This document shows, piece after piece, positions 1 through 64,000 of a stretch of DNA of 64,000 nucleotides; positions within the stretch are counted from its first letter, which is position 1, and every line of letters begins with the position of its first letter. Source of the stretch: an uncultured Gemmatimonadales bacterium (GTDB lineage Bacteria > Gemmatimonadota > Gemmatimonadetes > Gemmatimonadales > GWC2-71-9); NCBI GenBank assembly GCA_963795085.1, contig CAWCFX010000004.1:96001-160000 (forward strand), in the 5' to 3' direction. The position numbers and the translations under genes were made by a program. A model generated the notes under the pieces. The model was not told where the DNA came from and did no database searches. It was given only the letters and a program-made list of their open reading frames with translations.

Positions 1-2700
1 ACCGGAGAGCAGCGTAAGCTGGAGGTGGCCAACTCGGTCTCCACCATAGATGCCGCCCGCGTGGTGGAGGAGGCGCCGATCGCCGAGTTCGGGAACCTGA
101 TCTCCGGCCGGGCCGCCGGAGTCCAGGTCTTGAAGAGCGGCGGTACCACCGGCACCGGCACCCGGATCCGGATCCGCGGTTCCAACAGCATCTCCCTGTC
201 CAATGAGCCGCTGTACTACATCGACGGCGTCCGTATGGAAAGCGGCAGTACCTCCAGCACGCTGGACATCGGCGGGTTCGGGCAGGGGAGCGGGGCCGGG
301 CCCTCCCGGATCAACGATCTCAATCCCGAGGACATCGAAGACATCGAGATCGTCAAGGGGCCGGCGGCGGCGACGCTCTACGGCATCCAGGCTTCCAACG
401 GGGTCGTCCGTATCACCACCAAGCGGGGCCGGACCGGGCGGCCCCGGTGGAACATGTACGTCGAGCAGGGCGCCGTTACCGATCCCAACACCTATCCGCT
501 CAACTACCACGGGCGCGACAACACCGGTTCCGGCTACGATCCCTTCTGCACTCTGCAGGACGAGCTGGACGGCAACTGTACCCAGACCTCGCTGGACGTG
601 GGTTCGCCGCTGGAAGACCGGGCGACTCGGCCGCTCAAGGCCGGCCACCGGCAGCAGTACGGGATGAACGTCTCCGGCGGCAGCGAGGCCATGACCTACT
701 ACTTCTCGGCCGATTATGAAACCGAGGACGGGGTGTTCCGGCTTCCCAGGGCCGAGGAGGACTCGGTTCGGGCGCTCCGGGGCGAGGTGCCCGGGAACCA
801 GATCCGTCCGAACGCCTTGGAGCGGGTCAACCTGCGCGCCAACGTGGGAACCAACCTCTCCTCGAATGCCGAACTGCAGGTATCCCTTGGCTACCTGTCC
901 AGCGATATCCGCTTTGTGGAGAACGACAACAGTTTCCTGACCGTGACCGGCAGCGCCGAGGCCAGCGGCAACCCCCAGGACATCAACCGGGGGTGGTACT
1001 TCATTCCCGCCGAGTTGTTCGCGGAGCTGGCCAACCAGGCCACGGAGCGGTTTACCAGCGGCCTCACCGCGACCTACCGCCCCCTCCGATGGCTTAGCAC
1101 CCGCGCCACCGTGGGCTACGACGTGGTCAACAGGCAGGATGTCCAGTTCTTCCCCACCAACCAGGTGGCGGACTATCCCGACGCCGAGTCCAACCGGCTG
1201 GGCGCCCGGTTCGACAACCGCTCCCAGATTGCCCAGACCTCGGTGGACGTGGGTGCGTCGGCGCGGTTCGCCCTCTCGCCATCGATGAGCTCCAAGACCT
1301 CCATGGGCGCGCAGTTCTTCCGGGACTTCCTGACCACCTCCTACACCAGCGGGCGGCGGCTGCCTCCGGGCTCCGGATCCCTGAACGGCGCCGGCAGCAC
1401 CGAGGCGCGCGACACCACGGTCGAATCCCGCTCCCTGGGTTCATACATCGAAGAAGAACTGAGCTGGAACAGCCGGCTTTTCATCACCGGTGCGCTCCGC
1501 TTCGATGACAACAGCGCCTTCGGCCAGAACTTCAACGCCACCGTTTACCCCAAGGCCAGCGTCTCCTGGCTGGTGTCGGAAGAACCGTTTTTCGGAATGG
1601 ATCTCTTCAACACCTTGCGGCTGCGGGCCGCCTTCGGCGCCTCCGGGCAGCAGCCCGGAACCACCGACGCCCTCCGGTATCTCAACCCGGTCTCCGGCCG
1701 GAAGAGCGGCACCCCGCTGACCGGCGTGACCTTCGGCAGTTCCGGCAATGCCGATCTCAAGCCGGAGCGCTCCCAGGAATTGGAAGTCGGGCTGGATGCG
1801 GCTCTCCTGGGCGGGCGGCTGGGGATGGAATTGACCTTCTATAACAAGCGAACCCGGGACGCACTGGTCCAGCGGCCTCTGCCCCCTTCCTCCGGCGAGT
1901 CCTCGGTGCAGTTCTTCAACCTCGGTGAAGTCCGGAACCGGGGGTTCGAAGTGGCGCTGAACACCCGGCTGTTCGACCGGCCGGGCTTCTCCTGGGACAT
2001 CGCCCTCTCGGGATCGGTGACCAGCAACCAGCTTATCGAGCTGGGCGAAGGTATTGAGCCCATCACCTTTGGCTTCTACCAGCAGCATACCGAGGGCCAT
2101 CCCCTGGGGGGCTTCTGGGGCCTCGAGTTGACCGGCTTCGACGACGCCAACGGGGATGGCATCATCGACCGGGACGAGTACACGGTCAGCAGCGAGGCGG
2201 TATTCCAGGGAAGCGCCCTCCCCACCCGGGAGGCGTCCCTCAACACCACCCTCAGTTTCTTCAACGGACGAGTCCGGCTGGGAGGCCAGTTCGATTATCG
2301 CGGCGGCCACGTCATCGACAATTCGATCGAGAACTTCCGCTGTACTCCGGTCTTCAACTGCCGGGGGCTCTACGACCGCACGGCGCCCCTGGAAGAACAG
2401 GCCCGTGCCGCGGCTGTGGTGAACGAAGGCGCCAACGTCTTTGGATTCTTCGAGCCAGGCTGGTTCATCAAGCTGCGCGAGGTGTCCCTGACCTACTCCG
2501 TCCCGGAGCGGGTCGCAGCCGCGTTCCGCGCCAGCCGTATGAGTGTCTCGCTCTCGGCCCGGAACCTCTGGACGATCACCGATTATACCGGGGTGGACCC
2601 CGAGGTGAACGCGTTCGCCCAGGACAACTTTGCGTCGAGCGACTTCGAATCCCAGCCGCAGGTGCGGTACTGGATCGTCCGGCTCAACGTCGGCTTCTGA
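1..2700 (+). CDS. SusC/RagA-family TonB-dependent outer membrane receptor (5' truncated by window edge)
   Basis: Frame open from base 1; plug motifs IRIRGSNS, EPLYYIDG, DIEDIEIVKGPAAATLYG..ASNGVVRITTK; LKPERS; YTGVDPE; C-terminal aromatic residue (LNVGF). Confidence 0.93.
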   Translation, partial: TGEQRKLEVANSVSTIDAARVVEEAPIAEFGNLISGRAAGVQVLKSGGTTGTGTRIRIRGSNSISLSNEPLYYIDGVRMESGSTSSTLDIGGFGQGSGAGPSRINDLNPEDIEDIEIVKGPAAATLYGIQASNGVVRITTKRGRTGRPRWNMYVEQGAVTDPNTYPLNYHGRDNTGSGYDPFCTLQDELDGNCTQTSLDVGSPLEDRATRPLKAGHRQQYGMNVSGGSEAMTYYFSADYETEDGVFRLPRAEEDSVRALRGEVPGNQIRPNALERVNLRANVGTNLSSNAELQVSLGYLSSDIRFVENDNSFLTVTGSAEASGNPQDINRGWYFIPAELFAELANQATERFTSGLTATYRPLRWLSTRATVGYDVVNRQDVQFFPTNQVADYPDAESNRLGARFDNRSQIAQTSVDVGASARFALSPSMSSKTSMGAQFFRDFLTTSYTSGRRLPPGSGSLNGAGSTEARDTTVESRSLGSYIEEELSWNSRLFITGALRFDDNSAFGQNFNATVYPKASVSWLVSEEPFFGMDLFNTLRLRAAFGASGQQPGTTDALRYLNPVSGRKSGTPLTGVTFGSSGNADLKPERSQELEVGLDAALLGGRLGMELTFYNKRTRDALVQRPLPPSSGESSVQFFNLGEVRNRGFEVALNTRLFDRPGFSWDIALSGSVTSNQLIELGEGIEPITFGFYQQHTEGHPLGGFWGLELTGFDDANGDGIIDRDEYTVSSEAVFQGSALPTREASLNTTLSFFNGRVRLGGQFDYRGGHVIDNSIENFRCTPVFNCRGLYDRTAPLEEQARAAAVVNEGANVFGFFEPGWFIKLREVSLTYSVPERVAAAFRASRMSVSLSARNLWTITDYTGVDPEVNAFAQDNFASSDFESQPQVRYWIVRLNVGF

Positions 2701-2714
2701 AAAAGGCGTCTCCC

Positions 2715-4031
2715 ATGACGAAACCATTCCGGTTGTCGCTGGCAGCGATCGGGTTCCTCCTGGCCGCCCCGGCGTGCGGCCTGCTCGATACCGAGCAACC
2801 CAATATCATCGCCCCGGGCGACCTGGACACTCCCGAAGGCGCCGAAGCAAAACGGGTCGGCGCCCGTACCGACTTCACGATCGCCCACGATGGCGATGGT
2901 GACGAGAACAGCGCGGCGACCGAGGGCTATGTGATGGTGAGCGGCCTGCTCTCGGACGAGTTCATCCATTCCTCCACGCCGCCCAGCCAGCAGGAAGTCG
3001 ATCAGCGGGTGATCATCGACGTCAATCCCACCCTGTACGGCGTCTATCATACCCTGCATCGCGCCCGCCGCGCCGCCGAGGACGCTGCCGTGTCGCTGGA
3101 GACTTTTTCGGTGGACGGGGCACTGGACCCGGGGATCGCCGAGATGCTTACGCTGGCCGGGTTCACGTACGTGTACTTCGCGGAGGGCTTTTGTTCCGGG
3201 GTGCCGTACAGCGAACGGGTAAACGGCGACCTGGTCTTCGGTGACCCGGAGACCACCGCCGAGACGCTGGCCCGGGCCGTCGCCCGGTTTGATGCGGCGC
3301 TCGCCAGCCCCGGCGCCATGCCGGAGGAGATCAACGCTGCCGCCGTGGGACGGGGCCGGGCCCTGCTCAACGGCGGCCAGTACGCCGCGGCCGCGGCCGC
3401 CGTCCAGGCGGTCCCCTCAGACTTCGAGTACGTGATGGAGCACGCGACCGCTCCCCTGACCCTGCGAAACGCCATCTTCCTGCTCACCAATGGCGGTCAG
3501 TGGTCCATCGCCGACAACGAGGGCGGTGTGGGTCTCTCCTTTCTCGCCGGCGACCCGCGGGTTCCCTTCCTCGATGAAGGCGGACCTGGCCTCGACAATT
3601 CCACGCCCCAGTTCTCGCTGCTCAAGTTTCCCGACGTGGGAACCCCGGTACCGGTCGCCAGTGGAATCGAGGCCCGGCTCATCGAAGCCGAGGCGCAGTT
3701 CCAGGCTGGGGATACGGCGACCATGCTGGTCACCCTCAACGATCTTAGAGCCGCCGCCAGCATCCCGGCTCTCACCGGCCCCACCTCGCTGGCCGAGGCC
3801 CGGGACATGGTCTTCAGCGAGCGGGCATTCTGGCTCTTCTCAACCGGACACCGGCTCGGCGACATGCGCCGCCTGGCCCGCGCATCGCTCTACGGCCTTC
3901 CCGTCGCCAGCGTCTATCCGACCGGCCCCTATCACAAGGGCGGCTCCTATGGGGCCGATGTCAGCCTGCCAATCCCCCTCCAGGAACGGAACAACCCCAA
4001 CTTCACGGACTGCCTGGACCTGAATCCCTGA
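2715..4031 (+). CDS. RagB/SusD-like nutrient-binding lipoprotein
   Basis: Lipoprotein signal ending APAC; directly follows SusC; EARLIEAEA, LNDLR, ERAFWLFSTGHRLGDMRR, LPIP..E..NNPN motifs. Confidence 0.85.
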   Translation: MTKPFRLSLAAIGFLLAAPACGLLDTEQPNIIAPGDLDTPEGAEAKRVGARTDFTIAHDGDGDENSAATEGYVMVSGLLSDEFIHSSTPPSQQEVDQRVIIDVNPTLYGVYHTLHRARRAAEDAAVSLETFSVDGALDPGIAEMLTLAGFTYVYFAEGFCSGVPYSERVNGDLVFGDPETTAETLARAVARFDAALASPGAMPEEINAAAVGRGRALLNGGQYAAAAAAVQAVPSDFEYVMEHATAPLTLRNAIFLLTNGGQWSIADNEGGVGLSFLAGDPRVPFLDEGGPGLDNSTPQFSLLKFPDVGTPVPVASGIEARLIEAEAQFQAGDTATMLVTLNDLRAAASIPALTGPTSLAEARDMVFSERAFWLFSTGHRLGDMRRLARASLYGLPVASVYPTGPYHKGGSYGADVSLPIPLQERNNPNFTDCLDLNP

Positions 4032-4055
4032 GGAGGGCCACGCCATCTTGACCAG

Positions 4056-4082
4056 AAGGGGAGCGCCCGGGCGCTCCCCTTT
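4056..4082. terminator. Hairpin between convergent genes (probable intrinsic terminator)
   Basis: AAGGGGAGCGC-CCGG-GCGCTCCCCTT perfect 11-bp stem just after the susD-like stop. Confidence 0.7.
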
Positions 4083-4110
4083 CGTCATGGGGCTGGAGTC
4101 TCCGAACTGG

Positions 4111-4494
4111 TCAGAAAACCGAGATCCCGGATTGCCGGAGCCCGCTTCCGATGGTCCATTCGACGACGGCGCCGGGCCGGACTGTGAAGAAATCGGTGAC
4201 GAGGTTCCCGCCCTGGCCTACCGGATCGGCGCGCAGCCTGATGTGGCCGCTGCCTCCCACCCGGGACCACGGAACCGAGAACACCTGATCCGCCGGGCCC
4301 CGGGCCGTCCCCAAACGTTCGCTGAGGGTGCCCCGGATGATGTACACGTTGAGATCCAGCCAGTGCTGGTTCTTGACGACCACCGTGATCTCGGCATTGC
4401 GAATATCCGGCGGGGGGGCTTCCGTATCCGGGGAGGGCTGGCGTCCGCAGGCCAGGAGAAAGAGAACCGGGGCGAAACGGCGAATGCTGGACAC
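4111..4494 (-). CDS. Hypothetical lipoprotein
   Basis: GTG start chosen just after the upstream gene's stop and an AGGAG; basic N-terminus, hydrophobic stretch and lipobox LLAC; beta-rich remainder. Confidence 0.6.
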   Translation of the reverse strand: MSSIRRFAPVLFLLACGRQPSPDTEAPPPDIRNAEITVVVKNQHWLDLNVYIIRGTLSERLGTARGPADQVFSVPWSRVGGSGHIRLRADPVGQGGNLVTDFFTVRPGAVVEWTIGSGLRQSGISVF

Positions 4495-4504
4495 GACTCC
4501 TGCC

Positions 4505-7500
4505 TTACCGCCGCCGGTGGGCGTCAAACCACTCCAGGACCAGGCGGCTCCGCAGCGGGTACGAGCTGGCCTGGGCATCGAAGTTATGGTTTTCCCCGGG
4601 AAATATCACCAGCCGAGTCGGGATTCCCCGAAGGGCCAGGGCCAGGTACATCCGTTCCGACTCACCCACCGGGCAGATATGGTCCTCCGCGCCGTGCAGG
4701 AAGATCGTCGGGGTGGTAACCCGCTCCACCCAGGTCATCGGCGATTCGCGCCGGTACCGCTCGGGGACCTGCCACGGCGCTCCGCCCATGTCGGCGATCC
4801 ACTCGATGTGGTCATCGTCCACGCCGAAGGAGGCGGTGTAGTCGGCAACGCCGGACGAACTGGCGGCCGCCCGGAACCGCCCCGTTTGGGTGACCAGCCA
4901 GTTGGTCGCGATGCCGCCGTAGGAATTCCCCATCAGGAACAGGTTGTCCGGATCGGCCCAGCCGCGGGACACCACGGTGTCCAGCGCCGCCATGAAATCC
5001 TGGTCGTCGGCATGGCCGTAGCGGCCGCCCACCAGCGCCATGAAGTCATGGCCATAGGTGGTGCTGCCCCGGGGGTTGATATACACCGCGAGATATCCTC
5101 GGCTCGCCGCGATCTGGAACTGCATGTGATAGGAGGAGGAATAGTACCACTGGGGTCCGCCGTGGATGCCGAGGATGGCGGGATACTTCCGGCCCGGCTG
5201 GAAATCAGGTGGTTTGACGACGAAAGCCTCGACCTCGGCGCCATCGGGAGCCCGAATCGACAGCCGCTCCATGGGGAGGACCCGCACGTCGCGGAACCAG
5301 GCATCGTTGAGCCGGGTCAGCTGGCGGGGAGGAGAGACTCCCTCGTCGAGCGCAAACACATCGGAAAGGTGCGCGGCACCGGCGATGCCCAGCAGCAACC
5401 CGCCGGCCACCGGCGTGAGGAACTCGACGGACCGGTCGCCGCCCAGCACCAGTTGGCGTACGCCGGTGGCGGGATCGATGGCATAGGCGTGCACCCGCGC
5501 CCGGTCTTCGATAGCGACATAGAGACGCCCGCCATCCGGCGACCAACGCGGGTAGGGAGACCCGCCCTCGGTGTAGGAACCCTCCGCCACGTGGCGGTCC
5601 ATGTCAGCGGTGAGGTTCAAGGGCTCCCCGAATGACGGCACCGATCCCACGCTCCGCACCGGGGTCACCCAGAGATAGGAATGCGCGCCATAGTTGTTCG
5701 GGACCACCTGCTCCAGATAGGCCAGCATGCCACCGTCCGGCGACCAGCGCGGCTGGTCGGCGCTCCCGGCTTCGTGGGACACCTGCACCAGGCTGCCGCT
5801 ATCCGCCGGGACGGCGAAGACGTCGCTGTTCCGGTTCTCGTCCCGGTCCGGCGTCCGGTTGGACACGAACGCGACCCACCGCCCATCGGGAGAGACAGCT
5901 GGCGCTGCATGGTCATATGGCCCTCCGGAAATTCGCCGCACCGTGCCGGCACGGAGGTCAGCCACCCAGAGATGGACAGGCCGGTTGTCGAGGAACCCGA
6001 TCCCGTTCACCTTGTACAGCGTCCGGTCGTATTGCCGCACCTGGGCCCGGACCCGGGCAGAGTCTTCCGGCTCCGGGACCTTCGCGGTGAACGCGATGTA
6101 GTCGCCGTCAGGGAACCATTCAAACTCCTCCACGGCCTCGCCAAAGGAAAAGAGCCGGCTGGAGGGCCCGCCGCCGGCCGGGATGACCCTCACCTCTCCC
6201 GAGGCGGCGATGAACGCCACCCGGCGGCCATCCGGAGAGAACCTGGGATGGCTTTCGGTGCCTTCACTGAAGGTGAGCTGGCGAAGATTGCCGCTGGCAG
6301 GATCAATAATCCACAGGTCCGACGTGTACTCGTCCTTGAGGGTGTCCACCGTGCCGATCTTCAGCAAGGCCATCCGGCCGGTAGGCGCGGCCTGGATGTC
6401 CTGGAGTCCCCTGAGCCGGCTGTAGTCGTCGGTGGTCAGGGCCCGGCCGGCTCGAGCGCCGGGCTGCTTGACGACTTCGCCGCCTTTCATCACGAACGGG
6501 ATCCCCAGGGCCGACCAGGTACCCTCCGGCGCCTGGACCCGCGCCTGCAGGGTATCCAGCAGGTTGCCCGGGACGGCGATGATATCGGCGAACTTGCCCG
6601 GGGCGATCGAACCCACCCGGTCTTCCCATCCCATTACCCGGGCCGCGCTGATCGTGGCCGATTGCACCGCCTGCATCGGAGTCAGCCCATATCGCACCAT
6701 GTAGGGCAGCTGCGCGGTGGCGAGCCCGTGGGGATATACCCCGCTGTCGGTGCCGTAGGCGATCCGGACCCCGGCCCGGACCGCCCGCCGGAACACCTCG
6801 CGCTGTGCGCCGGTTGTCGCGTCGTTCTTCTGGAGAATGTCTTCCGGCCAGCCGGCCCGGCGCCCTTCGGTAGCGATATAGTCGCCGTTAAAGATGTCGG
6901 CAACCAGCCAGGTCCCCCCATCCTTCATCAGCGCGATGCCTTCCGCGTCCATCAGGGATCCATGTTCGATCGACCGAACGCCGGCCCGGACCGCCCGCCG
7001 GATGCCCTCCGCGCCATGGGCGTGAGCCGCCACGTAGGTCCCTCGCGCCCGGGCTTCCTCGACCGCCGCCCGGATTTCGTCCTCGGAATACTCCGGGTTG
7101 CCAGGGTCGGTCCCCGGGGTCAAGACGGCGCCGGTGGCGATGATCTTGATGAAATCCGCGCCTCCATCCAGGATCTCCCCGACTCGGCGGCGAACCTCAG
7201 CGGCCCCGTTCGCGACCCCTGCCCGCATCTCCGGAGGGATGTTCACCGTGGTGTCTCCGGTCACCTCCCCACCGCCTCCCCGGGCCGTCACGTAGGGGCC
7301 CGCAACCGCCATGCGGGGGCCGGGGATCCCATACCGGTTGATCGTGTCCCGGAGGGCCACGTCCACGAAGGCCCGATAACTGCCAACGTCCCGCACCGTG
7401 GTAAAGCCCGCCGTCAGGGTAGCACGCGCATTCCGGATGCCGCCTGCCATGTCCTGGTCCCTGGTCGTGCGCAACGGAGCCAGCGGATCACTGGACTGGA

Positions 7501-7765
7501 GGTCGCCAACCAGGTGAGTGTGCAGGTCGATCAGGCCGGGAAGAACCGTGTACGCCGAGAGATCGATCACGCTGGCATGCGCCGGAAGGGGCTGGCCGGA
7601 TGGCCGGACAGTGACAATGCGTTGCCCCTCGACCAGGATCTCCTGGTTCACCCGGGTGGTTCCCCGCTCGACATCCACCAGCCTCCCGGCCCGAACGACG
7701 GTGACCTGGGCCGTGGCGGGCGGTCCCCAAATGACGGCCAGGGCCAGCAGGAAGCGCAGCGTCAC
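4505..7765 (-). CDS. Fusion protein: secreted amidohydrolase (prolidase-like, M38) + S9-family (acylaminoacyl/dipeptidyl) peptidase
   Basis: Signal peptide; N-half PGLIDLHTH, FIKI, AAHAHG, IEHG, GTDSG; C-half WSPDG propeller repeats, IHGGP, NPRGS, nucleophile GNSYGG, HGAEDHIC, PGENH. Confidence 0.85.
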   Translation of the reverse strand: MTLRFLLALAVIWGPPATAQVTVVRAGRLVDVERGTTRVNQEILVEGQRIVTVRPSGQPLPAHASVIDLSAYTVLPGLIDLHTHLVGDLQSSDPLAPLRTTRDQDMAGGIRNARATLTAGFTTVRDVGSYRAFVDVALRDTINRYGIPGPRMAVAGPYVTARGGGGEVTGDTTVNIPPEMRAGVANGAAEVRRRVGEILDGGADFIKIIATGAVLTPGTDPGNPEYSEDEIRAAVEEARARGTYVAAHAHGAEGIRRAVRAGVRSIEHGSLMDAEGIALMKDGGTWLVADIFNGDYIATEGRRAGWPEDILQKNDATTGAQREVFRRAVRAGVRIAYGTDSGVYPHGLATAQLPYMVRYGLTPMQAVQSATISAARVMGWEDRVGSIAPGKFADIIAVPGNLLDTLQARVQAPEGTWSALGIPFVMKGGEVVKQPGARAGRALTTDDYSRLRGLQDIQAAPTGRMALLKIGTVDTLKDEYTSDLWIIDPASGNLRQLTFSEGTESHPRFSPDGRRVAFIAASGEVRVIPAGGGPSSRLFSFGEAVEEFEWFPDGDYIAFTAKVPEPEDSARVRAQVRQYDRTLYKVNGIGFLDNRPVHLWVADLRAGTVRRISGGPYDHAAPAVSPDGRWVAFVSNRTPDRDENRNSDVFAVPADSGSLVQVSHEAGSADQPRWSPDGGMLAYLEQVVPNNYGAHSYLWVTPVRSVGSVPSFGEPLNLTADMDRHVAEGSYTEGGSPYPRWSPDGGRLYVAIEDRARVHAYAIDPATGVRQLVLGGDRSVEFLTPVAGGLLLGIAGAAHLSDVFALDEGVSPPRQLTRLNDAWFRDVRVLPMERLSIRAPDGAEVEAFVVKPPDFQPGRKYPAILGIHGGPQWYYSSSYHMQFQIAASRGYLAVYINPRGSTTYGHDFMALVGGRYGHADDQDFMAALDTVVSRGWADPDNLFLMGNSYGGIATNWLVTQTGRFRAAASSSGVADYTASFGVDDDHIEWIADMGGAPWQVPERYRRESPMTWVERVTTPTIFLHGAEDHICPVGESERMYLALALRGIPTRLVIFPGENHNFDAQASSYPLRSRLVLEWFDAHRRR

Positions 7766-10293
7766 TGTGACTCCCTTTCCTCTCGCCGTCGCACAAACTC
7801 ACGCCGGGCCTGGTCAATATGGTGCAGGACGACCGCCTTCTCGGCTTCGGTGTTCCAGCCGGCATGGGCCCGGGCCGCCTCCTCCAGGCGATCGATCCAG
7901 GCGATGAAGAACTCGGCATCCCGGCGAGACCGGATGGGCCGGTTTCCCAGCAGGATGTAGATCGGGCTGGTGGTGGCGAAGGGGTGGATGTCCAGGATCG
8001 GCTCTGCCGGCCGCTCGCTCCAGGCGCGCAGGGTGTACCATCCACTTTCCCTCACCGGCAATGCCAGGGAGGTGTCAATGCGCGAGCGGCTGCCTCCGAG
8101 GGGAATCCTGGCTGCCACTTCGCCGTTGCGCACGATCTCCAGGTGATCAACTGGAACGATGGATCGAAGCGACACGTCGAATCGGACACGGCGGGGCCGC
8201 TCCAGCCGAATCTCGCCGCCGATGTCGGTTCCCTCCGCCGCAAACGTGAGCAGCGGGCCGTTGGTCACAAAGGTCCGGCCCGACCGCAGCCCTTCCAGCC
8301 AGCGGCGGTAGTCGAGCGGCAGAGCCGACTTCACGTAAACCCTCGTGGTTCCCAGCGGGCCACGAAGGGAGGCGTAGTTGGTCATCGCATCGGTCCCCGC
8401 CCCGGCCGGGATCCGGAACCCGGTGTTGAGCAATCGGTACCAGACCCGGGCCGTCGAGAAATGATCACTGAAGCCCATGACCTCGTAGTAATCAAGCTTC
8501 CCCAGCGCTGCGTCGACCGGGAGGGCGTTGGTCAGAGGTACCTCGACCCGGGCGGGGTCGGGTAGTTCGTCGAACGGATGCACGTACCCGAACAGGGCTC
8601 CCTGTGCCCTGGCCAGGTCGCTGGCCGTGGCGTTGTCCGGGTAGAGGCTGGCGGCGGCCGTGTTGACGTATCCGGCATAGTCCGGCAACAGCAGGTTGCG
8701 GGTCAGTCCCAGAATGCCGGCGTGGCCCCAGAAGCTGGTGTGGTACTCCTGGTCGTGGGCCACCAGCAGGTCCGGGCCGGACACGGAATCCAGGCTCCCG
8801 GTGAAATAGGCGATGTCCGGAATCCGTCCCTCCTTATTCACTATCAGGTTCTCCACCACATGCAGCCCTTCGGCCCTGGCCTGGAGGGCCAGCGAAGCCG
8901 GGGTGGCGCGGTAGCTCCCGCCGTAGTTCATGTGGACATGAAGGTCCCCGCTGGTCCAGCCCTGGCTCGCCAGGTCAGCCAGGCGTTCCATTGGGGCATT
9001 GACCGTGACGGCGCGAGCCGGCCCTACCCGGACCGTCGTGCGAAACACCTTGAACTCCGGCCCCCGACTGATCTCCACCGACACCACTCCCGCCGGGAGC
9101 GTTAGTGTTGAGGACCCCGGGATGTGGAAGTACCCATACTCCATCCGTCGCGCGGCAGGGTTGAAGCCATCGTCCGCATGGTGCCAGGCATCCGGCGGAG
9201 CCGCGCTGCGGCCATCTTCGAGGCGCAGGGATACCCGGGCCGGCATCGGCAGGCCGGCCGGGCCGGTCACCGTGATTCGAAGTTGGCCGGTGGGAACCCG
9301 ATAGGCCAGCGTTTCTGGCACGACCCGGGTGCGAGCCCCGCCGGGAACCTGGAGCACCCACAGACTGGTATTGCCCCCCTCATTGGACACGTAGGCAATG
9401 TGGCGCCCGGCAGGAGACCACCGGGGCGCCGTGGCATCATGGTCCCCATAGGTCAACTGGAAGGCATCGCCGCCATCGGCCGGCACCAGCCAGAGTTGGT
9501 TCCACTGGCGGCCGAGGTAGGAGCTGTAGATGATGCGGCGGCCATCGGGCCCCCAGTCGGGCCGGGCCTTCCAGGTGGTCTCTTCATGGTGGACCGATCG
9601 CAGCGTCCCGCCAGCCCGGGCCGGCATCCGCCAGAACCCGCCGGTGCCCCAGACGCTTCCGCGGTTGGAAACCAGCAGGATCTCTTCGCCATCCGGCGAC
9701 CAGCTGGGCGACAGGTAGTGATCGAAAGCGCTGTAGTAATATCGAGGCAGCCCGCTGTCGCGATCCTCGGTGATCCGCGTGGTCCCGGCTACCCGTCCAT
9801 TGGCCAGGCGCGCCACGAACACGTGCCAGCGGCCTTCATGCCGGGTGCTGACGTACGCGATCCGGGTGCCGTCGGGTGACCATCGTGGTTCGACGTTCAC
9901 GGCGCTGTCCTCCAGCAGCGGCCGGGACACCAGGGTGGCAAGGTCGAGCAGCCACAGGCCCAGCGCATGGCCGCGATAGGAGACATACACCACGGATCGT
10001 CCGTCCGGCGACCAATCCGGCTGGTAGTCGTACCCGTCCCCCGCGGTGATCTGCTCCGCCCGCCCGCTGCCGATCCGCTGGCGCCACAGCGATCCGCCCA
10101 TGGAATAGATCAACGCCTGGCCATCCGGAGACCAGGTGGCCGAGCTGGGTCCGGTGGTCAACTGGGGCAGGTACATCTCGCGGAAGTAGTAACTGTGGGG
10201 AACCCGAATCTGGCTGAACACCGGCTCGCGCTGCGCCAGTACGGGTGAGGCGATTACTCCGAGGCCCAGCAGCAGGACCAGGTGACCCTTCAT
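7762..10293 (-). CDS. CehA/McbA-family (PHP-like) metallohydrolase with N-terminal TolB/PD40 beta-propeller
   Basis: Signal peptide; repeated WSPDG; SGDLHVH, QEYH, GH, YVHP, GAGTD metal-ligand motifs; TNGP. Confidence 0.8.
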   Translation of the reverse strand: MKGHLVLLLGLGVIASPVLAQREPVFSQIRVPHSYYFREMYLPQLTTGPSSATWSPDGQALIYSMGGSLWRQRIGSGRAEQITAGDGYDYQPDWSPDGRSVVYVSYRGHALGLWLLDLATLVSRPLLEDSAVNVEPRWSPDGTRIAYVSTRHEGRWHVFVARLANGRVAGTTRITEDRDSGLPRYYYSAFDHYLSPSWSPDGEEILLVSNRGSVWGTGGFWRMPARAGGTLRSVHHEETTWKARPDWGPDGRRIIYSSYLGRQWNQLWLVPADGGDAFQLTYGDHDATAPRWSPAGRHIAYVSNEGGNTSLWVLQVPGGARTRVVPETLAYRVPTGQLRITVTGPAGLPMPARVSLRLEDGRSAAPPDAWHHADDGFNPAARRMEYGYFHIPGSSTLTLPAGVVSVEISRGPEFKVFRTTVRVGPARAVTVNAPMERLADLASQGWTSGDLHVHMNYGGSYRATPASLALQARAEGLHVVENLIVNKEGRIPDIAYFTGSLDSVSGPDLLVAHDQEYHTSFWGHAGILGLTRNLLLPDYAGYVNTAAASLYPDNATASDLARAQGALFGYVHPFDELPDPARVEVPLTNALPVDAALGKLDYYEVMGFSDHFSTARVWYRLLNTGFRIPAGAGTDAMTNYASLRGPLGTTRVYVKSALPLDYRRWLEGLRSGRTFVTNGPLLTFAAEGTDIGGEIRLERPRRVRFDVSLRSIVPVDHLEIVRNGEVAARIPLGGSRSRIDTSLALPVRESGWYTLRAWSERPAEPILDIHPFATTSPIYILLGNRPIRSRRDAEFFIAWIDRLEEAARAHAGWNTEAEKAVVLHHIDQARREFVRRREERESQ

Positions 10294-11654
10294 CGCGCCT
10301 GGGTGCGCCGGCCGCGCAGGTAGAAGATCCCCCCGAACAGGATCGACCCGAGGGCGCCGCCCACCACCTTGAGTTCATAGGTCCACAGGTCGGTGGTGCC
10401 TGGCGGCGGAATCATGGCAAGAATCATCGCGAACGCCGTCAGGCAGAAACCGGCAGCGCCCACCAGGAGACGCCGGATGCCCAACCGTCCGGGACGAAGC
10501 ACGATGTAGGCGAGGAAGAGGTAGAGAAATGGAATGAAATACACCAGCACCATCGTACTCAGCAGGATGAGATACACCCGCTCTACCGTGCTGCCCTGGC
10601 CCAGCGAGGCAAGCAGCAGGAAGACCGTGGCCAGAGAGGCATGAATGAGAATGGCGACGTACGGGGTCTTCCAGGTCGGGTGGATGCGGCCGAACGCCGG
10701 CGGGAAATACCGGTCCAGGCCGATCATCAGCGCCACCCGTGCCGGCCCCACCAGCCAGGCGCCCACGTTGCCCAGGTTACCCACTACGTACATCGCCGCC
10801 GCCAGGGGGATCAGCCAGGCGACTCCCCCGGCGCCGGCCGCGATGGCCTGCAGGAACCCGGACACGACGTTGACCTCTCCGGCGGGCACCAGGTAGAGGA
10901 CCGAGGCCGTACCCAGGATGTACAGACCGGCGATCAGCGGTGCCGAGATATAGACGGACCGTGGCAGGTTGCGCGTGGGGTCGGCGGTCTCTCCGCCCAT
11001 GGATGGCGCCAGTTCCAGCCCCGCGAAGGCGAACGCCACCGAGGCCCACAGGTTGAGCTGGTTGAAATCGCTGAAGTCCGGCAGCAGCGACGGAGCGCTG
11101 AACGGCGTAGCCGGTGGTCCGTGGAAGGCCGCCCATGCACCGAGGCCGAGAAGGACGAGGCCAGGCAGGTACGAACCGATAGCGCCGATGTTCTGCAGCC
11201 ACTTGCCGGTGCTGAGTCCCACGATGTTGACGCCCGTCGCGAGCCAGAGCATGGCCAGGGTGGCGATGAAGACATAACCCCGGTTCTCCATCAGGCCGGA
11301 GCCCTCCTGGCCGGTCACGTACGTGGCGATCACCGCCGTGGACATGAGCAGGCTCGGTGGGTACAGCACGTTGTTGACCCAGTAACACCAGCCGCAGAGA
11401 AACCCGTGACCTTCGCCGAACGCGCGCTTGGTCCAGGCATAAATGCCACCCTGCTCTGGAAACCGTGCACCCAGGTCGGCCACGGCGAGGCCCTGGGGAA
11501 CGAAGAAGAGCAGGGCGGCCAGCAGCCAGAGGGTGAGCGCGCTCCATCCGTTAGACGCGGAGGTGGCAAGCCACCGAAGGCTGAGTACCGCGACCACATT
11601 GAAGAACACGAGGTCGCGGAGCCGAAGCGCGCGGGGAAGTTGCGGCGAGGTGAT
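10290..11654 (-). CDS. APC-family amino acid/polyamine permease
   Basis: About 12 hydrophobic segments; GGIYAW, FAFAGLE, E..DP.RNLPR, FGRIHP.WKTP motifs; start placed at a putative ATC codon (see findings), first canonical start is GTG 11609. Confidence 0.85.
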   Translation of the reverse strand: MTSPQLPRALRLRDLVFFNVVAVLSLRWLATSASNGWSALTLWLLAALLFFVPQGLAVADLGARFPEQGGIYAWTKRAFGEGHGFLCGWCYWVNNVLYPPSLLMSTAVIATYVTGQEGSGLMENRGYVFIATLAMLWLATGVNIVGLSTGKWLQNIGAIGSYLPGLVLLGLGAWAAFHGPPATPFSAPSLLPDFSDFNQLNLWASVAFAFAGLELAPSMGGETADPTRNLPRSVYISAPLIAGLYILGTASVLYLVPAGEVNVVSGFLQAIAAGAGGVAWLIPLAAAMYVVGNLGNVGAWLVGPARVALMIGLDRYFPPAFGRIHPTWKTPYVAILIHASLATVFLLLASLGQGSTVERVYLILLSTMVLVYFIPFLYLFLAYIVLRPGRLGIRRLLVGAAGFCLTAFAMILAMIPPPGTTDLWTYELKVVGGALGSILFGGIFYLRGRRTQAR

Positions 11655-11826
11655 GGAAGCCTCCCGGAAAAAACGTGGATTGCGTATGAGCCCGACTTGG
11701 AAGGTTCGACCGGATGCACGCAGAAATATGACCCGGCCCGCGTTTTCCCGGTTGCCCCCATGCCCGACATTGCGCCGATATTCCCTCTATAGGGGCGGAA
11801 GCCTCAGGGCCGCCGGGCCGCCGGGC

Positions 11827-12591
11827 CTATCCCAGGTAGAGCCGCTTCGGATCCAGTTGCTCCCGCAGCAGCGTCAGCTCCCGTTCCGTCGGAGGGGCGA
11901 CGCTCCCCGGTTCACTCCGGGACTGCAGGGCCCAGCCCACCCCCGCCCTGACCTCCTCCGCCGAGATCCCCGGATACAGTTTCGTCAGCACCAGCTCACC
12001 GGTCGCCGGGTCGGCCTCGAGAATCGCCTTGTCGGTGATGACCTTCACCGGGCCAGCGCCGGGCATCCCCAGGGCTGAGCGCGGCGTGCCATCCCGAAAA
12101 CGGTGGCCCGGGCTGGTGATGAAATCGACCTGTTCCGGAAACGCCCGGCGGTCCAGCCGGCTGATGATAAGCGTCCGTTGGGCGTGGATGGCGATCTCGG
12201 CGGCGCCGCCGCTCCCCGGCAGACGCACCTTGGGGTTGTCATAGGATCCGACCACGGTGGTGTTGATGTTGCCATACCGGTCGATCTGGGCGCCCCCCAG
12301 GAAGCCTACTTCGATCCGGCCGTTCTGCAGGATCATCTGAAATACCTGGGCCATCCCGCACACCATGAGCGAACCGGTGACCAGGGCCGGGTCTCCAATC
12401 GAGACCGGGACCCGCTCCGGCACCGCGCCCACCGCCCCCGACTCGTAGATCAGCACCAGGTTGGGGGCATGGATCGCACGAGCCAGGTTGCAGGCGAGAT
12501 TGGGGAGGCCAATCCCGACAAAAACGACCTCGCCGTCGCCCAACTCCCGGGCCGCAACGGCGGTCATCATTTCCGCAGGGGTATAGGTCAT
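11827..12591 (-). CDS. Family I CoA-transferase beta subunit (CatJ/GctB type)
   Basis: FVGIGLP, catalytic LIYESG, GFLGGAQIDRYGNINTT, RLPGSGGA, VDFITSPG. Confidence 0.88.
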   Translation of the reverse strand: MTYTPAEMMTAVAARELGDGEVVFVGIGLPNLACNLARAIHAPNLVLIYESGAVGAVPERVPVSIGDPALVTGSLMVCGMAQVFQMILQNGRIEVGFLGGAQIDRYGNINTTVVGSYDNPKVRLPGSGGAAEIAIHAQRTLIISRLDRRAFPEQVDFITSPGHRFRDGTPRSALGMPGAGPVKVITDKAILEADPATGELVLTKLYPGISAEEVRAGVGWALQSRSEPGSVAPPTERELTLLREQLDPKRLYLG

Positions 12592-12623
12592 GATCTCGGG
12601 TTTCCCATAAAGCACTGTGCGAG

Positions 12624-12662
12624 CCTTCCCTCCAACCCGGAGAGGGGGATAGGGGGTGAGGA
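12624..12662 (-). repeat. REP-like intergenic element (CCTCACCCCC..CCCCTCTCC...GGAGGG type)
   Basis: Minus strand has a pyrimidine-rich CCTCACCCCC..CCCCTCTCC arm followed by GGAGGGAAGG, able to fold back; lies between the two CoA-transferase genes. Confidence 0.4.
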
Positions 12663-12663
12663 C

Positions 12664-13587
12664 CTAGAACCCATAATTCACCGGGGAGCTCAGCCGCTCG
12701 CTCGCGTGGAGGCGTGCGGCCAGCCCGGGTTGCCGGGCCATGTAGGCCGCTCGGTCGGGAACGTCGTACACAAATTCCTGCAGGTAGCTCTTGAGTTTCG
12801 ACGGATCGCGAGAGACCGGCTCCCACGCCACGTAGAAGTCATTGTCCCGGTCATAGTAACCCTGGGCGTAGGAGGGGTGTGCGCCCCACGGCTCAACCAC
12901 CACGGAGTCCACAATCATGCCCGGAATGAGTGTCCGGTTGGGATCCGACCGGATCACCGATTCCTCGACCAGTTCCTCCACCACCACGATCACCCGCTTC
13001 GAGGCAAAGGCGGCTTCCTGCTGGACGCCGAGCAGGCCCCACACCTGGGTGTTTCCCTGGGTGTCGGCCCGCTGGGCATGGATAATGGTGACATCGGGAT
13101 TGAGGGCCGGTACCGTCGCGAGCACTTCACCGGTGTAGGGACAGGTCACCGTGCGAATCAGCGGATTCGCACTGGCCAGATCCGTCCCCATGTAGTCCCG
13201 GAGCGTCCAGAAGGGAAGCCGTGCGGCGCCGGCGCTCAGCCGCGCCACCATGCCGAAGTGGGAATACTCCTCGATTTCGAGTGGCTGGTCGGCCTTGCCC
13301 TCCACCGCCCGCCGGAAGGCGTGCAGCGACCCCGCCCCCGGATTCCCCGCCCAGCTGAAGACCAGCTTGCGGGCTACCCCGGCGGCAATCATCTGGTCGT
13401 AGATCAGATCGGGAGTGAGCCGGCAGATGGTCAAGTCCTTCCGGCGCTGCCGAATGATCTCGTGCCCCGCCGCAAAACAGATCAGGTGGGTAAATCCCTC
13501 GATCACCACGGTATCACCGTCGTGGACGTGGCGGGCGATGGCATCCTTCAGGGACACCACCTTCGATAGCGCCGGTTCTTTATGCAT
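12664..13587 (-). CDS. Family I CoA-transferase alpha subunit (CatI/GctA type)
   Basis: IEGFTHLI..AAGHEIIRQ, TPDLIYDQMI, FSWAGNPG, EEYSH, CPYTGE, HAQRAD..GN, GAHPSYAQGYYDRD. Confidence 0.88.
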   Translation of the reverse strand: MHKEPALSKVVSLKDAIARHVHDGDTVVIEGFTHLICFAAGHEIIRQRRKDLTICRLTPDLIYDQMIAAGVARKLVFSWAGNPGAGSLHAFRRAVEGKADQPLEIEEYSHFGMVARLSAGAARLPFWTLRDYMGTDLASANPLIRTVTCPYTGEVLATVPALNPDVTIIHAQRADTQGNTQVWGLLGVQQEAAFASKRVIVVVEELVEESVIRSDPNRTLIPGMIVDSVVVEPWGAHPSYAQGYYDRDNDFYVAWEPVSRDPSKLKSYLQEFVYDVPDRAAYMARQPGLAARLHASERLSSPVNYGF

Positions 13588-13593
13588 GGATAA

Positions 13594-14286
13594 TCAGTTG
13601 GAGTTTCCCGCCCCTTCGACCGCTTCGATCTCGGCGATCAGGCGGTCGCTGGCGCCAGCGAGGTGTTCGGTGAGGAGCGTTTCCGCCCCGGCCGCGTCGT
13701 GGGCGACGAGAGCGGCCAGCAAGGCCCGGTGCTCGGCATCGAACACACTGCGGTACTTGAGCATCAGGTCGTAGGATAGCCAATACCGGTCCACCCGGTG
13801 CAGAAGTTCGGTGATCAGCTCCTGCAGGCGGGGCCGCTGGTCGAGATCATAGATCAGGGTGTGGAACTCCATGTCCAGCGACCCCCAGCTGCCGCCGTCG
13901 GTGGCCTGCTCCGCCGTATCCAGCACCGCTTGAGCCCGGGCCAGGGTCTCGGCGGACAGGGCCGGCGACGAGCGGCGGATCGCTCCAGACTCCAGCAGTG
14001 AACGTATCTCGTAGATCTCCCGGATCTCCTCGGTGGAGAGCGCGCTGACCGTGGCCCCTCGGTTCGGCTGGTAAGTGACCAGGCCTTCCGATTCCAGTTG
14101 GCGCAGCGCCTCGCGGACGGGAATGTGGCTCACCTGCAGGTTCGCCGCGATCTCCGCCTGGGGGAGCGGCTGCCGAGCCTTGAGCCGCCCGGTTGTGATG
14201 GCCTCCCGAAGGGCGGCGGCAACCACTTCGTGAGTGGCCTGGCGACCGGGACGTCGGACCCTACCTAAAGCAGTGGTAATACTCAA
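13594..14286 (-). CDS. GntR-family regulator (FCD domain)
   Basis: N-terminal wHTH (VSHIPVREALRQLESEGLV), EIYEIRSLLE, FH, EH and H motifs of the FCD domain. Confidence 0.9.
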   Translation of the reverse strand: MSITTALGRVRRPGRQATHEVVAAALREAITTGRLKARQPLPQAEIAANLQVSHIPVREALRQLESEGLVTYQPNRGATVSALSTEEIREIYEIRSLLESGAIRRSSPALSAETLARAQAVLDTAEQATDGGSWGSLDMEFHTLIYDLDQRPRLQELITELLHRVDRYWLSYDLMLKYRSVFDAEHRALLAALVAHDAAGAETLLTEHLAGASDRLIAEIEAVEGAGNSN

Positions 14287-14332
14287 AGCTTGCTCTTCCG
14301 ATCAGTTGAGAAGGACCGTACGGTGACTGCGC

Positions 14333-14361
14333 TTGCAACAGAATATATTATATATTATCTT
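14333..14361 (+). promoter_or_regulatory. sigma70 promoter for the aminomutase operon with a palindromic operator in the spacer
   Basis: TTGCAA (14333-38), 17 nt, TATCTT (14356-61); perfect inverted repeat AATATAT-T-ATATATT at 14342-14356, probable GntR site. Confidence 0.7.
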
Positions 14362-14434
14362 CCATTCAGTCAACAGCCACCGCGGACCCAATCACGCGGC
14401 GGTTCCTCCTGTTTCCTGTTTCGACGGGTTACCC

Positions 14435-15796
14435 ATGAGCGATTCAACGACGGTCGAAACCATCCAGCAGCCGATCCAGTATCCGCCGGCCCGCGAGTAT
14501 GTGGAACCGGATTGGACCCGGCTGCCCGGATTCCGTGGTGCTTCCCGGGAAGACTGGGAAAGCGCCCTCTGGCAGCGAAAGAACACGGTCAAGAACCTGA
14601 AGGAGCTCAAGGCGGTGCTGGGCCCCCTCCTTCCGGAAACCCTGTTCGCGAGCATCGCTCGCGACCAGGAGGAGCGGGCGACCATGTCCATGCTATTGCC
14701 GCCCCAGATGATCAATACCATGAACACGGAGAATCTCTGGGAGGACCCGGTGCGCCGCTACATGGCGCCTGCCCTGGACGACCGGCGGACTGACTGGCCC
14801 AACCATCCCATGGCCTCGCGGGACAGTCTGCATGAGGCCGAGATGTGGAAAGTGGAAGGCCTCACCCATCGCTATCCCACCAAGGTCCTGGCGGAATTGC
14901 TATCGACCTGTCCCCAGTACTGCGGGCACTGCACCCGCATGGACCTGGTCGGCAATGACGTGCCCCAGGTGGACAAGCTCAAGTTCGTGACGCCCCAGAA
15001 GAGCCGCCACCAGCAGATCCTGGAGTACCTCCGCCAGACGCCCTCGGTGCGGGACGTCGTCGTATCCGGCGGCGATATCGCCAACTTGCCGATCACGGTC
15101 CTGGAGCCGTTCATCAGCGCCCTGCTCGATATTCCGAGCATCCGGGATATTCGGCTGGCCAGCAAGGGCCTGATGGGTATTCCCCAGCATTTCCTGCAGG
15201 AGTCGGTCGTCGATGGGATGGCCCGCCTGGCCAGGAAGGCGATCGAGCGGGGCGTGGACCTGGCGCTGCATACCCACGTCAACCACGCGCAGCAGGTCAC
15301 GCCGCTGGTGGGCCGGGCCGCCCAGAAACTGCTGGAGATCGGCTTCCGCGATGTCCGGAACCAGGGTGTGCTTCTCCGCGGGGTGAACACCACTCCGCAG
15401 GACCTGCTCGAACTCTGCTTCATGCTGCTCGATCACGCCAAGATCATGCCCTACTACTTCTACATGTGCGACATGATTCCGAATTCGGAGCACTGGCGGC
15501 TCGGCGTCTTTGAGGCGCAGCAGCTGCAGCATGACATCATGGGGTACCTCCCCGGTTTTGCCACGCCGCGGATCGTGTGCGACGTGCCCTTCGTCGGCAA
15601 ACGCTGGATTCACCAGCTGGCGGACTACGACCGGGAAAAAGGTATCAGCTACTGGACCAAGAACTACCGCACCGGCATCGAGATGGACGATCCCGAGGCG
15701 CTCAACCGGAAATACGAGTATTACGATCCGATTTACCTCCTGCCGGAATCGGGGCAGGAATGGTGGCAGAAACAGTACCCTCAAGGCGGGAGGTAA
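14435..15796 (+). CDS. kamA: KamA-family radical SAM/PLP 2,3-aminomutase (lysine- or arginine-type)
   Basis: GLTHRYP, CPQYCGHCTR radical SAM motif, SGGD, THVNH, NQGVLLRGVN, PYY..MCD, PLP-lysine in DVPFVGK. Confidence 0.88.
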   Translation: MSDSTTVETIQQPIQYPPAREYVEPDWTRLPGFRGASREDWESALWQRKNTVKNLKELKAVLGPLLPETLFASIARDQEERATMSMLLPPQMINTMNTENLWEDPVRRYMAPALDDRRTDWPNHPMASRDSLHEAEMWKVEGLTHRYPTKVLAELLSTCPQYCGHCTRMDLVGNDVPQVDKLKFVTPQKSRHQQILEYLRQTPSVRDVVVSGGDIANLPITVLEPFISALLDIPSIRDIRLASKGLMGIPQHFLQESVVDGMARLARKAIERGVDLALHTHVNHAQQVTPLVGRAAQKLLEIGFRDVRNQGVLLRGVNTTPQDLLELCFMLLDHAKIMPYYFYMCDMIPNSEHWRLGVFEAQQLQHDIMGYLPGFATPRIVCDVPFVGKRWIHQLADYDREKGISYWTKNYRTGIEMDDPEALNRKYEYYDPIYLLPESGQEWWQKQYPQGGR

Positions 15797-15799
15797 AGC

Positions 15800-17155
15800 A
15801 TGGTGACCCAGACCGAACCCCAGACGAAAGCCCGGGAGACCTCTGCGCCGGAGTACCCCCGGATCCTGACGCCGCCGCCCGGGCCCCGGGGCCGCGCCAT
15901 AGTGGACCAGGACGCCGAGTGGACCTCGACATCCTATATCAAGGAGTATCCGCTCGTCTTCGCCGGCGGGAAGGGCGCCATGGTCGAGGACGTGGACGGC
16001 AACCGGTACATCGATTTCATGGCCGGCATCGCCGTTTCGGCCACCGGGTACAACCACCCGAAGGTCGTGGCGGCCATCCAGGACCAGGCCGCCCGGTTTC
16101 TGCACGCCTGCGGCACCGACTTCTACTTCGAGAATTTTGCCCGGCTCGCCGAGCGGTTGGCCCGCTCGGTACCGGGTCCGAACAAGAAACGGGTCTTCCT
16201 GACCAACTCGGGCACCGAGGCGGTGGAGGGCGCCATCAAACTGGCCCGGAACCACACCGGCCGCACCGCGCTGATCGCGTTCCACGGCTCGTTTCATGGC
16301 CGCACCTACGGCGCCATGAGCCTGACATCCAGCAAGACCAAGCAGCGCAAGGGATTCGGGCCGTTCCTGCCGGAGGTGTACCACGTACCCTACCCGGCCC
16401 CATACCGGCTGGGCGGTGACGGAGCGGCCAGCGCCGTGTCCCTGAATGCACTGCAGGAGATGTTCGATCGCCAGCTGAGTCCCACCGACGTCGCCGCCAT
16501 CTTCGTCGAACCGGTCCAGGGCGAGGGCGGCTACGTCCTCCCGCCGGCCGGCTTCCTCCGTTCGCTGCGGGAGCTCTGCGACCAGCACGGCATCCTCCTG
16601 GTAGCAGACGAGGTGCAGTGCGGGGTCGGCCGCACCGGGAAGATGTGGGCCTGCGAATGGGACGGGGTGGAGCCCGATATCCTGTGCACCGCCAAGGGGC
16701 TCGGCAGCGGCATGCCAATCGGGGCGTTCATCGCGAAGGAGTCGGTGATGACCTGGGAGTCGGGGGCTCACGGCTCCACCTTTGGAGGCAACCCGGTCGG
16801 TTGCGCCGCGGCCCTGGCCACTCTGGATATCGTCGAGGAATCCCTGCCCCACGTCCTCGCCATGGGCGACCGGATCCTCGCCGCCGCCCGGGTACTCCAG
16901 CAGAAGTATCCGGTCATCGGCGATGTCCGGGGCAAGGGCCTGATGATCGGCATCGAGTTTGTGAAGGACCGGAAGACCAGGGAACCCTACCCCGAGCTGG
17001 TGGACCGGATCACCGAGCGTGCCTTCGCCAAGGGCCTTCTCCTCCTCGGCTGCGGCAAGAGCGCTTTCCGCCTGGCGCCACCCCTGGTCCTGAACGAGTA
17101 CGATGTGGACACCGGGATGGCGATACTGGGAGAGTGCTTGGGGGAGGAGAAGTGA
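15800..17155 (+). CDS. Class III PLP aminotransferase (GABA/omega-amine type)
   Basis: DVDGNRYIDF, NSGTEAVEGA, SFHGRT, EPVQGEGGY, DEVQCG.GRTG, TAKGLG, HGSTFGGNP. Confidence 0.9.
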   Translation: MVTQTEPQTKARETSAPEYPRILTPPPGPRGRAIVDQDAEWTSTSYIKEYPLVFAGGKGAMVEDVDGNRYIDFMAGIAVSATGYNHPKVVAAIQDQAARFLHACGTDFYFENFARLAERLARSVPGPNKKRVFLTNSGTEAVEGAIKLARNHTGRTALIAFHGSFHGRTYGAMSLTSSKTKQRKGFGPFLPEVYHVPYPAPYRLGGDGAASAVSLNALQEMFDRQLSPTDVAAIFVEPVQGEGGYVLPPAGFLRSLRELCDQHGILLVADEVQCGVGRTGKMWACEWDGVEPDILCTAKGLGSGMPIGAFIAKESVMTWESGAHGSTFGGNPVGCAAALATLDIVEESLPHVLAMGDRILAAARVLQQKYPVIGDVRGKGLMIGIEFVKDRKTREPYPELVDRITERAFAKGLLLLGCGKSAFRLAPPLVLNEYDVDTGMAILGECLGEEK

Positions 17156-17552
17156 GAAGTGAGCCGTGAAAAGTGCTCAGAAAGTGAAATTGGAAGGGGC
17201 GCTCGATGGTGGAGCGCCTTTTCAGCGTCCTGCACTTTCTCGCTGTGCGGCAGGTTTGGCAGCATTGCAGAACGCGTTACATGCTAGTGGACTGTCTCAC
17301 ATGTTTCGATAGTCGCTGTCGAACACCTCGCCACGGAGCCACGAAGCACACGGAGGTAGCACGGAGCACCCACCGTAGCGGGCTCCCAATACCTTGGTGG
17401 CAGCATGAAGCTTCTTCGTGCTGCCGTGAACTTCGTGACTCCGTGGTGAATCAGTTCTTGCCCACCTGATCGGGACCTTGTATACAGTCCACTAGTCTTG
17501 GACCATGAGGAACCATCGCAGCTTGTGGCCTGGCCCCCCTCTCACTTCTCAC
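17152..17552. repeat. Intergenic segment bounded by inverted GTGAGAAGTGAG repeats, with an internal CACGGAG/CACGAAG inverted repeat
   Basis: GTGAGAAGTGAG 17152-63 vs CTCACTTCTCAC 17541-52; CCACGGAGCCACGAAG 17331-46 vs CTTCGTGACTCCGTGG 17431-46 (15/16 complementary). Confidence 0.7.
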
Positions 17553-19132
17553 CTCTCCCTTTCTGTTACTACTGTCCTGCTCTGCTCCCGGACAAACTGC
17601 TGCACATAGTACGGGCCGCAGCCGCCCTTTCCGCTCGAACCTGATCCCTTCCACCCCGTGAAGGGCTGGGCTCCGGGCCAGGCGCCGGTGGTGGCACCGC
17701 TCCGCTTATTGGCATAACAGACGCCCGCCTCGATCTCGTCGAAGAAACGGTCTACTTCCTCCGGGTCCTCCGAGAAGATTCCCGCCGTCAAACCATACTC
17801 CGCCTTGTTGCTTTCGGCGATCGCCTGGTCCAGGGAGTCAACCTCGGCGACAGCCAGAAAGGGAACAAACAGCTCCTCGAAAAAGAGCGAGCTGGACAGC
17901 GGCACCCGCGCCACGGTGGGCGCCACGTAGTGGCCCTTGTCGAAGCCTCCGCCTTTCAGGCGATCACCACCGGCCAGGATGGTCCCCTCTTTCTTCGCCT
18001 GCTCCACCGCGGCCTCCCACCGCTTGACCGCTTTCTGGTTGATCACCGGGCCGAAATAGACATCCCGCTCGGTGGGATCGCCCATCTTCATGCCCTTCAT
18101 CTTGTCCAGCAGCTTGGCCACAAACGGCTCAACTATGGTTTTGTGGACATACACGCGGGAGGTGGCGCTGCACTTCTGGTTCTGCAGCCCAAAGGCCGAC
18201 TTCATGACTCCTTCGGCCGCCGCGTCGAGGTCCGCTGACTCCATCACGATCGCCGGGTTCTTGCCCCCCAGCTCAAGCAGGCACGGCTTGATCCACTTCC
18301 GGCTGATCCCCTGGTGAATCCGAAGCCCCACCGCCTTGGACCCGGTGAAGACGATACCGTCCACCCCGGGATGCTGCCATAGCGCATCTCCCATGACCGA
18401 CCCGTGGCCGGACAGGAAGCTGAACACCCCTGTGGGCATCCCGGCGTCGCGATAGACCTCGTACAACTGCCAGCCGGTAAGCGGGGTATCCTCCGCCGGC
18501 TTGTACACCACCGCGTTGCCGGTCATCAGCGCCGCGGAGGACATCCCGGTGGATAGCGCCAACGGGAAGTTGAACGGTGCGATACACGCGAAGACCCCGT
18601 AGGGCCGCTGCACGTCGGTGTTGCGCTCGATCGGCGTCAGATTGGCCATCGGACGGACGAAGCCGTTAGCGTCCTCCACCTGCTGGGCGTAGTAGTCGAT
18701 CAAGTCCGCCGCTTCTTCCGCGTCCCCCATGGACTCCAGCCGGCTCTTGCCCACCTCCAGGCTCATGGTGGCGGCGAGGTCGTACTTCCGGTCCCGGATG
18801 ATCTCCGCGGCGCGCCGGATGATCGCCAGCCGCTCCTGCCAGGGCCGGCGACCCCAGCCCTTCTGGGCTCGGCGGGCGGCCTGGACGGCCAGGTCCACCT
18901 GCTGGGGACCCGCTGCGGCAAAGGTGCCGATCACCACGGACGTGTCGATGGGGGAGGTGTCCACGATGGGATCGCCTCCGCCGCTCCCGGGTACCTCCCG
19001 GCCGTCGATCAGCAGCGGGTAGGTCTTCCCGAGCTGGGACCGCAACCGGGTGAGCGCCTCGTCGAAGCGACGGTGGAAGTCGTCCAGGTCGACGTTGGTG
19101 GAGGTGTAGGTGACTTTCTGGGTAGTAGCCAT
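17549..19132 (-). CDS. Aldehyde dehydrogenase, P5C-dehydrogenase (RocA)-like
   Basis: IAPFNFP, KPAEDTP, FTGS, LELGGKN, QKCSA (catalytic Cys), EELF, YGLTAG, TTGA..GAQPF.GWK.SG. Confidence 0.88.
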   Translation of the reverse strand: MATTQKVTYTSTNVDLDDFHRRFDEALTRLRSQLGKTYPLLIDGREVPGSGGGDPIVDTSPIDTSVVIGTFAAAGPQQVDLAVQAARRAQKGWGRRPWQERLAIIRRAAEIIRDRKYDLAATMSLEVGKSRLESMGDAEEAADLIDYYAQQVEDANGFVRPMANLTPIERNTDVQRPYGVFACIAPFNFPLALSTGMSSAALMTGNAVVYKPAEDTPLTGWQLYEVYRDAGMPTGVFSFLSGHGSVMGDALWQHPGVDGIVFTGSKAVGLRIHQGISRKWIKPCLLELGGKNPAIVMESADLDAAAEGVMKSAFGLQNQKCSATSRVYVHKTIVEPFVAKLLDKMKGMKMGDPTERDVYFGPVINQKAVKRWEAAVEQAKKEGTILAGGDRLKGGGFDKGHYVAPTVARVPLSSSLFFEELFVPFLAVAEVDSLDQAIAESNKAEYGLTAGIFSEDPEEVDRFFDEIEAGVCYANKRSGATTGAWPGAQPFTGWKGSGSSGKGGCGPYYVQQFVREQSRTVVTERER

Positions 19133-19135
19133 GAT

Positions 19136-20467
19136 TCAGTCCATCGCCTTCAGGGTTTGCGAGAACAGGGCGATCATTTCGTCAATCTGGTCTTCGGTCA
19201 CGATGAATGGAGGCGCCAGCATGACCAGGTCGCCGTTGGTGCCGTCGGCCTGCCCGACATTGGCCCAGACGATCAGGCCGTTCGCCCGGGCGGCGTCGGT
19301 GAAGCGCTCGGCGAATTTCCGGGCCCGCGGCATCGGAGCCTTGGTCGCCTTGTCGGCCACGAACTCGATCCCGGCCAGCAGGCCCCGGCCCCGGACGTCT
19401 CCCACCAGGGGCAAGTCCAGCAGGGCGCGCAATCGCTCATGAAACACCGGCCCGATGACGGCGCAGCGCTCGATCAGTCTGTGCTTCTCCAGGTACTGAA
19501 TGGACGCCAGCCCGGCCGCACACAGCACCGGGTTGTGGGAGAATGTCTGTGCGTGCATGAAGTCGCCGGACCCCGCAACCAGAGCATCCAGGATCCTGCG
19601 GCCGGTCACGATCGCCGACAGCGGAGCGTAGCCGCCGCTGAGCCCCTTGCCCAGGATCAGGATGTCGGGGGTGACGCCGAACTGCTCGATGGCCGTGTAG
19701 GTCCCGGTCCGGCCGGCTCCGACCAGCACCTCATCCGCGATGAACAGGACATTGTGCCGGTCGCAGATGGCCCGGATCTCCTTGAAATACCCCGGCGGCG
19801 GCACCGAGGCACCGGTCGAGGATCCCCCAATCGGCTCGGCGATGAACGCCGCGATGTTCATCGCGCCCTGCTGCAGGATCATGGTCTCCAGCGCCTCGCC
19901 GGTGCAGCCCAGGCATTCCGGCTCGCCGCCGCCGCACTTGCATCGGTACGGATAGGGCGCGGGAATTCGGACGACGTCCACCATCCACTGCCAGTACATC
20001 AGCTTGTAATGCTCCCGGGCCGAAGCGGAGAGGGCCAGCAGGGTGTTGCCATGGTAGGATGGCTGCAGGGCGATGATCTTGTGCTTCGACGGCTGCCCTG
20101 CTTCCACCCAGTACTGCCGGGCCAGCTTGAGCGCCGCCTCCACCGCCTCCGACCCGCTGCTCAGGAAATAGGAATACTCCAGGCCGGGACCGCACCGGCG
20201 GGCCAGTTCCGTGCTCAGGTCCTCCACGGCCTGGTGGGTGAAAGCGGTTCCATTGATGTAGCCGACCCGGCCGGCCTGCGCCGCCATGGCCGCGCCGATC
20301 TCCATGACCCCATGCCCCAGGTTGGCCACGAATGCCCCCCCGGAACCGTCCAGGTACCGCTTTCCGGTCTCGTCGTACAGGCAGCACCCTTCCCCCCGCA
20401 CGATGAGCGGGTGATCCCGCTGAAGGCGGCGGTAGAAAACGCTGGAATTTGGATAGGCGTGTTTCAT
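19136..20467 (-). CDS. Class III PLP aminotransferase (BioA/beta-amino acid-like)
   Basis: YLDGSGGA, SSGSEAVEAALK, SYHGNT, AEPIGG, ADEV..G.GRTG, LGKGLSGGY; Cys-rich loop YRCKC...ECLGC. Confidence 0.88.
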   Translation of the reverse strand: MKHAYPNSSVFYRRLQRDHPLIVRGEGCCLYDETGKRYLDGSGGAFVANLGHGVMEIGAAMAAQAGRVGYINGTAFTHQAVEDLSTELARRCGPGLEYSYFLSSGSEAVEAALKLARQYWVEAGQPSKHKIIALQPSYHGNTLLALSASAREHYKLMYWQWMVDVVRIPAPYPYRCKCGGGEPECLGCTGEALETMILQQGAMNIAAFIAEPIGGSSTGASVPPPGYFKEIRAICDRHNVLFIADEVLVGAGRTGTYTAIEQFGVTPDILILGKGLSGGYAPLSAIVTGRRILDALVAGSGDFMHAQTFSHNPVLCAAGLASIQYLEKHRLIERCAVIGPVFHERLRALLDLPLVGDVRGRGLLAGIEFVADKATKAPMPRARKFAERFTDAARANGLIVWANVGQADGTNGDLVMLAPPFIVTEDQIDEMIALFSQTLKAMD

Positions 20468-20534
20468 ATGCTTATTCTTGAGAGACTCTGGACCCGGTTC
20501 GTATTCTAACACCCCTCGCCCTCATCGTCCCGCC

Positions 20535-21782
20535 ATGCGATTTCTCCTGCTCCTGGTGCTCGCGTCTCTCCCCCTCCGGCCGGCGGCGGCTCAGACCCCG
20601 GAACGCGCCCGGGACCTGGGTGTCCCCCTCGATGGCGTTCCCGGCCGCCTCAACGCCATCACCGACGTGCCCGGCGTTCGGGTCGGCCACACCACCATCA
20701 TCCGGGGCAGCGGGGACCTGGTGCCCGGGCAGGGGCCGGTGCGCACCGGGGTCACCGCGGTGTTCCCGACCGGGGACTCCATCCTCCGGCCAGTCTTTGC
20801 GGGGTGGTTCAGCCTCAACGGCAACGGGGAGATGACCGGGACCACCTGGATCGAAGAATACGGAGAACTCCTCTACCCGGTCCTGATCACCAACACCAAC
20901 AGCGTCGGGGTCGCCCGCGACGCGGTCATCGAGTGGGGCCGCGAACGGCTTGCCCCCGACGCCTGGAACTGCTGTCTCCCGGTGGCCGCGGAGACCTGGG
21001 ACGGCGACCTGAACGATATCTTCGGCTTTCATGTCACCCGCGACGATGTATTCAACGCGCTGAACACCGCCCGCGCCGGGCCGGTCGCGGAGGGCAACGT
21101 CGGAGGCGGGACGGGCATGCAGTGTCTCGGGTTCAAGGGAGGCATCGGCACGGCGTCGCGGCGGGTGGGAATCGCCAGCGACACTTTTACGGTTGGTGTC
21201 CTGGTCCAGTGCAACTTCGGCAGCCGGAACCAGCTTCGAGTCGCCGGCATTCCAGTCGGCCGGGAAATCACGGCGCCTCCCGACTGCTACGACTCAGACA
21301 GCCCCCTCGACTCTGACCGGGCGGCGCAGCGCTGCCCGCGCGAGCAGGGCCGGGCGCCCGCCCCGCGTGAGCCCGATGGGTACCTGCCAGCCAGCTACGA
21401 GGATGACCACGGCTCCATCATCGTGGTGATTGCCACCGATGCTCCCCTGCTTCCCCACCAGCTCAAGCGCATCGCCAAACGCGCCTCGCTCGGCGTCGCC
21501 CGCGCCGGCGGCGTCGCCGGCAGCGGGTCAGGGGACATATTCCTCGCCTTTTCCACCGTCCCCGCCGAGTCCTCCGATTCGAGCATCCTGACCCAGCGCA
21601 TGGTGCACGACCGCCGCATCAATACCCTGTACGAAGCCACCGTTCAGGCCACCGAAGAGTCAATTCTCAACGCCATGCTCGCCGCCCGCACCATGACGGG
21701 CGCCAACTACTACCGCGTTACCGCCTTGCCGCACGAGGAGTTGCGGTCGGTGCTGGCGCGCTACAACCGGCTCACCCGTTGA
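20535..21782 (+). CDS. DmpA/P1-family (S58) aminopeptidase, secreted
   Basis: Signal peptide; RARDLG, NAITDVPGVRVGH, NGNGEMTG, ETWDG.LND, GNVGGGTGM, G|SIIVV autoprocessing site, GSGDIFLAFST. Confidence 0.9.
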   Translation: MRFLLLLVLASLPLRPAAAQTPERARDLGVPLDGVPGRLNAITDVPGVRVGHTTIIRGSGDLVPGQGPVRTGVTAVFPTGDSILRPVFAGWFSLNGNGEMTGTTWIEEYGELLYPVLITNTNSVGVARDAVIEWGRERLAPDAWNCCLPVAAETWDGDLNDIFGFHVTRDDVFNALNTARAGPVAEGNVGGGTGMQCLGFKGGIGTASRRVGIASDTFTVGVLVQCNFGSRNQLRVAGIPVGREITAPPDCYDSDSPLDSDRAAQRCPREQGRAPAPREPDGYLPASYEDDHGSIIVVIATDAPLLPHQLKRIAKRASLGVARAGGVAGSGSGDIFLAFSTVPAESSDSSILTQRMVHDRRINTLYEATVQATEESILNAMLAARTMTGANYYRVTALPHEELRSVLARYNRLTR

Positions 21783-21897
21783 TTGCCTGGCCATGCCTGG
21801 CTCAAGATGATCTCGACCTTCGCCAGCCCGGACCCGGCCCTGCCGAAGATCGGGATGCCGTTCGGCATCCGACCTACCCCCGGAAATGAATGGCGCG

Positions 21898-23027
21898 CTA
21901 CAGGCCGGATCCTTCAATAGCTTCGAGAAACGAGCGGTCCCACGCCGCGGGCACGCTCTCCCGGGGAGAGTAGGGTCCCGGCTCGTAGGCCAGCGAAGAG
22001 ATTCCCGCGAAGCTCAATTCGGTGATATGCCAGTCCTGGCGATTGGTCGTGTCCCAGAACTCCACGGCATCGTCCGGGTGGAAGTCCGGCCGCGCGAACG
22101 CGTCGGGGTGGAACAGCCACTCGCACACCACCCGGGTGCGCCCCGCGGACTGAGGCCAGAGCGTGTAGTACACCACGTAGTCGGGGTGGATGCTCAACAT
22201 CAGGTTCGGAAAGATGGTGTAGTAGTACGCCCGCTGCAGATCCTCGCCCGACAGGTCACCCAGCGGCAGGCCGCAGGCACGGCCGCTCATGGTCATGCTG
22301 CGGTTGGGCGCCGAGATAACCATGTAGCCGCCGAGCACATGCCCCTCGGTCAGGTCGTTGGCGCCGCTGGTGTACGGCATCAGGCTGGAAAGCTCCGGGT
22401 GGATCACCGGGCAGTGCAGGCATTCCGAATAGTTCTGAAAAACCAGTTTCCAGTTGGAGTTGACGTCGTACTCGATCCGCCGGCCGGCCTTGAGCCGGGG
22501 CAGCGCAAAACGGCTGAACCGTCCAACCAGCGGCGCCAGCGCGACCTCGAACGGTTCAGGCTCGGCCCCCAGGTGGAGGAAGATGAAGCCCTCCCACTCG
22601 TGTACCGCGACCGGCTTGAGCGGGTAATCGGCCTTGGCGAAATCCACCGCTTCCTGCATGTGCGGCGCCCCGACCAGCCGGCCATCGGTCGCATAGGTCC
22701 AGGCGTGGTAGGGACACTGGATGGTCTCGCCGAAGCGGCCCTGCGCGGATTCGCAGATCCGGGTGCCACGGTGCCGGCACGTATTGTAAAAGGCGCGCAC
22801 CTGTCCGCCCTTGCGGTCGCGGAGAACAATGATGCTCTCCTTGCCGATGGCCTGCAGGAAATATTCTCCCGGCTCCGGATGGCGGCGGACCGGCCCACGC
22901 AGAACCAGTGCCTGGTCAGCAGGTACTCCTGCTCCCGCACGAAGACATCCGGCGAGGTGTAGTAATGCCCCGGCATGGTTCGGGCACCCGGCTGGAACGA
23001 CTTCACGGTGGAGACGAACGATCCCAT
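21898..23027 (-). pseudogene. Rieske non-heme iron oxygenase alpha subunit (choline monooxygenase/GbcA-like), split by a 1-nt frameshift near 22877
   Basis: N-terminus (YYTSPDVF..E...HWFCVGRS) lies in one frame; PEPGEYF, CRHRG, CPYHAW, NWKL..NYSECLHC..IHP, QD lie in another. Confidence 0.8.
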
Positions 23028-23044
23028 GGTATGGTTCTCCTCGG

Positions 23045-24634
23045 TCATGAATCCTTGAGCATCGCTTTCGCGGCCAGCCGGCCCGCACCACCGACGATCC
23101 CGCCGCCAGGATGGGTACCGGATCCACCCAGGTAGAGCCGGCGCACCGGGGTCCGGTGATGGCCCCACCCCGGGACCGGCCGCATGAAGAGGATCTGGTC
23201 CAGTCCCATCTCGCCGTGGTACAGGCTGCCTTCGGTAACCGAATAACGCTCCGCCAGGTCCGCGGGCGTCAGCACCTGCCTGGCCAGGACGGCGCCTTTC
23301 AGGTTCGGAGCCCGCTCGGCGAGGGATGCCACGACCAGGTCACCCAGCGACTCCCGGGCGGCGGCGTCCCAGCCATCCTTCCTGCGGTAGGGAGCATACT
23401 GCATCCAGACCGACATGACGTGCCGGCCCGCTGGAGCCAGCGACGGATCGGCCAGCGACGGAATGACCGCCTCGATGTACGGCCGTCGGGAGGTGCGGCC
23501 ATGCTTGGCGTCGTCATAGGCCTGCTCGAGATAGTCCAGGCTCGGACTCAGCGAAATGACGCCGTGCAGAGCGTCCTCGCCCGAGACTCCAGTGAAATGC
23601 GGTAGTTCACCCAGAGCGAGATTCACCTTGGCCGCGACGCCCCGGTAGCGGATGTTGGCGAGGGCCCGCAGGTATTCGGGGGCCAGGTTAGCCGGGTCCA
23701 CCATGGCCAGCATGGTCTGCCGCGGGTCCACCGTGGAGACAACCTGGCGCGCCGCGATATCGTCGCCGCCCTGGAGGACAACCCCCGTGACCCCACCGCC
23801 GTCGGTGCGCACCCGCTCGACCCGGGCTCCGGTCCGTACCTCGACACCCAGGTGAACGGCCGCCTCGCGCAGCAAGGCACTCATCGTGCCCGCACCGCCT
23901 CGGCGAAGGGAGCCGCCGCGAAAGACGCCGGCCGGGTTGCCTACCCGGTGATGCAGCATGACGAATGCGGTGCCCGCGGAGCGGGGACCCTGCAGAATCC
24001 CGGTGATCCCCGCGGCGCCCAGGGCGCCTTTCAACCCGTCATACTCGAACCAGTCGTCCAGCAGCTCCGCCACCGACATGGGAAGGACCCGGAGGAACTC
24101 GACCATGTCCTCCTTGCCCATGCCCCGGACCCGGCGTCCCAAGCCAAGCAACTGCCAGAGGTCGGCGGGCCGGGAGCTGGTCAACTGGGGCGGCGTCAGG
24201 CCATAGGCATACTGCAGGAAGCCGGTCAGCTTCTGAGCCAGGCGGCAGAAGTCTGCCCACTTCCCGGCATCGGCGGAGGAATGGCGGCGCAGCTCGGCCG
24301 CGGTCGGGTCGATTCCGCGGCGAAGCAACAGGGCCCCATCGTCGGTAAGCGCGAGGCAGGAAACGTCGGGCTCCAGCAGAGACTGCTGCCCGGTGCCAAG
24401 CGACAGGTCCTCCGCGAGAGCCGGGTCGAGCCAGCCAGACTGATGCAGGGCGGTATCCACCCGGAACCCGGGGTGGAACTCCTCGGTGGCGTGTACTCCG
24501 CCCACCTCCGGGCGAGCCTCGACCACCAGCACCCGTTTCCCGGCCCGGGCCAGGTAAGACGCCGCCACCAGGCCGTTGTGCCCGGCTCCGATCACGACGA
24601 CGTCGTAGGATGAACTTGTCATGCGATCAGACAC
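23045..24634 (-). CDS. COG1233 phytoene-dehydrogenase-like FAD oxidoreductase
   Basis: IGAGHNGLVAA, PRSAGTAFVMLHH, AYDDAK.G, TPADL, THPGGGI.G. Confidence 0.85.
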   Translation of the reverse strand: MSDRMTSSSYDVVVIGAGHNGLVAASYLARAGKRVLVVEARPEVGGVHATEEFHPGFRVDTALHQSGWLDPALAEDLSLGTGQQSLLEPDVSCLALTDDGALLLRRGIDPTAAELRRHSSADAGKWADFCRLAQKLTGFLQYAYGLTPPQLTSSRPADLWQLLGLGRRVRGMGKEDMVEFLRVLPMSVAELLDDWFEYDGLKGALGAAGITGILQGPRSAGTAFVMLHHRVGNPAGVFRGGSLRRGGAGTMSALLREAAVHLGVEVRTGARVERVRTDGGGVTGVVLQGGDDIAARQVVSTVDPRQTMLAMVDPANLAPEYLRALANIRYRGVAAKVNLALGELPHFTGVSGEDALHGVISLSPSLDYLEQAYDDAKHGRTSRRPYIEAVIPSLADPSLAPAGRHVMSVWMQYAPYRRKDGWDAAARESLGDLVVASLAERAPNLKGAVLARQVLTPADLAERYSVTEGSLYHGEMGLDQILFMRPVPGWGHHRTPVRRLYLGGSGTHPGGGIVGGAGRLAAKAMLKDS

Positions 24635-24657
24635 CCCGGTGAGGACGATTCACACGC

Positions 24658-24698
24658 CACTCGGCACTCGGCACTCTGCACTCTCCCCTCTCCCCCTC
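24658..24698. repeat. Short heptamer tandem repeat between the two flavoprotein genes
   Basis: CACTCGG CACTCGG CACTCTG CACTCTC, degenerating into CCCTCTC. Confidence 0.6.
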
Positions 24699-26277
24699 AC
24701 CGCTTCAGAATCTCCATCGCCGCCAGCCGCCCCGAGGCTCCCATGATCCCGCCGCCGGGATGGGTCCCTGCGCCACACTGGTAGTAGTTACGGATCGGCG
24801 TGGTGTAGCGAGACCAGGCTGGGGCGGGCCGCAGAAAGAAGAGCTGGTGCAGCGCCAGCTCACCCTGAAAAATGTTCCCCTCGCTCAAGCCCGTGATGTC
24901 CTCGATGTCTCGCGGCGTTATGACCTGGCGATGCCGGATGATCGACTTGATGTTGGGGGCGTGCTCGGCGAGCGTGTCGATGACGGCGTCGCCGAACGCT
25001 TCTCGCTTCTGGTCGGTCCAGCCGCCGTTGAGGTGGTAAGGCGCGTACTGGACAAAAATGGACATCACGTGCTTGCCTGGCGGCGCCATCCCCGGATCGA
25101 TCATCGATGGGATGATGATGTCCATGTAGGGCTGGCGGGAGAACTCGCCGTACTTCGCGTCGTCGTAGGCCCGCTCGATGTAATCGATGCTGGGGCTGAT
25201 CGAAATTGCCCCCCGAAGATGGGGGCCGTCGCCGGGCATGCAGGTGAAATCTGGCAGGGCATCCAGCGCCAGGTTCACCTTGCCGGAGGACCCCCGGAAC
25301 TTGAAACGCCGGATCGCCTCGACCAGGTCGTCGGGCAGCTGTTTCGGATCCACCATCCGGGTAAACGTCTGCCGGGGGTCCAGCCCGGATACCACCGTTC
25401 TGGCCCGGATCTCGTCGCCGTTCTCAAGTGCCACCCCGATGGCCTTCCCCCCCCGCACGATGACCTGCGCCACCGGTGCGTTCACCCGTATTTCAGCCCC
25501 GAAACCCCGGGCGGCCGACGCGATCGACTCGCTGATCGCGCCCGTACCGCCCTTGGCGAAGCCCCAGGCCCGGAAGGCCCCGTCGATCTCGCCCATGTAG
25601 TGATGCAGGAGCACGTAGGCCGTACCCGGCGACCGCGGCCCCAGGAACGTCCCGATGATACCGCTGGCTGACTTGGTGGCTTTGAGCGGTTCGCATTCGA
25701 ACCATTCGTCGAGAAAGTCCGAGGCGCTCATCGTCATCAGCTTGTAGAGCGCGTGGAAATGCTCTTCCCCCAGCGAGGAGAAGTGCCGACCCAGCTTGCC
25801 CAGCGACACCAGCTCCCGGGGATCCAGACTCGTCGGATCGGGGGGCGCCATGCCGAGGATCGGACGTACCGCCATCGCCATATGGTGCATCAGCCGGCCG
25901 AACTCGTCGTAGGCCTCGGCGTCACGGGGCGAGTGCCGAACCAGCTCTCGCCGGGTGAGATCGTGGTCGGCCCAGGAGGCCAGGTAATCGCCGTTGGGCA
26001 GGGGGGTCAGGGTGCTTTCCAGCGGAAGGACCTGCAGCCCGTGGGCCGGCAGATCCAGATCACGGATGATCTCCGGCCGCAGCAGGCTCACCACGTAGGA
26101 AAACACCGAAAACTTGTAGCCCGGGAAAATCTCCTCCGTCACCGCCGCGCCACCAACCAGGTGCCGGCGTTCCAGTACCAGCACCCGCTGCCCGGCGCGC
26201 GCCAGGTAGGCCGCGGTGACCAGGCCGTTATGGCCGCCCCCGATGATGACCGCATCGTACTGATTGGTGGAGGTCAT
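24697..26277 (-). CDS. COG1233 phytoene-dehydrogenase-like FAD oxidoreductase (PYROXD2-like)
   Basis: IGGGHNGLV, GGAAVTEE, SYVVSLLRP, PGTAYVLLHH.MG, GNIFQGE, THPGGG.MGA.G; ATGA overlap with the upstream gene's stop. Confidence 0.88.
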   Translation of the reverse strand: MTSTNQYDAVIIGGGHNGLVTAAYLARAGQRVLVLERRHLVGGAAVTEEIFPGYKFSVFSYVVSLLRPEIIRDLDLPAHGLQVLPLESTLTPLPNGDYLASWADHDLTRRELVRHSPRDAEAYDEFGRLMHHMAMAVRPILGMAPPDPTSLDPRELVSLGKLGRHFSSLGEEHFHALYKLMTMSASDFLDEWFECEPLKATKSASGIIGTFLGPRSPGTAYVLLHHYMGEIDGAFRAWGFAKGGTGAISESIASAARGFGAEIRVNAPVAQVIVRGGKAIGVALENGDEIRARTVVSGLDPRQTFTRMVDPKQLPDDLVEAIRRFKFRGSSGKVNLALDALPDFTCMPGDGPHLRGAISISPSIDYIERAYDDAKYGEFSRQPYMDIIIPSMIDPGMAPPGKHVMSIFVQYAPYHLNGGWTDQKREAFGDAVIDTLAEHAPNIKSIIRHRQVITPRDIEDITGLSEGNIFQGELALHQLFFLRPAPAWSRYTTPIRNYYQCGAGTHPGGGIMGASGRLAAMEILKR

Positions 26278-27464
26278 CCCTGGGCTCGTTTCCGGGGGGG
26301 GTCGAAAAACGGGGTCTTCACCACTGTCGCGTCCGCCAGTTTCCTGCGATGCTCGACCGTGACCTCCATCTGCACCGGGGTGCCGGCCCCGCCAAACGCC
26401 GATTCCACGTGGGCCAGCGCGATGTAGCGCTTGAGAATCGGGGACCAGCAACCTGACGACGCGTAGCCGACCTGTACCCCACCCGAATAGAGAGGGACGC
26501 TGGTCCGCCAGGCCACCGTCGGGAGCTTCGGCGGCAAACCCCGCTCGGCGTACAGGCGCTCCAGCGATTCCCAGTTGACGTCAATGCCCACGAACTGCCA
26601 TGCCGGGCCCCGGGCGCTTTCCGCCCGGAGCGCCTGCTGCCCGACGAACGGCGCCTTGTCGAGCTTCACGGTCCATCCCAGGTTCAGTTCGAACGGAGTC
26701 GACTTCTGGTCCTCGATCAGGGCATGACGCGCGGAGACGTAGTCCACCTCGATCATCAGGAGGCCGGCTTCGATCCGCGCCACATCGAGGCCAAGGATGC
26801 CGGACGGCACGATTCCGTACCGGCCGCCGACCTTCATCAGGGAGTCCCACAACGCCGCCCCCAGGGGGGCGTCCACCCAGATCTCGAAACCCAGGTCTCC
26901 AGTGTAGCCGGTGCGGGACACGGTGACCGGGATATCGCGAATCACCCCCCGGGTCAGCCGAAAGTACTTGAGCTGCGAGACGTCCACGCCCGCCGCCAGC
27001 AGAATGTCGCGCGACAGCGGCCCCTGCAGGCTGAGGGCGCCTACCCGGTCCGAGATATCGGTGATTGCCACGTCGAGGCCCACCGCGTTCTGGTGGAGCC
27101 AGCGCAGGTTGGGATCCGCCGATGTCAGTCGGAACACCTGCTCATCCAGCCGGCTCACCGTGCCGTCGTCGATGACCTTGCCATGGCTGTCGCACCAGGG
27201 CGAGTACGCCACCTGGTTGATCCGGAGCTTGGTCACGTCACGGGGCAGCGTCCGGTCCAGCAGGCGCTCAGCGTCCCGGCCTTCGATCAGGTACTTGTAA
27301 AGCGGCGACACGTCGATGAGGGCGGCCGAGTTCCGGATGGCCGCGTACTCCCGGTCGTGCAGGAGATCGTAGGAGCTGGCCACCACGTGGCCGGCCCAGC
27401 GGCGCCAGTTCTGCCCTTCCATCAGCGGGGCAGTGCGAGAATGGAACGGCGTGGTCTTGAGCAT
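26274..27464 (-). CDS. GcvT-family aminomethyltransferase / THF-dependent demethylase-like protein
   Basis: TPFH, EY.AIRN.AALIDVSPL.K, GKVIDDG, LQGP.SR, SRTGYTGDLGFEIW, RIEAG, PFFDP. Confidence 0.88.
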   Translation of the reverse strand: MLKTTPFHSRTAPLMEGQNWRRWAGHVVASSYDLLHDREYAAIRNSAALIDVSPLYKYLIEGRDAERLLDRTLPRDVTKLRINQVAYSPWCDSHGKVIDDGTVSRLDEQVFRLTSADPNLRWLHQNAVGLDVAITDISDRVGALSLQGPLSRDILLAAGVDVSQLKYFRLTRGVIRDIPVTVSRTGYTGDLGFEIWVDAPLGAALWDSLMKVGGRYGIVPSGILGLDVARIEAGLLMIEVDYVSARHALIEDQKSTPFELNLGWTVKLDKAPFVGQQALRAESARGPAWQFVGIDVNWESLERLYAERGLPPKLPTVAWRTSVPLYSGGVQVGYASSGCWSPILKRYIALAHVESAFGGAGTPVQMEVTVEHRRKLADATVVKTPFFDPPRKRAQG

Positions 27465-28258
27465 CAGCCTCTCGTGGATATCGCGGTGTCGTAGCCCAGC
27501 TGCCGTGAGATGGCCTCGCCAGCCTGTCGAAGGGAAGCCACCAGCAACCCGATCCGTTCCGGCGGGATCCGGACACTGGGCCCCCCGAGGCTGATCGCGG
27601 CTACCACTTCGCCATCGTGGTTGCGTACCGGCACCCCGATCGCCGTGTAGCCGTCCTCCAGTTCACCGACCGCGGTGGCGTAGCCCTGCTCCCGCACTTT
27701 CTTGAGCTCCTGACGGAGCGCAGTGATGCCGATAATCGTCCGCCGCGCCGGGCGGGCCAGCGGCAGCCGCAAACGCCCGCTTCGCTCGGATTCCGGGAGA
27801 GAAGCAAGCAGCACCTTCCCGGTGGACGTCGCATGGGCGGGCCAGCGAGTCCCGACCGACGGACTCGCGTGCAGCCACTTTCGGCTGTGGACTTCCTCGA
27901 CGATCAAAACATCGGCGTCCACCAGGACTTCGAGGGTGGCCGTCTCGGCCGACAAGCTCGCGAGTTGCGCCAGCGTATCCCGGCTGACCCGCCGCAAGTC
28001 ATTGGCGCGAAGCGCCCGCCCCCCGATCGAGATGGCCTCGGGTCCCAGCCGGTAGGCCTCGGTCTCCGGGTTGCGGGCAACCAGGCCTTCGTGGGCCAGC
28101 GCGGTCAGCAGGCGATAGGCCGTGGTCTTGTTCAGTCCCGACGCCCGGGCCATCTCGGTGAGTCCCCACTCCGGCTTCGCGTCGGTGAAGATCTTGAGAA
28201 GGGACAGCGCGCGGCGGACCGCCTGGGTCCCCGAATATGCATCGGGAGGTGGATTCAT
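27464..28258 (-). CDS. IclR-family transcriptional regulator
   Basis: QAVRRAL..L, GLNKTTAYRLL, HATSTGKVLLA, GYA...E, AAISLGGP. Confidence 0.9.
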   Translation of the reverse strand: MNPPPDAYSGTQAVRRALSLLKIFTDAKPEWGLTEMARASGLNKTTAYRLLTALAHEGLVARNPETEAYRLGPEAISIGGRALRANDLRRVSRDTLAQLASLSAETATLEVLVDADVLIVEEVHSRKWLHASPSVGTRWPAHATSTGKVLLASLPESERSGRLRLPLARPARRTIIGITALRQELKKVREQGYATAVGELEDGYTAIGVPVRNHDGEVVAAISLGGPSVRIPPERIGLLVASLRQAGEAISRQLGYDTAISTRG

Positions 28259-28267
28259 GAAATGCCA

Positions 28268-28312
28268 GTTCAGTATATGAACCACGTTACCGGGCAACGG
28301 CCTTCCTGTCAA
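28268..28312 (-). promoter_or_regulatory. sigma70 promoter and palindromic operator for the iclR operon
   Basis: Minus strand TTGACA (28312-07), 17 nt, TAACGT (28289-84); palindrome GTTCA-N5-TGAAC at 28268-82 over the expected start site. Confidence 0.75.
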
Positions 28313-28327
28313 CGGTGACGGGAGAAG

Positions 28328-30013
28328 CTATCGGCCCTGGCCCCGGTAAACGACGCGGCCGCCCGCAATGGTCATCAACACCCGGGTACCTCCCACCGCC
28401 TCGGGAGCTACCATGAAGAGATCCCGCTCGAGGAGAACCAGATCGGCCAGCTTGCCGACCGACACCGATCCGGTGAGACTGTCCGCGAACCGGGCATGCG
28501 CTCCATTGATGGTGTAGGCCAGCAGTAGCGCCTGGAGACCAGCTCGCTCTTCCGGTATCCACGCCGTTCCCCGGCCTTCATCGAGTCCGCGCCGTGTCAT
28601 CGCCACCTGGATGGCCTCCAGCGGGTTCATGGTACTCACCGACCAGTCGCTGCCGGCCACCACCGTGGCGCCGCTCTGAATCATACTTTGGATCGGATAC
28701 AGCCAGCGCGACCGGGCCGGGCCCAGCACCGGAATGGTCAGTTCAGTTATATACGGATCGGCGGAGGCCCAGAAGGGCTGGAAATTGGCGATGACCCGAA
28801 GGGCCTTGAAACGGGGGATATCCCCCGGGTCGATCAGTTCCAGGTGCGCAATCTGGTGCCGGGAATCCCGGATCCCATTGACCGACCGGGCCCGAGCAAA
28901 GGCATCGAGGGCCATCCGGATGGCCCGGTCGCCGATGGCGTGAACATGGACCTGGATTCCGGCCCGGTCCAGGCGGGCCACCAGGTCGTCGAGTTCTTCC
29001 TGCGGCAGGGTGGGTTCCCCCCGTGAACCGGGCGAGCCAAGGTATGGCTCCAGCAGCGCGGCGGACCGGGCTTCGATCACCCCATCCAGAAAGATCTTGG
29101 CGCTGTTCGCGCTCAGCCGCTCGCCACGGAACCGGTCCCGCACTCGAACCAGCCCTTCCACATCGGGAGGCCCGGCGTCCAGGTCCAGTTGCTGGGCAAC
29201 CGTGATCCGGACCGGCAGGCGGCCCAGGGAATCCATGAGGCGATACGCGTCCAGCATGGCGGAGTCGCCGTTGGCGTCGATCAACGCGGTGATGCCGAAG
29301 CTCGAGGCAAGAGCAAAGGCTCGGTCGAACCCCTCGATGTAATCGTCGGTGGTGTACTCGGGAAGCAGGCGCTCCACCAGCCGCATCGCCGACTCGCGGA
29401 GTGCGCCGGTAGGCGCGCCGGTGGCATCACGCTCGATCCGTCCTCCTGGCGGGTCCCGGGTTTCGCGGCCCAGGCCGGCCAACTGTATCGCCTTCGAATT
29501 GATCCACGCGGAGTGGCCGTCGGCCGCGGTCAGAAAGACGGGGCGGTTCGCGACGGCCTGGTCCAGCAGCGTCGCCTTCGGATTGGCCGCGGGAAACATC
29601 GGCAGCGCCCATCCGGTACCCCGGACCCATGGTGCATCGGGCCTGGCTCGGGCGCATTCCCCAACCGTCGCCAGGGCCTGCTGGGGAGTAGAATCTCGGC
29701 TCAGATCGCATTCGCCGAGTTCAACTCCGGAATAGGGGTGCACATGGCTGTCGACAAAGCCCGGCAACAGCATCCTCCCCCGTCCGTCCACCACTTCCGT
29801 GGATGTCCCGATGTGCCGCCGAATCCCGCTGTCAGGGCCGGCGAACACGATCCGCCCGTCACGAATCGCCACTGAACCGGACGCGGTTCCCGGCGACGCA
29901 ACGGGATCGCCGCTGAAGATGGCCGCGTTTCGAATAACCAGGTCGGCCGCCGGCTCCGCTCCTGCGCCGCATCCGGTCAGAAGCAGCAGGGCGGCGAGCC
30001 GGCGGCGGTTCAT
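28328..30013 (-). CDS. YtcJ-like (amidohydro_3) amidohydrolase lipoprotein
   Basis: Lipobox LTGC; PGFVDSHVH, DGHSAWINS, KIFLDG, HAIGDRA, HLEL, GSDW, GKLADLV. Confidence 0.88.
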   Translation of the reverse strand: MNRRRLAALLLLTGCGAGAEPAADLVIRNAAIFSGDPVASPGTASGSVAIRDGRIVFAGPDSGIRRHIGTSTEVVDGRGRMLLPGFVDSHVHPYSGVELGECDLSRDSTPQQALATVGECARARPDAPWVRGTGWALPMFPAANPKATLLDQAVANRPVFLTAADGHSAWINSKAIQLAGLGRETRDPPGGRIERDATGAPTGALRESAMRLVERLLPEYTTDDYIEGFDRAFALASSFGITALIDANGDSAMLDAYRLMDSLGRLPVRITVAQQLDLDAGPPDVEGLVRVRDRFRGERLSANSAKIFLDGVIEARSAALLEPYLGSPGSRGEPTLPQEELDDLVARLDRAGIQVHVHAIGDRAIRMALDAFARARSVNGIRDSRHQIAHLELIDPGDIPRFKALRVIANFQPFWASADPYITELTIPVLGPARSRWLYPIQSMIQSGATVVAGSDWSVSTMNPLEAIQVAMTRRGLDEGRGTAWIPEERAGLQALLLAYTINGAHARFADSLTGSVSVGKLADLVLLERDLFMVAPEAVGGTRVLMTIAGGRVVYRGQGR

Positions 30014-31626
30014 CGCGTTCCGGCCCGGAATTTCCACTCCGGCAGGTCACTCAGCCAGGAATACGGATTAATGGTGACCGGCTCCAGTCTCCGGGTAACC
30101 GCGGCAATGTTGGTCGGCGCAAACAGGAAGACTGCCGGCACATCGGCATTCAACGTATCGAGTACGGCGCGGTAGAGTCGTCCTGCCTCCGCGGGCTGGA
30201 CGCTTCGGGAGGCAGCCGTCAGCAGAGAGTCCAGCGAAGGATTGTGGTAGTGGCCGTAGTTCAGGTCCGACCACCCCTGGCGACTCCACTGATCGGCCAG
30301 GCCCCGGGGACTGGGCTCGTCCAGCCATGCCCCGACGAACGCCTCGAAGTTTCCTGCCGCGATCCGCTGTTGCATGACCGGAAAATCCACAAGGGTCACG
30401 ACACCGGCGACGCCGGTGGCCTTCCATTGGGCCTGGACCGCCTCGGCTGCGCGGCGCCGGGCGGGACTCGTCGAGGGAACCAGGATCTCCAGCCGGAGCG
30501 GCCGCCCCGCGCGGGTGCGCATGCCGTCGGCCCCCCGGATCCAGCCGGCCGCATCGAAGGCCGCCGCCGCCGCCGCCGTGTCGTATGGCAGCGGCTTCAC
30601 ACTGCTGTCCCAGATCCAGAGCAACTGCGAGATCGGCCCCGGCGGGACCTTCGTCTCCGGCCCGAACACGGCGCGGGCGACGGTGGTCCGGTCAATCGAC
30701 TGCACCAGGGCTCGCCGGAGATTCCGGTTGGAGAGAATCGCATCCGAGGCGCGCGGACGGTCACCGGCCAACCGGAAGCCGATCAGGCCGTAGGAGGCCG
30801 AGGGGTAGGGCACCAGCCGGAAGGCCGAGTCGTGGGCCAGTTGTTCGGCACCGGCCAGGGCGGCCGTCTCCAGCAGGTCGGCTTCGTGGCTCAGGAGCAG
30901 GTTGGCGGCGGCCTCCGGATCGCCGGCGAACCGCCACGCCACGCGGCGGATGTCTGGCGGGAGCGCCACGGTCGTGTCCGCGATCAAGGTCAGGGACTGG
31001 CCCCGCTGCCAACTGGCAAAACGGTAGGGACCGCTGCCTATCAGGCGCCCGCCAGTCGTATCGTCAGCCCAGGCAGCACGGGGACCTGCCTGCTCCCACA
31101 CGTGCCGGGGAATGATCCGCACGTGGTAAGTGGCGTCATACAGCTGTTCAGCATAGGGATGCGTGAAGCGCACCAGCACCGTGGCACTGTCCGCCGCCTC
31201 TACCGAGGCGATACTCGCCAACTGGGATCGGGGCGCCGCATCGAGGACCGAGTCGCGGAACACGTCAAAGGAGTAGACCACGTCGCTGGCAGTCACCGGC
31301 TGGCCGTCATGCCACCGGGCGCCGGAGCGCAGGGTAAACCGCCAGGTGAGCGAATCCACCCGTGCCCACTTGGTCGCCAGACCTGGGGCATAAGCCGTTT
31401 CGTCCATGGTAGGCCGGCGCGGAAGCAGATCAGCGAGCCGTTCGTAAATCAAATCTCCCACATCGCGCCCCACCGACTCGTACGTCAGCGGCGGGAAGAT
31501 GCTGGATGGTTCCCCGACTGCGGCGACCACCAGGGTTCCGCAGGTGGCACAGGAAGGCGTTCGGTCGCAGCCGGCCAAGAACAGGAGGATCCCCGGCAAG
31601 GCCAGGCTAATACGGAAAGTGCGCAT
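30010..31626 (-). CDS. Family 5 (peptide/nickel) ABC substrate-binding lipoprotein, no adjacent permease
   Basis: Lipobox LAGC; W.F.LR....WHDG.PVTA.DV.YSF, GSGPY, RRAL..SIDR. Confidence 0.88.
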   Translation of the reverse strand: MRTFRISLALPGILLFLAGCDRTPSCATCGTLVVAAVGEPSSIFPPLTYESVGRDVGDLIYERLADLLPRRPTMDETAYAPGLATKWARVDSLTWRFTLRSGARWHDGQPVTASDVVYSFDVFRDSVLDAAPRSQLASIASVEAADSATVLVRFTHPYAEQLYDATYHVRIIPRHVWEQAGPRAAWADDTTGGRLIGSGPYRFASWQRGQSLTLIADTTVALPPDIRRVAWRFAGDPEAAANLLLSHEADLLETAALAGAEQLAHDSAFRLVPYPSASYGLIGFRLAGDRPRASDAILSNRNLRRALVQSIDRTTVARAVFGPETKVPPGPISQLLWIWDSSVKPLPYDTAAAAAAFDAAGWIRGADGMRTRAGRPLRLEILVPSTSPARRRAAEAVQAQWKATGVAGVVTLVDFPVMQQRIAAGNFEAFVGAWLDEPSPRGLADQWSRQGWSDLNYGHYHNPSLDSLLTAASRSVQPAEAGRLYRAVLDTLNADVPAVFLFAPTNIAAVTRRLEPVTINPYSWLSDLPEWKFRAGTR

Positions 31627-31727
31627 GGATTGTATGGATAAGGAGGGAATAAGGACCGGTCGCACATCATCTCACTTTTTCGGAGGAATCTCAAGCTCGC
31701 CCTGTTAGTATCACTATATTACGACGA

Positions 31728-31750
31728 TGTAACAAACTGATCCGGTTACA
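31728..31750. promoter_or_regulatory. Candidate upstream activator sequence for a sigma54 activator
   Basis: Perfect palindrome TGTAAC-N11-GTTACA about 70 bp upstream of a -24/-12 motif. Confidence 0.55.
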
Positions 31751-31820
31751 GGGAAGCCGCCGGCGTGGATACCATTCGTAAGCGCATATACTAAAAGAAG
31801 ATAGCTCAACTATCCTGGAT

Positions 31821-31835
31821 GGGCACCGGGATTGC
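31821..31835 (+). promoter_or_regulatory. sigma54 (-24/-12) promoter
   Basis: GGGCAC-CGGGA-TTGC (GG-N10-GC). Confidence 0.65.
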
Positions 31836-31876
31836 CATTGCGGGGGACGGAAAGCCGTTGAACCCCTCGAGTAAGG

Positions 31877-32665
31877 ATGGATCCCATGACATACCCGACT
31901 TTGCATTTCCTCGGCGCCCTGGCCCTGGCTGGTAGCCTGGTCGCCTGTGACTCCGCCTCCCCAATAGGCGGCGGCGGCCAGTTGAGCCTCAATGTCTCCA
32001 GCCGGGCGGCGGCGGGAACCGCCATTTCTCCCCCGTCGGCTCCGGATACGCTGGTGGATGCCAGCGGCAATGTCCTGGTCCTGACGCACGTTGAAATCGT
32101 CCTTCGGGACATCGAGTTTCGCCGCCAGAACCACGACGACTGCGACAGCGTCAATCCGGGCAGCGATGATTGCGAGGAGTTTGCAGCCGGCCCCGTGGTG
32201 CTCGATCTGCCGCTCGGGGCGGGCGTCTCCACCGGGTTCGTGGTATCCGTGGACAGCGGCGTATTTTCCGAACTGGAGCTCAAGATTCACAAGCCCGAGG
32301 ACGATGGCGACCAGCAGGATCGCGCCTTCCTGGCCCTGCACCCCGACCTGGCGGACGTGAGCATCCGGGTCACCGGCAGCTTCAACGGTACCGCCTTTAC
32401 CTTCGTCACCGATCTCGGTGCCGAGCAGGAGATCGTACTTTCGCCGCCGGTCGTAGTGACGTCCCGGTCGGACGTGGCCGTCACCCTCCGGGTGGACGTC
32501 GCGAGGTGGTTCCTGAGCGGAGCGGTGCTGGTGGACCCGGCGCTGGCGCTCAAGGGGGGCACCTTCGAAGGGCTCGTCAAGAACAATATCGAAGCTTCCT
32601 TCGCCGCGTTCCGAGACGACAACCGGAACGGGCGGGACGATGGCCAGGATGATCGCAGCAGTTAG
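31877..32665 (+). CDS. Hypothetical acidic lipoprotein (beta-rich)
   Basis: Lipobox LVAC; Cys pair in HDDCDS...DDCEEF; Asp-rich tail DDNRNGRDD. Confidence 0.75.
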   Translation: MDPMTYPTLHFLGALALAGSLVACDSASPIGGGGQLSLNVSSRAAAGTAISPPSAPDTLVDASGNVLVLTHVEIVLRDIEFRRQNHDDCDSVNPGSDDCEEFAAGPVVLDLPLGAGVSTGFVVSVDSGVFSELELKIHKPEDDGDQQDRAFLALHPDLADVSIRVTGSFNGTAFTFVTDLGAEQEIVLSPPVVVTSRSDVAVTLRVDVARWFLSGAVLVDPALALKGGTFEGLVKNNIEASFAAFRDDNRNGRDDGQDDRSS

Positions 32666-32858
32666 GCGGCAGCCTGCTCCGCGAACGGAGAAGGCGGGTG
32701 GGACTCGGTCGAGTCCTGCCCGCCCCTCCGGCATTCCGGCCCGCTGTGATGGCATTGCGTACACACCTGGAACGAAGCAATGCAGTTGATCCGGAAGGTT
32801 ACCGCCGCTTCCCCCGGAACATCGTTGATTCTCATGGACTTGAACGCAGTGAGGCCAA

Positions 32859-32873
32859 TGGAACAGGGGTTGC
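32859..32873 (+). promoter_or_regulatory. Possible sigma54 promoter ahead of the activator gene
   Basis: TGGAAC-AGGGG-TTGC; if real, translation must start at ATG 32895 rather than 32877. Confidence 0.45.
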
Positions 32874-32876
32874 CTC

Positions 32877-34220
32877 ATGTCTGAACGGCGCTGGATGGTC
32901 GTGATCCGTCTCTCCGACAGTTTTCGCGCGACCCTGGCCGACCTCGCCGCCCAGCTGGGGGCAACCCTGCTGGAGTGGACCCCCAAACCCGACGAGCCGG
33001 TACCCGGGGAGGGCGGACCGCTGCTCATTCTCGCCGGTGGCGCGGAGAGCGACGCCCTGGATCTGCTGGAGATGCTGGCCGCCGCGCCGGCGCCCAAGAT
33101 CGTCATTGGGAGCCTGGCGGACCATCGGGTGGCGGCGGTCGCGGTGCAACGGGGCGCGACCGACTATTTCGCTCTCCCCCAGGATCTCGATGTCCTGCGC
33201 CGCTCGCTGGAGCGGGAGCTCCGGGAGACGCGGGGCCGGTCGGCGGCGAAGCGCTACGCCGAAGAGGAGCGGCAGGCCAGCGGATTTGGCGTGATCGTGG
33301 GACGGAGCCCGGCCCTGATGGCCATGCTCGACCAGGCCGCCCGGGTGGCCTCCCATCCCGACGTCACGGTGATGATCGGAGGGGAGACCGGGACCGGCAA
33401 GGAACTGCTGGCCCGGGCCATCCACTACCACAGCGGGCGGGCGGCGGCGCCTTTCGTCGAGATCAACTGCGCGGCCATTCCGGCCACCCTGCTCGAGAGC
33501 GAGCTCTTCGGGCATGAAAAGGGATCCTTTACCGGCGCTATCGCCGCCAAGCCGGGACTGTTCGAGATGGCCCATGGCGGCACCCTCTTCCTCGACGAGG
33601 TGGGCCATATCCCGGTGGAGCTGCAGGCCAAGCTGCTCCGCGCGCTGGAAAGCCGGGAAATTCGCCGGGTCGGCGCCCAGACGACGCGACACATCGACGT
33701 AAGGGTCATCGGCGCCACCCATGTGAACCTGGCGACGGCCGTGGCCCGGGGCGAGTTCCGGGAGGACCTGTACTACCGGCTCAACGTGGTCAGCCTGACG
33801 CTGCCTCCACTCCGGAGCCGGGAGGGGGATGTGGATCTGCTCGCCGAAACCTTCGTCGCGCGGCTGGCCACCAGCAACCGGCTTCCGGTGCCGCCGCTCA
33901 GCCCGGAGGTGCGGCTGGCCCTCCGCAGCCACGCGTGGCCCGGGAACGTTCGGGAGCTGCGGAACGCCATCGAGCGGGCCCTGGTCCTGTCGCCGCCGGG
34001 CACCCTGCGGGTGGAGGAACTGGGACTGGCGCGCAACGTGGCAGTGGCCGCCGGCGGATCGGCGCTGCCGTTCCCTGCCGACCTGGCCACCATCATCCGG
34101 TCGGCCGTGGTCCTGATGCTCAAGCAGTGTGGTGGAAATAAGAGCGAGGCATCCCGGCGGCTGGGAATTTCCCGCCCCCGGCTGCAGCGCCTGCTGGATG
34201 GCAAGGATAACTCTGACTGA
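32877..34220 (+). CDS. sigma54-dependent Fis-family enhancer-binding protein with a degenerate receiver-like N-terminus
   Basis: GETGTGKE, ESELFGHEKGSFTGA, FLDE, FREDLYYRL, WPGNVREL, C-terminal HTH GNKSEASRRLGISR. Confidence 0.92.
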   Translation: MSERRWMVVIRLSDSFRATLADLAAQLGATLLEWTPKPDEPVPGEGGPLLILAGGAESDALDLLEMLAAAPAPKIVIGSLADHRVAAVAVQRGATDYFALPQDLDVLRRSLERELRETRGRSAAKRYAEEERQASGFGVIVGRSPALMAMLDQAARVASHPDVTVMIGGETGTGKELLARAIHYHSGRAAAPFVEINCAAIPATLLESELFGHEKGSFTGAIAAKPGLFEMAHGGTLFLDEVGHIPVELQAKLLRALESREIRRVGAQTTRHIDVRVIGATHVNLATAVARGEFREDLYYRLNVVSLTLPPLRSREGDVDLLAETFVARLATSNRLPVPPLSPEVRLALRSHAWPGNVRELRNAIERALVLSPPGTLRVEELGLARNVAVAAGGSALPFPADLATIIRSAVVLMLKQCGGNKSEASRRLGISRPRLQRLLDGKDNSD

Positions 34221-34235
34221 AACCGGGATGCGTAT

Positions 34236-34883
34236 ATGCAATACCTGCTGACGATACTTTCGCCCCGCGGCCAGTCCGGCCTGGGATCTCTGGCCGTCGT
34301 CGCCGCGCTGACGCTGCTCGGCGGGTGCACCGCATCCGAACCCAGCGACGGATCCTCGACCCGCCCCCCGGGCGATCTCACCATCCTCCGGCTGGCCCAG
34401 GGAACGCCGCCCCTGGTGACGGACTCGGTCGGGTTCTGGGCCGTGTACGACGAGGACCGCGAGGTCCGCATCGATATCGCGCCAAACACCGACTACCTAA
34501 AGTTCCGGGTGGACAAATTCTCCCTGTACCGCCGGCCCAACGGCTCCCTGTTCGGCCCCGGGGATTCGGTATTCATCTCCGTCAAGGTCCTCGATCCCGA
34601 TGAGCTCCAGTTCGAGTTCTCGCCGGCGGGGCTTCGGTTCAATCCCGCCAAGCCCGCGGAGCTCAGCCTCGATTACGACTTCGCCGGGTTCACCATCCCC
34701 GGTGATTACGACGGGGACGGAGACGACGACGCCGAGGACGAGGCCCTTGAATCCAACCTGGCGGTCTGGAAGCAGGAGACGCCGGGAGACCTGTTCGACC
34801 GGCTGAGCGGGTTCATCGAGTTCGAGTTCGACGAGATCGAGGTCGAGATCACCAGTTTCACCCGGTACGCGCTGGCCTACTGA
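34236..34883 (+). CDS. Hypothetical lipoprotein, ZU5-like fold suspected (paralog of 36138-36839)
   Basis: Lipobox LGGC; FEFSPAGLRF..PAELSLDY; DYDGDGDDD acidic loop; ends SFTRYALAY. Confidence 0.75.
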   Translation: MQYLLTILSPRGQSGLGSLAVVAALTLLGGCTASEPSDGSSTRPPGDLTILRLAQGTPPLVTDSVGFWAVYDEDREVRIDIAPNTDYLKFRVDKFSLYRRPNGSLFGPGDSVFISVKVLDPDELQFEFSPAGLRFNPAKPAELSLDYDFAGFTIPGDYDGDGDDDAEDEALESNLAVWKQETPGDLFDRLSGFIEFEFDEIEVEITSFTRYALAY

Positions 34884-34891
34884 GCGAGACC

Positions 34892-35890
34892 GTGAACACT
34901 TTTATCCCCGCCCCCGACGATCCAGCCGGCAGCCTCCGGGTGCTGCTCGCCGAGGGTCGCTTCGCGGAGGTGCTGGAGGAGTACTGGAGCCGTGAAGGCG
35001 AACGGACGCCGGACGCCAGCTTGATGGCCGCTACCGCCTCCACCCGTCTCGGTGACCTGCCGATGGCGGCGGATCTGGCCGGGCAGGCGCTGGACCGTTT
35101 CCGCGCCCGGGCCGACGACGATGGCCGCATGCGGACGCTCAATCTGCTCGGCGTGATCGAGTTCGAACGGGGGAACCTGGACCGGTCCCGCTACTGCTTT
35201 ACCGAAACGCTCGGACTGGCGCGTGCGCTCAAGGACACCCTGATGACCGCCCGGGCCTGCAACAACCTCGCGTCCATCGCGGACCTCCAGGGCGACGGCC
35301 CGGGCGCGCTGACCCTGTACCGGTCGGCCCTGCTCAGCTACCAGCGGCTCGGCGACCGCCGGGGCACCGCCGAATCGTACCACAACCTCGGCATTGTCTT
35401 CCGGCAGATGGAAAACTGGGGGGAAGCCCTTTCGGCGTCCGACCAGGCAATTCGCCACGCGGCCACCCTCGCCGAGCAGGCCATCCTGGGGCTGGCGGTC
35501 ATGGGACGGGCCGAGATCGACCTGCATCGAGGGGAACGGGAGATGGCGCGCCAGGGGCTGGAATGGGCGGCCGTGCTCGCGGAGCGGGGTGGGGACGAAC
35601 TGGGGGTCATTGAGGTCAATCTCCTACGAGCCAGTCTCGCGGGAATGGAGCAGGATTGGCCACGGGCAACCCGCGAAGCAGAACAGGCCCGTAACGCTGC
35701 CATCGCCGCGCGTGCGGCGGTACTCCAGGCCCAATGTGCCGCGGTTTCAGCGGTGGGCTTCAAGGCCGTGATGCGGCTGGACGAGGCGGTAGAACGAAAG
35801 GCCGAGGCCGAACGGCTATTCCGGGCCCAAGGCGCTATCCGGCGGCTCGCTGAATTTGGGCGGCGGTGGGAAGCCACGACGTTGCTGTAA
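34892..35890 (+). CDS. Tetratricopeptide-repeat protein
   Basis: Repeated helical units NLLG..., NNLASI, YHNLGIV, Ala/Leu-rich; no signal peptide. Confidence 0.8.
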   Translation: MNTFIPAPDDPAGSLRVLLAEGRFAEVLEEYWSREGERTPDASLMAATASTRLGDLPMAADLAGQALDRFRARADDDGRMRTLNLLGVIEFERGNLDRSRYCFTETLGLARALKDTLMTARACNNLASIADLQGDGPGALTLYRSALLSYQRLGDRRGTAESYHNLGIVFRQMENWGEALSASDQAIRHAATLAEQAILGLAVMGRAEIDLHRGEREMARQGLEWAAVLAERGGDELGVIEVNLLRASLAGMEQDWPRATREAEQARNAAIAARAAVLQAQCAAVSAVGFKAVMRLDEAVERKAEAERLFRAQGAIRRLAEFGRRWEATTLL

Positions 35891-36069
35891 CTACCTCACC
35901 ACAAACCGCTAGACGCCCACCGCCATTCACCCTGCTTCCCAACCTTCGTACTGCAGAAGCTGGCATCCATAGTCGTAAACTGGTCATAAACGACAATAAG
36001 TGCTCGGTAGTTACCCCTATAAACTCATGGATTTGCAGTACTTGGCAAGCAATTCCATATGATAGAAGA

Positions 36070-36084
36070 TGGTACATCTATTGC
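36070..36084 (+). promoter_or_regulatory. sigma54 (-24/-12) promoter
   Basis: TGGTAC-ATCTA-TTGC followed by CATT, as in the 31821 promoter; sits in an AT-rich intergenic region. Confidence 0.65.
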
Positions 36085-36137
36085 CATTCAACTAGCGGGG
36101 GAAGGTCGAGGCAAACGGCAGAACTGGGAGAATCGAA

Positions 36138-36839
36138 ATGTCCGACAGGATCGAGAACAGGTCACCATTCCTCATGCTGGGGGGTGGATGGATAGCCCTG
36201 CTGACCATGGCCCTGCTGGGCTGCAATGGGGACGGCCTGGCGCCGGCCGACACACCTCAATCTGTGCCGGAAACCCGGCCCGAGGCGGATCTCACGGTCC
36301 TTACGATCTCGCAGCCGCCTGCGCTGGTTGCTGATTCGGTCAGCTTCTGGGCGGTGAAGGGGAAGAACCGGTTCGCCGAAATGTTCTTCGCCGACAGCCT
36401 GGGCCACCCCGCCGACCGGCTCCTGCGCTTCTATGTCGATGGAAAGTCCCTGTACCGGTATCCGGATGGGAAGAAGTTCGGAAGCAAGGACTCGGTACTG
36501 ATTACGATCCGGGTGACCGATCCCCGGACGCTCGCTTTCGAGTTCGAACCCTCGGGGCTTCAGTTCAAGGACAAGGAACCGGCGATCCTGACTGTGAACT
36601 ATGCCCGTGCGGTTACCCAGCCGGGTCCGGTTTCCCGGCACGATGACGACGATGACGACGATGACGACGATGTCGAGGATGACGACGACCAGTCTTCAGT
36701 CATAGAAGCCGACCTGGCCCTCTGGGTACAGGAGCAGTTGGCGGCGGACTACTCCCGGATCACCACGCTCGTCGACACCACCGCGAAGCAGGTCATCGGA
36801 GAGGTCCCCGGGTTCAGCAAGTACGCGGTGGCCTATTGA
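36138..36839 (+). CDS. Hypothetical lipoprotein with poly-Asp tract (paralog of 34236-34883)
   Basis: Lipobox LLGC; DSVSFWAV, SLYRYPDG, FEFEPSGLQF, poly-D run; ends GFSKYAVAY. Confidence 0.75.
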   Translation: MSDRIENRSPFLMLGGGWIALLTMALLGCNGDGLAPADTPQSVPETRPEADLTVLTISQPPALVADSVSFWAVKGKNRFAEMFFADSLGHPADRLLRFYVDGKSLYRYPDGKKFGSKDSVLITIRVTDPRTLAFEFEPSGLQFKDKEPAILTVNYARAVTQPGPVSRHDDDDDDDDDDVEDDDDQSSVIEADLALWVQEQLAADYSRITTLVDTTAKQVIGEVPGFSKYAVAY

Positions 36840-36840
36840 T

Positions 36841-36878
36841 GAAGTGAGAAGTGAGAGGTTGTTCACCTCTCACCTCCC
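36841..36878. terminator. Heptamer-built hairpin between convergent genes
   Basis: GAAGTGAGAAGTGAGAGG followed by TTCACCTCTCACCTC; same GTGAGAAGTGAG unit as at 17152 and 17541. Confidence 0.55.
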
Positions 36879-36881
36879 GCT

Positions 36882-38945
36882 CTAATGGGCGCCCGCCAGC
36901 TCCCGCTCCTCCTTATTGTCCGTTGCCACCTTGGCCGCTACCTCAGCCGGCGCCTCCACGTACCCGTGGAACTTCTGCCGGTAGGTGCCCCGTCCATGGG
37001 TAATCGAGTGCAGCGTCGTTGCGTACTTGTAGAGTTCGGCCTCCGGGACGATGGATTTGACCTTGGTCAGCCGTCCATCCTGCTCCGTCCCCAGGATCTG
37101 GCCTCGCCTGGCGCTGAGGTCCCCCATGACATCGCCCAGCACGTCGTCCGGGGTCCACACCTCCACGTCCATGAGCGGCTCCAGCAGAATGGGTCGGCAC
37201 TGCGGCGCCACGTTCCGAAAGGCGAGGATTCCGGCCATCTTGAACGACATCTCGTTGGAATCCACGTCGTGGTACGATCCATCGAAACACTCGGCCCGGA
37301 AATCCACCATGGGGAAGCCCGCCACCACCCCCCGAAGCGCCGACTCCTGGATTCCCCGGTCTACCGCCGGCACATACTTGCCCGGGATCACCCCCCCCAC
37401 GATGGCATTGACGAATTCATAGCCCCCGCCCCGGGGCAGGGGTGACAGGCGGACCCAGCAGTCTCCATACTGCCCCCGCCCGCCCGACTGTTTCTTGTGC
37501 TTGCCCTGTCCCTCCGCCTTGCTCTTGATGGTTTCGCGATAGGCGATCCGGGGCCGGACCAGTTCGGCATGGACGCCGAACTTCCGCTGCAGGCGGCCCA
37601 GGATGATCTCGAAATGCTTCTCTCCCATGCCGTGGATCAGGGTCTGCCCCAGCTCCGAACTGTACTCAAAGTGGAAGGTCGGGTCCTCTTCGTGCAGCCG
37701 GTGCAGGCCCGCCGCCAGCTTGTCCTCTTCGCCGCGCTGGCGCACTACCACGGCCGAGGTCGCGATCGCGTCCGGAAAGGGCACCGGGGGCAGCCGGAGC
37801 GGGTGGTCCCGACGGCAGAAGGTATCGTTGGTGTGGGTGTCCTTGAGCTTGGCCACCGAGCCGATGTCGCCGGCGTGGAGTTCGGTCACCTCGGTGCGTT
37901 CCTTGCCCAGCTGAATTGAGAGGTGGTTCAGCTTCTCGGCGACGCTGTGCTCCGCGTTCCAGACTTCGTCCCCGTTCTTGATGGTGCCGGTATAGACGCG
38001 GAACAGGGTGACGTCGCCGATGTGGGGCTCGGAGACGGTCTTGAACACCCGCCCCAGGAGGGGCGGCCGGCCGTCGGCCCCGTCGGGCAGTGGCGTTTCC
38101 GCCGGTGAGGGAAACAATTCAACCATCTTCTTGAGCAGGGCGCGGGTACCGTAGGTCAGTTCGCCGCTGCCGCAGAAGAGCGGCACGATCTCGCCCGCCG
38201 CCATTGCCTTCTTCATGCCGGCGATCACATCCGCCCGGGGGATCTCCGCCCCGCCCAGGTAGCGCTCCAGCAGATCGTCGTCGGTGGAGGCCACCGTCTC
38301 CGTCAGCAGCAGACTATAGCGCTCGAACTTTTCCCGGTACTCCTCCGGCACCGGCCCCTTGTCGTACTCGCCGGACTTGGTCCCCTTCCTGTAGAGATGG
38401 CAGCTTCCCGAGAACAGGTTGATGATCCCGTGAAAATCCTGGCCATTGCCGACCGGGATCTCTACCGGGACCACCTTGGGCGTCAGGTGTTCCTTGACAT
38501 CATTGAACACGTCCTCAAAATCGGCGTGCTCCTTGTCCATCTGGGTCACGAAGAGAATCCGGGGCAGGTGCAGCCGGTCGCACACTTCCCAGACCTTCTC
38601 CGTGCCCACCTCGACGCCGGCGACACCACCGAGCACGACGACCGCGGCGTCGGCGGTATAGAGGCCGGAAATCGTCTCTCCGAAGAAATCAAGAAACCCC
38701 GGGGTGTCAATCAGGTTGATCTTGGTATCCATCCACTCCGCGTAGGCCAGGCCCAGGCTGATGGAATGCTTGCGGTCGATTTCGTCGGGTGTGTAATCGG
38801 TGAGAGCGGTTCCGTCTTTAATGGAACCATGACGGCGGCTGGTGCCAGCCACGAAGGCCAGGGCGTCAACGAGAGTGGATTTACCCGATCCGCCATGGCC
38901 GACAAAGGCGACGTTCCGGATTGCATTCGAGCCATATGCCGGCAT
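36882..38945 (-). CDS. Elongation factor G paralog (EF-G2 type)
   Basis: GHGGSGKS, DTPGF.DF, G4 motif reads TQMD, EEDPT, GMGE.H, KKQSGGRGQYG, DGSYHDVDS, LLEP; strong SD AGGAGGTGA. Confidence 0.9.
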   Translation of the reverse strand: MPAYGSNAIRNVAFVGHGGSGKSTLVDALAFVAGTSRRHGSIKDGTALTDYTPDEIDRKHSISLGLAYAEWMDTKINLIDTPGFLDFFGETISGLYTADAAVVVLGGVAGVEVGTEKVWEVCDRLHLPRILFVTQMDKEHADFEDVFNDVKEHLTPKVVPVEIPVGNGQDFHGIINLFSGSCHLYRKGTKSGEYDKGPVPEEYREKFERYSLLLTETVASTDDDLLERYLGGAEIPRADVIAGMKKAMAAGEIVPLFCGSGELTYGTRALLKKMVELFPSPAETPLPDGADGRPPLLGRVFKTVSEPHIGDVTLFRVYTGTIKNGDEVWNAEHSVAEKLNHLSIQLGKERTEVTELHAGDIGSVAKLKDTHTNDTFCRRDHPLRLPPVPFPDAIATSAVVVRQRGEEDKLAAGLHRLHEEDPTFHFEYSSELGQTLIHGMGEKHFEIILGRLQRKFGVHAELVRPRIAYRETIKSKAEGQGKHKKQSGGRGQYGDCWVRLSPLPRGGGYEFVNAIVGGVIPGKYVPAVDRGIQESALRGVVAGFPMVDFRAECFDGSYHDVDSNEMSFKMAGILAFRNVAPQCRPILLEPLMDVEVWTPDDVLGDVMGDLSARRGQILGTEQDGRLTKVKSIVPEAELYKYATTLHSITHGRGTYRQKFHGYVEAPAEVAAKVATDNKEERELAGAH

Positions 38946-38975
38946 GGCTCACCTCCTGGAAGCATAGGGGTACTG

Positions 38976-39004
38976 ATTTTGGCCCCAATTCCCCGCCTTG
39001 TCAA
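38976..39004 (-). promoter_or_regulatory. sigma70 promoter for the EF-G paralog
   Basis: Minus strand TTGACA (39004-38999), 17 nt, CAAAAT (38981-76). Confidence 0.55.
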
Positions 39005-39177
39005 ATATCTGCCGGAAGGGGACCTGGATCACTTCGCCCCGAATGGGCGTTTCACATACTCAGGGAGGCAGTCCAAGCCTGGGGGCGTGGGCCCTCTACA
39101 GGTTCCCTGCGGTAAATTGAGCCGGCGTGCGTAGAATGGGTTACTACCCTGACGTGACATTGGGATACACTGGGCAC

Positions 39178-39471
39178 ATGCATTTCGTCGCGGAAGCGAT
39201 CCTGCCCAGCTATCTGGAGGCCCTGCAACGGGTCCTGGATGATGCCATGGAGCGGCTGCCCCCAGGCGGTCCCCGGCGCATCCTGGCCCGGCTTCGCCGT
39301 CGGCTCCGAAAACCGGCGACCGCCCTCCGGTTCGAATCCCTGCACCGCCTGGTCACGCTAGGGGAAGCCCAGGGGTGGCTGACCACCGACGAGGCCATCA
39401 CGATCCGCAAGCTTGCCTACCGCTGCTCGTTCTACCTGCGCAGGGCAGGCAAGGCCGAGCCATCCTCTTAG
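39178..39471 (+). CDS. Small basic hypothetical protein
   Basis: Fills the gap between the EF-G paralog and the ABC gene with GC-rich third positions; TACACT 6 nt before the ATG suggests a leaderless start. Confidence 0.5.
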   Translation: MHFVAEAILPSYLEALQRVLDDAMERLPPGGPRRILARLRRRLRKPATALRFESLHRLVTLGEAQGWLTTDEAITIRKLAYRCSFYLRRAGKAEPSS

Positions 39472-39487
39472 CCGTCCTCGCCCGGCG

Positions 39488-41371
39488 CTACCGGTACCCC
39501 TTGGCCTGGAGCGCGAACAGCTCCGCGTACAGGCCCCCCTGGTGGAGCAGCTGCTCGTGGGTGCCCTGCTCCACCATCGTTCCCCCTTGGAGCACCAGGA
39601 TCCGGTTGGCCATCCGCACCGTGCTGAACCGGTGCGAGATCAGCACCGCCATTTTCCCCGCGGTCAGCTCGGAGAACCGCAGGAACACCTCGTATTCGGC
39701 CCGGGCATCGAGCGCCGCCGTCGGTTCGTCGAGAATCAGCAGCTGCGCTTCGCGCAGGTAGGCGCGTGCCAGCGCCACCTTCTGCCATTCGCCGCCGGAC
39801 AGGTCCACCCCGCCCTCAAAGCGCCGACCCAGCATCTGGTTCATTCCGCCCTCCAGCCGCGCAATCACCGGGGTGGCCAGGCTCCGGTCCGCGGCGGTGG
39901 CGATCGCGGGATCGTTCTCCAGTTCGCTGATATCGCCGACCGCGATGTTTTCCCGGGCGTTCAGGTCGTAGCGGACGAAATCCTGGAAGATCACGCCCAC
40001 GTTGCGGCGGAGGCTCTCCACGTCATAGTCCCGGAGATCCACGCCGTCCAGGAGAATCCGGCCTTCGGTCGGGTCATAGAGCCGGGCCAGCAGCTTGACC
40101 AGGGTGGTCTTGCCGGCCCCGTTCTCTCCCACCAGCGCCAGCCGCTCCCCTGCCGTGAGGGTGAACGACAGATTCCGCACCGCCCAGGTGTCGCCGTTGG
40201 GGTAGCGAAAGCCGACCCGGTCGAAGACGAAACCCTCCCGGATCGGCAGGGGGACCGGCCTGGCGCCGGCGGCCGAAGCGATCCGGGGTTTGAGGGTGAA
40301 GAAGCTGAACAGGTCGTCGAGGTAGAGGCTCTGCTCGTAGATCTGGGTCAGCGAGAGGAGCACCCGCTGAATCAGGTCCCGGCTCTGCCGGAAGGACGCG
40401 GCGAGAAACGTGAGGACGCCGATAGTAAACAAGCCGGCCGGCGACTGGTATCCGACGATGGTCAGGTAAACGATGACGCCGTACGCGCCATAGTATCCCA
40501 GCGTCCCCACGACGGCGAGCAGTCCGGACACCAGGCTGCGCCGCACGGCCAGGCTCTTGTTGGCCCGGTAGAAATCATCCGACAGCCGGGCGTACCGCTC
40601 CACCAGGAACGGCGACAGCCCGAACAGCTTGATCTCCTTGGCGGTGACATCACTGGCTCCGGCATAGCGGAGGTAATCCAGCAGGCGCCGCTGCGGTGTC
40701 CAGGAGTAAAGCAGCGAATAGCCCAGGGAAGCGAAGTGGCTCTCCCCCAGGAAGGACGGGATCACCGAGACGGCCAGCAGCAGCAACAGCCAGGGCACGT
40801 ACACCAGCAGCGCCAGCGACAGGGAGACGAGCGTGATGAGATCCTGCACGGTGGCGAGCAACTGGGTAAACAACCCGATGCGCCCCACGGTCTGCCGCCG
40901 GGCACGCTCCAGCCGGTCGTAGGTTTCCGCATCTTCAAATTGCTCCAGGTCCAGGCTCGCGGCATGCTCCATGAGCTGGACGCTGGTCCGGTTGGCGAAG
41001 AGATCGCCCAGCAGGCTTTCATACAGCGTGCTGAGCCGGGCCAGCGCCTCCCCTCCAATCGCGATGGCGAGTTCGACCCCGACCAGCAGTGCCAGATAGT
41101 TCCAGTCCACCACGGTGCCGGCCTGGGTGCGTTCGATGGAATCCACGACCCCGTCGATGATCAGCTTTCCGATCCACAATACCACGATGGGAATGGCGGC
41201 CCGGAAGCCCCGAAGCACCATGATGGCCAGGGTGTATCCGCGATGGGTTTCCCACACCAGTTGGAAGAGTCGCGGCAGGTGCCGGAGCGCCTGCAGCCGG
41301 TCCCGCCAGGGCTTGGGGCCCTCGTCGAGACCACGGCCGGCGGGAACGAAGAGCGGGCGTGGGGGTGCCAT
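39488..41371 (-). CDS. ABC exporter, fused permease/ATPase
   Basis: N-terminal TM domain; GENGAGKTT, LSGGEWQK, ILDEPT, ISHRFS. Confidence 0.92.
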   Translation of the reverse strand: MAPPRPLFVPAGRGLDEGPKPWRDRLQALRHLPRLFQLVWETHRGYTLAIMVLRGFRAAIPIVVLWIGKLIIDGVVDSIERTQAGTVVDWNYLALLVGVELAIAIGGEALARLSTLYESLLGDLFANRTSVQLMEHAASLDLEQFEDAETYDRLERARRQTVGRIGLFTQLLATVQDLITLVSLSLALLVYVPWLLLLLAVSVIPSFLGESHFASLGYSLLYSWTPQRRLLDYLRYAGASDVTAKEIKLFGLSPFLVERYARLSDDFYRANKSLAVRRSLVSGLLAVVGTLGYYGAYGVIVYLTIVGYQSPAGLFTIGVLTFLAASFRQSRDLIQRVLLSLTQIYEQSLYLDDLFSFFTLKPRIASAAGARPVPLPIREGFVFDRVGFRYPNGDTWAVRNLSFTLTAGERLALVGENGAGKTTLVKLLARLYDPTEGRILLDGVDLRDYDVESLRRNVGVIFQDFVRYDLNARENIAVGDISELENDPAIATAADRSLATPVIARLEGGMNQMLGRRFEGGVDLSGGEWQKVALARAYLREAQLLILDEPTAALDARAEYEVFLRFSELTAGKMAVLISHRFSTVRMANRILVLQGGTMVEQGTHEQLLHQGGLYAELFALQAKGYR

Positions 41372-41417
41372 GGTCAAAAAGGTAAGCGGATCACGGCAAA
41401 CTGCTTACTTTCCCGGT

Positions 41418-42119
41418 ATGAAAACGGCACTGGTCACCGGGGGAACCGAGGGAATTGGTCGGGCGATCGCGTTCGCGCTGGGCCGCGCCGGCTATCGGGT
41501 GGGGGTCTGCGCCCGGACCGCATCCAGGGTGAAGGAAACCGTGGCGGCATTGGAGGCCGCCGGGTACCCGGCGGCCGGTGCCGCGGCGGATGTCGGCAAC
41601 CCGGCCGACATAGCAGCCGCGATCACCGGCATGGTCGAACAGCTGGGCCCCGTGGATGTCCTCGTCAACAACGCGGGCGTGGGGATCATCAAGCCGTTCG
41701 ACGAACTCAGCCTGGAGGACTGGGACCGTACCATGACCACCAACCTCCGGAGTCTGTACCTGGTAACCCGGCAGGTGCTGCCCGCGATGCGACAGCGGCG
41801 GGCCGGGACCATCGTGAACATCGCCAGCCTGGCCGGCCGCAACGGGTTCGTCGGCGGCGCCGCGTACTCGGCGTCCAAGCACGCGATGCTGGGCTTCAGC
41901 CAGTCGCTGATGCTGGAAGTCCGCAAGGACAACGTCCGGGTCATCGCCATCTGCCCCGGTTCGGTGGACACCGATATGCTCCAGAGTTCGGAGATGCTGG
42001 CAAAGCCGGCCGCCCGCATCCTCGCCCCAGAGGACGTGGCCGATGTCGTGCTCGCCGCGCTGGCCCTTCCCGAGCGCGCCATGGTCAGCGAACTGGATAT
42101 CCGCCCCACCAATCCCTGA
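41418..42119 (+). CDS. SDR-family oxidoreductase
   Basis: TGGTEGIG, NNAG, NIAS, YSASK, ICPGSVDT. Confidence 0.92.
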   Translation: MKTALVTGGTEGIGRAIAFALGRAGYRVGVCARTASRVKETVAALEAAGYPAAGAAADVGNPADIAAAITGMVEQLGPVDVLVNNAGVGIIKPFDELSLEDWDRTMTTNLRSLYLVTRQVLPAMRQRRAGTIVNIASLAGRNGFVGGAAYSASKHAMLGFSQSLMLEVRKDNVRVIAICPGSVDTDMLQSSEMLAKPAARILAPEDVADVVLAALALPERAMVSELDIRPTNP

Positions 42120-42326
42120 ATGTCCCTGCTCATTACCATGTGCGTCTGCCAGCGGATGCCCTTCGAGCGGCTGCTGCCGCTGGCCCGGCAGAACCAGTGG
42201 ACCCTCGAGGACATGATGCGGGAGACCCAGTGCGGGGCTGGCTGCGGACTCTGCCGGCCCTATCTCCGGGAGATGCTCCGGACCGGGCAGACCGTGTTCC
42301 GGGAAATCCTGACCGAGCCGGGCTGA
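42120..42326 (+). CDS. BFD-like [2Fe-2S]-binding protein
   Basis: CVC...CGAGCGLC pattern; starts immediately after the SDR stop. Confidence 0.75.
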   Translation: MSLLITMCVCQRMPFERLLPLARQNQWTLEDMMRETQCGAGCGLCRPYLREMLRTGQTVFREILTEPG

Positions 42327-42381
42327 CCGCCGCGTCCCGCCCCCTTACCGTAGCGGCGAAACCCGGTCAGATTTCACGCCG

Positions 42382-43956
42382 ATGGCTTCCCCCCTCCTCA
42401 ACTCCCGGATCCAGGATGCCCGCGACCGGGTCTTCCGCACCCGGCCCCTGGTGGCAATCGACATCCTCCTTGGATGGGCGAGCGTCTACCTGGTCAGCAG
42501 CGGCCACTGGAGCGGATATCTCCTCGCCCTCGTCACCACCGCGTTGGCCCTCGTCATCATGCGCCGGGGGCAGGTGCTGGCCGAGAAGCAGAAAGAGCGC
42601 TACCGGGTCGCCTACGAGTCGGCCGAAGCCCGCAGCCGGGAACTGGACCGGCTGGCGGCGCTCGCGGCAACCCTGCTCAAGGGCACCGACATCCCCGTCC
42701 TGTTCCGGGAGATCGCCCAGTCGGCCTCCGACCTGCTCCAGGCGGAATCAGGCGTCATTACCCTGGTGGTGGAGGAGGGGCGCTTCCTCAGGATGGTGGC
42801 GGCCACCGGACCGCTGGAGACCGCGGTCGGATCGCTCATCCCGGTGGATAAGTCACTTTCCGGCTGGGTGGTGGCCAATGAGCAGCCCCTGCTCAGCGAG
42901 GACATGGACGCCGATCCCCGCACCTTTACCCTGCCCGAGGTAACCTCCCATCTTCGCACGACGGCGATCGTGCCGCTGCGTTCCGCCGAGGTGGTGATCG
43001 GCACCGTCAGCGTTCACAACCGGCACAACGGGAAATCGTTCGGGGAGCACGATCTCCAGCTGCTTCGCACGCTGGGCGAGCAGGCGGTCATCGGGCTGGA
43101 CCGGGCGCACGTCCTGGAAGAGAGCCGCAAGAGCGAGCGCGCCCTGGCCGCCAAGAACACCGAGCTGCAGCGCGCCACCCAGCTCAAGAACGAGTTCCTG
43201 GCCAACATGTCCCACGAGCTCCGGACCCCGCTCAACTCCATCATCGGCTTTTCCGACCTGATGCTGAGCCAGGCGGTCGGGCCCGTCAATGAGCAGCAAG
43301 AGGATTTTCTCGGGGCCATTCTCCGGAACGGCCGCCACCTGCTGGGCCTGATCAACAGCGTGCTGGACCTGGCCAAGATCGAAGCCGGCAGGATGACCCT
43401 GGACCTGGCGCCTACCGATCTCCGGAACGCCATCAGGCAGGCCGTCGGGGACACCGCGAGCTTGCGGACCGCGAAGCAGCAGGCCTGCACGCTCCAGATG
43501 GACGAGGACACCCCGCTGATCATCCTGGGTGACGACCAGCGGGTTCGCCAGGTCCTCTTCAACCTGCTGTCCAACGCCTCCAAGTTCACCTCCGAGAGCG
43601 GGACCATTTCCCTCTCGGCCATTCGCACCCGGGCGCCGTTACCGGTCCCGTCAGAGCGGACCGGTGAGCAGTCCCGGCTGGTGACCCGGGACGCGGTCTG
43701 GGTGTCCATCGTCGATACCGGGATCGGCATTAAGGCCGAGGACATGTCCAAGCTCTTCCAGGAATTCTCCCAGGTGGATACCTCGGCGAGCCGCCGGGCC
43801 CAGGGCACCGGACTGGGCCTCGCCCTCTGCAAGAAGTTTGTAGAAGCCCACGGCGGCACGATCGGCGCCGACTCCATCTACGGCACCGGGAGCACCTTCT
43901 GGTTCATCCTTCCCGCCGAAGGGCCGGTGCGGCGGTCAACTTCCCTCCCCGCATGA
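42382..43956 (+). CDS. Membrane-anchored GAF sensor histidine kinase (no adjacent response regulator)
   Basis: Two N-terminal TMs, GAF-like region, FLANMSHELRTPLN, NLLSNASKFT, DTGIGI, GTGLGL. Confidence 0.92.
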   Translation: MASPLLNSRIQDARDRVFRTRPLVAIDILLGWASVYLVSSGHWSGYLLALVTTALALVIMRRGQVLAEKQKERYRVAYESAEARSRELDRLAALAATLLKGTDIPVLFREIAQSASDLLQAESGVITLVVEEGRFLRMVAATGPLETAVGSLIPVDKSLSGWVVANEQPLLSEDMDADPRTFTLPEVTSHLRTTAIVPLRSAEVVIGTVSVHNRHNGKSFGEHDLQLLRTLGEQAVIGLDRAHVLEESRKSERALAAKNTELQRATQLKNEFLANMSHELRTPLNSIIGFSDLMLSQAVGPVNEQQEDFLGAILRNGRHLLGLINSVLDLAKIEAGRMTLDLAPTDLRNAIRQAVGDTASLRTAKQQACTLQMDEDTPLIILGDDQRVRQVLFNLLSNASKFTSESGTISLSAIRTRAPLPVPSERTGEQSRLVTRDAVWVSIVDTGIGIKAEDMSKLFQEFSQVDTSASRRAQGTGLGLALCKKFVEAHGGTIGADSIYGTGSTFWFILPAEGPVRRSTSLPA

Positions 43957-43957
43957 A

Positions 43958-43993
43958 GAAGCCCCGCGAGGGCTGGCGCCTTCGCGGGGCTTC
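43958..43993. terminator. Bidirectional hairpin terminator
   Basis: GAAGCCCCGCGAGGGC-TGGC-GCCTTCGCGGGGCTTC between convergent genes. Confidence 0.75.
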
Positions 43994-44008
43994 GTCGAGC
44001 CGGCGGGC

Positions 44009-45598
44009 TCAGCGGTTCCGAGCCAGGTTCAGCGTGTAGGCGCCCATTCCCTTGCTGAACAGCGAATTGGCACGGATCACATACTCTCCATCGCTTTCCA
44101 GCTGGTACTCCAGCTTGGAATCGGTGCCGCCAGCTCCGTCGTCGTCGCTTTCGATCTGGCTAAACGCCTCTCCCTCCAGCCGCCCCAGCGCGACGTAGGT
44201 GTCGAACGCCCCGGATTTCATCGTGATCACGATCCGCTCTCCGCTCCGGCCGGTGAACTTCCACAGGTCGTAATGCGAGTCGTCGTCCATCTGGGGATCC
44301 GACGCGCTCAGCTCGCCGGTCACCGTCTGGCCGTAGCGGATCGCCCCCACCGAGAGCGGGGCCAGCGGCGGAGCCTCGCCGGTTTCCAGCCGGATGGTGT
44401 AGGGGCCGGTCACGCTGGCAAACAGCGAATTGGCCCGGATCACGAAAGTGCCGTCCCGGGGGATCCGATACACGACCTGGGCGTCGTCGTTGCCGCCGGA
44501 ATCGTCATCGCTTTCCAGCGCGCTGAAGCTCCCCCCCTCGACCCGGCCGACCGCAAGGTAGGAGTCGAAGGCGGTGGAGCGCATGGTGACCGTCACCTGC
44601 TGGCCCCGGCGGCCGGTGAAGGAGAAAAGGTCATAGCGGGAGTTATCGTCCATCCGGGGATCCGATTCGGCCAGCTCGCCGTTGAGCGTCTGGCCGGCCC
44701 GGATGATGACCGGCTCCGGCAGCGGGTCCGCGGGACCGTCGTCGTCGTCGTGGTCCTGGTCTTCGACGGCCACCTCGCCGGGGTCCCCGGCCTCGAGCAG
44801 CAGAGTATAGTCGCCGGTTTCCCCTTCGGAGAGGGAGTTCACCCGTACCACGTACTCGCCATCGCTGCCCAGGGTCACCGTGAGCCGGGCATCGCTGCCG
44901 CCGGCGCCGTCGTCGTCACTGCCGAGGGCGAGGTAATCGTCCCCATTCATCTGCCCGATCGACACGTAGGCGTCGAAATCTTCGGAGCGCAAAATCGCCC
45001 TGATGGTTTCTCCCGCCTGCCCCTGGTAGGTCCACAGGTCGTAGTGGGAATCGTCGTCCAGGAGGGGATCCGAATCGCTCAGCTCTCCGCTTACTCTGGT
45101 GCCCAGCTGTAACCGGCCCAGGGAGACCGCCGGAGTGCTGACCGGTCCGTCCTCGACCAGGAGGTTATAGGCGCCGGCCTCGCCGGCGCCCAGGGAATTG
45201 ACCCGGATGTGATAGACGCCGGATTCCTCGATGGTCATCCGGACCTGGGCGTCGGTACCGCCGGCTCCGTCGTCATCGGTTTCCATGCTGCTGAACTCAT
45301 CGCCATCCATGGTGCCTACAGTCAGGTAGGCATCGAAATCCGACGAACGCAGGGTGATCCGCAGCCGCTCGCCAGCCTGGGCCTGGTAGGTCCACACGTC
45401 GTAGTGGGAATCGTCGTCCAGGGTGGGATCGGACGCGCTGAGGGTCCCTCGACCGGCTTGACCCTTGGTGAGCTGGCCCTGGGCATACGCCGGATGGAGC
45501 AGGCCGGAGAAAGCGTTCAGGGCCAGGACCGCCGTCAGGAACCCTGCGGCCCGGGCGGACCTGCTGATCATGCTGGAGTTACGGCGCTGGGAGTCCAT
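44009..45598 (-). CDS. Secreted protein of four tandem PPC (pre-peptidase C-terminal)-like domains
   Basis: Signal peptide; four repeats of G.L..SDP..DD.S.YD....G..G.......S..FD.Y......DDD..GG....Y.IR.NS...G.Y. Confidence 0.8.
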   Translation of the reverse strand: MDSQRRNSSMISRSARAAGFLTAVLALNAFSGLLHPAYAQGQLTKGQAGRGTLSASDPTLDDDSHYDVWTYQAQAGERLRITLRSSDFDAYLTVGTMDGDEFSSMETDDDGAGGTDAQVRMTIEESGVYHIRVNSLGAGEAGAYNLLVEDGPVSTPAVSLGRLQLGTRVSGELSDSDPLLDDDSHYDLWTYQGQAGETIRAILRSEDFDAYVSIGQMNGDDYLALGSDDDGAGGSDARLTVTLGSDGEYVVRVNSLSEGETGDYTLLLEAGDPGEVAVEDQDHDDDDGPADPLPEPVIIRAGQTLNGELAESDPRMDDNSRYDLFSFTGRRGQQVTVTMRSTAFDSYLAVGRVEGGSFSALESDDDSGGNDDAQVVYRIPRDGTFVIRANSLFASVTGPYTIRLETGEAPPLAPLSVGAIRYGQTVTGELSASDPQMDDDSHYDLWKFTGRSGERIVITMKSGAFDTYVALGRLEGEAFSQIESDDDGAGGTDSKLEYQLESDGEYVIRANSLFSKGMGAYTLNLARNR

Positions 45599-45683
45599 CG
45601 TGACGTTCCTGGCCGCTGGGGCCGGTGAAGATGGTTTGGCTGCAAGCGCCGAAATGTTGGGGCCGAGCCGTTACGGCGCAAGC

Positions 45684-46661
45684 CTAGGCTAACGCGGCCA
45701 GCGATCGGCGCACGAACACGGGGACCATGTCCTTGCGCCAACCGATGGTGAAATCGGTGTTGTCCAGGGGCTTCGCGGGCCGGGAGGCTGCCCGCGCCAC
45801 GGCATCCAGAACCTCGTCGGTCAGGTGCTGGCCGCGGGCCGCGGCGGCCCCCTCTTCGCTAACCTTGGGAAATGACCCAACCGCCCCCAGCACGATCCGG
45901 ATGTCATCCACTACCCCTTCGGCGCCCAACCGAACCCAGGTCGCCACCCCCAGCACCGGAAAGTCAAACGCGCCCCGCCGCCGCAACTTGAGGTAGTTGG
46001 CCCGGGCCCCGTCCAGCGGCGGCACCTCGATCGTGACCAGCAACTCGTCCGGCTGCTTGGTCAGGAACTGGATGCCGTCGTCATGGTAGAAGGCGGCGGC
46101 GGGCACCACCCGCTCTCCCGCCGGGCCGGCCAGCCGCAGGTGGGCTCCCAGAGCGACCATCACCGGCGCGAGATCGCTCGATTGCACCGCCCAGCAGCGC
46201 GGACTCGACGGGGCGACCCAGCAGATCTTGCCGTCCTTCTTCATGCAGAAGTCGATCGCCTTTCGCCACTCGTAGTTCTGGTCGTAATAGTTGCAGCGGG
46301 TATCGAGCAGCAGGTTGCCGCCCACCGTGCCCATGTTCTGCAGGATGGGCGTCGAGATTTCGGCCGCCGCCTGGCCCAGCACCGGCCACTGTTTGCGGAC
46401 CTGGGGATCCCGGATCAACCGGGTCAGCGATACCCCGGCACCGATCCGAAGCACCCCGTCCGAACCGGCCCGAATCTCGCCCAGCGCGCCGATGCCCCGG
46501 ATATCGATGACCACCGAGGGCGTCTGCTGCCGGCGCTTCATGTTGGGATAGAGATCGGTACCCCCCGCCACGTAGGCGGAGGAGGGATGGGCGCGCTTGA
46601 ACTCGACCGCCTCATCGATGGAGCGGGCGAACATGGCCTGGAATACGGGCAGTCTCAACAT
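45684..46661 (-). CDS. Xanthine-dehydrogenase-family FAD subunit with [4Fe-4S] insertion (HcrB/PaoB-like)
   Basis: AGGTDL.PNMK, NMGTVGGNL, insertion RCNYY...CMKK...CWV....RCWA, KLRRRGAFDFP. Confidence 0.85.
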   Translation of the reverse strand: MLRLPVFQAMFARSIDEAVEFKRAHPSSAYVAGGTDLYPNMKRRQQTPSVVIDIRGIGALGEIRAGSDGVLRIGAGVSLTRLIRDPQVRKQWPVLGQAAAEISTPILQNMGTVGGNLLLDTRCNYYDQNYEWRKAIDFCMKKDGKICWVAPSSPRCWAVQSSDLAPVMVALGAHLRLAGPAGERVVPAAAFYHDDGIQFLTKQPDELLVTIEVPPLDGARANYLKLRRRGAFDFPVLGVATWVRLGAEGVVDDIRIVLGAVGSFPKVSEEGAAAARGQHLTDEVLDAVARAASRPAKPLDNTDFTIGWRKDMVPVFVRRSLAALA

Positions 46662-46697
46662 GGCATCGGCATCCGCAGGGGCTTCGTCATGGGGGAA

Positions 46698-49196
46698 TCA
46701 GCCGCGCACCGGGCGTGGGTGGGCCTTGCCGTCCCCTCCCTCGGCCAGCGTCGGTACGTAGGTCACCTCCGGCCACGGCACCGACGGCACCGCGCCCGGG
46801 CCGAAGCGGGCATCCTTGCCCGCCGCCTTGGCCTGGATCGCCTTGAGCACCTTGGGCGGGCTCATCGGGACTTCGTCCACCCGGACGCCCACCGCGTCGT
46901 AGATGGCGTTGGCCACCGCCGGCATGACCGGCAGAAGGGGGCCCTGCCCCGCTTCCTTGCCCCCGAACGGGCCGTTGGGGTCGGGATCCTCGATGAGGTA
47001 GGTGATGACGTCGCACATTTCATGGGTGGTAGGGCTCTTGTACTCGAGCATCGACGGCCACTTGTGGACCACATTCCGGTTCTCCCGGTAGGCCATCTCT
47101 TCCATCAGCGCTTCGCCGAGCCCCATGTACACGCCACCCTCCACCTGGCCCATCACCAGCGCGGGGTTGATGCACTGGCCGATGTCATGCCCGATCCAGA
47201 TCGTGGGCACCCGCACGATGCCGGTCTCCGGATCCACCTCGACCTCGGCCACGCAGGCGGAATAGCTGTAGGCGGCCGAGGGCCCCACCCCGGCACCGCG
47301 ATACCGGCCCGGCGAGCGCGGCGGCGTATAACTCCCCACGGTGCCGATGGTGCCGAGGGACGACTCGGCCGCCACCACCGCCTCGGCGAATCGGAGCCCC
47401 CGGTCCGGGTCCTGCGCATCGAACACCCGCCCCCCGCCGAAAACGATGCGGTCAGCGGGGACGTCCAGCTTCGCTGCCACCGGGCCCGTCAGCATGCCAC
47501 GCACCCGTTCTGCAGCCTGGATGGCGGCCTGCCCGGTCATCAGGGTAACGCGCGAGGAATAGCTGCCCAGGTCAACCGGAGTAAGGTCGGTATCGGCGGT
47601 GATGACACGAATGTCGCCGGGCTCGATACCCAGCACTTCCGCGACGATATAGGCGAGAATGGAATCGGAGCCCTGGCCGATGTCGGTGGAGCCGCAGAAC
47701 ACGGTGACCCCGCCGCCCCGGTCGCACTTGAGCTGGACCCCGGAATGAGGCATGTCATTCCAGTAGATCGGGAGACCCGCCCCCGTGATGTAGGAGGAAC
47801 ACGCCACCCCCAGCCCCCGGCCGTACGGCAGTTTCCGGAAACGTTCCTTCCAGCGGCTGCCTTCGACCACCTTTTCGATGCAGGGCCCCAGCCCCATAGA
47901 GCCGATCTTCAGGTAGTTGGCGGTGGTGGCGCCTGCCCGCACCAGGTGCCGCAGCCGCATCTCCGCGGGATCGAGGTCCAGCTGCTCGGCGATCTTGTCC
48001 AGCTGCACCTCCACCGCAAAGCGCGGCTGGGGCGTGCCATGCCCGCGCTTGGGTCCGCAGGGGGGCTTGTTGGTGAAGGCCCGGGCGCCCCGGAAGCGAT
48101 AAACCGGGACATCGTAGGTTACCGTCTGCAGGGCGCCCGTGTAGTACGTGCTGGCGACCCCGTAGGAGCCGTAGGCGCCCCCATCCAGGAAGGACTCGAA
48201 GTCCATGGCGGTGATGGCCCCGTCCCGGGTAACGCCGGTGCGAATTCTCATCAGCGCCTGATGCCGGCCGCGATGACAATAGAAGACCTCCTCCCGGGTC
48301 AGGCAGATCTTCACCGGACGGCCGGTGAGGAGGGAGAGCTTGGCCACCACCATTTCGTGGCTGAACGGGTCGCTCTTGCCGCCGAAGCCGCCGCCATTGG
48401 GCGTTGCAATCACCCGGATCCGGCTGGGCGGCATCTCCAGCACCTTGGACAGCGCCCGGTGGACATAGTGGGGGGTCTGGGTGCTGGACCAGAGGGTCAC
48501 CCTGCCATCGGGGGTGGCATGGGCCAGCGCGGCGTGCTGCTCCATCGGCAGGTGGGTGTTGCCTTCGTAAAAGCAGATGTCCTCTCGCACCAGGTCGGCG
48601 CGGGCGAACCCCGCGTCCAGGTCGCCAAACTCCAGGTGAACCAGCTTGTGGAAGTTTCCCGAATCGGCGTAGCCATGCAACTGCGGCGTCGAGTGCTCGG
48701 CCGCGTCGGCCACCGAGCGAATCGCGCGCAGCGGCTGGTACGACACCTCGATCAGCTCGGCGGCGGCGGCGGCGGTGTCCTCGTCCACTGCGGCGACCGC
48801 GGCCACCGGGTCGCCGATGAACCGGACTACTTCGCGGCAGAGCGCCTCTTCGTCCTGGCTCACGGGAAGGATGCCGAACTGGATCGGCAGATCCTCCCCG
48901 GTGATTACGGCGTGCACCCCGGGCAGAGCCCGGGCCCGGCTGGTGTCGATGGACACAATGCGGGCATGCGGATGCGGGCTCCGCAGCACCTTGCACCAGA
49001 GCATTCGCGGCAGGACCATGTCGTCCGCGAAGAGAGTCTGGCCGGTGCACTTCGCATGGGCATCGACCTTGGGGCGCGCCGTTCCTATGACATCAAAGGG
49101 CGGACCGTCAGACCGGCTGACCGAAGGGCGGTGACCCGGGGATGTCTGGGGCGCCGGCCCGCCCGTCCGGCCGTCCGGCCGTCCTTCAATAGCCAT
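46698..49196 (-). CDS. Xanthine-dehydrogenase-family molybdopterin subunit (HcrA-like)
   Basis: LRSPHPHARI, STQ.PH, GGGFGGK, KRGHG.PQ, DIGQGS, GSYSSRVT, GQVEGG, GPFGGKEAGQGP. Confidence 0.88.
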   Translation of the reverse strand: MAIEGRPDGRTGGPAPQTSPGHRPSVSRSDGPPFDVIGTARPKVDAHAKCTGQTLFADDMVLPRMLWCKVLRSPHPHARIVSIDTSRARALPGVHAVITGEDLPIQFGILPVSQDEEALCREVVRFIGDPVAAVAAVDEDTAAAAAELIEVSYQPLRAIRSVADAAEHSTPQLHGYADSGNFHKLVHLEFGDLDAGFARADLVREDICFYEGNTHLPMEQHAALAHATPDGRVTLWSSTQTPHYVHRALSKVLEMPPSRIRVIATPNGGGFGGKSDPFSHEMVVAKLSLLTGRPVKICLTREEVFYCHRGRHQALMRIRTGVTRDGAITAMDFESFLDGGAYGSYGVASTYYTGALQTVTYDVPVYRFRGARAFTNKPPCGPKRGHGTPQPRFAVEVQLDKIAEQLDLDPAEMRLRHLVRAGATTANYLKIGSMGLGPCIEKVVEGSRWKERFRKLPYGRGLGVACSSYITGAGLPIYWNDMPHSGVQLKCDRGGGVTVFCGSTDIGQGSDSILAYIVAEVLGIEPGDIRVITADTDLTPVDLGSYSSRVTLMTGQAAIQAAERVRGMLTGPVAAKLDVPADRIVFGGGRVFDAQDPDRGLRFAEAVVAAESSLGTIGTVGSYTPPRSPGRYRGAGVGPSAAYSYSACVAEVEVDPETGIVRVPTIWIGHDIGQCINPALVMGQVEGGVYMGLGEALMEEMAYRENRNVVHKWPSMLEYKSPTTHEMCDVITYLIEDPDPNGPFGGKEAGQGPLLPVMPAVANAIYDAVGVRVDEVPMSPPKVLKAIQAKAAGKDARFGPGAVPSVPWPEVTYVPTLAEGGDGKAHPRPVRG

Positions 49197-49737
49197 AAAG
49201 ACTCTCCCGCGCCGGCTCGGCGTGCTCTCCCCGCATCCGGGCAGCGGCCAGCTCGATGGCTTCGTAGATCTTGATGTAGCCGGTGCAGCGGCAGAGGTTG
49301 CCCGCGAGGGCGTGCTTGATCTCGCCGCGCGATGGCGATCCGTTCTCCGCCAACAGGGACTGGGCCGCGAGGAGAACGCCGGGCGTGCAGTACCCGCACT
49401 GGGCGGCACCCACTTCGACGAACGCCTCCTGCAGCGGGTGCAGGACCGGACCGTCACTCATCCCCTCGACCGTCAGCACGGGTCGCTGCTGGCAGGCCTG
49501 GGCAAGCACGAGGCAGGAAAGCTGGGGCTCCCCATCGATCAGCACGGTGCAGGTGCCGCACTCGCCCAGTTCGCAACCGTGCTTGGTACCGGTCAAGGCC
49601 AGGTCCTCGCGCAATACCTCCAGCAGCGTCTTGTGGCCGGCAAAGTAGATATCGTGCCGCTCTCCGTTCACGACAAACGTGCCGTGCACCTTGGATGCGA
49701 CACCCTGCAGAGACACCGGAGCGGTCATGGTTACCAT
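49186..49737 (-). CDS. Xanthine-dehydrogenase-family 2x[2Fe-2S] subunit (HcrC-like)
   Basis: GTKHGCELGECGTC, QCGYCTPG, GNLCRCTGY. Confidence 0.92.
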   Translation of the reverse strand: MVTMTAPVSLQGVASKVHGTFVVNGERHDIYFAGHKTLLEVLREDLALTGTKHGCELGECGTCTVLIDGEPQLSCLVLAQACQQRPVLTVEGMSDGPVLHPLQEAFVEVGAAQCGYCTPGVLLAAQSLLAENGSPSRGEIKHALAGNLCRCTGYIKIYEAIELAAARMRGEHAEPARESLYGY

Positions 49738-49788
49738 GCCTTTGAGGTCTCATCAACAATGCCGGGATCCGCCGGGTAGGGCGTCCCG

Positions 49789-50109
49789 CTACAGCGGCTT
49801 GAGCTTTGCCAGCACTTCGGTGACGACGCTGGCCGGAGCGCGGGCGATGAACTCGGCGGCGCGGGCCTTCCAGTCGGCGCTTCGGAGATGATCGGCCAGC
49901 ACCACCCCCTGGATCGGCATTCCATCAGGGAGCAGCACCTCGAATGGGTAGCCCTTGGGGCGGGACGCGACGGCGCACATCAGCGCCAGCCCGGACCGCT
50001 CATTATAGCGGGCCGGCGACACCACCAGCGCCAGTCTCCGGCCGGCGCCTCCTTCCCGTCGCGACGCCACCGAGATCCACACCAGGTCCCCCCGATCCGG
50101 TGCTACCAC
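49789..50109 (-). CDS. mazF: MazF/PemK-family toxin, atypical
   Basis: PDRGDLVW, GRR.ALVVSP..YN, KGYPFEV, VLAD..S.DWKAR; overlaps the mazE stop. Confidence 0.8.
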   Translation of the reverse strand: MVAPDRGDLVWISVASRREGGAGRRLALVVSPARYNERSGLALMCAVASRPKGYPFEVLLPDGMPIQGVVLADHLRSADWKARAAEFIARAPASVVTEVLAKLKPL

Positions 50110-50342
50110 ACTTCGGACCCCTGGGGGTCGCCCCAATCGGTCTCCGTGTGCCGGTTGTCCGCCGTAATGCCCTCTACGAGGTCATCCAGCACGTAGTCGC
50201 TCGACACTGGCGTGATGATGATTGATCCATCTCGCACAGTGATTTCCACGGAGGAACCGTCCGCCAGCGACGTTTCATCGCTGAAGAGTTTGGGGATGCG
50301 AACTGCTAAGCTGTTGCCCCATTTAGAAATACGAGTTTTCAT
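50103..50342 (-). CDS. mazE: AbrB/MazE-family antitoxin
   Basis: KWGNSLAVRIP, Y.LDDLV.GIT..N.H.E.DWG.P.G.EVW. Confidence 0.9.
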   Translation of the reverse strand: MKTRISKWGNSLAVRIPKLFSDETSLADGSSVEITVRDGSIIITPVSSDYVLDDLVEGITADNRHTETDWGDPQGSEVW

Positions 50343-50356
50343 CGCTTGGTTCCGAA

Positions 50357-50377
50357 GTATATACATTGAGTATACTC
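50357..50377 (-). promoter_or_regulatory. mazEF promoter/operator palindromes
   Basis: Adjacent palindromes GTATATAC (50357-64) and GAGTATACTC (50368-77), each overlapping a TATACT -10-like hexamer on the minus strand. Confidence 0.6.
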
Positions 50378-50438
50378 CAGGACCTCCCGCGACGCCAGAC
50401 CATGCACCTGTCGATCCCCCTCGTGTTATGATTGAAGT

Positions 50439-50786
50439 ATGGCTCGATCCTGTATCCGGCGGCTTAATGCGGTGGTGCTGGCGGTGGGCTTTCTCTGCGC
50501 CGCCATCGTGCTGCCCGATCTTGACGCGGTTCTGTTCCACGGACTCGCCGCCCAGGATACCTCCCGCCCACATATCGAGGCCGCGGGGAACGGCGACTGC
50601 CATGGGGAGAGTTGCGTGCTCGGCGCGGCATCTCCCCAGAGCCAGTCCTTGGGAGATTATGCCCCTGCTCCCGTCCGTCTGCCCCGTGCCGCCACGCTGG
50701 AGCTGCCTTCCCCTTCGCAGATTTCGGATCGGACTCCCCACCTCTTACGCCAGTCTCGCGCCCCTCCCGTTTCTTTCGTACTGTGA
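50439..50786 (+). CDS. DUF2946/CutF-like secreted leader protein with C-terminal RAPP motif
   Basis: N-terminal hydrophobic segment, HIE...DCHGESC, Pro-rich linker, QSRAPP near the C-terminus; upstream of metal-uptake genes. Confidence 0.7.
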   Translation: MARSCIRRLNAVVLAVGFLCAAIVLPDLDAVLFHGLAAQDTSRPHIEAAGNGDCHGESCVLGAASPQSQSLGDYAPAPVRLPRAATLELPSPSQISDRTPHLLRQSRAPPVSFVL

Positions 50787-50864
50787 CCTGAATGCCGCCT
50801 CGGCGGCTTTGACGCGCCTGCGATTGGCGCCCAAACCGGATCCGGATAACGGAGGAGATCGACC

Positions 50865-52310
50865 GTGAGATTCGCGGTACGCTGTCACATATGGCCCCTG
50901 GTCCTGACGCTGCTCATCCTCTCCAGGCCGGCATTCGGGCAGGAGCCGGCGGTTGACTCCATCCGCCTTTCGCTCAGCCGCCTGGCGCTTCGGATGGATT
51001 CGCTCCAGGCGGGCACTTGTCCCCGGGGCGACCTTCCGCCCCTCCCCAAGGGGGGGACGGGGAACTCGTCGGTGGACTCGCTCGAGTCCGCACTGGCACG
51101 TCTGGCAGAACGCGTGCACCTCCTCACGCTGGCGCACTGCGCGGAGCGGGATGAAACGGCGCAGCAGAGTCGGGCCGCTGATCCGCCGGGACGCGCGGCG
51201 GCGGCCTATATGAACATCGGATTCGACGCCCTGACGGATTTCGGCTGGTCCAGCGAGTCCGATGTCCGGTCGCTTCAGCGGGGGGACCATGACCCCCAGG
51301 TCCGCGGTTTCACCGTCCCTAATGCGGAATTCACGCTCGATGGCGCGGTGGATCCCTACTTCAAGGGGTTTGCGAACCTGGTCTACAAACTGGATGCGGA
51401 GGGAGAAACCGGGGTCGAACTGGAAGAGGTGTACATCCTGACTACATCTCTTCCCTGGAATCTCCAGGCAAAGGCCGGCCAGTTCTTCGCCGAGTTCGGG
51501 CGCCAGAACCCGCAGCACCCGCACAGCTGGGCGTTTGTCGACCAGCCGCTGGTTCTCAACCGTATCCTTGGCCCGGAAGGACTGCGGAGCCAGGGAGCCC
51601 GGCTTTCGTGGCTGCCGCCGACCCCGTGGTACAGCGAAGTCATGGTCAGCGTCATGAACAGTGCCGGCGGTACGGCCTTCAGCTTTCGCTCCGGGGAGTC
51701 GTCCGAAATCCACGGAGGCGAGCCCGCCGCCCGCGGCGTGCGTTCCGCCGGCGACTTCCTCATCGTTCCCCGCGTCTCCGCGTCGGTGGACCTGAGCGCC
51801 ACCCAGACCTTGCTCTTCGGCATCTCCGGGGCCTTTGGTCCCAACAATTCCGGATCGGAGGCCAGGACCCGGGTTGCCGGAGCCGACCTGTTCTGGAAGT
51901 GGAAATCCGCCACCGCAATGCAGGGCTTTCCGTTCGTCTCGTTTCAGGCCGAGGGCCTGCTCCGGAAGTATGACGCCGCCCGCCGGTTGTCCGCGGAGAA
52001 TCCCTCGGTATTTCTGCCGGACGAGAGCCTGACCGACCAGGGAGGCTATGCCCAATTGCTTTGGGGAATCAAGCCGCGCTGGGTGGCGGGGCTCCGAGGC
52101 GAAACGGCGGACGGCAACAGCGCGTCATTTGACTCCGAGCTGCGAGCCCGCCGCCTTCGGGTGTCCCCCAACCTCACCTGGTATCCCAGCGAGTTTTCCA
52201 AGCTGCGGCTGCAATACAATTACGATGACCGGGAAGGGACCGGTTCCGACCATTCGCTGTGGGTGCAGTTCGAATTCATGATCGGCGCACACTCGGCACA
52301 CAAATTCTAG
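50865..52310 (+). CDS. Outer-membrane beta-barrel (porin-like) associated with metal uptake
   Basis: Signal peptide, coiled-coil N-terminus, DPYF.G, LEE.Y, FGRQNPQHPHSW, PSEFSKLRLQY, His-containing end GAHSAHKF; SD GGAGG. Confidence 0.7.
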   Translation: MRFAVRCHIWPLVLTLLILSRPAFGQEPAVDSIRLSLSRLALRMDSLQAGTCPRGDLPPLPKGGTGNSSVDSLESALARLAERVHLLTLAHCAERDETAQQSRAADPPGRAAAAYMNIGFDALTDFGWSSESDVRSLQRGDHDPQVRGFTVPNAEFTLDGAVDPYFKGFANLVYKLDAEGETGVELEEVYILTTSLPWNLQAKAGQFFAEFGRQNPQHPHSWAFVDQPLVLNRILGPEGLRSQGARLSWLPPTPWYSEVMVSVMNSAGGTAFSFRSGESSEIHGGEPAARGVRSAGDFLIVPRVSASVDLSATQTLLFGISGAFGPNNSGSEARTRVAGADLFWKWKSATAMQGFPFVSFQAEGLLRKYDAARRLSAENPSVFLPDESLTDQGGYAQLLWGIKPRWVAGLRGETADGNSASFDSELRARRLRVSPNLTWYPSEFSKLRLQYNYDDREGTGSDHSLWVQFEFMIGAHSAHKF

Positions 52311-52324
52311 AGGGACGATCGACC

Positions 52325-53251
52325 ATGCAGATCCTGTACGCAGTCAAGATCGCCGCCGCTGCCCTCCTCGGGCTGGCGAGCACCAGCGCGCCGTCCATCA
52401 AGAAACTGAAGGTGGTCGCCACCACTCCGGACCTGGCCGCGCTGGCCCGGGAGATCGGCGGGGACGCAGTCGACGTCATGGCGCTGGCCAAGGCGACGGA
52501 AGACCCGCATTTCGTGGATGCCAGGCCCAGCTACCTGGTCGCGCTCAACCGGGCCGATGTCCTGATCGAAGGCGGCGCCGAACTGGAACTGGGCTGGCTC
52601 CCGCCGCTGCTGGACAATGCCCGCAATGCGAAGATCGCCGCAGGTGCGCCGGGCCGCATCGTGGCGTCCCAAGGCATCCGTCTGCTGGAGATTCCGACTT
52701 CCTTCGATCGCTCCCGCGGCGACGTTCACGCCCTGGGGAACCCGCATTTTCTGATGGATCCGGTCAACGTAAAGGTCGCGGCGGCCAGCATCGCCGAGCA
52801 CCTGGCCCGGGCCGATCCCGCCTTGGCGGCGACCTTCCGGGCCAACCTGGCAGCGTTTAACCGGACGCTGGACGCCAAGCTGGCCGAGTGGACCCGGCAG
52901 CTCCAGCCCTACGCGGGCGCCAGGATCGTGACGTATCACCGGGATTTCGCTTACCTGGCCGAACGGTTCAAGCTCGAGATTGTGGAGACGCTGGAATCCA
53001 AGCCCGGCATCGCCCCCTCCCCGGCCCACCTTGCCGCGGTCATCAGCGCCATGCGGGCGCAGCACGCCGGAGTAATCATCGTCCAGCCCTTTCAGAATAG
53101 ACGAACCGCGGAAACGGTCGCCCGGCAAACCAACGCGGTGGTGCTGGACATTTCCCAGCAGCCGGGAGCCATCCCCGGCACCGACACATATTTCGCGATG
53201 ATGGACTACATGGTGCGCACCCTTGCCGCCGCGCTGGAGAAGGCCCGATGA
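52325..53251 (+). CDS. Cluster A-I (Zn/Mn) ABC substrate-binding protein
   Basis: VVATT, EDPHFV, GDVH..GNPHF..DP, VTYH, E.KPGI.PSP.HL. Confidence 0.88.
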   Translation: MQILYAVKIAAAALLGLASTSAPSIKKLKVVATTPDLAALAREIGGDAVDVMALAKATEDPHFVDARPSYLVALNRADVLIEGGAELELGWLPPLLDNARNAKIAAGAPGRIVASQGIRLLEIPTSFDRSRGDVHALGNPHFLMDPVNVKVAAASIAEHLARADPALAATFRANLAAFNRTLDAKLAEWTRQLQPYAGARIVTYHRDFAYLAERFKLEIVETLESKPGIAPSPAHLAAVISAMRAQHAGVIIVQPFQNRRTAETVARQTNAVVLDISQQPGAIPGTDTYFAMMDYMVRTLAAALEKAR

Positions 53252-54093
53252 TCTCCGTGGATTTTCAGGTCGTGTGGCAAATCATGAGATGGCCGCTGGC
53301 AGCATGCCTGGTGCTGCCGCCGTTGCTGGTGTACCTGGGGCTCCATGTCGTCAGGCGCGAGGTCATCTTCGTGGACCTTGCCCTCGCCCAGGTGGCAACG
53401 CTGGGTACCACGATCGCGCTGCTGGCGGGGTATCATTTCGACGACCGGATGACCTTCTGGATTTCCCTGGGCGTCACCTTTCTCGGCGCCGCGTTCTTCA
53501 GCTGGTCTCGCGGCAGTCGCAAGCATCATGTGCCGCAGGAAGCGATCATCGGGATCACCTTCGTCGTTGCCGCAGCCGGCGTCATCCTGCTGCTGAGCCG
53601 CGTGGCTGGTGGCAAGGAAGAACTCGAGCACATGCTGACTGGAGATATTCTGAATGTCACCGGCGGGGAGGTGCTTCAGCGGGCGGGCGTCTTCGCCGCC
53701 CTGTCCTTGTTTTACGGAGCCTTCCACCGAAACTTTGCGCTGATTTCGGCTGATCCGGAGCAGGCCGAGGCCCAGGGAATCCGGGTCCGGCTATGGGACT
53801 TTCTGTTCTACGCGGCGTTTGCCCTGGTGGTCGTCAGCTTCGTGCGGATAGCCGGTGTGCTCCTCACATTTGCCTACCTGATCGTGCCTGCCGTCTGCGG
53901 TGTCATGCTGGCCCGGACCTGGCTAGGGCGGTTGCTGGTCGGGTGGGCCGTGGCCGCGAGCGCCAGCCTGATCGGCCTCTGGGCCTCGTATGCGCTGGAC
54001 CTCCCGACCGGTGCCGCCGTGGTCGTGGCCTGCGGCCTGCTGCTGGCCCTGGTGACCCTGGGGGCCATGGCTCAGAAACGCGGTAGCACCTGA
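53248..54093 (+). CDS. ABC-3 (ZnuB/MntB-like) metal permease
   Basis: GLHVV.R..IFVDLALAQ, EAIIG, G.LL.FAYLIVPA, DLPTGA. Confidence 0.88.
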   Translation: MISVDFQVVWQIMRWPLAACLVLPPLLVYLGLHVVRREVIFVDLALAQVATLGTTIALLAGYHFDDRMTFWISLGVTFLGAAFFSWSRGSRKHHVPQEAIIGITFVVAAAGVILLLSRVAGGKEELEHMLTGDILNVTGGEVLQRAGVFAALSLFYGAFHRNFALISADPEQAEAQGIRVRLWDFLFYAAFALVVVSFVRIAGVLLTFAYLIVPAVCGVMLARTWLGRLLVGWAVAASASLIGLWASYALDLPTGAAVVVACGLLLALVTLGAMAQKRGST

Positions 54094-54120
54094 GGATTCA
54101 CAGCAGATGAAAGTGTTCCA

Positions 54121-54382
54121 GGATGGAGGGAAGCCGAAATGGCCGGTCGAAACCGGCCGGCCACCGCTCCGTCAGGTTCAGGAAACCCGGCGGATATGGC
54201 AGCCCAGCCCACCCCCGTGATAGTGTGCTCCTGATTGGAACCTCGACTCGCCGTCCGGAGGGACCCGGTCCAACGGATCTCGAGGTCATGTTTCCTTGCC
54301 ATGCCCGCGGGCAGACCCACCGCCGTTGGGCTCCGGGGCAACCAGCGGGCCTGATGGATTTGCCTCGGTTTACCCCCGTTCC
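54121..54382 (+). ncRNA. Candidate structured RNA of unknown family
   Basis: Nested stems with G-U pairs on the + strand (see findings); no family assignable by eye. Confidence 0.4.
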
Positions 54383-54439
54383 ACTCGCTGCCGCTCTGGC
54401 CGTCACTCAACGGCCCTGAACGGCCTCCAAGGAGCCACG

Positions 54440-55801
54440 ATGCCCAGCCGCAATACTACCTGCATCATCCTCGCCACCTTCGTCGCGATTTCAACTCCGG
54501 CTGTGGGACAGGAGAACGACGGGACCGTCGCATTCGTCCACGTGAACGTAATTCCCATGGACCGGGACCGGGTGATCGCGGATCAGACGGTGCTGGTGCG
54601 GGGCGGACGCATCCTGCAGATGGGCCCTGCGGGATCCCTCACCGTGCCCAGCCAGGCGAACCGCATCGAAGCACGGGGAAAGTATCTCATACCCGGGCTC
54701 GCCGAGATGCACGGGCACATACCGGGCGGCAACGCGCCGCCGGAAGTCATGGACCGGGTACTGACGCTGTACGTTCTGAACGGGATTACGACGGTCCGCG
54801 GGATGCTGGGGCAGCCGGTGCATCTGGACCTGCGCGCCCGGGCTGCCCGCAACGAGGTTCTGGCTCCTACCATCTACACCAGCGGGCCGTCGTTCAACGG
54901 AAACTCGGTGGGATCGCCCGCGGCGGCTCGCCAGATGGTTCTGGATCAGAAAGCCGCCGGCTATGACCTGCTAAAGATTCACCCCGGCGTTCCGCGGGAA
55001 GCCTTCGACACCCTGGCGGCCACCGCCCAGCGGGTGGGAATTTCCTTTGCGGGACATGTCCCCCTTGCGGTCGGCATCGAACGCGCTCTCGAGGCGCGCT
55101 TCGCCAGCATTGACCACCTCGATGGGTATGTGGAATACCTGGTGGCACCCGGAGCGCCGGTGGGCGCTTCGCAGTCCCAGTTCTTCGGAATCAACCTGGC
55201 CGATCACCTTGACCTAACACGGCTGCCGATCATCGTCGCCCGCACGGTTGACGCCCGGGTGTGGAACGTCCCCACCCAGGTGCTCATGGACAACCTGGCC
55301 GGGCCCGAGTCCGCGGAAGGCCTGGCCGCCCGCCCGGAAATGCAGTACTGGTACCCCAATCAGATCGAACAATGGAAGAACACCAAGCGGGAGTTCGACC
55401 AGCAGCCAGCGGGGAGCCGACTCCTCTGGCTCTCCACGCGCCGCCAGCTGATCAAGGATCTTCAGGACGCTGGAGCCGGCCTGCTCCTCGGCTCGGATGC
55501 GCCGCAGATGTGGAACGTGCCTGGTTTTTCAACCCACCGGGAGCTGGAATCCCTGGTCGCCGCCGGACTGACGCCCTACCAGGCGTTGCGAACCGGCACC
55601 GTGAACGTGGCGAACTATTTCGGAACTTCGAACGGCTCAGGAACCATCGAGGCAGGGAAAGTGGCCGACCTGGTCCTGCTTGAGGCCAACCCGCTGGCGG
55701 ACATCACCAGCACCCAGCAGATCGCCGGGGTGATGCTTCGGGGGCGGTGGATTCCGGCGAGCGAGATCGCCAGCCGCCTGGGCGCTTACCGCGCCAACTG
55801 A
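54440..55801 (+). CDS. Secreted amidohydrolase-family protein
   Basis: SD AAGGAG; signal peptide; PGLAEMHGH, GITTVR, LKIH, GH, IDH, GSDA, GKVADLVLL..NPL. Confidence 0.88.
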   Translation: MPSRNTTCIILATFVAISTPAVGQENDGTVAFVHVNVIPMDRDRVIADQTVLVRGGRILQMGPAGSLTVPSQANRIEARGKYLIPGLAEMHGHIPGGNAPPEVMDRVLTLYVLNGITTVRGMLGQPVHLDLRARAARNEVLAPTIYTSGPSFNGNSVGSPAAARQMVLDQKAAGYDLLKIHPGVPREAFDTLAATAQRVGISFAGHVPLAVGIERALEARFASIDHLDGYVEYLVAPGAPVGASQSQFFGINLADHLDLTRLPIIVARTVDARVWNVPTQVLMDNLAGPESAEGLAARPEMQYWYPNQIEQWKNTKREFDQQPAGSRLLWLSTRRQLIKDLQDAGAGLLLGSDAPQMWNVPGFSTHRELESLVAAGLTPYQALRTGTVNVANYFGTSNGSGTIEAGKVADLVLLEANPLADITSTQQIAGVMLRGRWIPASEIASRLGAYRAN

Positions 55802-57351
55802 TCGGGCCCGGGGACGGGCACCGGGAACGAGCCGGTCGGGGTCGCCGTGGCGACACGTTCCATGTCGGCGACGATGGTGCGGGTGGCACCCAGGATGACG
55901 AGCCCCCCGGCTATCGCAACCACGGGCAACAGGAGAATGGCCCGGTCGAGTCCGAAGATATCGGACAGGGTTCCGATCAGGGGCAGCGCGATCGCATCGC
56001 CCGCGAGGTGGATAAAAAGGAGGTAGGCCCCGATTACGGTGGCGCTGATGCGGGGCGGCACCACATCGAAGGTGACGGCAGCGATAGGACCGTTGTACCA
56101 GGAAAGGCAGAAAAAGGTGGCGCAGGCAACCGGGATGAACAGGTCCAGGTCGCGAATGGTCAGCAGCCAGATCGCCAGGGGGCCGCCCAGCAGGAATCCC
56201 AACGCCACCGTCAGTACCCGCCCAGACCTGGTATATCGCCGGAGCCAGTCCGCCAGCAGCCCGCCGAAGAGGGTCCCCGTGGTGCCGAAGATGAACCCCC
56301 ACTTGCCCAGGATCCGCGCCGCCTCGCCGGGCGACAGATTGAGCTCCCGGGCCAGGAAGGTCGGTCCCCAGCCGACGATACCGTTGACGCCGAAGGAAAT
56401 GAGCGCGCCGCCCAGGAAAATGTAGACAAGCGTCGGCGTCCGCAGCACGGTCTTGACCGCCCGCATGATATCCCCGAAGGCTCCCGCGATCCCGCCCCCG
56501 AAGGGTGTGTCGGCCAGGTGGTCCGCCCGGACGCGGTGGACCCAGCGGTGAATGTTGAGGGCGAGGCCCAGGGCCACGAAGACGCTGAACGTCGCGATAT
56601 CGATCTTGGAGTCGGCGCCGTAGAACTGGTCCAGTACCAGCGCGAAGGCGCCTCCGAGGGCGACCGCGACCAGCAGGGGCAGGAAGTAGCGAACCACCGA
56701 GATTACTCCCATCTCGATGTCCCGGAGATATTTCCGGATGGATAGCTTGCCCGGCACCCGGACCGGGTCCACCAGCCGGGCGACCAGCACCGCGCAGAGA
56801 AACCCGGGGACGCCGACCGCCATGAACGCGACGCGCCACCCGTAGGCCGCCTCCAGCTTGCCGCCGAGATAGATCCCCAGCACCCCTCCCAGCGAAACGC
56901 CGGATGCCAGCACCCCCATTGCGACGGCCCGCCCCTTCCCCGGGAAATAATCCGCCACCAGCGAGGAGGCCGCCGGGCCGTACGCGGCTTCGCCGATGCC
57001 TACCGCCGCCCGGCACACGAAGAGCTGGCCAAAGCTTCGCACCAGGCCGCTGAAGATCGTAAACGCGCTCCACACGGTGACACCGGCGGCGATCACGGCG
57101 CGCCGGGAGCGCAGGTCACTGATGACCCCAAAGGGCAGCGCCGCCACCGAGAAGACCAGGATGTACGCCGAGCCCAGCCATCCCAGCTGGGCATCGCTCA
57201 GCGCCAGCTCCTGCTTGATGGGCTCGAAGAGCGCGAAGATGACGTTGCGATCGAGGTAATTCAGCAGGTTGATGAATGCGAGCAGGCCGAGCGCATAGAG
57301 GCTGTACGCCCGGCTGGTCCCCGGCGGTCCCGCGGCGGGATCAGCGTCCAC
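55786..57351 (-). CDS. MFS transporter (spinster-like) with extra central helices
   Basis: [29 protein letters not shown]; start placed at a GTG overlapping the upstream gene's end. Confidence 0.85.
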
Positions 57352-58492
57352 CGGCGTCCGCGGTGGTCTCCGCCTCTTCCGCCCGGGCGTCCCGGAACGC
57401 CAGGGCACGGTGATACTCCTGGAGGAGTCGTTCCATCATCGCGTCACGCCGCTCGAAGAGCCGCTTGAGGGGGCGGGCCGGGTGCCGGTTCCGCGCATAG
57501 GCGGTCAGCAGCGGCAGGGTGAGCGTGGAATCGCCGTAGCACACCACCGTGCTGGGCAGCATGCTGGGGTCGATCTTGCCCCAGCTTACCGCCTCGGCCG
57601 GCGTTGCGCCGGATAGCCCCCCGGTGTCGGGCCGGGCATCCGTCAGCTGGAGAAAGAAATCGTGGCCCTTTTCGTCGATACCCAGTACTTCCTGGATCTG
57701 CGGCTCGGTCTGGAGCATGAAGTTCTTGGGGCTGCCGCCGCCGACGATCAGGCACCCGCTCTTCCCGCCGCTCCGCTTGGCCTCCAGCACGATGCTGGCG
57801 GTTTCGTTGACATCGGCACTGACATCGTAGCGAAGCTTGCTCCCGGCCAGGGCCTGCTCGGCCACATTCATGCCGATCGAGCTGTCGCCCGGGGAACTGG
57901 TGTAGATCGGTACCGCCAGCTGGTGCGCCACCGCCAGCACCGACCTGCGGTTCAACCCCAGCGCGTGCTCCCGCTCGGCGATGTAGCCCCCCAGCAGGTA
58001 GTGATACTCCGCGGTGCTCATGGGGCGCTGGAACTCCTCGCGCGCCGATACCTGGCGAATGAATGCATCGGTGGAGAGAAGAACCGAGTAGTCGAAGAAA
58101 ATATCGTAAATCCGTACGACGCCCTTCTCCCTCAGTTCCACGTCGTCCGCGTGGGGCGAGCCCTGGTGCATCGCCAGGCCGAGGCCGAAATGGGCATCGT
58201 GGTAGAGGTTGGCGCCGGTGGAGATGATCCAGTCAACGAACCCCGACTCCATGAGCGGAATGATGGTGCTCATGCCGAGGCCCGCCGGGGTCATGGCGCC
58301 GGTAAGGCTCATTCCCACGGTAACGTCGGGCTCCAGCATCCGCTGGATGAACAAGTGGCAGGCCTCGCGCAGCCGGCCGGCGTTATAGGCCAGGAAGGCG
58401 TTGTCCACCAGGTCGGCCACGGTTTCCTGGCCGGTGATCGCGGCCGGGTCGATCCGGCGGCCACGGAGAAGGTCGGAGGAAGGTCGGGTCAT
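57341..58492 (-). CDS. Deoxyhypusine-synthase-like protein (homospermidine synthesis, SpeY-like)
   Basis: [52 protein letters not shown]. Confidence 0.88.
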
Positions 58493-58521
58493 GAGTCTCT
58501 GCCTGTTTCGGGAGCCGCCGC

Positions 58522-59247
58522 TCAGTCCGCGGCCGCGCGGGCCTTCAGGATGATCCGGACCACCTCGTCCGGATCATCGGTCACCTGGAACAGCGCCATG
58601 TCCTTGTTGTCGATCTTGCCCTCGCGCGCCACCGTGTCCTCGAGCCAGCCGATCAGGCCGCGCCAGTAGGCGCGGCCGAACAGCACCACCGGAAAGTGCT
58701 TGATCTTTCCGGTCTGAATCAGGGTCAGCGACTCGAACAACTCGTCCATGGTTCCGTAGCCGCCGGGGAAGACCACGAACGCCATCGAGTATTTCACAAA
58801 CATGGTCTTGCGCACGAAGAAATACTTGAAATCGATGCTGCGGCGGACGTAACGGTTGGTTCCCTGCTCGAATGGCAATTCGATATTGCATCCGATGGAA
58901 AGCCCGCCGCCTTCGACGGCTCCCCGGTTGGCCGCCTCCATGATCCCGGGCCCGCCTCCGGTGATAATGGGAATGTTCTCCTGGGCCAGCAGCCGGGCCG
59001 TCTCCACCGCGGCGGCATAGTGGGGATCGTTGACCGGTGTCCGCGCGGATCCGAAGATGGCCACGCCGTCGAAGATGTCGCCGAGGGAGTCGAACCCTTC
59101 GACGAACTCGCCCATGATCCGGAAGACCCGCCAGGGGTCGGTCTTGCGCAGCGCATCCGGGCGCTCGACCGGCGTGGCGCTCTCGAGAAGAACCTCGTCC
59201 TCGGTCGGCCGCTTCTGGTCCCCGCTGCGACGCGGTGTGTCGTTCAT
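58522..59247 (-). CDS. LOG-family (TIGR00730-type) nucleotide phosphoribohydrolase
   Basis: [37 protein letters not shown]. Confidence 0.9.
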
Positions 59248-59315
59248 GGCGTGACCGGTGAAAGGAAGAAGCGAGGGAACATGCGTCAGGGCAGGAATAT
59301 AGGTATTCTTGGCCC

Positions 59316-59576
59316 ATGTCCAACTCATGGGCAGGACTCACCCTCCGGCTGCTGGTCCGGGCCATGGTCCGTCCCCGGCTGGCACTGGACCTCCTGCGCA
59401 CGGCCTGGGTCTTCCGCCGCCGCGGGTGGTGGTCACGCTTCCCTTTTCTTCCCTTGCCCGACCCGACCTATCTCCACTGGCGCATGTACACCGCCTATGG
59501 CGACGGCGATGCCGTCCCCCCGGCGGAGGACGTGGTCCGGTTCGCCCGGTGGCGGCGGGAAGTCATGCATCTCTGA
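59316..59576 (+). CDS. Small hypothetical protein
   Basis: Trp/Arg-rich, PFLPLPD..YL.WR..TAYG; TATTCT 6 nt before the ATG. Confidence 0.6.
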   Translation: MSNSWAGLTLRLLVRAMVRPRLALDLLRTAWVFRRRGWWSRFPFLPLPDPTYLHWRMYTAYGDGDAVPPAEDVVRFARWRREVMHL

Positions 59577-59603
59577 GGCAAGGGCCTCCGTTAGTTTCCA
59601 TCC

Positions 59604-60899
59604 ATGCCTCGCCCCACCTCACCTGCTTCCCTGCCGCGCGTGCTCATCATCGGCGGCGGATTTGCCGGGCTCTATGCCGCCAAACGGCTTCGCGGCGCGC
59701 CGGTCCAGGTCATGGTAGTGGACCGGCATAATCATCACAATTTCCAGCCGATGCTTTACCAGGTGGCTACCGCCGCCCTTTCTCCCAGCGATATCGCTTC
59801 TCCTATCCGGTCGATTCTCCGCCATAACAGAAGAGCTGAAGTCGTGATGGGAGAAGTGGTTAAGATCGACCAAGCCGGCAAGAGCGTTAACCTCGCTGAC
59901 CATAGTGTTTTGACGTACGACTACTTGATCGTCGCTGTGGGCGCCCGCCACTCTTACTTCGGACATCCGGATTGGGAGCAGAACGCGCCGGGACTCAAGG
60001 AGATCGAGGACGCGCTCAAGATCAAGCAGCGAATCCTGCTGGCGTTCGAACGGGCTGAGCGAGAGCCCGATCCGGTCAAGCGGCAGGCCCATCTGACCTT
60101 CGTGGTCGTCGGGGGCGGGCCTACGGGGGTGGAGGTCGCCGGCGCTTTGGCCGAGATCCGGCGCTACGCCCTGCGGCGTGACTTCCGGCGGATTGATCCC
60201 CGCGATGCCACGGTGCTGCTTCTGGAAGGCGGACCCCGGATTCTTCCCTCCTACCCGGCCGGCCTGTCAGGAAAGGCTAAAGAGACGCTGCGTAGCCTGG
60301 GCGTGGACGTCCGGGAAGAGACTATGGTGACTGGTATCGACCGGGACGGGGTCGATGCGGCCGGCTGGCGAATTCCTACCCGAACCGTGGTATGGGCCGC
60401 CGGCAATGAAGCTGCGCCGGTCCTCCGGTCCCTGGGCGTTCCGCAGGACCGGCAAGGTCGGGTCCTGGTGACTGGGCAATGCACGGTTCCCGGCGATGCC
60501 CGCGTCTTCGTCCTGGGCGACGCCGCCCATTTCGAGCAGGACGGAGCGGTGCTGCCCGGGATTTCCCCGGTGGCCATCCAGCAGGGACATTATGCCGCTG
60601 ACATGATCGCGTTCGACCTGGCCGGGAAACCCCGGGTTCCCTTCCGGTACCGCGACAAGGGCCAGCTCGCCGTCATCGGTCGTGGCCGCGCCGTCGCGGA
60701 CATCCGGAACCTCGAGTTCGGCGGGTTCACGGCGTGGCTCCTCTGGATTTTTGTGCACATCTTCTACTTGATCGGATTTCGTAATCGGCTGGTAGTCCTG
60801 ATCGAATGGGCCTGGTCTTACTTCACGTACCAGCGAGGTGCGCGGGTCATTACCGGCAGGGGCCCCGGGAACCTCTCCTCGACAGGCGAACTGACGTGA
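59604..60899 (+). CDS. ndh: Type II NADH:quinone oxidoreductase
   Basis: IGGGFAG, FQPMLYQVATA, GGGPTGVE.AG, WAAG, GD, A.QQG, Y.DKG.LA.IGR, HI.YLIGFRNR. Confidence 0.9.
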   Translation: MPRPTSPASLPRVLIIGGGFAGLYAAKRLRGAPVQVMVVDRHNHHNFQPMLYQVATAALSPSDIASPIRSILRHNRRAEVVMGEVVKIDQAGKSVNLADHSVLTYDYLIVAVGARHSYFGHPDWEQNAPGLKEIEDALKIKQRILLAFERAEREPDPVKRQAHLTFVVVGGGPTGVEVAGALAEIRRYALRRDFRRIDPRDATVLLLEGGPRILPSYPAGLSGKAKETLRSLGVDVREETMVTGIDRDGVDAAGWRIPTRTVVWAAGNEAAPVLRSLGVPQDRQGRVLVTGQCTVPGDARVFVLGDAAHFEQDGAVLPGISPVAIQQGHYAADMIAFDLAGKPRVPFRYRDKGQLAVIGRGRAVADIRNLEFGGFTAWLLWIFVHIFYLIGFRNRLVVLIEWAWSYFTYQRGARVITGRGPGNLSSTGELT

Positions 60900-61828
60900 C
60901 GGCCTCCGCCGAGGAAACCAGGAACAAGGCACGGGAACTGGGCTTTCTCGCCTGCGGGATCACTGATCCCGCCCCGCTCCCCCACGCTGTAGAGCTGGAT
61001 CGGTGGCTGGAGGCAGGGCTGGGTGGCACCATGCGGTACCTGCACCGGCAGGCCGCCCGGCGGAAGGAGCCGCAGCGGATCGTCCCCGGCAGCCGGTCGA
61101 TCGTCGTGGTGCTGGACAACTACTTTCTGCCCGACGCGACCACCGCGGCGCCCCGGATCGCCAAGTACGCCCGGGGCACCGACTATCACCTGGACCTGGT
61201 GGAGCGGCTCCGCGCGCTCGCCACGTGGCTCGCCGGCCAGGGAGCGGCGATCGCCCGCCCCTACGCCGATGCCGGCCCGGTCCCGGAACGGGAACTGGCC
61301 CAGCGGGCCGGCCTCGGCTGGATTGGCAAGAACACCATGCTGATCCGACCGGGTGCCGGGTCCTTTTTTTTCATCGGCTCCATCTTCACCGACCTGGTGC
61401 TGCCGCCGGACCTGCCACTCCTGACCGATCACTGCGGCACCTGTACCCGATGCCTCGACGCCTGCCCCACGGGCGCCCTCGTGGCACCGCGGGTGCTGGA
61501 CGCTACCCGATGCATTTCCTATCTCACGATTGAGTACCGGAAAGATTTCAGCCCGGCAGAGGAAGCCAGTCTCAATGGATGGGCCTTTGGCTGTGACATC
61601 TGCAATGATGTCTGTCCCTGGAACATCCGTTTCGCGGAGCCGACCGGAAACCCTGCCTATGCCAGTCGCCCGGCGCCGGACACCGGGGACCCGGATTACT
61701 TTGACCGAATGAACGATGCCGAGTTCGGCCGCCGCTTCGCCGATACGCCCCTGTCCCGTCCCGGTCTGGCCGGAATGCGAAGGAACTGGCGCGCCGCCCA
61801 CCCCGCGGGCGCCAGGCGAGCCCCATGA
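60896..61828 (+). CDS. queG: Epoxyqueuosine reductase
   Basis: YARG.DYH, D.GPV.ER, AGLGWIGKN, CGTCTRCLDACPT, RCISYLTIE, FGCDICNDVCPWN. Confidence 0.92.
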   Translation: MTASAEETRNKARELGFLACGITDPAPLPHAVELDRWLEAGLGGTMRYLHRQAARRKEPQRIVPGSRSIVVVLDNYFLPDATTAAPRIAKYARGTDYHLDLVERLRALATWLAGQGAAIARPYADAGPVPERELAQRAGLGWIGKNTMLIRPGAGSFFFIGSIFTDLVLPPDLPLLTDHCGTCTRCLDACPTGALVAPRVLDATRCISYLTIEYRKDFSPAEEASLNGWAFGCDICNDVCPWNIRFAEPTGNPAYASRPAPDTGDPDYFDRMNDAEFGRRFADTPLSRPGLAGMRRNWRAAHPAGARRAP

Positions 61829-62193
61829 TCTCCAACCTGTACAGCGTCGCCGTCTTTGTTCGCGACATCGATCGCGCCATCGCCTTCTATGAGGACGGCC
61901 TGGGGCTGCCCCTGCTTCGGCGCGGGTCCTTTGGCGCCGAGTTCCTCGAGGGTACCACCCGCCTGGGCATCCATCCGGCGGTGCACCCCGACGCCCAGGC
62001 CCTGGTAGGCCGGCACACCGGCCTCACGTTCGAAGTGGAAGGGCTCCTGGAGTTCTGTGAGCGGTTGCATCAGCGGGGCGTGAAATTTCTGAACGAACCG
62101 ACCCAGCAGGCCTGGGGGATCATGGCGATGATCTCCGATCCGGACGGCAACGTCCTGGCGCTCTGGGAAAACCGGCTTCCAGAATCGGAGTAG
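61825..62193 (+). CDS. VOC/glyoxalase-family protein
   Basis: V.D..RA.AFY...LG, F.V, P..Q.WG, DPDGN. Confidence 0.85.
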   Translation: MISNLYSVAVFVRDIDRAIAFYEDGLGLPLLRRGSFGAEFLEGTTRLGIHPAVHPDAQALVGRHTGLTFEVEGLLEFCERLHQRGVKFLNEPTQQAWGIMAMISDPDGNVLALWENRLPESE

Positions 62194-63291
62194 CTACTTC
62201 CCGAGGAACTCCCCGATGGCGCCCATGCCTTCAATGTGGTCGCAGAAGATCTTCACCGTCGCCATGATGGGCACCGCCAGGAGGGCTCCCGGAATGCCCC
62301 AGAGCCAACCCCAGAACAACACCGACACGAATACCACCACCGGGTTGAGCGCGAGCCGGCTGCCAAGGATATAGGGGCTGACGAAGCTTTCCAGGTTGGT
62401 GAGCACGAAGTACGTGGCGGCCGGGAGAAGCGCCTGGGTGGTGCTTTCAAACGTGGCGAGGCCCGCGAGGCCCAGGATGCCGACCGCGACCAGTCCCCCG
62501 ATGTAGGGAATGAAGTTGAGGAGTCCACCGATGATGCCCCAGAGCAGCGGGTTGGGAAGCCCGATCAGCCAGACCGCCAGGCCGGTGAGGACGCCCAGGC
62601 CGACATTGATTGCCGTGGTTGCAGCCAGGTAGGTGGACACGCTGCGCTCGGTTTCCGTGGCAATCTCCATCGCCATCCGTTTGTCCTTGAACCGGGGCAG
62701 CACCTTGATGAGTTTGCCCAGGAAGACGTCCCCGCCGGCAAGCAGGAAAAACAGGAGCGTGAAGATCAGCGCGGATCCCACCAGTAAGGAACGGGTGTTC
62801 CCCAGAATGATGTCCTTGAGCCCCTCTTCCTTGATCTGGACCGTGGCGGCTGGCTTCTCCCCCGCGCCGGCCAGTTCTTCCATCCTGTCCGCGGTGCGGG
62901 AGACCTCGTCGACCGGCTTGCGAAGAATCCGCAGCTTGGATTCTGCGCGTCGGAGGCTGGACGGCGCCTTGGAGACCCATTCAGCCGCGGGCTTGGCCAG
63001 CCGGTAAATCGTCGCGCCCAGCCCGGCGATAAGCAGAACGATGATCAGCGCGGCGCTTACCCCGAATGGGATTCGGAGCTTTCGCCGCATCCAGCGCACG
63101 GCAGGGCTGAAGAGGAAATTGAGCAGAATCGCGATGATTACCGGCAGGATTACCTGCCGGGCGAAGTACAGGGTATAGAAAATCGCCAGCAGGAACAGGC
63201 CGGTCAGAAGCACGACCCGGGGATCGCGCTTCCTGGTCGTGGTCAATACCGGAGGGTTTGGCGTCCCGGACCCGCCCGCCGACTCGACCAT
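62194..63291 (-). CDS. AI-2E-family transporter
   Basis: Multi-TM; LNFIPYIG, LNPVVV, FWGWLWGIPGALLAVP. Confidence 0.9.
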   Translation of the reverse strand: MVESAGGSGTPNPPVLTTTRKRDPRVVLLTGLFLLAIFYTLYFARQVILPVIIAILLNFLFSPAVRWMRRKLRIPFGVSAALIIVLLIAGLGATIYRLAKPAAEWVSKAPSSLRRAESKLRILRKPVDEVSRTADRMEELAGAGEKPAATVQIKEEGLKDIILGNTRSLLVGSALIFTLLFFLLAGGDVFLGKLIKVLPRFKDKRMAMEIATETERSVSTYLAATTAINVGLGVLTGLAVWLIGLPNPLLWGIIGGLLNFIPYIGGLVAVGILGLAGLATFESTTQALLPAATYFVLTNLESFVSPYILGSRLALNPVVVFVSVLFWGWLWGIPGALLAVPIMATVKIFCDHIEGMGAIGEFLGK

Positions 63292-63458
63292 GCCGCATTC
63301 CTGTAGAGGGGAAAGCAGGATAACCCGGGGTCATGCGGGGGACCGTGCCTCGGGTCACAGTGAGCCGCATCACCGGGCGCCCTGTACCCGCTCCCCGGAA
63401 GCCCTTATGGTACTAGGCCGCAATGCCGGGATATCAATTTTGCGACTGGAGGCTCGCC

Positions 63459-64000
63459 GTGTTCGACCGGATCTGGCTGACGCTGGTATCACTGTGGGTG
63501 TGGCTGACCTTCGCGCTGGCCACCTTCGTCATGATGCCGGTCATGCTGGTCCTCTTGCTGCTTACCGCGTGGCGGGACCCCGGCCGGTACCTGGTGGGCC
63601 GCGCCTTTCGAGTGATCGGTGTTGTCACCTTCAAGTTCAATCCCCTCTGGACGCTCCGGATTTCCGGCATCACCCTCACGGACCCCCGGCGCCCCTACGT
63701 GGTCGTCTGCAACCACGAATCCTTTGCCGATATCCTGCTGCTCTGCAACCTCCCCTGGGAAATGAAGTGGATGTCCAAGGTCGAGATTCTCAGGATTCCC
63801 TACCTGGGCTGGATGATGCACCTGGCCCGCGACATTCCGGTTGACCGGGGATCCCGCGAGAGCACGGTCAAGGCCCTGGAGATGTCCCGCCAGACGCTTA
63901 GGAATCGGGTGTCCGTCATGATCTTCCCCGAAGGAACCCGCTCCACGTCGGACCAGCTGCTGCCATTCAAGGACGGCGCCTTCCGACTGGCGATCAAGAC
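63459..64000 (+). CDS. Lysophospholipid (1-acyl-sn-glycerol-3-phosphate) acyltransferase, 3' truncated; absent from the ORF track
   Basis: GGAGG then GTG; my translation gives an N-terminal TM, NHESFAD (HxxxxD), IPVDR, FPEGTRS, LPFKDGAF. Confidence 0.88.
   Translation, partial: MFDRIWLTLVSLWVWLTFALATFVMMPVMLVLLLLTAWRDPGRYLVGRAFRVIGVVTFKFNPLWTLRISGITLTDPRRPYVVVCNHESFADILLLCNLPWEMKWMSKVEILRIPYLGWMMHLARDIPVDRGSRESTVKALEMSRQTLRNRVSVMIFPEGTRSTSDQLLPFKDGAFRLAIK

Follow-up and report, generated by a model that had tools for sequence, protein, structure and literature searches.

Does a cluster of genes in a soil bacterium, known from a 93% complete genome, encode the breakdown of lysine by way of beta-lysine and 3-oxoadipate? 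The question is raised by a stretch of 64,000 nucleotides, here termed the window, in which a gene of the KamA aminomutase family lies among genes for two aminotransferases, an aldehyde dehydrogenase and a CoA-transferase. All seven genes claimed in the initial annotation are present, with gntR and kamA divergent and the ALDH and AT2 genes convergent on kamA-AT1. The cluster and its neighbours are as follows:

7762..10293, minus strand: fusion of a TolB-like beta-propeller (PD40 repeats) and a CehA/McbA-family metallohydrolase (NF038032)
10290..11609, minus strand: APC-family amino-acid permease (PF13520, 164 bits)
11827..12615, minus strand: CoA-transferase subunit B, catalytic Glu E58 in ...IYESG... 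(PF01144)
12664..13587, minus strand: CoA-transferase subunit A (PF01144)
13594..14286, minus strand: GntR/FCD transcription regulator (PF00392 and PF07729)
14342..14358, no strand: operator-like inverted repeat ATATAT-N-ATATAT, within the gntR-kamA spacer
14435..15796, plus strand: radical-SAM/PLP aminomutase in a separate subfamily of the KamA family, 453 aa; probably a lysine 2,3-aminomutase
15800..17155, plus strand: class III aminotransferase AT1, 2-oxoglutarate-dependent GABA/ornithine aminotransferase group (NF004426)
17549..19132, minus strand: P5C-dehydrogenase-like aldehyde dehydrogenase, ALDH (TIGR01237)
19136..20467, minus strand: class III aminotransferase AT2, omega-transaminase group (PRK07483)
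20535..21782, plus strand: secreted S58 (DmpA/BapA-family) peptidase, possible accessory (PF03576, 378 bits)
21898..26451, minus strand: GbcA-like Rieske oxygenase plus a paralogous pair of FAD proteins of the amine-oxidase/CrtI family, possible upstream accessory genes

Judged from its gene content, the cluster may well take lysine through beta-lysine to 3-oxoadipate, an answer held tentatively and at a little short of an even chance. The cluster would be a catabolic module converting beta-lysine (3,6-diaminohexanoate) to 3-oxoadipyl-CoA, onto which a lysine 2,3-aminomutase and its regulator appear to have been grafted, so that L-lysine itself could enter. KamA would convert L-lysine to beta-lysine, and AT2, as an omega-transaminase, would take the terminal C6 amino group to give 3-amino-6-oxohexanoate, which can cyclise to a P5C-like five-membered pyrroline. 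The P5C-dehydrogenase-like ALDH would oxidise this product to 3-aminoadipate; AT1, a relative of GABA aminotransferase, would take the C3 amino group to leave 3-oxoadipate; and the CatIJ-like CoA-transferase would form 3-oxoadipyl-CoA, although these last two steps may be reversed, acting on the CoA ester. A PcaF/PaaJ-like thiolase from another contig would then yield succinyl-CoA and acetyl-CoA. Converting a diamino-monocarboxylate to an oxo-dicarboxylate takes precisely two transaminations and one aldehyde oxidation. The name 3-aminoadipate was absent from the literature searched, in which variants of the name occurred only in four unrelated papers. The compound is also a gamma-substituted GABA.

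The mechanically called reading frame of kamA opens at 14333, but its likely start is the ATG at 14435, since orthologues align from residues 2-12 of the version beginning there. The best-matching families are KamA and AblA, with scores below every equivalog cut-off (TIGR00238, 173 bits, cut-off 199; AblA model, 170 bits; arginine 2,3-aminomutase model, 130 bits). When aligned with the lysine 2,3-aminomutase structure 2a5h (5e-42), the protein has both substrate-binding Asp residues (YMCD and VCDVP), as initially claimed, and the motifs CxxxCxxC, SGGD, YMCD and CDVPxVGK, both Asp residues included, are invariant across all 81 aligned members of the subfamily. No Pfam match and no Cys was found in the C-terminal part. 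By its sequence, window-type KamA is a probable lysine 2,3-aminomutase. In three closely related genomes, it follows two ATP-grasp genes and a small gene, the slot that a canonical Asp/Asp KamA fills elsewhere, and the genes flanking this slot are 72-89% identical. Genomes listed with window-type KamA have one KamA-family match each, so that no sampled genome combines the two types. This exchange of the slot, together with the lack of co-occurrence, argues for the same reaction.

AT2 scores 450 bits against PRK07483 (cut-off 485), and its best solved structure is 3i4j, followed by omega-, putrescine- and beta-alanine-transaminases. Its start is placed at the ATG at 20467; in the longer reading frame, the alignment with orthologues begins near residue 17. 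An orthologue with 56% identity or more is present in 51 of the 201 sampled genomes. The AT2 gene lies 3 nt upstream of the ALDH gene, and because these two form the conserved pair, the roles initially allocated to the two aminotransferases may be inverted. AT1 scores 592 bits against NF004426, above the cut-off of 552, and its best solved structure is 7vno (3e-113). Its orthologues are 73-78% identical in loci with window-type KamA and 64-68% in operons without it. In the ancestral operon the AT1 gene overlaps the transferase gene; in the window it starts 3 nt past the kamA stop, a gap that suggests co-transcription. The best NCBIfam models for the ALDH are L-glutamate gamma-semialdehyde dehydrogenases (427 bits, cut-off 648; TIGR01237, 415 bits, cut-off 660) and its best solved structures are P5C dehydrogenases, in agreement with its first assignment. 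A true P5C dehydrogenase is encoded elsewhere in the genome (C1:135903-137369; TIGR01236, 815 bits, above the cut-off of 614), and the cluster ALDH is, by homology, a paralogue rather than the housekeeping enzyme.

The best solved structure for the CoA-transferase is glutaconate CoA-transferase; subunit A matches 1poi_A at 2e-39 and subunit B matches 1poi_B at 3e-44, with the catalytic Glu of ESG aligned and thus kept. To call the enzyme CatIJ-type is ambiguous. Scores of 44 and 48 bits against PcaIJ/ScoAB-type NCBIfam models (cut-offs 128.5 and 243.55) place it outside that type, yet its nearest annotated homologues lie in pca operons. Homologues of subunit A occur on 167 plasmid records, all below 60% identity (50-57% for the best 40 of 167). 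The three homologue regions inspected are protocatechuate operons, in a Pseudomonas veronii plasmid, Azospirillum oryzae and Streptomyces rimosus, in each of which the transferase directly precedes pcaF; by blastp, identity to these enzymes is 50-55% for subunit A and 48-50% for subunit B. Since the window transferase is 45-55% identical to pca-operon enzymes, whereas those are 66-78% identical among themselves, it is, on sequence identity, a sister subgroup of the CatIJ-like 3-oxoadipate transferases rather than a member, and its substrate could for that reason be another acid. A PcaF-like thiolase, such as had been assumed to be encoded elsewhere, was found on contig 2 (527 bits; best family pcaF). 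The rest of the genome yielded no PcaIJ-type transferase above 60 bits and no convincing pcaHG, pcaB, pcaC or pcaD (best matches 25-32% identical), which leaves a 3-oxoadipate transferase with no protocatechuate pathway to serve.

The genes AT2-ALDH-AT1-CoA-transferase(A,B)-permease-hydrolase make up an independent operon, which 45 of the 201 genomes sampled from the phylum contain. Window-type KamA is present in 13 of these 45 and absent from the other 32, which have the transferase, so the idea of five enzymes forming one conserved unit does not hold. Nine fetched loci have plain AT2-ALDH-AT1-CoA-transferase(A,B) without kamA and gntR, and three further operons (L087, L089 and L091) lack the ALDH gene as well. 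The four-enzyme module predates its linkage to kamA and has the wider distribution, and kamA and gntR look like a later insertion between the AT1 and transferase genes. Where the link is absent, beta-lysine may derive from a canonical KamA elsewhere in the genome or, alternatively, may enter from outside via the permease and secreted hydrolases.

Within the phylum sample, window-type KamA is accompanied by an AT2 orthologue in all 14 genomes that encode it and by the transferase in 13; in 12, the kamA and transferase genes share a contig and are no more than 10 kb apart. No partner gene is present, however, at 71 of the 80 most similar KamA loci in other genomes, and no common theme emerged among the neighbours in the 15 of these that were scanned. 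A KamA-family gene of any type accompanies the module only slightly more often than it occurs in genomes lacking the module (42/45 vs 76/156 in the phylum sample; 37/40 vs 45/57 in the window's family), counts that come from kindred rather than independent genomes. As initially proposed, kamA-AT1 and the gntR-transferase operon share a promoter region, diverging over a 148-nt spacer. Among the loci examined, gntR orthologues (61-68% identity) occur only with window-type KamA, and the ATATAT-N-ATATAT repeat is kept in all seven gntR-kamA spacers, which are otherwise dissimilar (one substitution in L014), with a conserved GTCAA about 14 nt downstream. The GntR protein probably binds this putative operator between the two divergent operons.

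Most operon-bearing genomes thus have a complete operon without kamA, which would fit a general diamine or omega-amino acid pathway with kamA a mere neighbour, a reading we consider unlikely. A diamine would be the substrate of AT2 and the ALDH, the omega-amino acid that of AT1 and the dicarboxylate that of the transferase, as in cadaverine to 5-aminovalerate, glutarate and glutaryl-CoA, or putrescine to GABA. Solved relatives of AT2 do include putrescine, polyamine and beta-alanine:pyruvate transaminases, those of AT1 are GABA and ornithine aminotransferases, and some loci (L096, L103) have the AT2-ALDH pair by itself or in a different setting. Moreover, glutaconate CoA-transferase, the transferase's best structural match, also accepts glutarate. 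However, the closest annotated transferase relatives found are the pca-operon enzymes (48-55% identity), and such a pathway requires one ALDH to oxidise two different aldehydes. It also leaves unexplained both the insertion of kamA with a dedicated regulator into the operon in one lineage and the position of kamA beside AT2/ALDH in another phylum. Three related Myxococcota MAGs have window-type KamA and AT2/ALDH orthologues on one contig, separated by 1-21 kb. In L076 and L102, a fused PcaIJ-type enzyme replaces the transferase (the L076 copy scoring above both NCBIfam cut-offs) and adjoins a thiolase whose best families are 3-oxoadipyl-CoA thiolases (525 and 513 bits), a pairing that suits a 3-oxoacid, not glutarate. 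Genes of MttB, GcvT and FAD-oxidase type are present in the Myxococcota clusters as well, which may therefore act on another amine. Among four genomes outside the two linked lineages with unlinked window-type KamA, only Cystobacter fuscus has the module.

Somewhat less likely again is that KamA mainly supplies beta-lysine to two ATP-grasp ligases 18 kb upstream, its place in a catabolic operon reflecting shared regulation of beta-lysine supply and turnover rather than lysine degradation. Both KamA types directly follow two ATP-grasp genes and a 165-aa gene in relatives, and the present genome (G000), whose sole KamA-family gene is the window copy, retains that pair and the 165-aa gene (C4:89389-91972) with no adjoining kamA. 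The frequency of KamA-family genes in module-less genomes of the family, given above, points the same way. Against this stand the 3-nt gap between kamA and AT1, the conserved operator-like region that kamA and the transferase operon have in common, and the fact that 12 of 14 genomes have kamA inside a catabolic operon, which is unexpected of a purely biosynthetic gene. The two roles are not mutually exclusive.

It is improbable that the aminomutase acts on ornithine or arginine and the module on the matching beta-amino acid, as in beta-ornithine to beta-glutamate to 3-oxoglutarate. The sub-cut-off KamA scores, among them the arginine 2,3-aminomutase match, leave room for this, as do the resemblance of the ALDH and permease to RocA and RocE types and the match of AT1 to 7vno, an ornithine delta-aminotransferase. 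The best model scores are nonetheless lysine-type, and the exchange of slots points to a reaction shared with canonical AblA-like KamAs. In addition, the 3-oxoglutaryl-CoA of a five-carbon route fits a PcaF-like thiolase and CatIJ-like transferase poorly, and a P5C-like ring is impossible from 3-amino-5-oxopentanoate.

Most of the initially claimed gene absences were borne out in the places searched. Lysine 5,6-aminomutase alpha was not found in the genome by PF09043 search, for which the control also had no match anywhere, or by tblastn with the L073 protein; no BKACE (kce) was found in the genome, the control matching in Deinococcus; and no GNAT, EpmA-like or EF-P domain was found among the 40 scanned of the 46 called window ORFs (all but six of 81-122 aa). 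Although the fermentative route begins with KamA and, at L073, window-type KamA adjoins a gene for lysine 5,6-aminomutase alpha, these searches make it very improbable that beta-lysine is degraded here by fermentation (5,6-aminomutase, Kdd, Kce) or by aerobic N6-acetylation and cleavage, the latter a route reported from work on Pseudomonas B4.

Several neighbouring genes may assist the lysine route. The APC permease, a candidate importer of lysine or beta-lysine, is closest in NCBIfam to a GadC-like model (201 bits, cut-off 650), with orthologues (55-65% identity) at the equivalent position in 9 of 25 loci tabulated. The metallohydrolase fusion (NF038032, 229 bits, cut-off 80) is the last gene of the transferase operon, and in most related loci its orthologues (57-65% identity) come after the transferase/permease genes. 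The S58 peptidase has a hydrophobic, signal-like N-terminus when translated from the ATG at 20535. S58 is the beta-aminopeptidase family, and not only the window but also L087 and L098 have a member (58-59% identical to the window copy) that adjoins the module or sits within it; the 80 closest KamA loci have none. Genes like the second FAD oxidase (55-56% identity) adjoin AT2-ALDH in the Myxococcota loci L076, L102 and L103.

The scheme from beta-lysine to 3-oxoadipate has thus lost its single conserved five-enzyme unit, but its chemistry survived all the tests run and gained support. Lysine breakdown via beta-lysine to 3-oxoadipate would be a hitherto undescribed route, a plausible one assembled from known enzyme families.

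Judged from its sequence, the cluster around kamA may be a set of amino acid catabolic genes from known enzyme families in a new combination, a reading that is partly supported. The source genome (3.89 Mb, six contigs, 93% complete) has Gemmatimonadota MAGs as its closest relatives among public genomes. All genes named in the initial annotation were recovered in the ORF list and by family scans and are arranged as follows:

7762-10293, minus strand: TolB-propeller/CehA-McbA metallohydrolase, after the permease
10290-11609, minus strand: APC permease, downstream of the CoA-transferase genes
11827-12615, minus strand: CoA-transferase subunit B
12664-13587, minus strand: CoA-transferase subunit A
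13594-14286, minus strand: gntR, with GntR and FCD domains
14435-15796, plus strand: kamA, divergent from gntR over a 148-nt spacer
15800-17155, plus strand: AT1, class III aminotransferase, starting 3 nt past the kamA stop
17549-19132, minus strand: ALDH, aldehyde dehydrogenase, starting 3 nt past the end of AT2 and convergent on kamA-AT1
19136-20467, minus strand: AT2, class III aminotransferase, convergent on kamA-AT1

The mechanical call starts kamA at TTG 14333, but alignments with orthologues begin at residues 2-12 of the protein read from ATG 14435, which is the probable start; the likely start of AT2 is ATG 20467. Divergent from AT2, the gene at 20535-21782 encodes an S58 peptidase (DmpA/BapA family) whose N-terminus looks signal-like. 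Homologues with 58-59% identity are found beside or inside the same gene set in two other genomes, at loci L087 (~5900) and L098 (~4240-5483), in the latter between the CoA-transferase and TolB-CehA genes. Upstream of AT2-ALDH, the interval 21898-26451 encodes a Rieske GbcA-like oxygenase and two paralogous proteins of the FAD amine-oxidase/CrtI family. Just past the operon, 4505-7765 encodes a protein of 1086 aa in which amidohydrolase, PD40 propeller and S9 peptidase parts are fused. Further out (25-4031) is a TonB-dependent receptor; its SusD-like match is weak and on its own under the Pfam threshold. The window neighbourhood as a whole looks devoted to peptide uptake and breakdown.

The arrangement of these genes in relatives indicates that AT2, ALDH, AT1 and the two CoA-transferase genes, termed here the module, are the older unit and that kamA and gntR are an addition, since the module is complete without these two genes at other loci. 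Twenty-five regions were fetched and tabulated by tblastn. A plain co-directional AT2-ALDH-AT1-CoAT_A-CoAT_B operon, with neither kamA nor gntR, is present at nine Gemmatimonadota loci and one locus of Cystobacter fuscus; AT1 overlaps the CoA-transferase gene by a few bases, and at the Gemmatimonadota loci the permease and/or the TolB-CehA hydrolase is next in line. Three further loci (L087, L089 and L091) have the order AT2-AT1-CoAT_A-CoAT_B, the ALDH gene being missing between the aminotransferases. The kamA-bearing operons (L099-L101 and the window) carry gntR and kamA between AT1 and the CoA-transferase genes, with an inversion. The spacer between gntR and kamA contains ATATAT-N-ATATAT at 14342-14358, in the region where an operator had been predicted. 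The prediction gains from conservation: the element is kept in 7/7 gntR-kamA spacers (with one substitution in locus L014) and is followed by a conserved GTCAA, and the remaining spacer sequence differs.

The frequency of each component was counted in 201 genomes sampled evenly from the phylum, the source genome among them. Window-type KamA, the divergent subfamily encoded in the window, is present at ≥77% identity in 14 genomes, AT2 at ≥56% in 51 and CoA-transferase subunit A at ≥74% in 45; these tallies include the unpublished genome G182, and the KamA-family tally given further below also G057 and G157, counts shifting by at most three without them. Genomes with window-type KamA have AT2 in 14/14 cases and the CoA-transferase in 13/14, and in 12/14 kamA and a CoA-transferase gene lie no more than 10 kb apart on one contig. 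Of the five enzyme families whose co-occurrence in relatives was to be checked, AT2 and the CoA-transferase accompany KamA in that direction; in the other, 32 of the 45 CoA-transferase-bearing genomes are without window-type KamA. A similar picture emerges from the best 80 of the 587 genome stretches that encode a window-type KamA relative. AT1 is nearby in eight, all Gemmatimonadota (75-78% identity), the CoA-transferase in six, ALDH in five and AT2 in four; one Myxococcales MAG (L076) has AT2, ALDH and an FAD oxidase. The synteny of ALDH and AT2 with kamA, also anticipated, holds at these few loci; 71 of the 80 contain none of the partner genes. At 15 of these partner-free loci, outside the two linked lineages, 46 neighbouring proteins were scanned and showed no shared theme; exceptions are a lysine 5,6-aminomutase alpha gene (L073), an ATP-grasp gene (L010) and, in Myxococcaceae, second KamA-like genes.

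The second linked lineage belongs to the Myxococcota. In L076, window-type KamA (67% identity) is encoded 8 kb from AT2 (57%) and ALDH (54-63%), with an FAD oxidase between them that is 55% identical to FADox2, one of the two window paralogues. Also in between are genes for a fused transferase over both PcaIJ/ScoAB cut-offs (290 > 243.55 and 216 > 128.5) and for a thiolase that scores best on 3-oxoadipyl-CoA thiolase families (525 and 513 bits). AT2 relatives were found in three more genomes of the 301 sampled from the phylum. In G220, kamA stands just ahead of a cluster of MttB-like, AT1-like (50%), GcvT-like, FAD oxidase, AT2 and ALDH genes, with the same fused transferase and thiolase as L076; in G488, an operon with the order FADox-FADox-AT2-ALDH shares a contig with kamA at a distance of 21 kb. 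As these two genomes and the L076 MAG are related, they count as one lineage. In the Myxococcota clusters, the thiolase adjoins the PcaIJ-type transferase and not a window-type CoA-transferase. In Cystobacter fuscus, the complete module maps to 1.93 Mb and window-type KamA to 5.56 Mb, and no close AT2 was found in three other genomes with unlinked window-type KamA. In Myxococcota MAGs (L103:4244-12793, L102 and L105), DAO, GcvT-like and MttB-like genes precede FADox-FADox-AT2-ALDH; an N-demethylation theme for these clusters, possibly directed at methylated amines such as methyl-lysines, is speculative.

By sequence, the window aminomutase is clearly a distant relative of KamA. It scores 172.9 bits on TIGR00238, under the family cut-off of 199.2, and falls far below the equivalog cut-offs for AblA (170 against 525 bits), arginine (130 against 600) and glutamate (125 against 650) aminomutases and EpmB (124 against 369); on the AblA-like-2 model it lies within 124-130 bits. 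No Pfam family matched at E 0.001, Radical_SAM and LAM_C (PF12544) included. The match to 2a5h, the lysine 2,3-aminomutase (KamA/AblA) of Clostridium subterminale, reaches 5e-42 and 147 bits, and the two proteins have in common the CxxxCxxC cluster motif, the SGGD motif, both side-chain Asp residues and a Lys at the place of the PLP-binding Lys. Unlike 2a5h, the window protein has an N-terminal extension of ~60 residues plus insertions, reads DVPxVGK where canonical enzymes have DAPGGGGK, and lacks the LAM_C domain and the C-terminal Cys residues. The C-terminal part of 2a5h presumably carries a zinc site with Cys residues; since that part of the window protein is Cys-free (no Cys beyond residue 382), a site of this kind is impossible there.

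In lysine 2,3-aminomutase, two Asp residues bind the epsilon-ammonium group, and these are replaced in glutamate 2,3-aminomutase. The initial annotation had located their equivalents in YMCD and VCDVP, and this assignment held: both align with the two Asp of 2a5h, and D346 and D383 are kept in all 81 aligned sequences (window KamA plus 80 orthologues). The motifs CPQYCGHC, SGGD, YMCD and CDVPxVGK are likewise invariant in 81/81, as are 124 of the 453 alignment positions. The best 80 of the 587 relatives show 66-82% identity and come from at least four phyla (Gemmatimonadota, Myxococcota, Acidobacteriota and Actinomycetota), and on these alignments the subfamily is large and conserved. A second KamA-like gene adjoins window-type KamA in three Myxococcaceae loci (L021:11296-12528, L026:7155-8519 and L019:11323-12084); the copies in L021 and L026 have the LAM_C domain and both Asp, and the L019 copy has a weak Radical_SAM match only. 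In a Streptosporangiaceae MAG (L073:7066-10011), the product of the adjoining gene is 981 aa long, and over its C-terminal 509 residues it matches D-lysine 5,6-aminomutase alpha at 795 bits; none of the other 15 scanned neighbourhoods showed a classical context for beta-lysine.

Canonical KamA is encoded in 9/10 module genomes without the window type (357-383 aa; 276-290 bits on TIGR00238, 424-438 bits on AblA; both Asp present) and in 3/5 module-free genomes. A KamA-family gene of either type is found in 118/201 genomes (42/45 with the CoA-transferase, 76/156 without it) and, within the window's family, in 37/40 with and 45/57 without; the association with the module is weak, and the genomes are kin. 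Listed genomes with window-type KamA have a single KamA-family match each. In many genomes of the family (L120, L122, L123, L003, L010 and L093), kamA is preceded by two D-Ala-D-Ala-ligase-like ATP-grasp genes and a 165-aa gene, the kamA being canonical in some and of the window type in others. At L003, L010 and L093, window-type KamA directly follows two ATP-grasp genes and a small gene that are 72-89% identical to the genes preceding canonical KamA in G198. The occupation of one slot by both types suggests that one replaced the other in place, which argues for the same reaction. Conversion of lysine to beta-lysine by window-type KamA is accordingly what the shared slot and the non-co-occurrence with canonical KamA would predict. 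In the source genome, the two ATP-grasp genes and the 165-aa gene are at C4:89389-91972, ~12 kb from the module and ~4 kb before the window start, with no kamA adjoining; in G114 and G084, canonical kamA lies 1-4 kb past the module.

AT1 scores 592 bits on NF004426 (cut-off 552), and among solved structures it matches GABA and ornithine aminotransferases, the best being 7vno, which we take to be ornithine delta-aminotransferase. AT2 belongs to the omega-transaminase group, with 3i4j as best match, followed by amine, putrescine and beta-alanine transaminases. ALDH has P5C dehydrogenases as its best profile and structure matches, in keeping with the subfamily first proposed for it, at 415 bits on TIGR01237 against a cut-off of 660. 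That it serves as the housekeeping P5C dehydrogenase is ruled out by the true gene on contig 1 (C1:135903-137369; TIGR01236, 815 bits over a cut-off of 614). The thiolase that was supposed to be encoded elsewhere has a candidate in a PcaF-like gene on contig 2, which scores best on families of 3-oxoadipyl-CoA thiolases (534 and 527 bits, slightly below the cut-offs); it adjoins a StyD-like ALDH and an enoyl-CoA hydratase also matching PaaF.

The CoA-transferase subunits A (307 aa) and B (262 aa) have as their best solved structure glutaconate CoA-transferase (2e-39 and 3e-44), and the catalytic Glu of subunit B (E58, in an ESG motif) aligns with its counterpart in 1poi_B. An identity as a glutaconate (GctAB) transferase was nevertheless dropped, as the nearest annotated homologues are in pca operons. 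A tblastn search of annotated plasmids found 167 records with homologues, all below 60% identity and the best 40 of the 167 at 50-57%. In all three regions inspected (a Pseudomonas veronii plasmid, Azospirillum oryzae and Streptomyces rimosus), both subunits directly precede pcaF within a protocatechuate operon, and subunit B of S. rimosus is annotated as 3-oxoadipate--succinyl-CoA transferase. By blastp, identity to these three is 50-55% for window subunit A and 48-50% for window subunit B. Since the pca-operon A subunits are 66-78% identical among themselves, the module enzyme appears to form a sister subgroup of CatIJ-like enzymes; the enzyme from the Cystobacter module shares 62% identity with that of the window and 45-50% with the pca type. 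The CatIJ-type assignment made initially is favoured by the setting of the homologues in annotated genomes but weakened by this sister position. Scores lie far below the PcaIJ/ScoAB cut-offs (TIGR02429, 43.7 against 128.5; TIGR02428, 48.2 against 243.55).

The end of the beta-ketoadipate pathway (a CatIJ-kind transferase plus PcaF) is among the closest known counterparts, with a two-subunit family I transferase and a catalytic Glu in common. CatIJ of Pseudomonas sp. B13 reportedly has two subunits of about 280 and 260 aa. A PcaF-like thiolase is present in the source genome too, but no thiolase adjoins the CoA-transferase genes within the window, and no PcaIJ-type transferase above 60 bits was found in that genome. 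A part in protocatechuate degradation is disfavoured, as no aromatic-ring gene lies next to the window CoA-transferase and no convincing pcaHG, pcaB, pcaC or pcaD was found genome-wide. The CatIJ literature, as far as its text was available, held nothing specific, and the available part of PMC5380842 bears on IpdAB only.

Known beta-lysine routes are unlikely to account for the cluster. Lysine fermentation (KamA, KamDE, Kdd, Kce, Kal/Kat) has the first reaction in common, but it cleaves the chain to C4 and C2, whereas the proposed route would stay C6 and enter as 3-oxoadipyl-CoA. Its B12-dependent lysine 5,6-aminomutase and the BKACE (Kce) cleavage enzyme, stated initially to be missing from the window, were not found anywhere in the genome (93% complete), and the known routes were rejected on this ground; for the aminomutase, absence rests on tblastn, the control for the PF09043 search having matched nowhere. 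In the Kat variant, according to the accessible text of PMC3149608, a class III aminotransferase removes the beta-amino group. The AblA-AblB (N-epsilon-acetyl-beta-lysine) and EpmB-EpmA (EF-P beta-lysylation) systems also have a KamA-family beta-lysine maker. However, no GNAT or EpmA-like domain was found among the scanned window ORFs, in agreement with the reported lack of epmA- and ablB-type genes, and the EpmB score (124 bits) is far below its cut-off of 369. The SpuC-KauB, GabT-GabD and RocD-RocA pairs share with the module the logic of an omega-transaminase followed by an aldehyde dehydrogenase, often with an APC permease. The module differs from them in having two transaminases for one P5C-dehydrogenase-like ALDH, a 3-oxoadipate-type CoA-transferase in the operon and an ALDH distinct from the housekeeping P5C dehydrogenase. 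An aerobic beta-lysine route in Pseudomonas B4 is said to proceed by N6-acetylation and cleavage.

The module would take 3,6-diaminohexanoate as its substrate and yield 3-oxoadipyl-CoA. This proposal draws on the 3-oxoadipate-kind CoA-transferase, the 3-oxoacid transferase and PcaF-like thiolase in the parallel Myxococcota cluster, the combination of two transaminases with one ALDH, the P5C-dehydrogenase paralogue and the repeated linkage to a lysine-type aminomutase; no other natural diamino acid is known to us from which the module enzymes would make 3-oxoadipate. In reverse of the order assigned initially, AT2 would act on the terminal amine, as AT2-ALDH is a conserved pair and AT2 an omega-transaminase, and AT1 on the C3 amine, as AT1 overlaps the CoA-transferase gene and 3-aminoadipate is a gamma-substituted GABA. 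The full sequence would run from lysine through beta-lysine, 3-amino-6-oxohexanoate and 3-aminoadipate to 3-oxoadipate(-CoA) and then to succinyl-CoA plus acetyl-CoA. Of the original lysine-to-3-oxoadipate reading, the fit of the enzyme families stands, but in most genomes the module does not depend on kamA being linked to it; a route from beta-lysine to 3-oxoadipate is plausible from the gene content and falls a little short of probable. Its weak points appear to be the module without kamA in most genomes, most window-type KamA copies without the module, the sister-subgroup position of the CoA-transferase and the extra N-demethylation-type genes in the Myxococcota clusters.

A wider and more doubtful reading, which we hold only tentatively, is that of an undescribed B12-independent lysine pathway, possibly in aerobes, fed by the new KamA subfamily, with the kamA-less operon scavenging beta-lysine. 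Here the very conserved subfamily without a zinc/LAM_C domain would feed the route, the canonical enzyme having been displaced in some lineages, and scavenging of beta-lysine would be the dedicated task of the kamA-less operon. Peptides that contain beta-lysine, for instance those made by the nearby ATP-grasp ligases or streptothricin-type antibiotics, could release it through the action of the secreted S58 and TolB-CehA hydrolases. Such a pathway would tie amino acid breakdown to the closing steps of the beta-ketoadipate route via intermediates used by no pathway in the available literature. In the literature text that a search returned, the name 3-aminoadipate is absent and its variants occur only in unrelated papers; the portions on beta-lysine concern osmolyte and fermentation work and hold no such route.

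To our knowledge, about nine lysine degradation routes are recognised, none via 3-aminoadipate and none into the 3-oxoadipate branch. The case shows that a feeder enzyme and a regulator can be inserted into an older operon. If the proposed route is true, enzymes making and using 3-aminoadipate and 3-oxoadipate from lysine would be of interest for adipate-type chemicals, and functions would be gained by several subfamilies that automatic pipelines now annotate generically, among the class III aminotransferases, the P5C-dehydrogenase-like ALDHs and the CatIJ-like transferases. Moreover, the large, conserved and unnamed KamA subfamily would acquire a function, and beta-lysine would gain a catabolic fate in aerobic soil bacteria of the Gemmatimonadota and Myxococcota.
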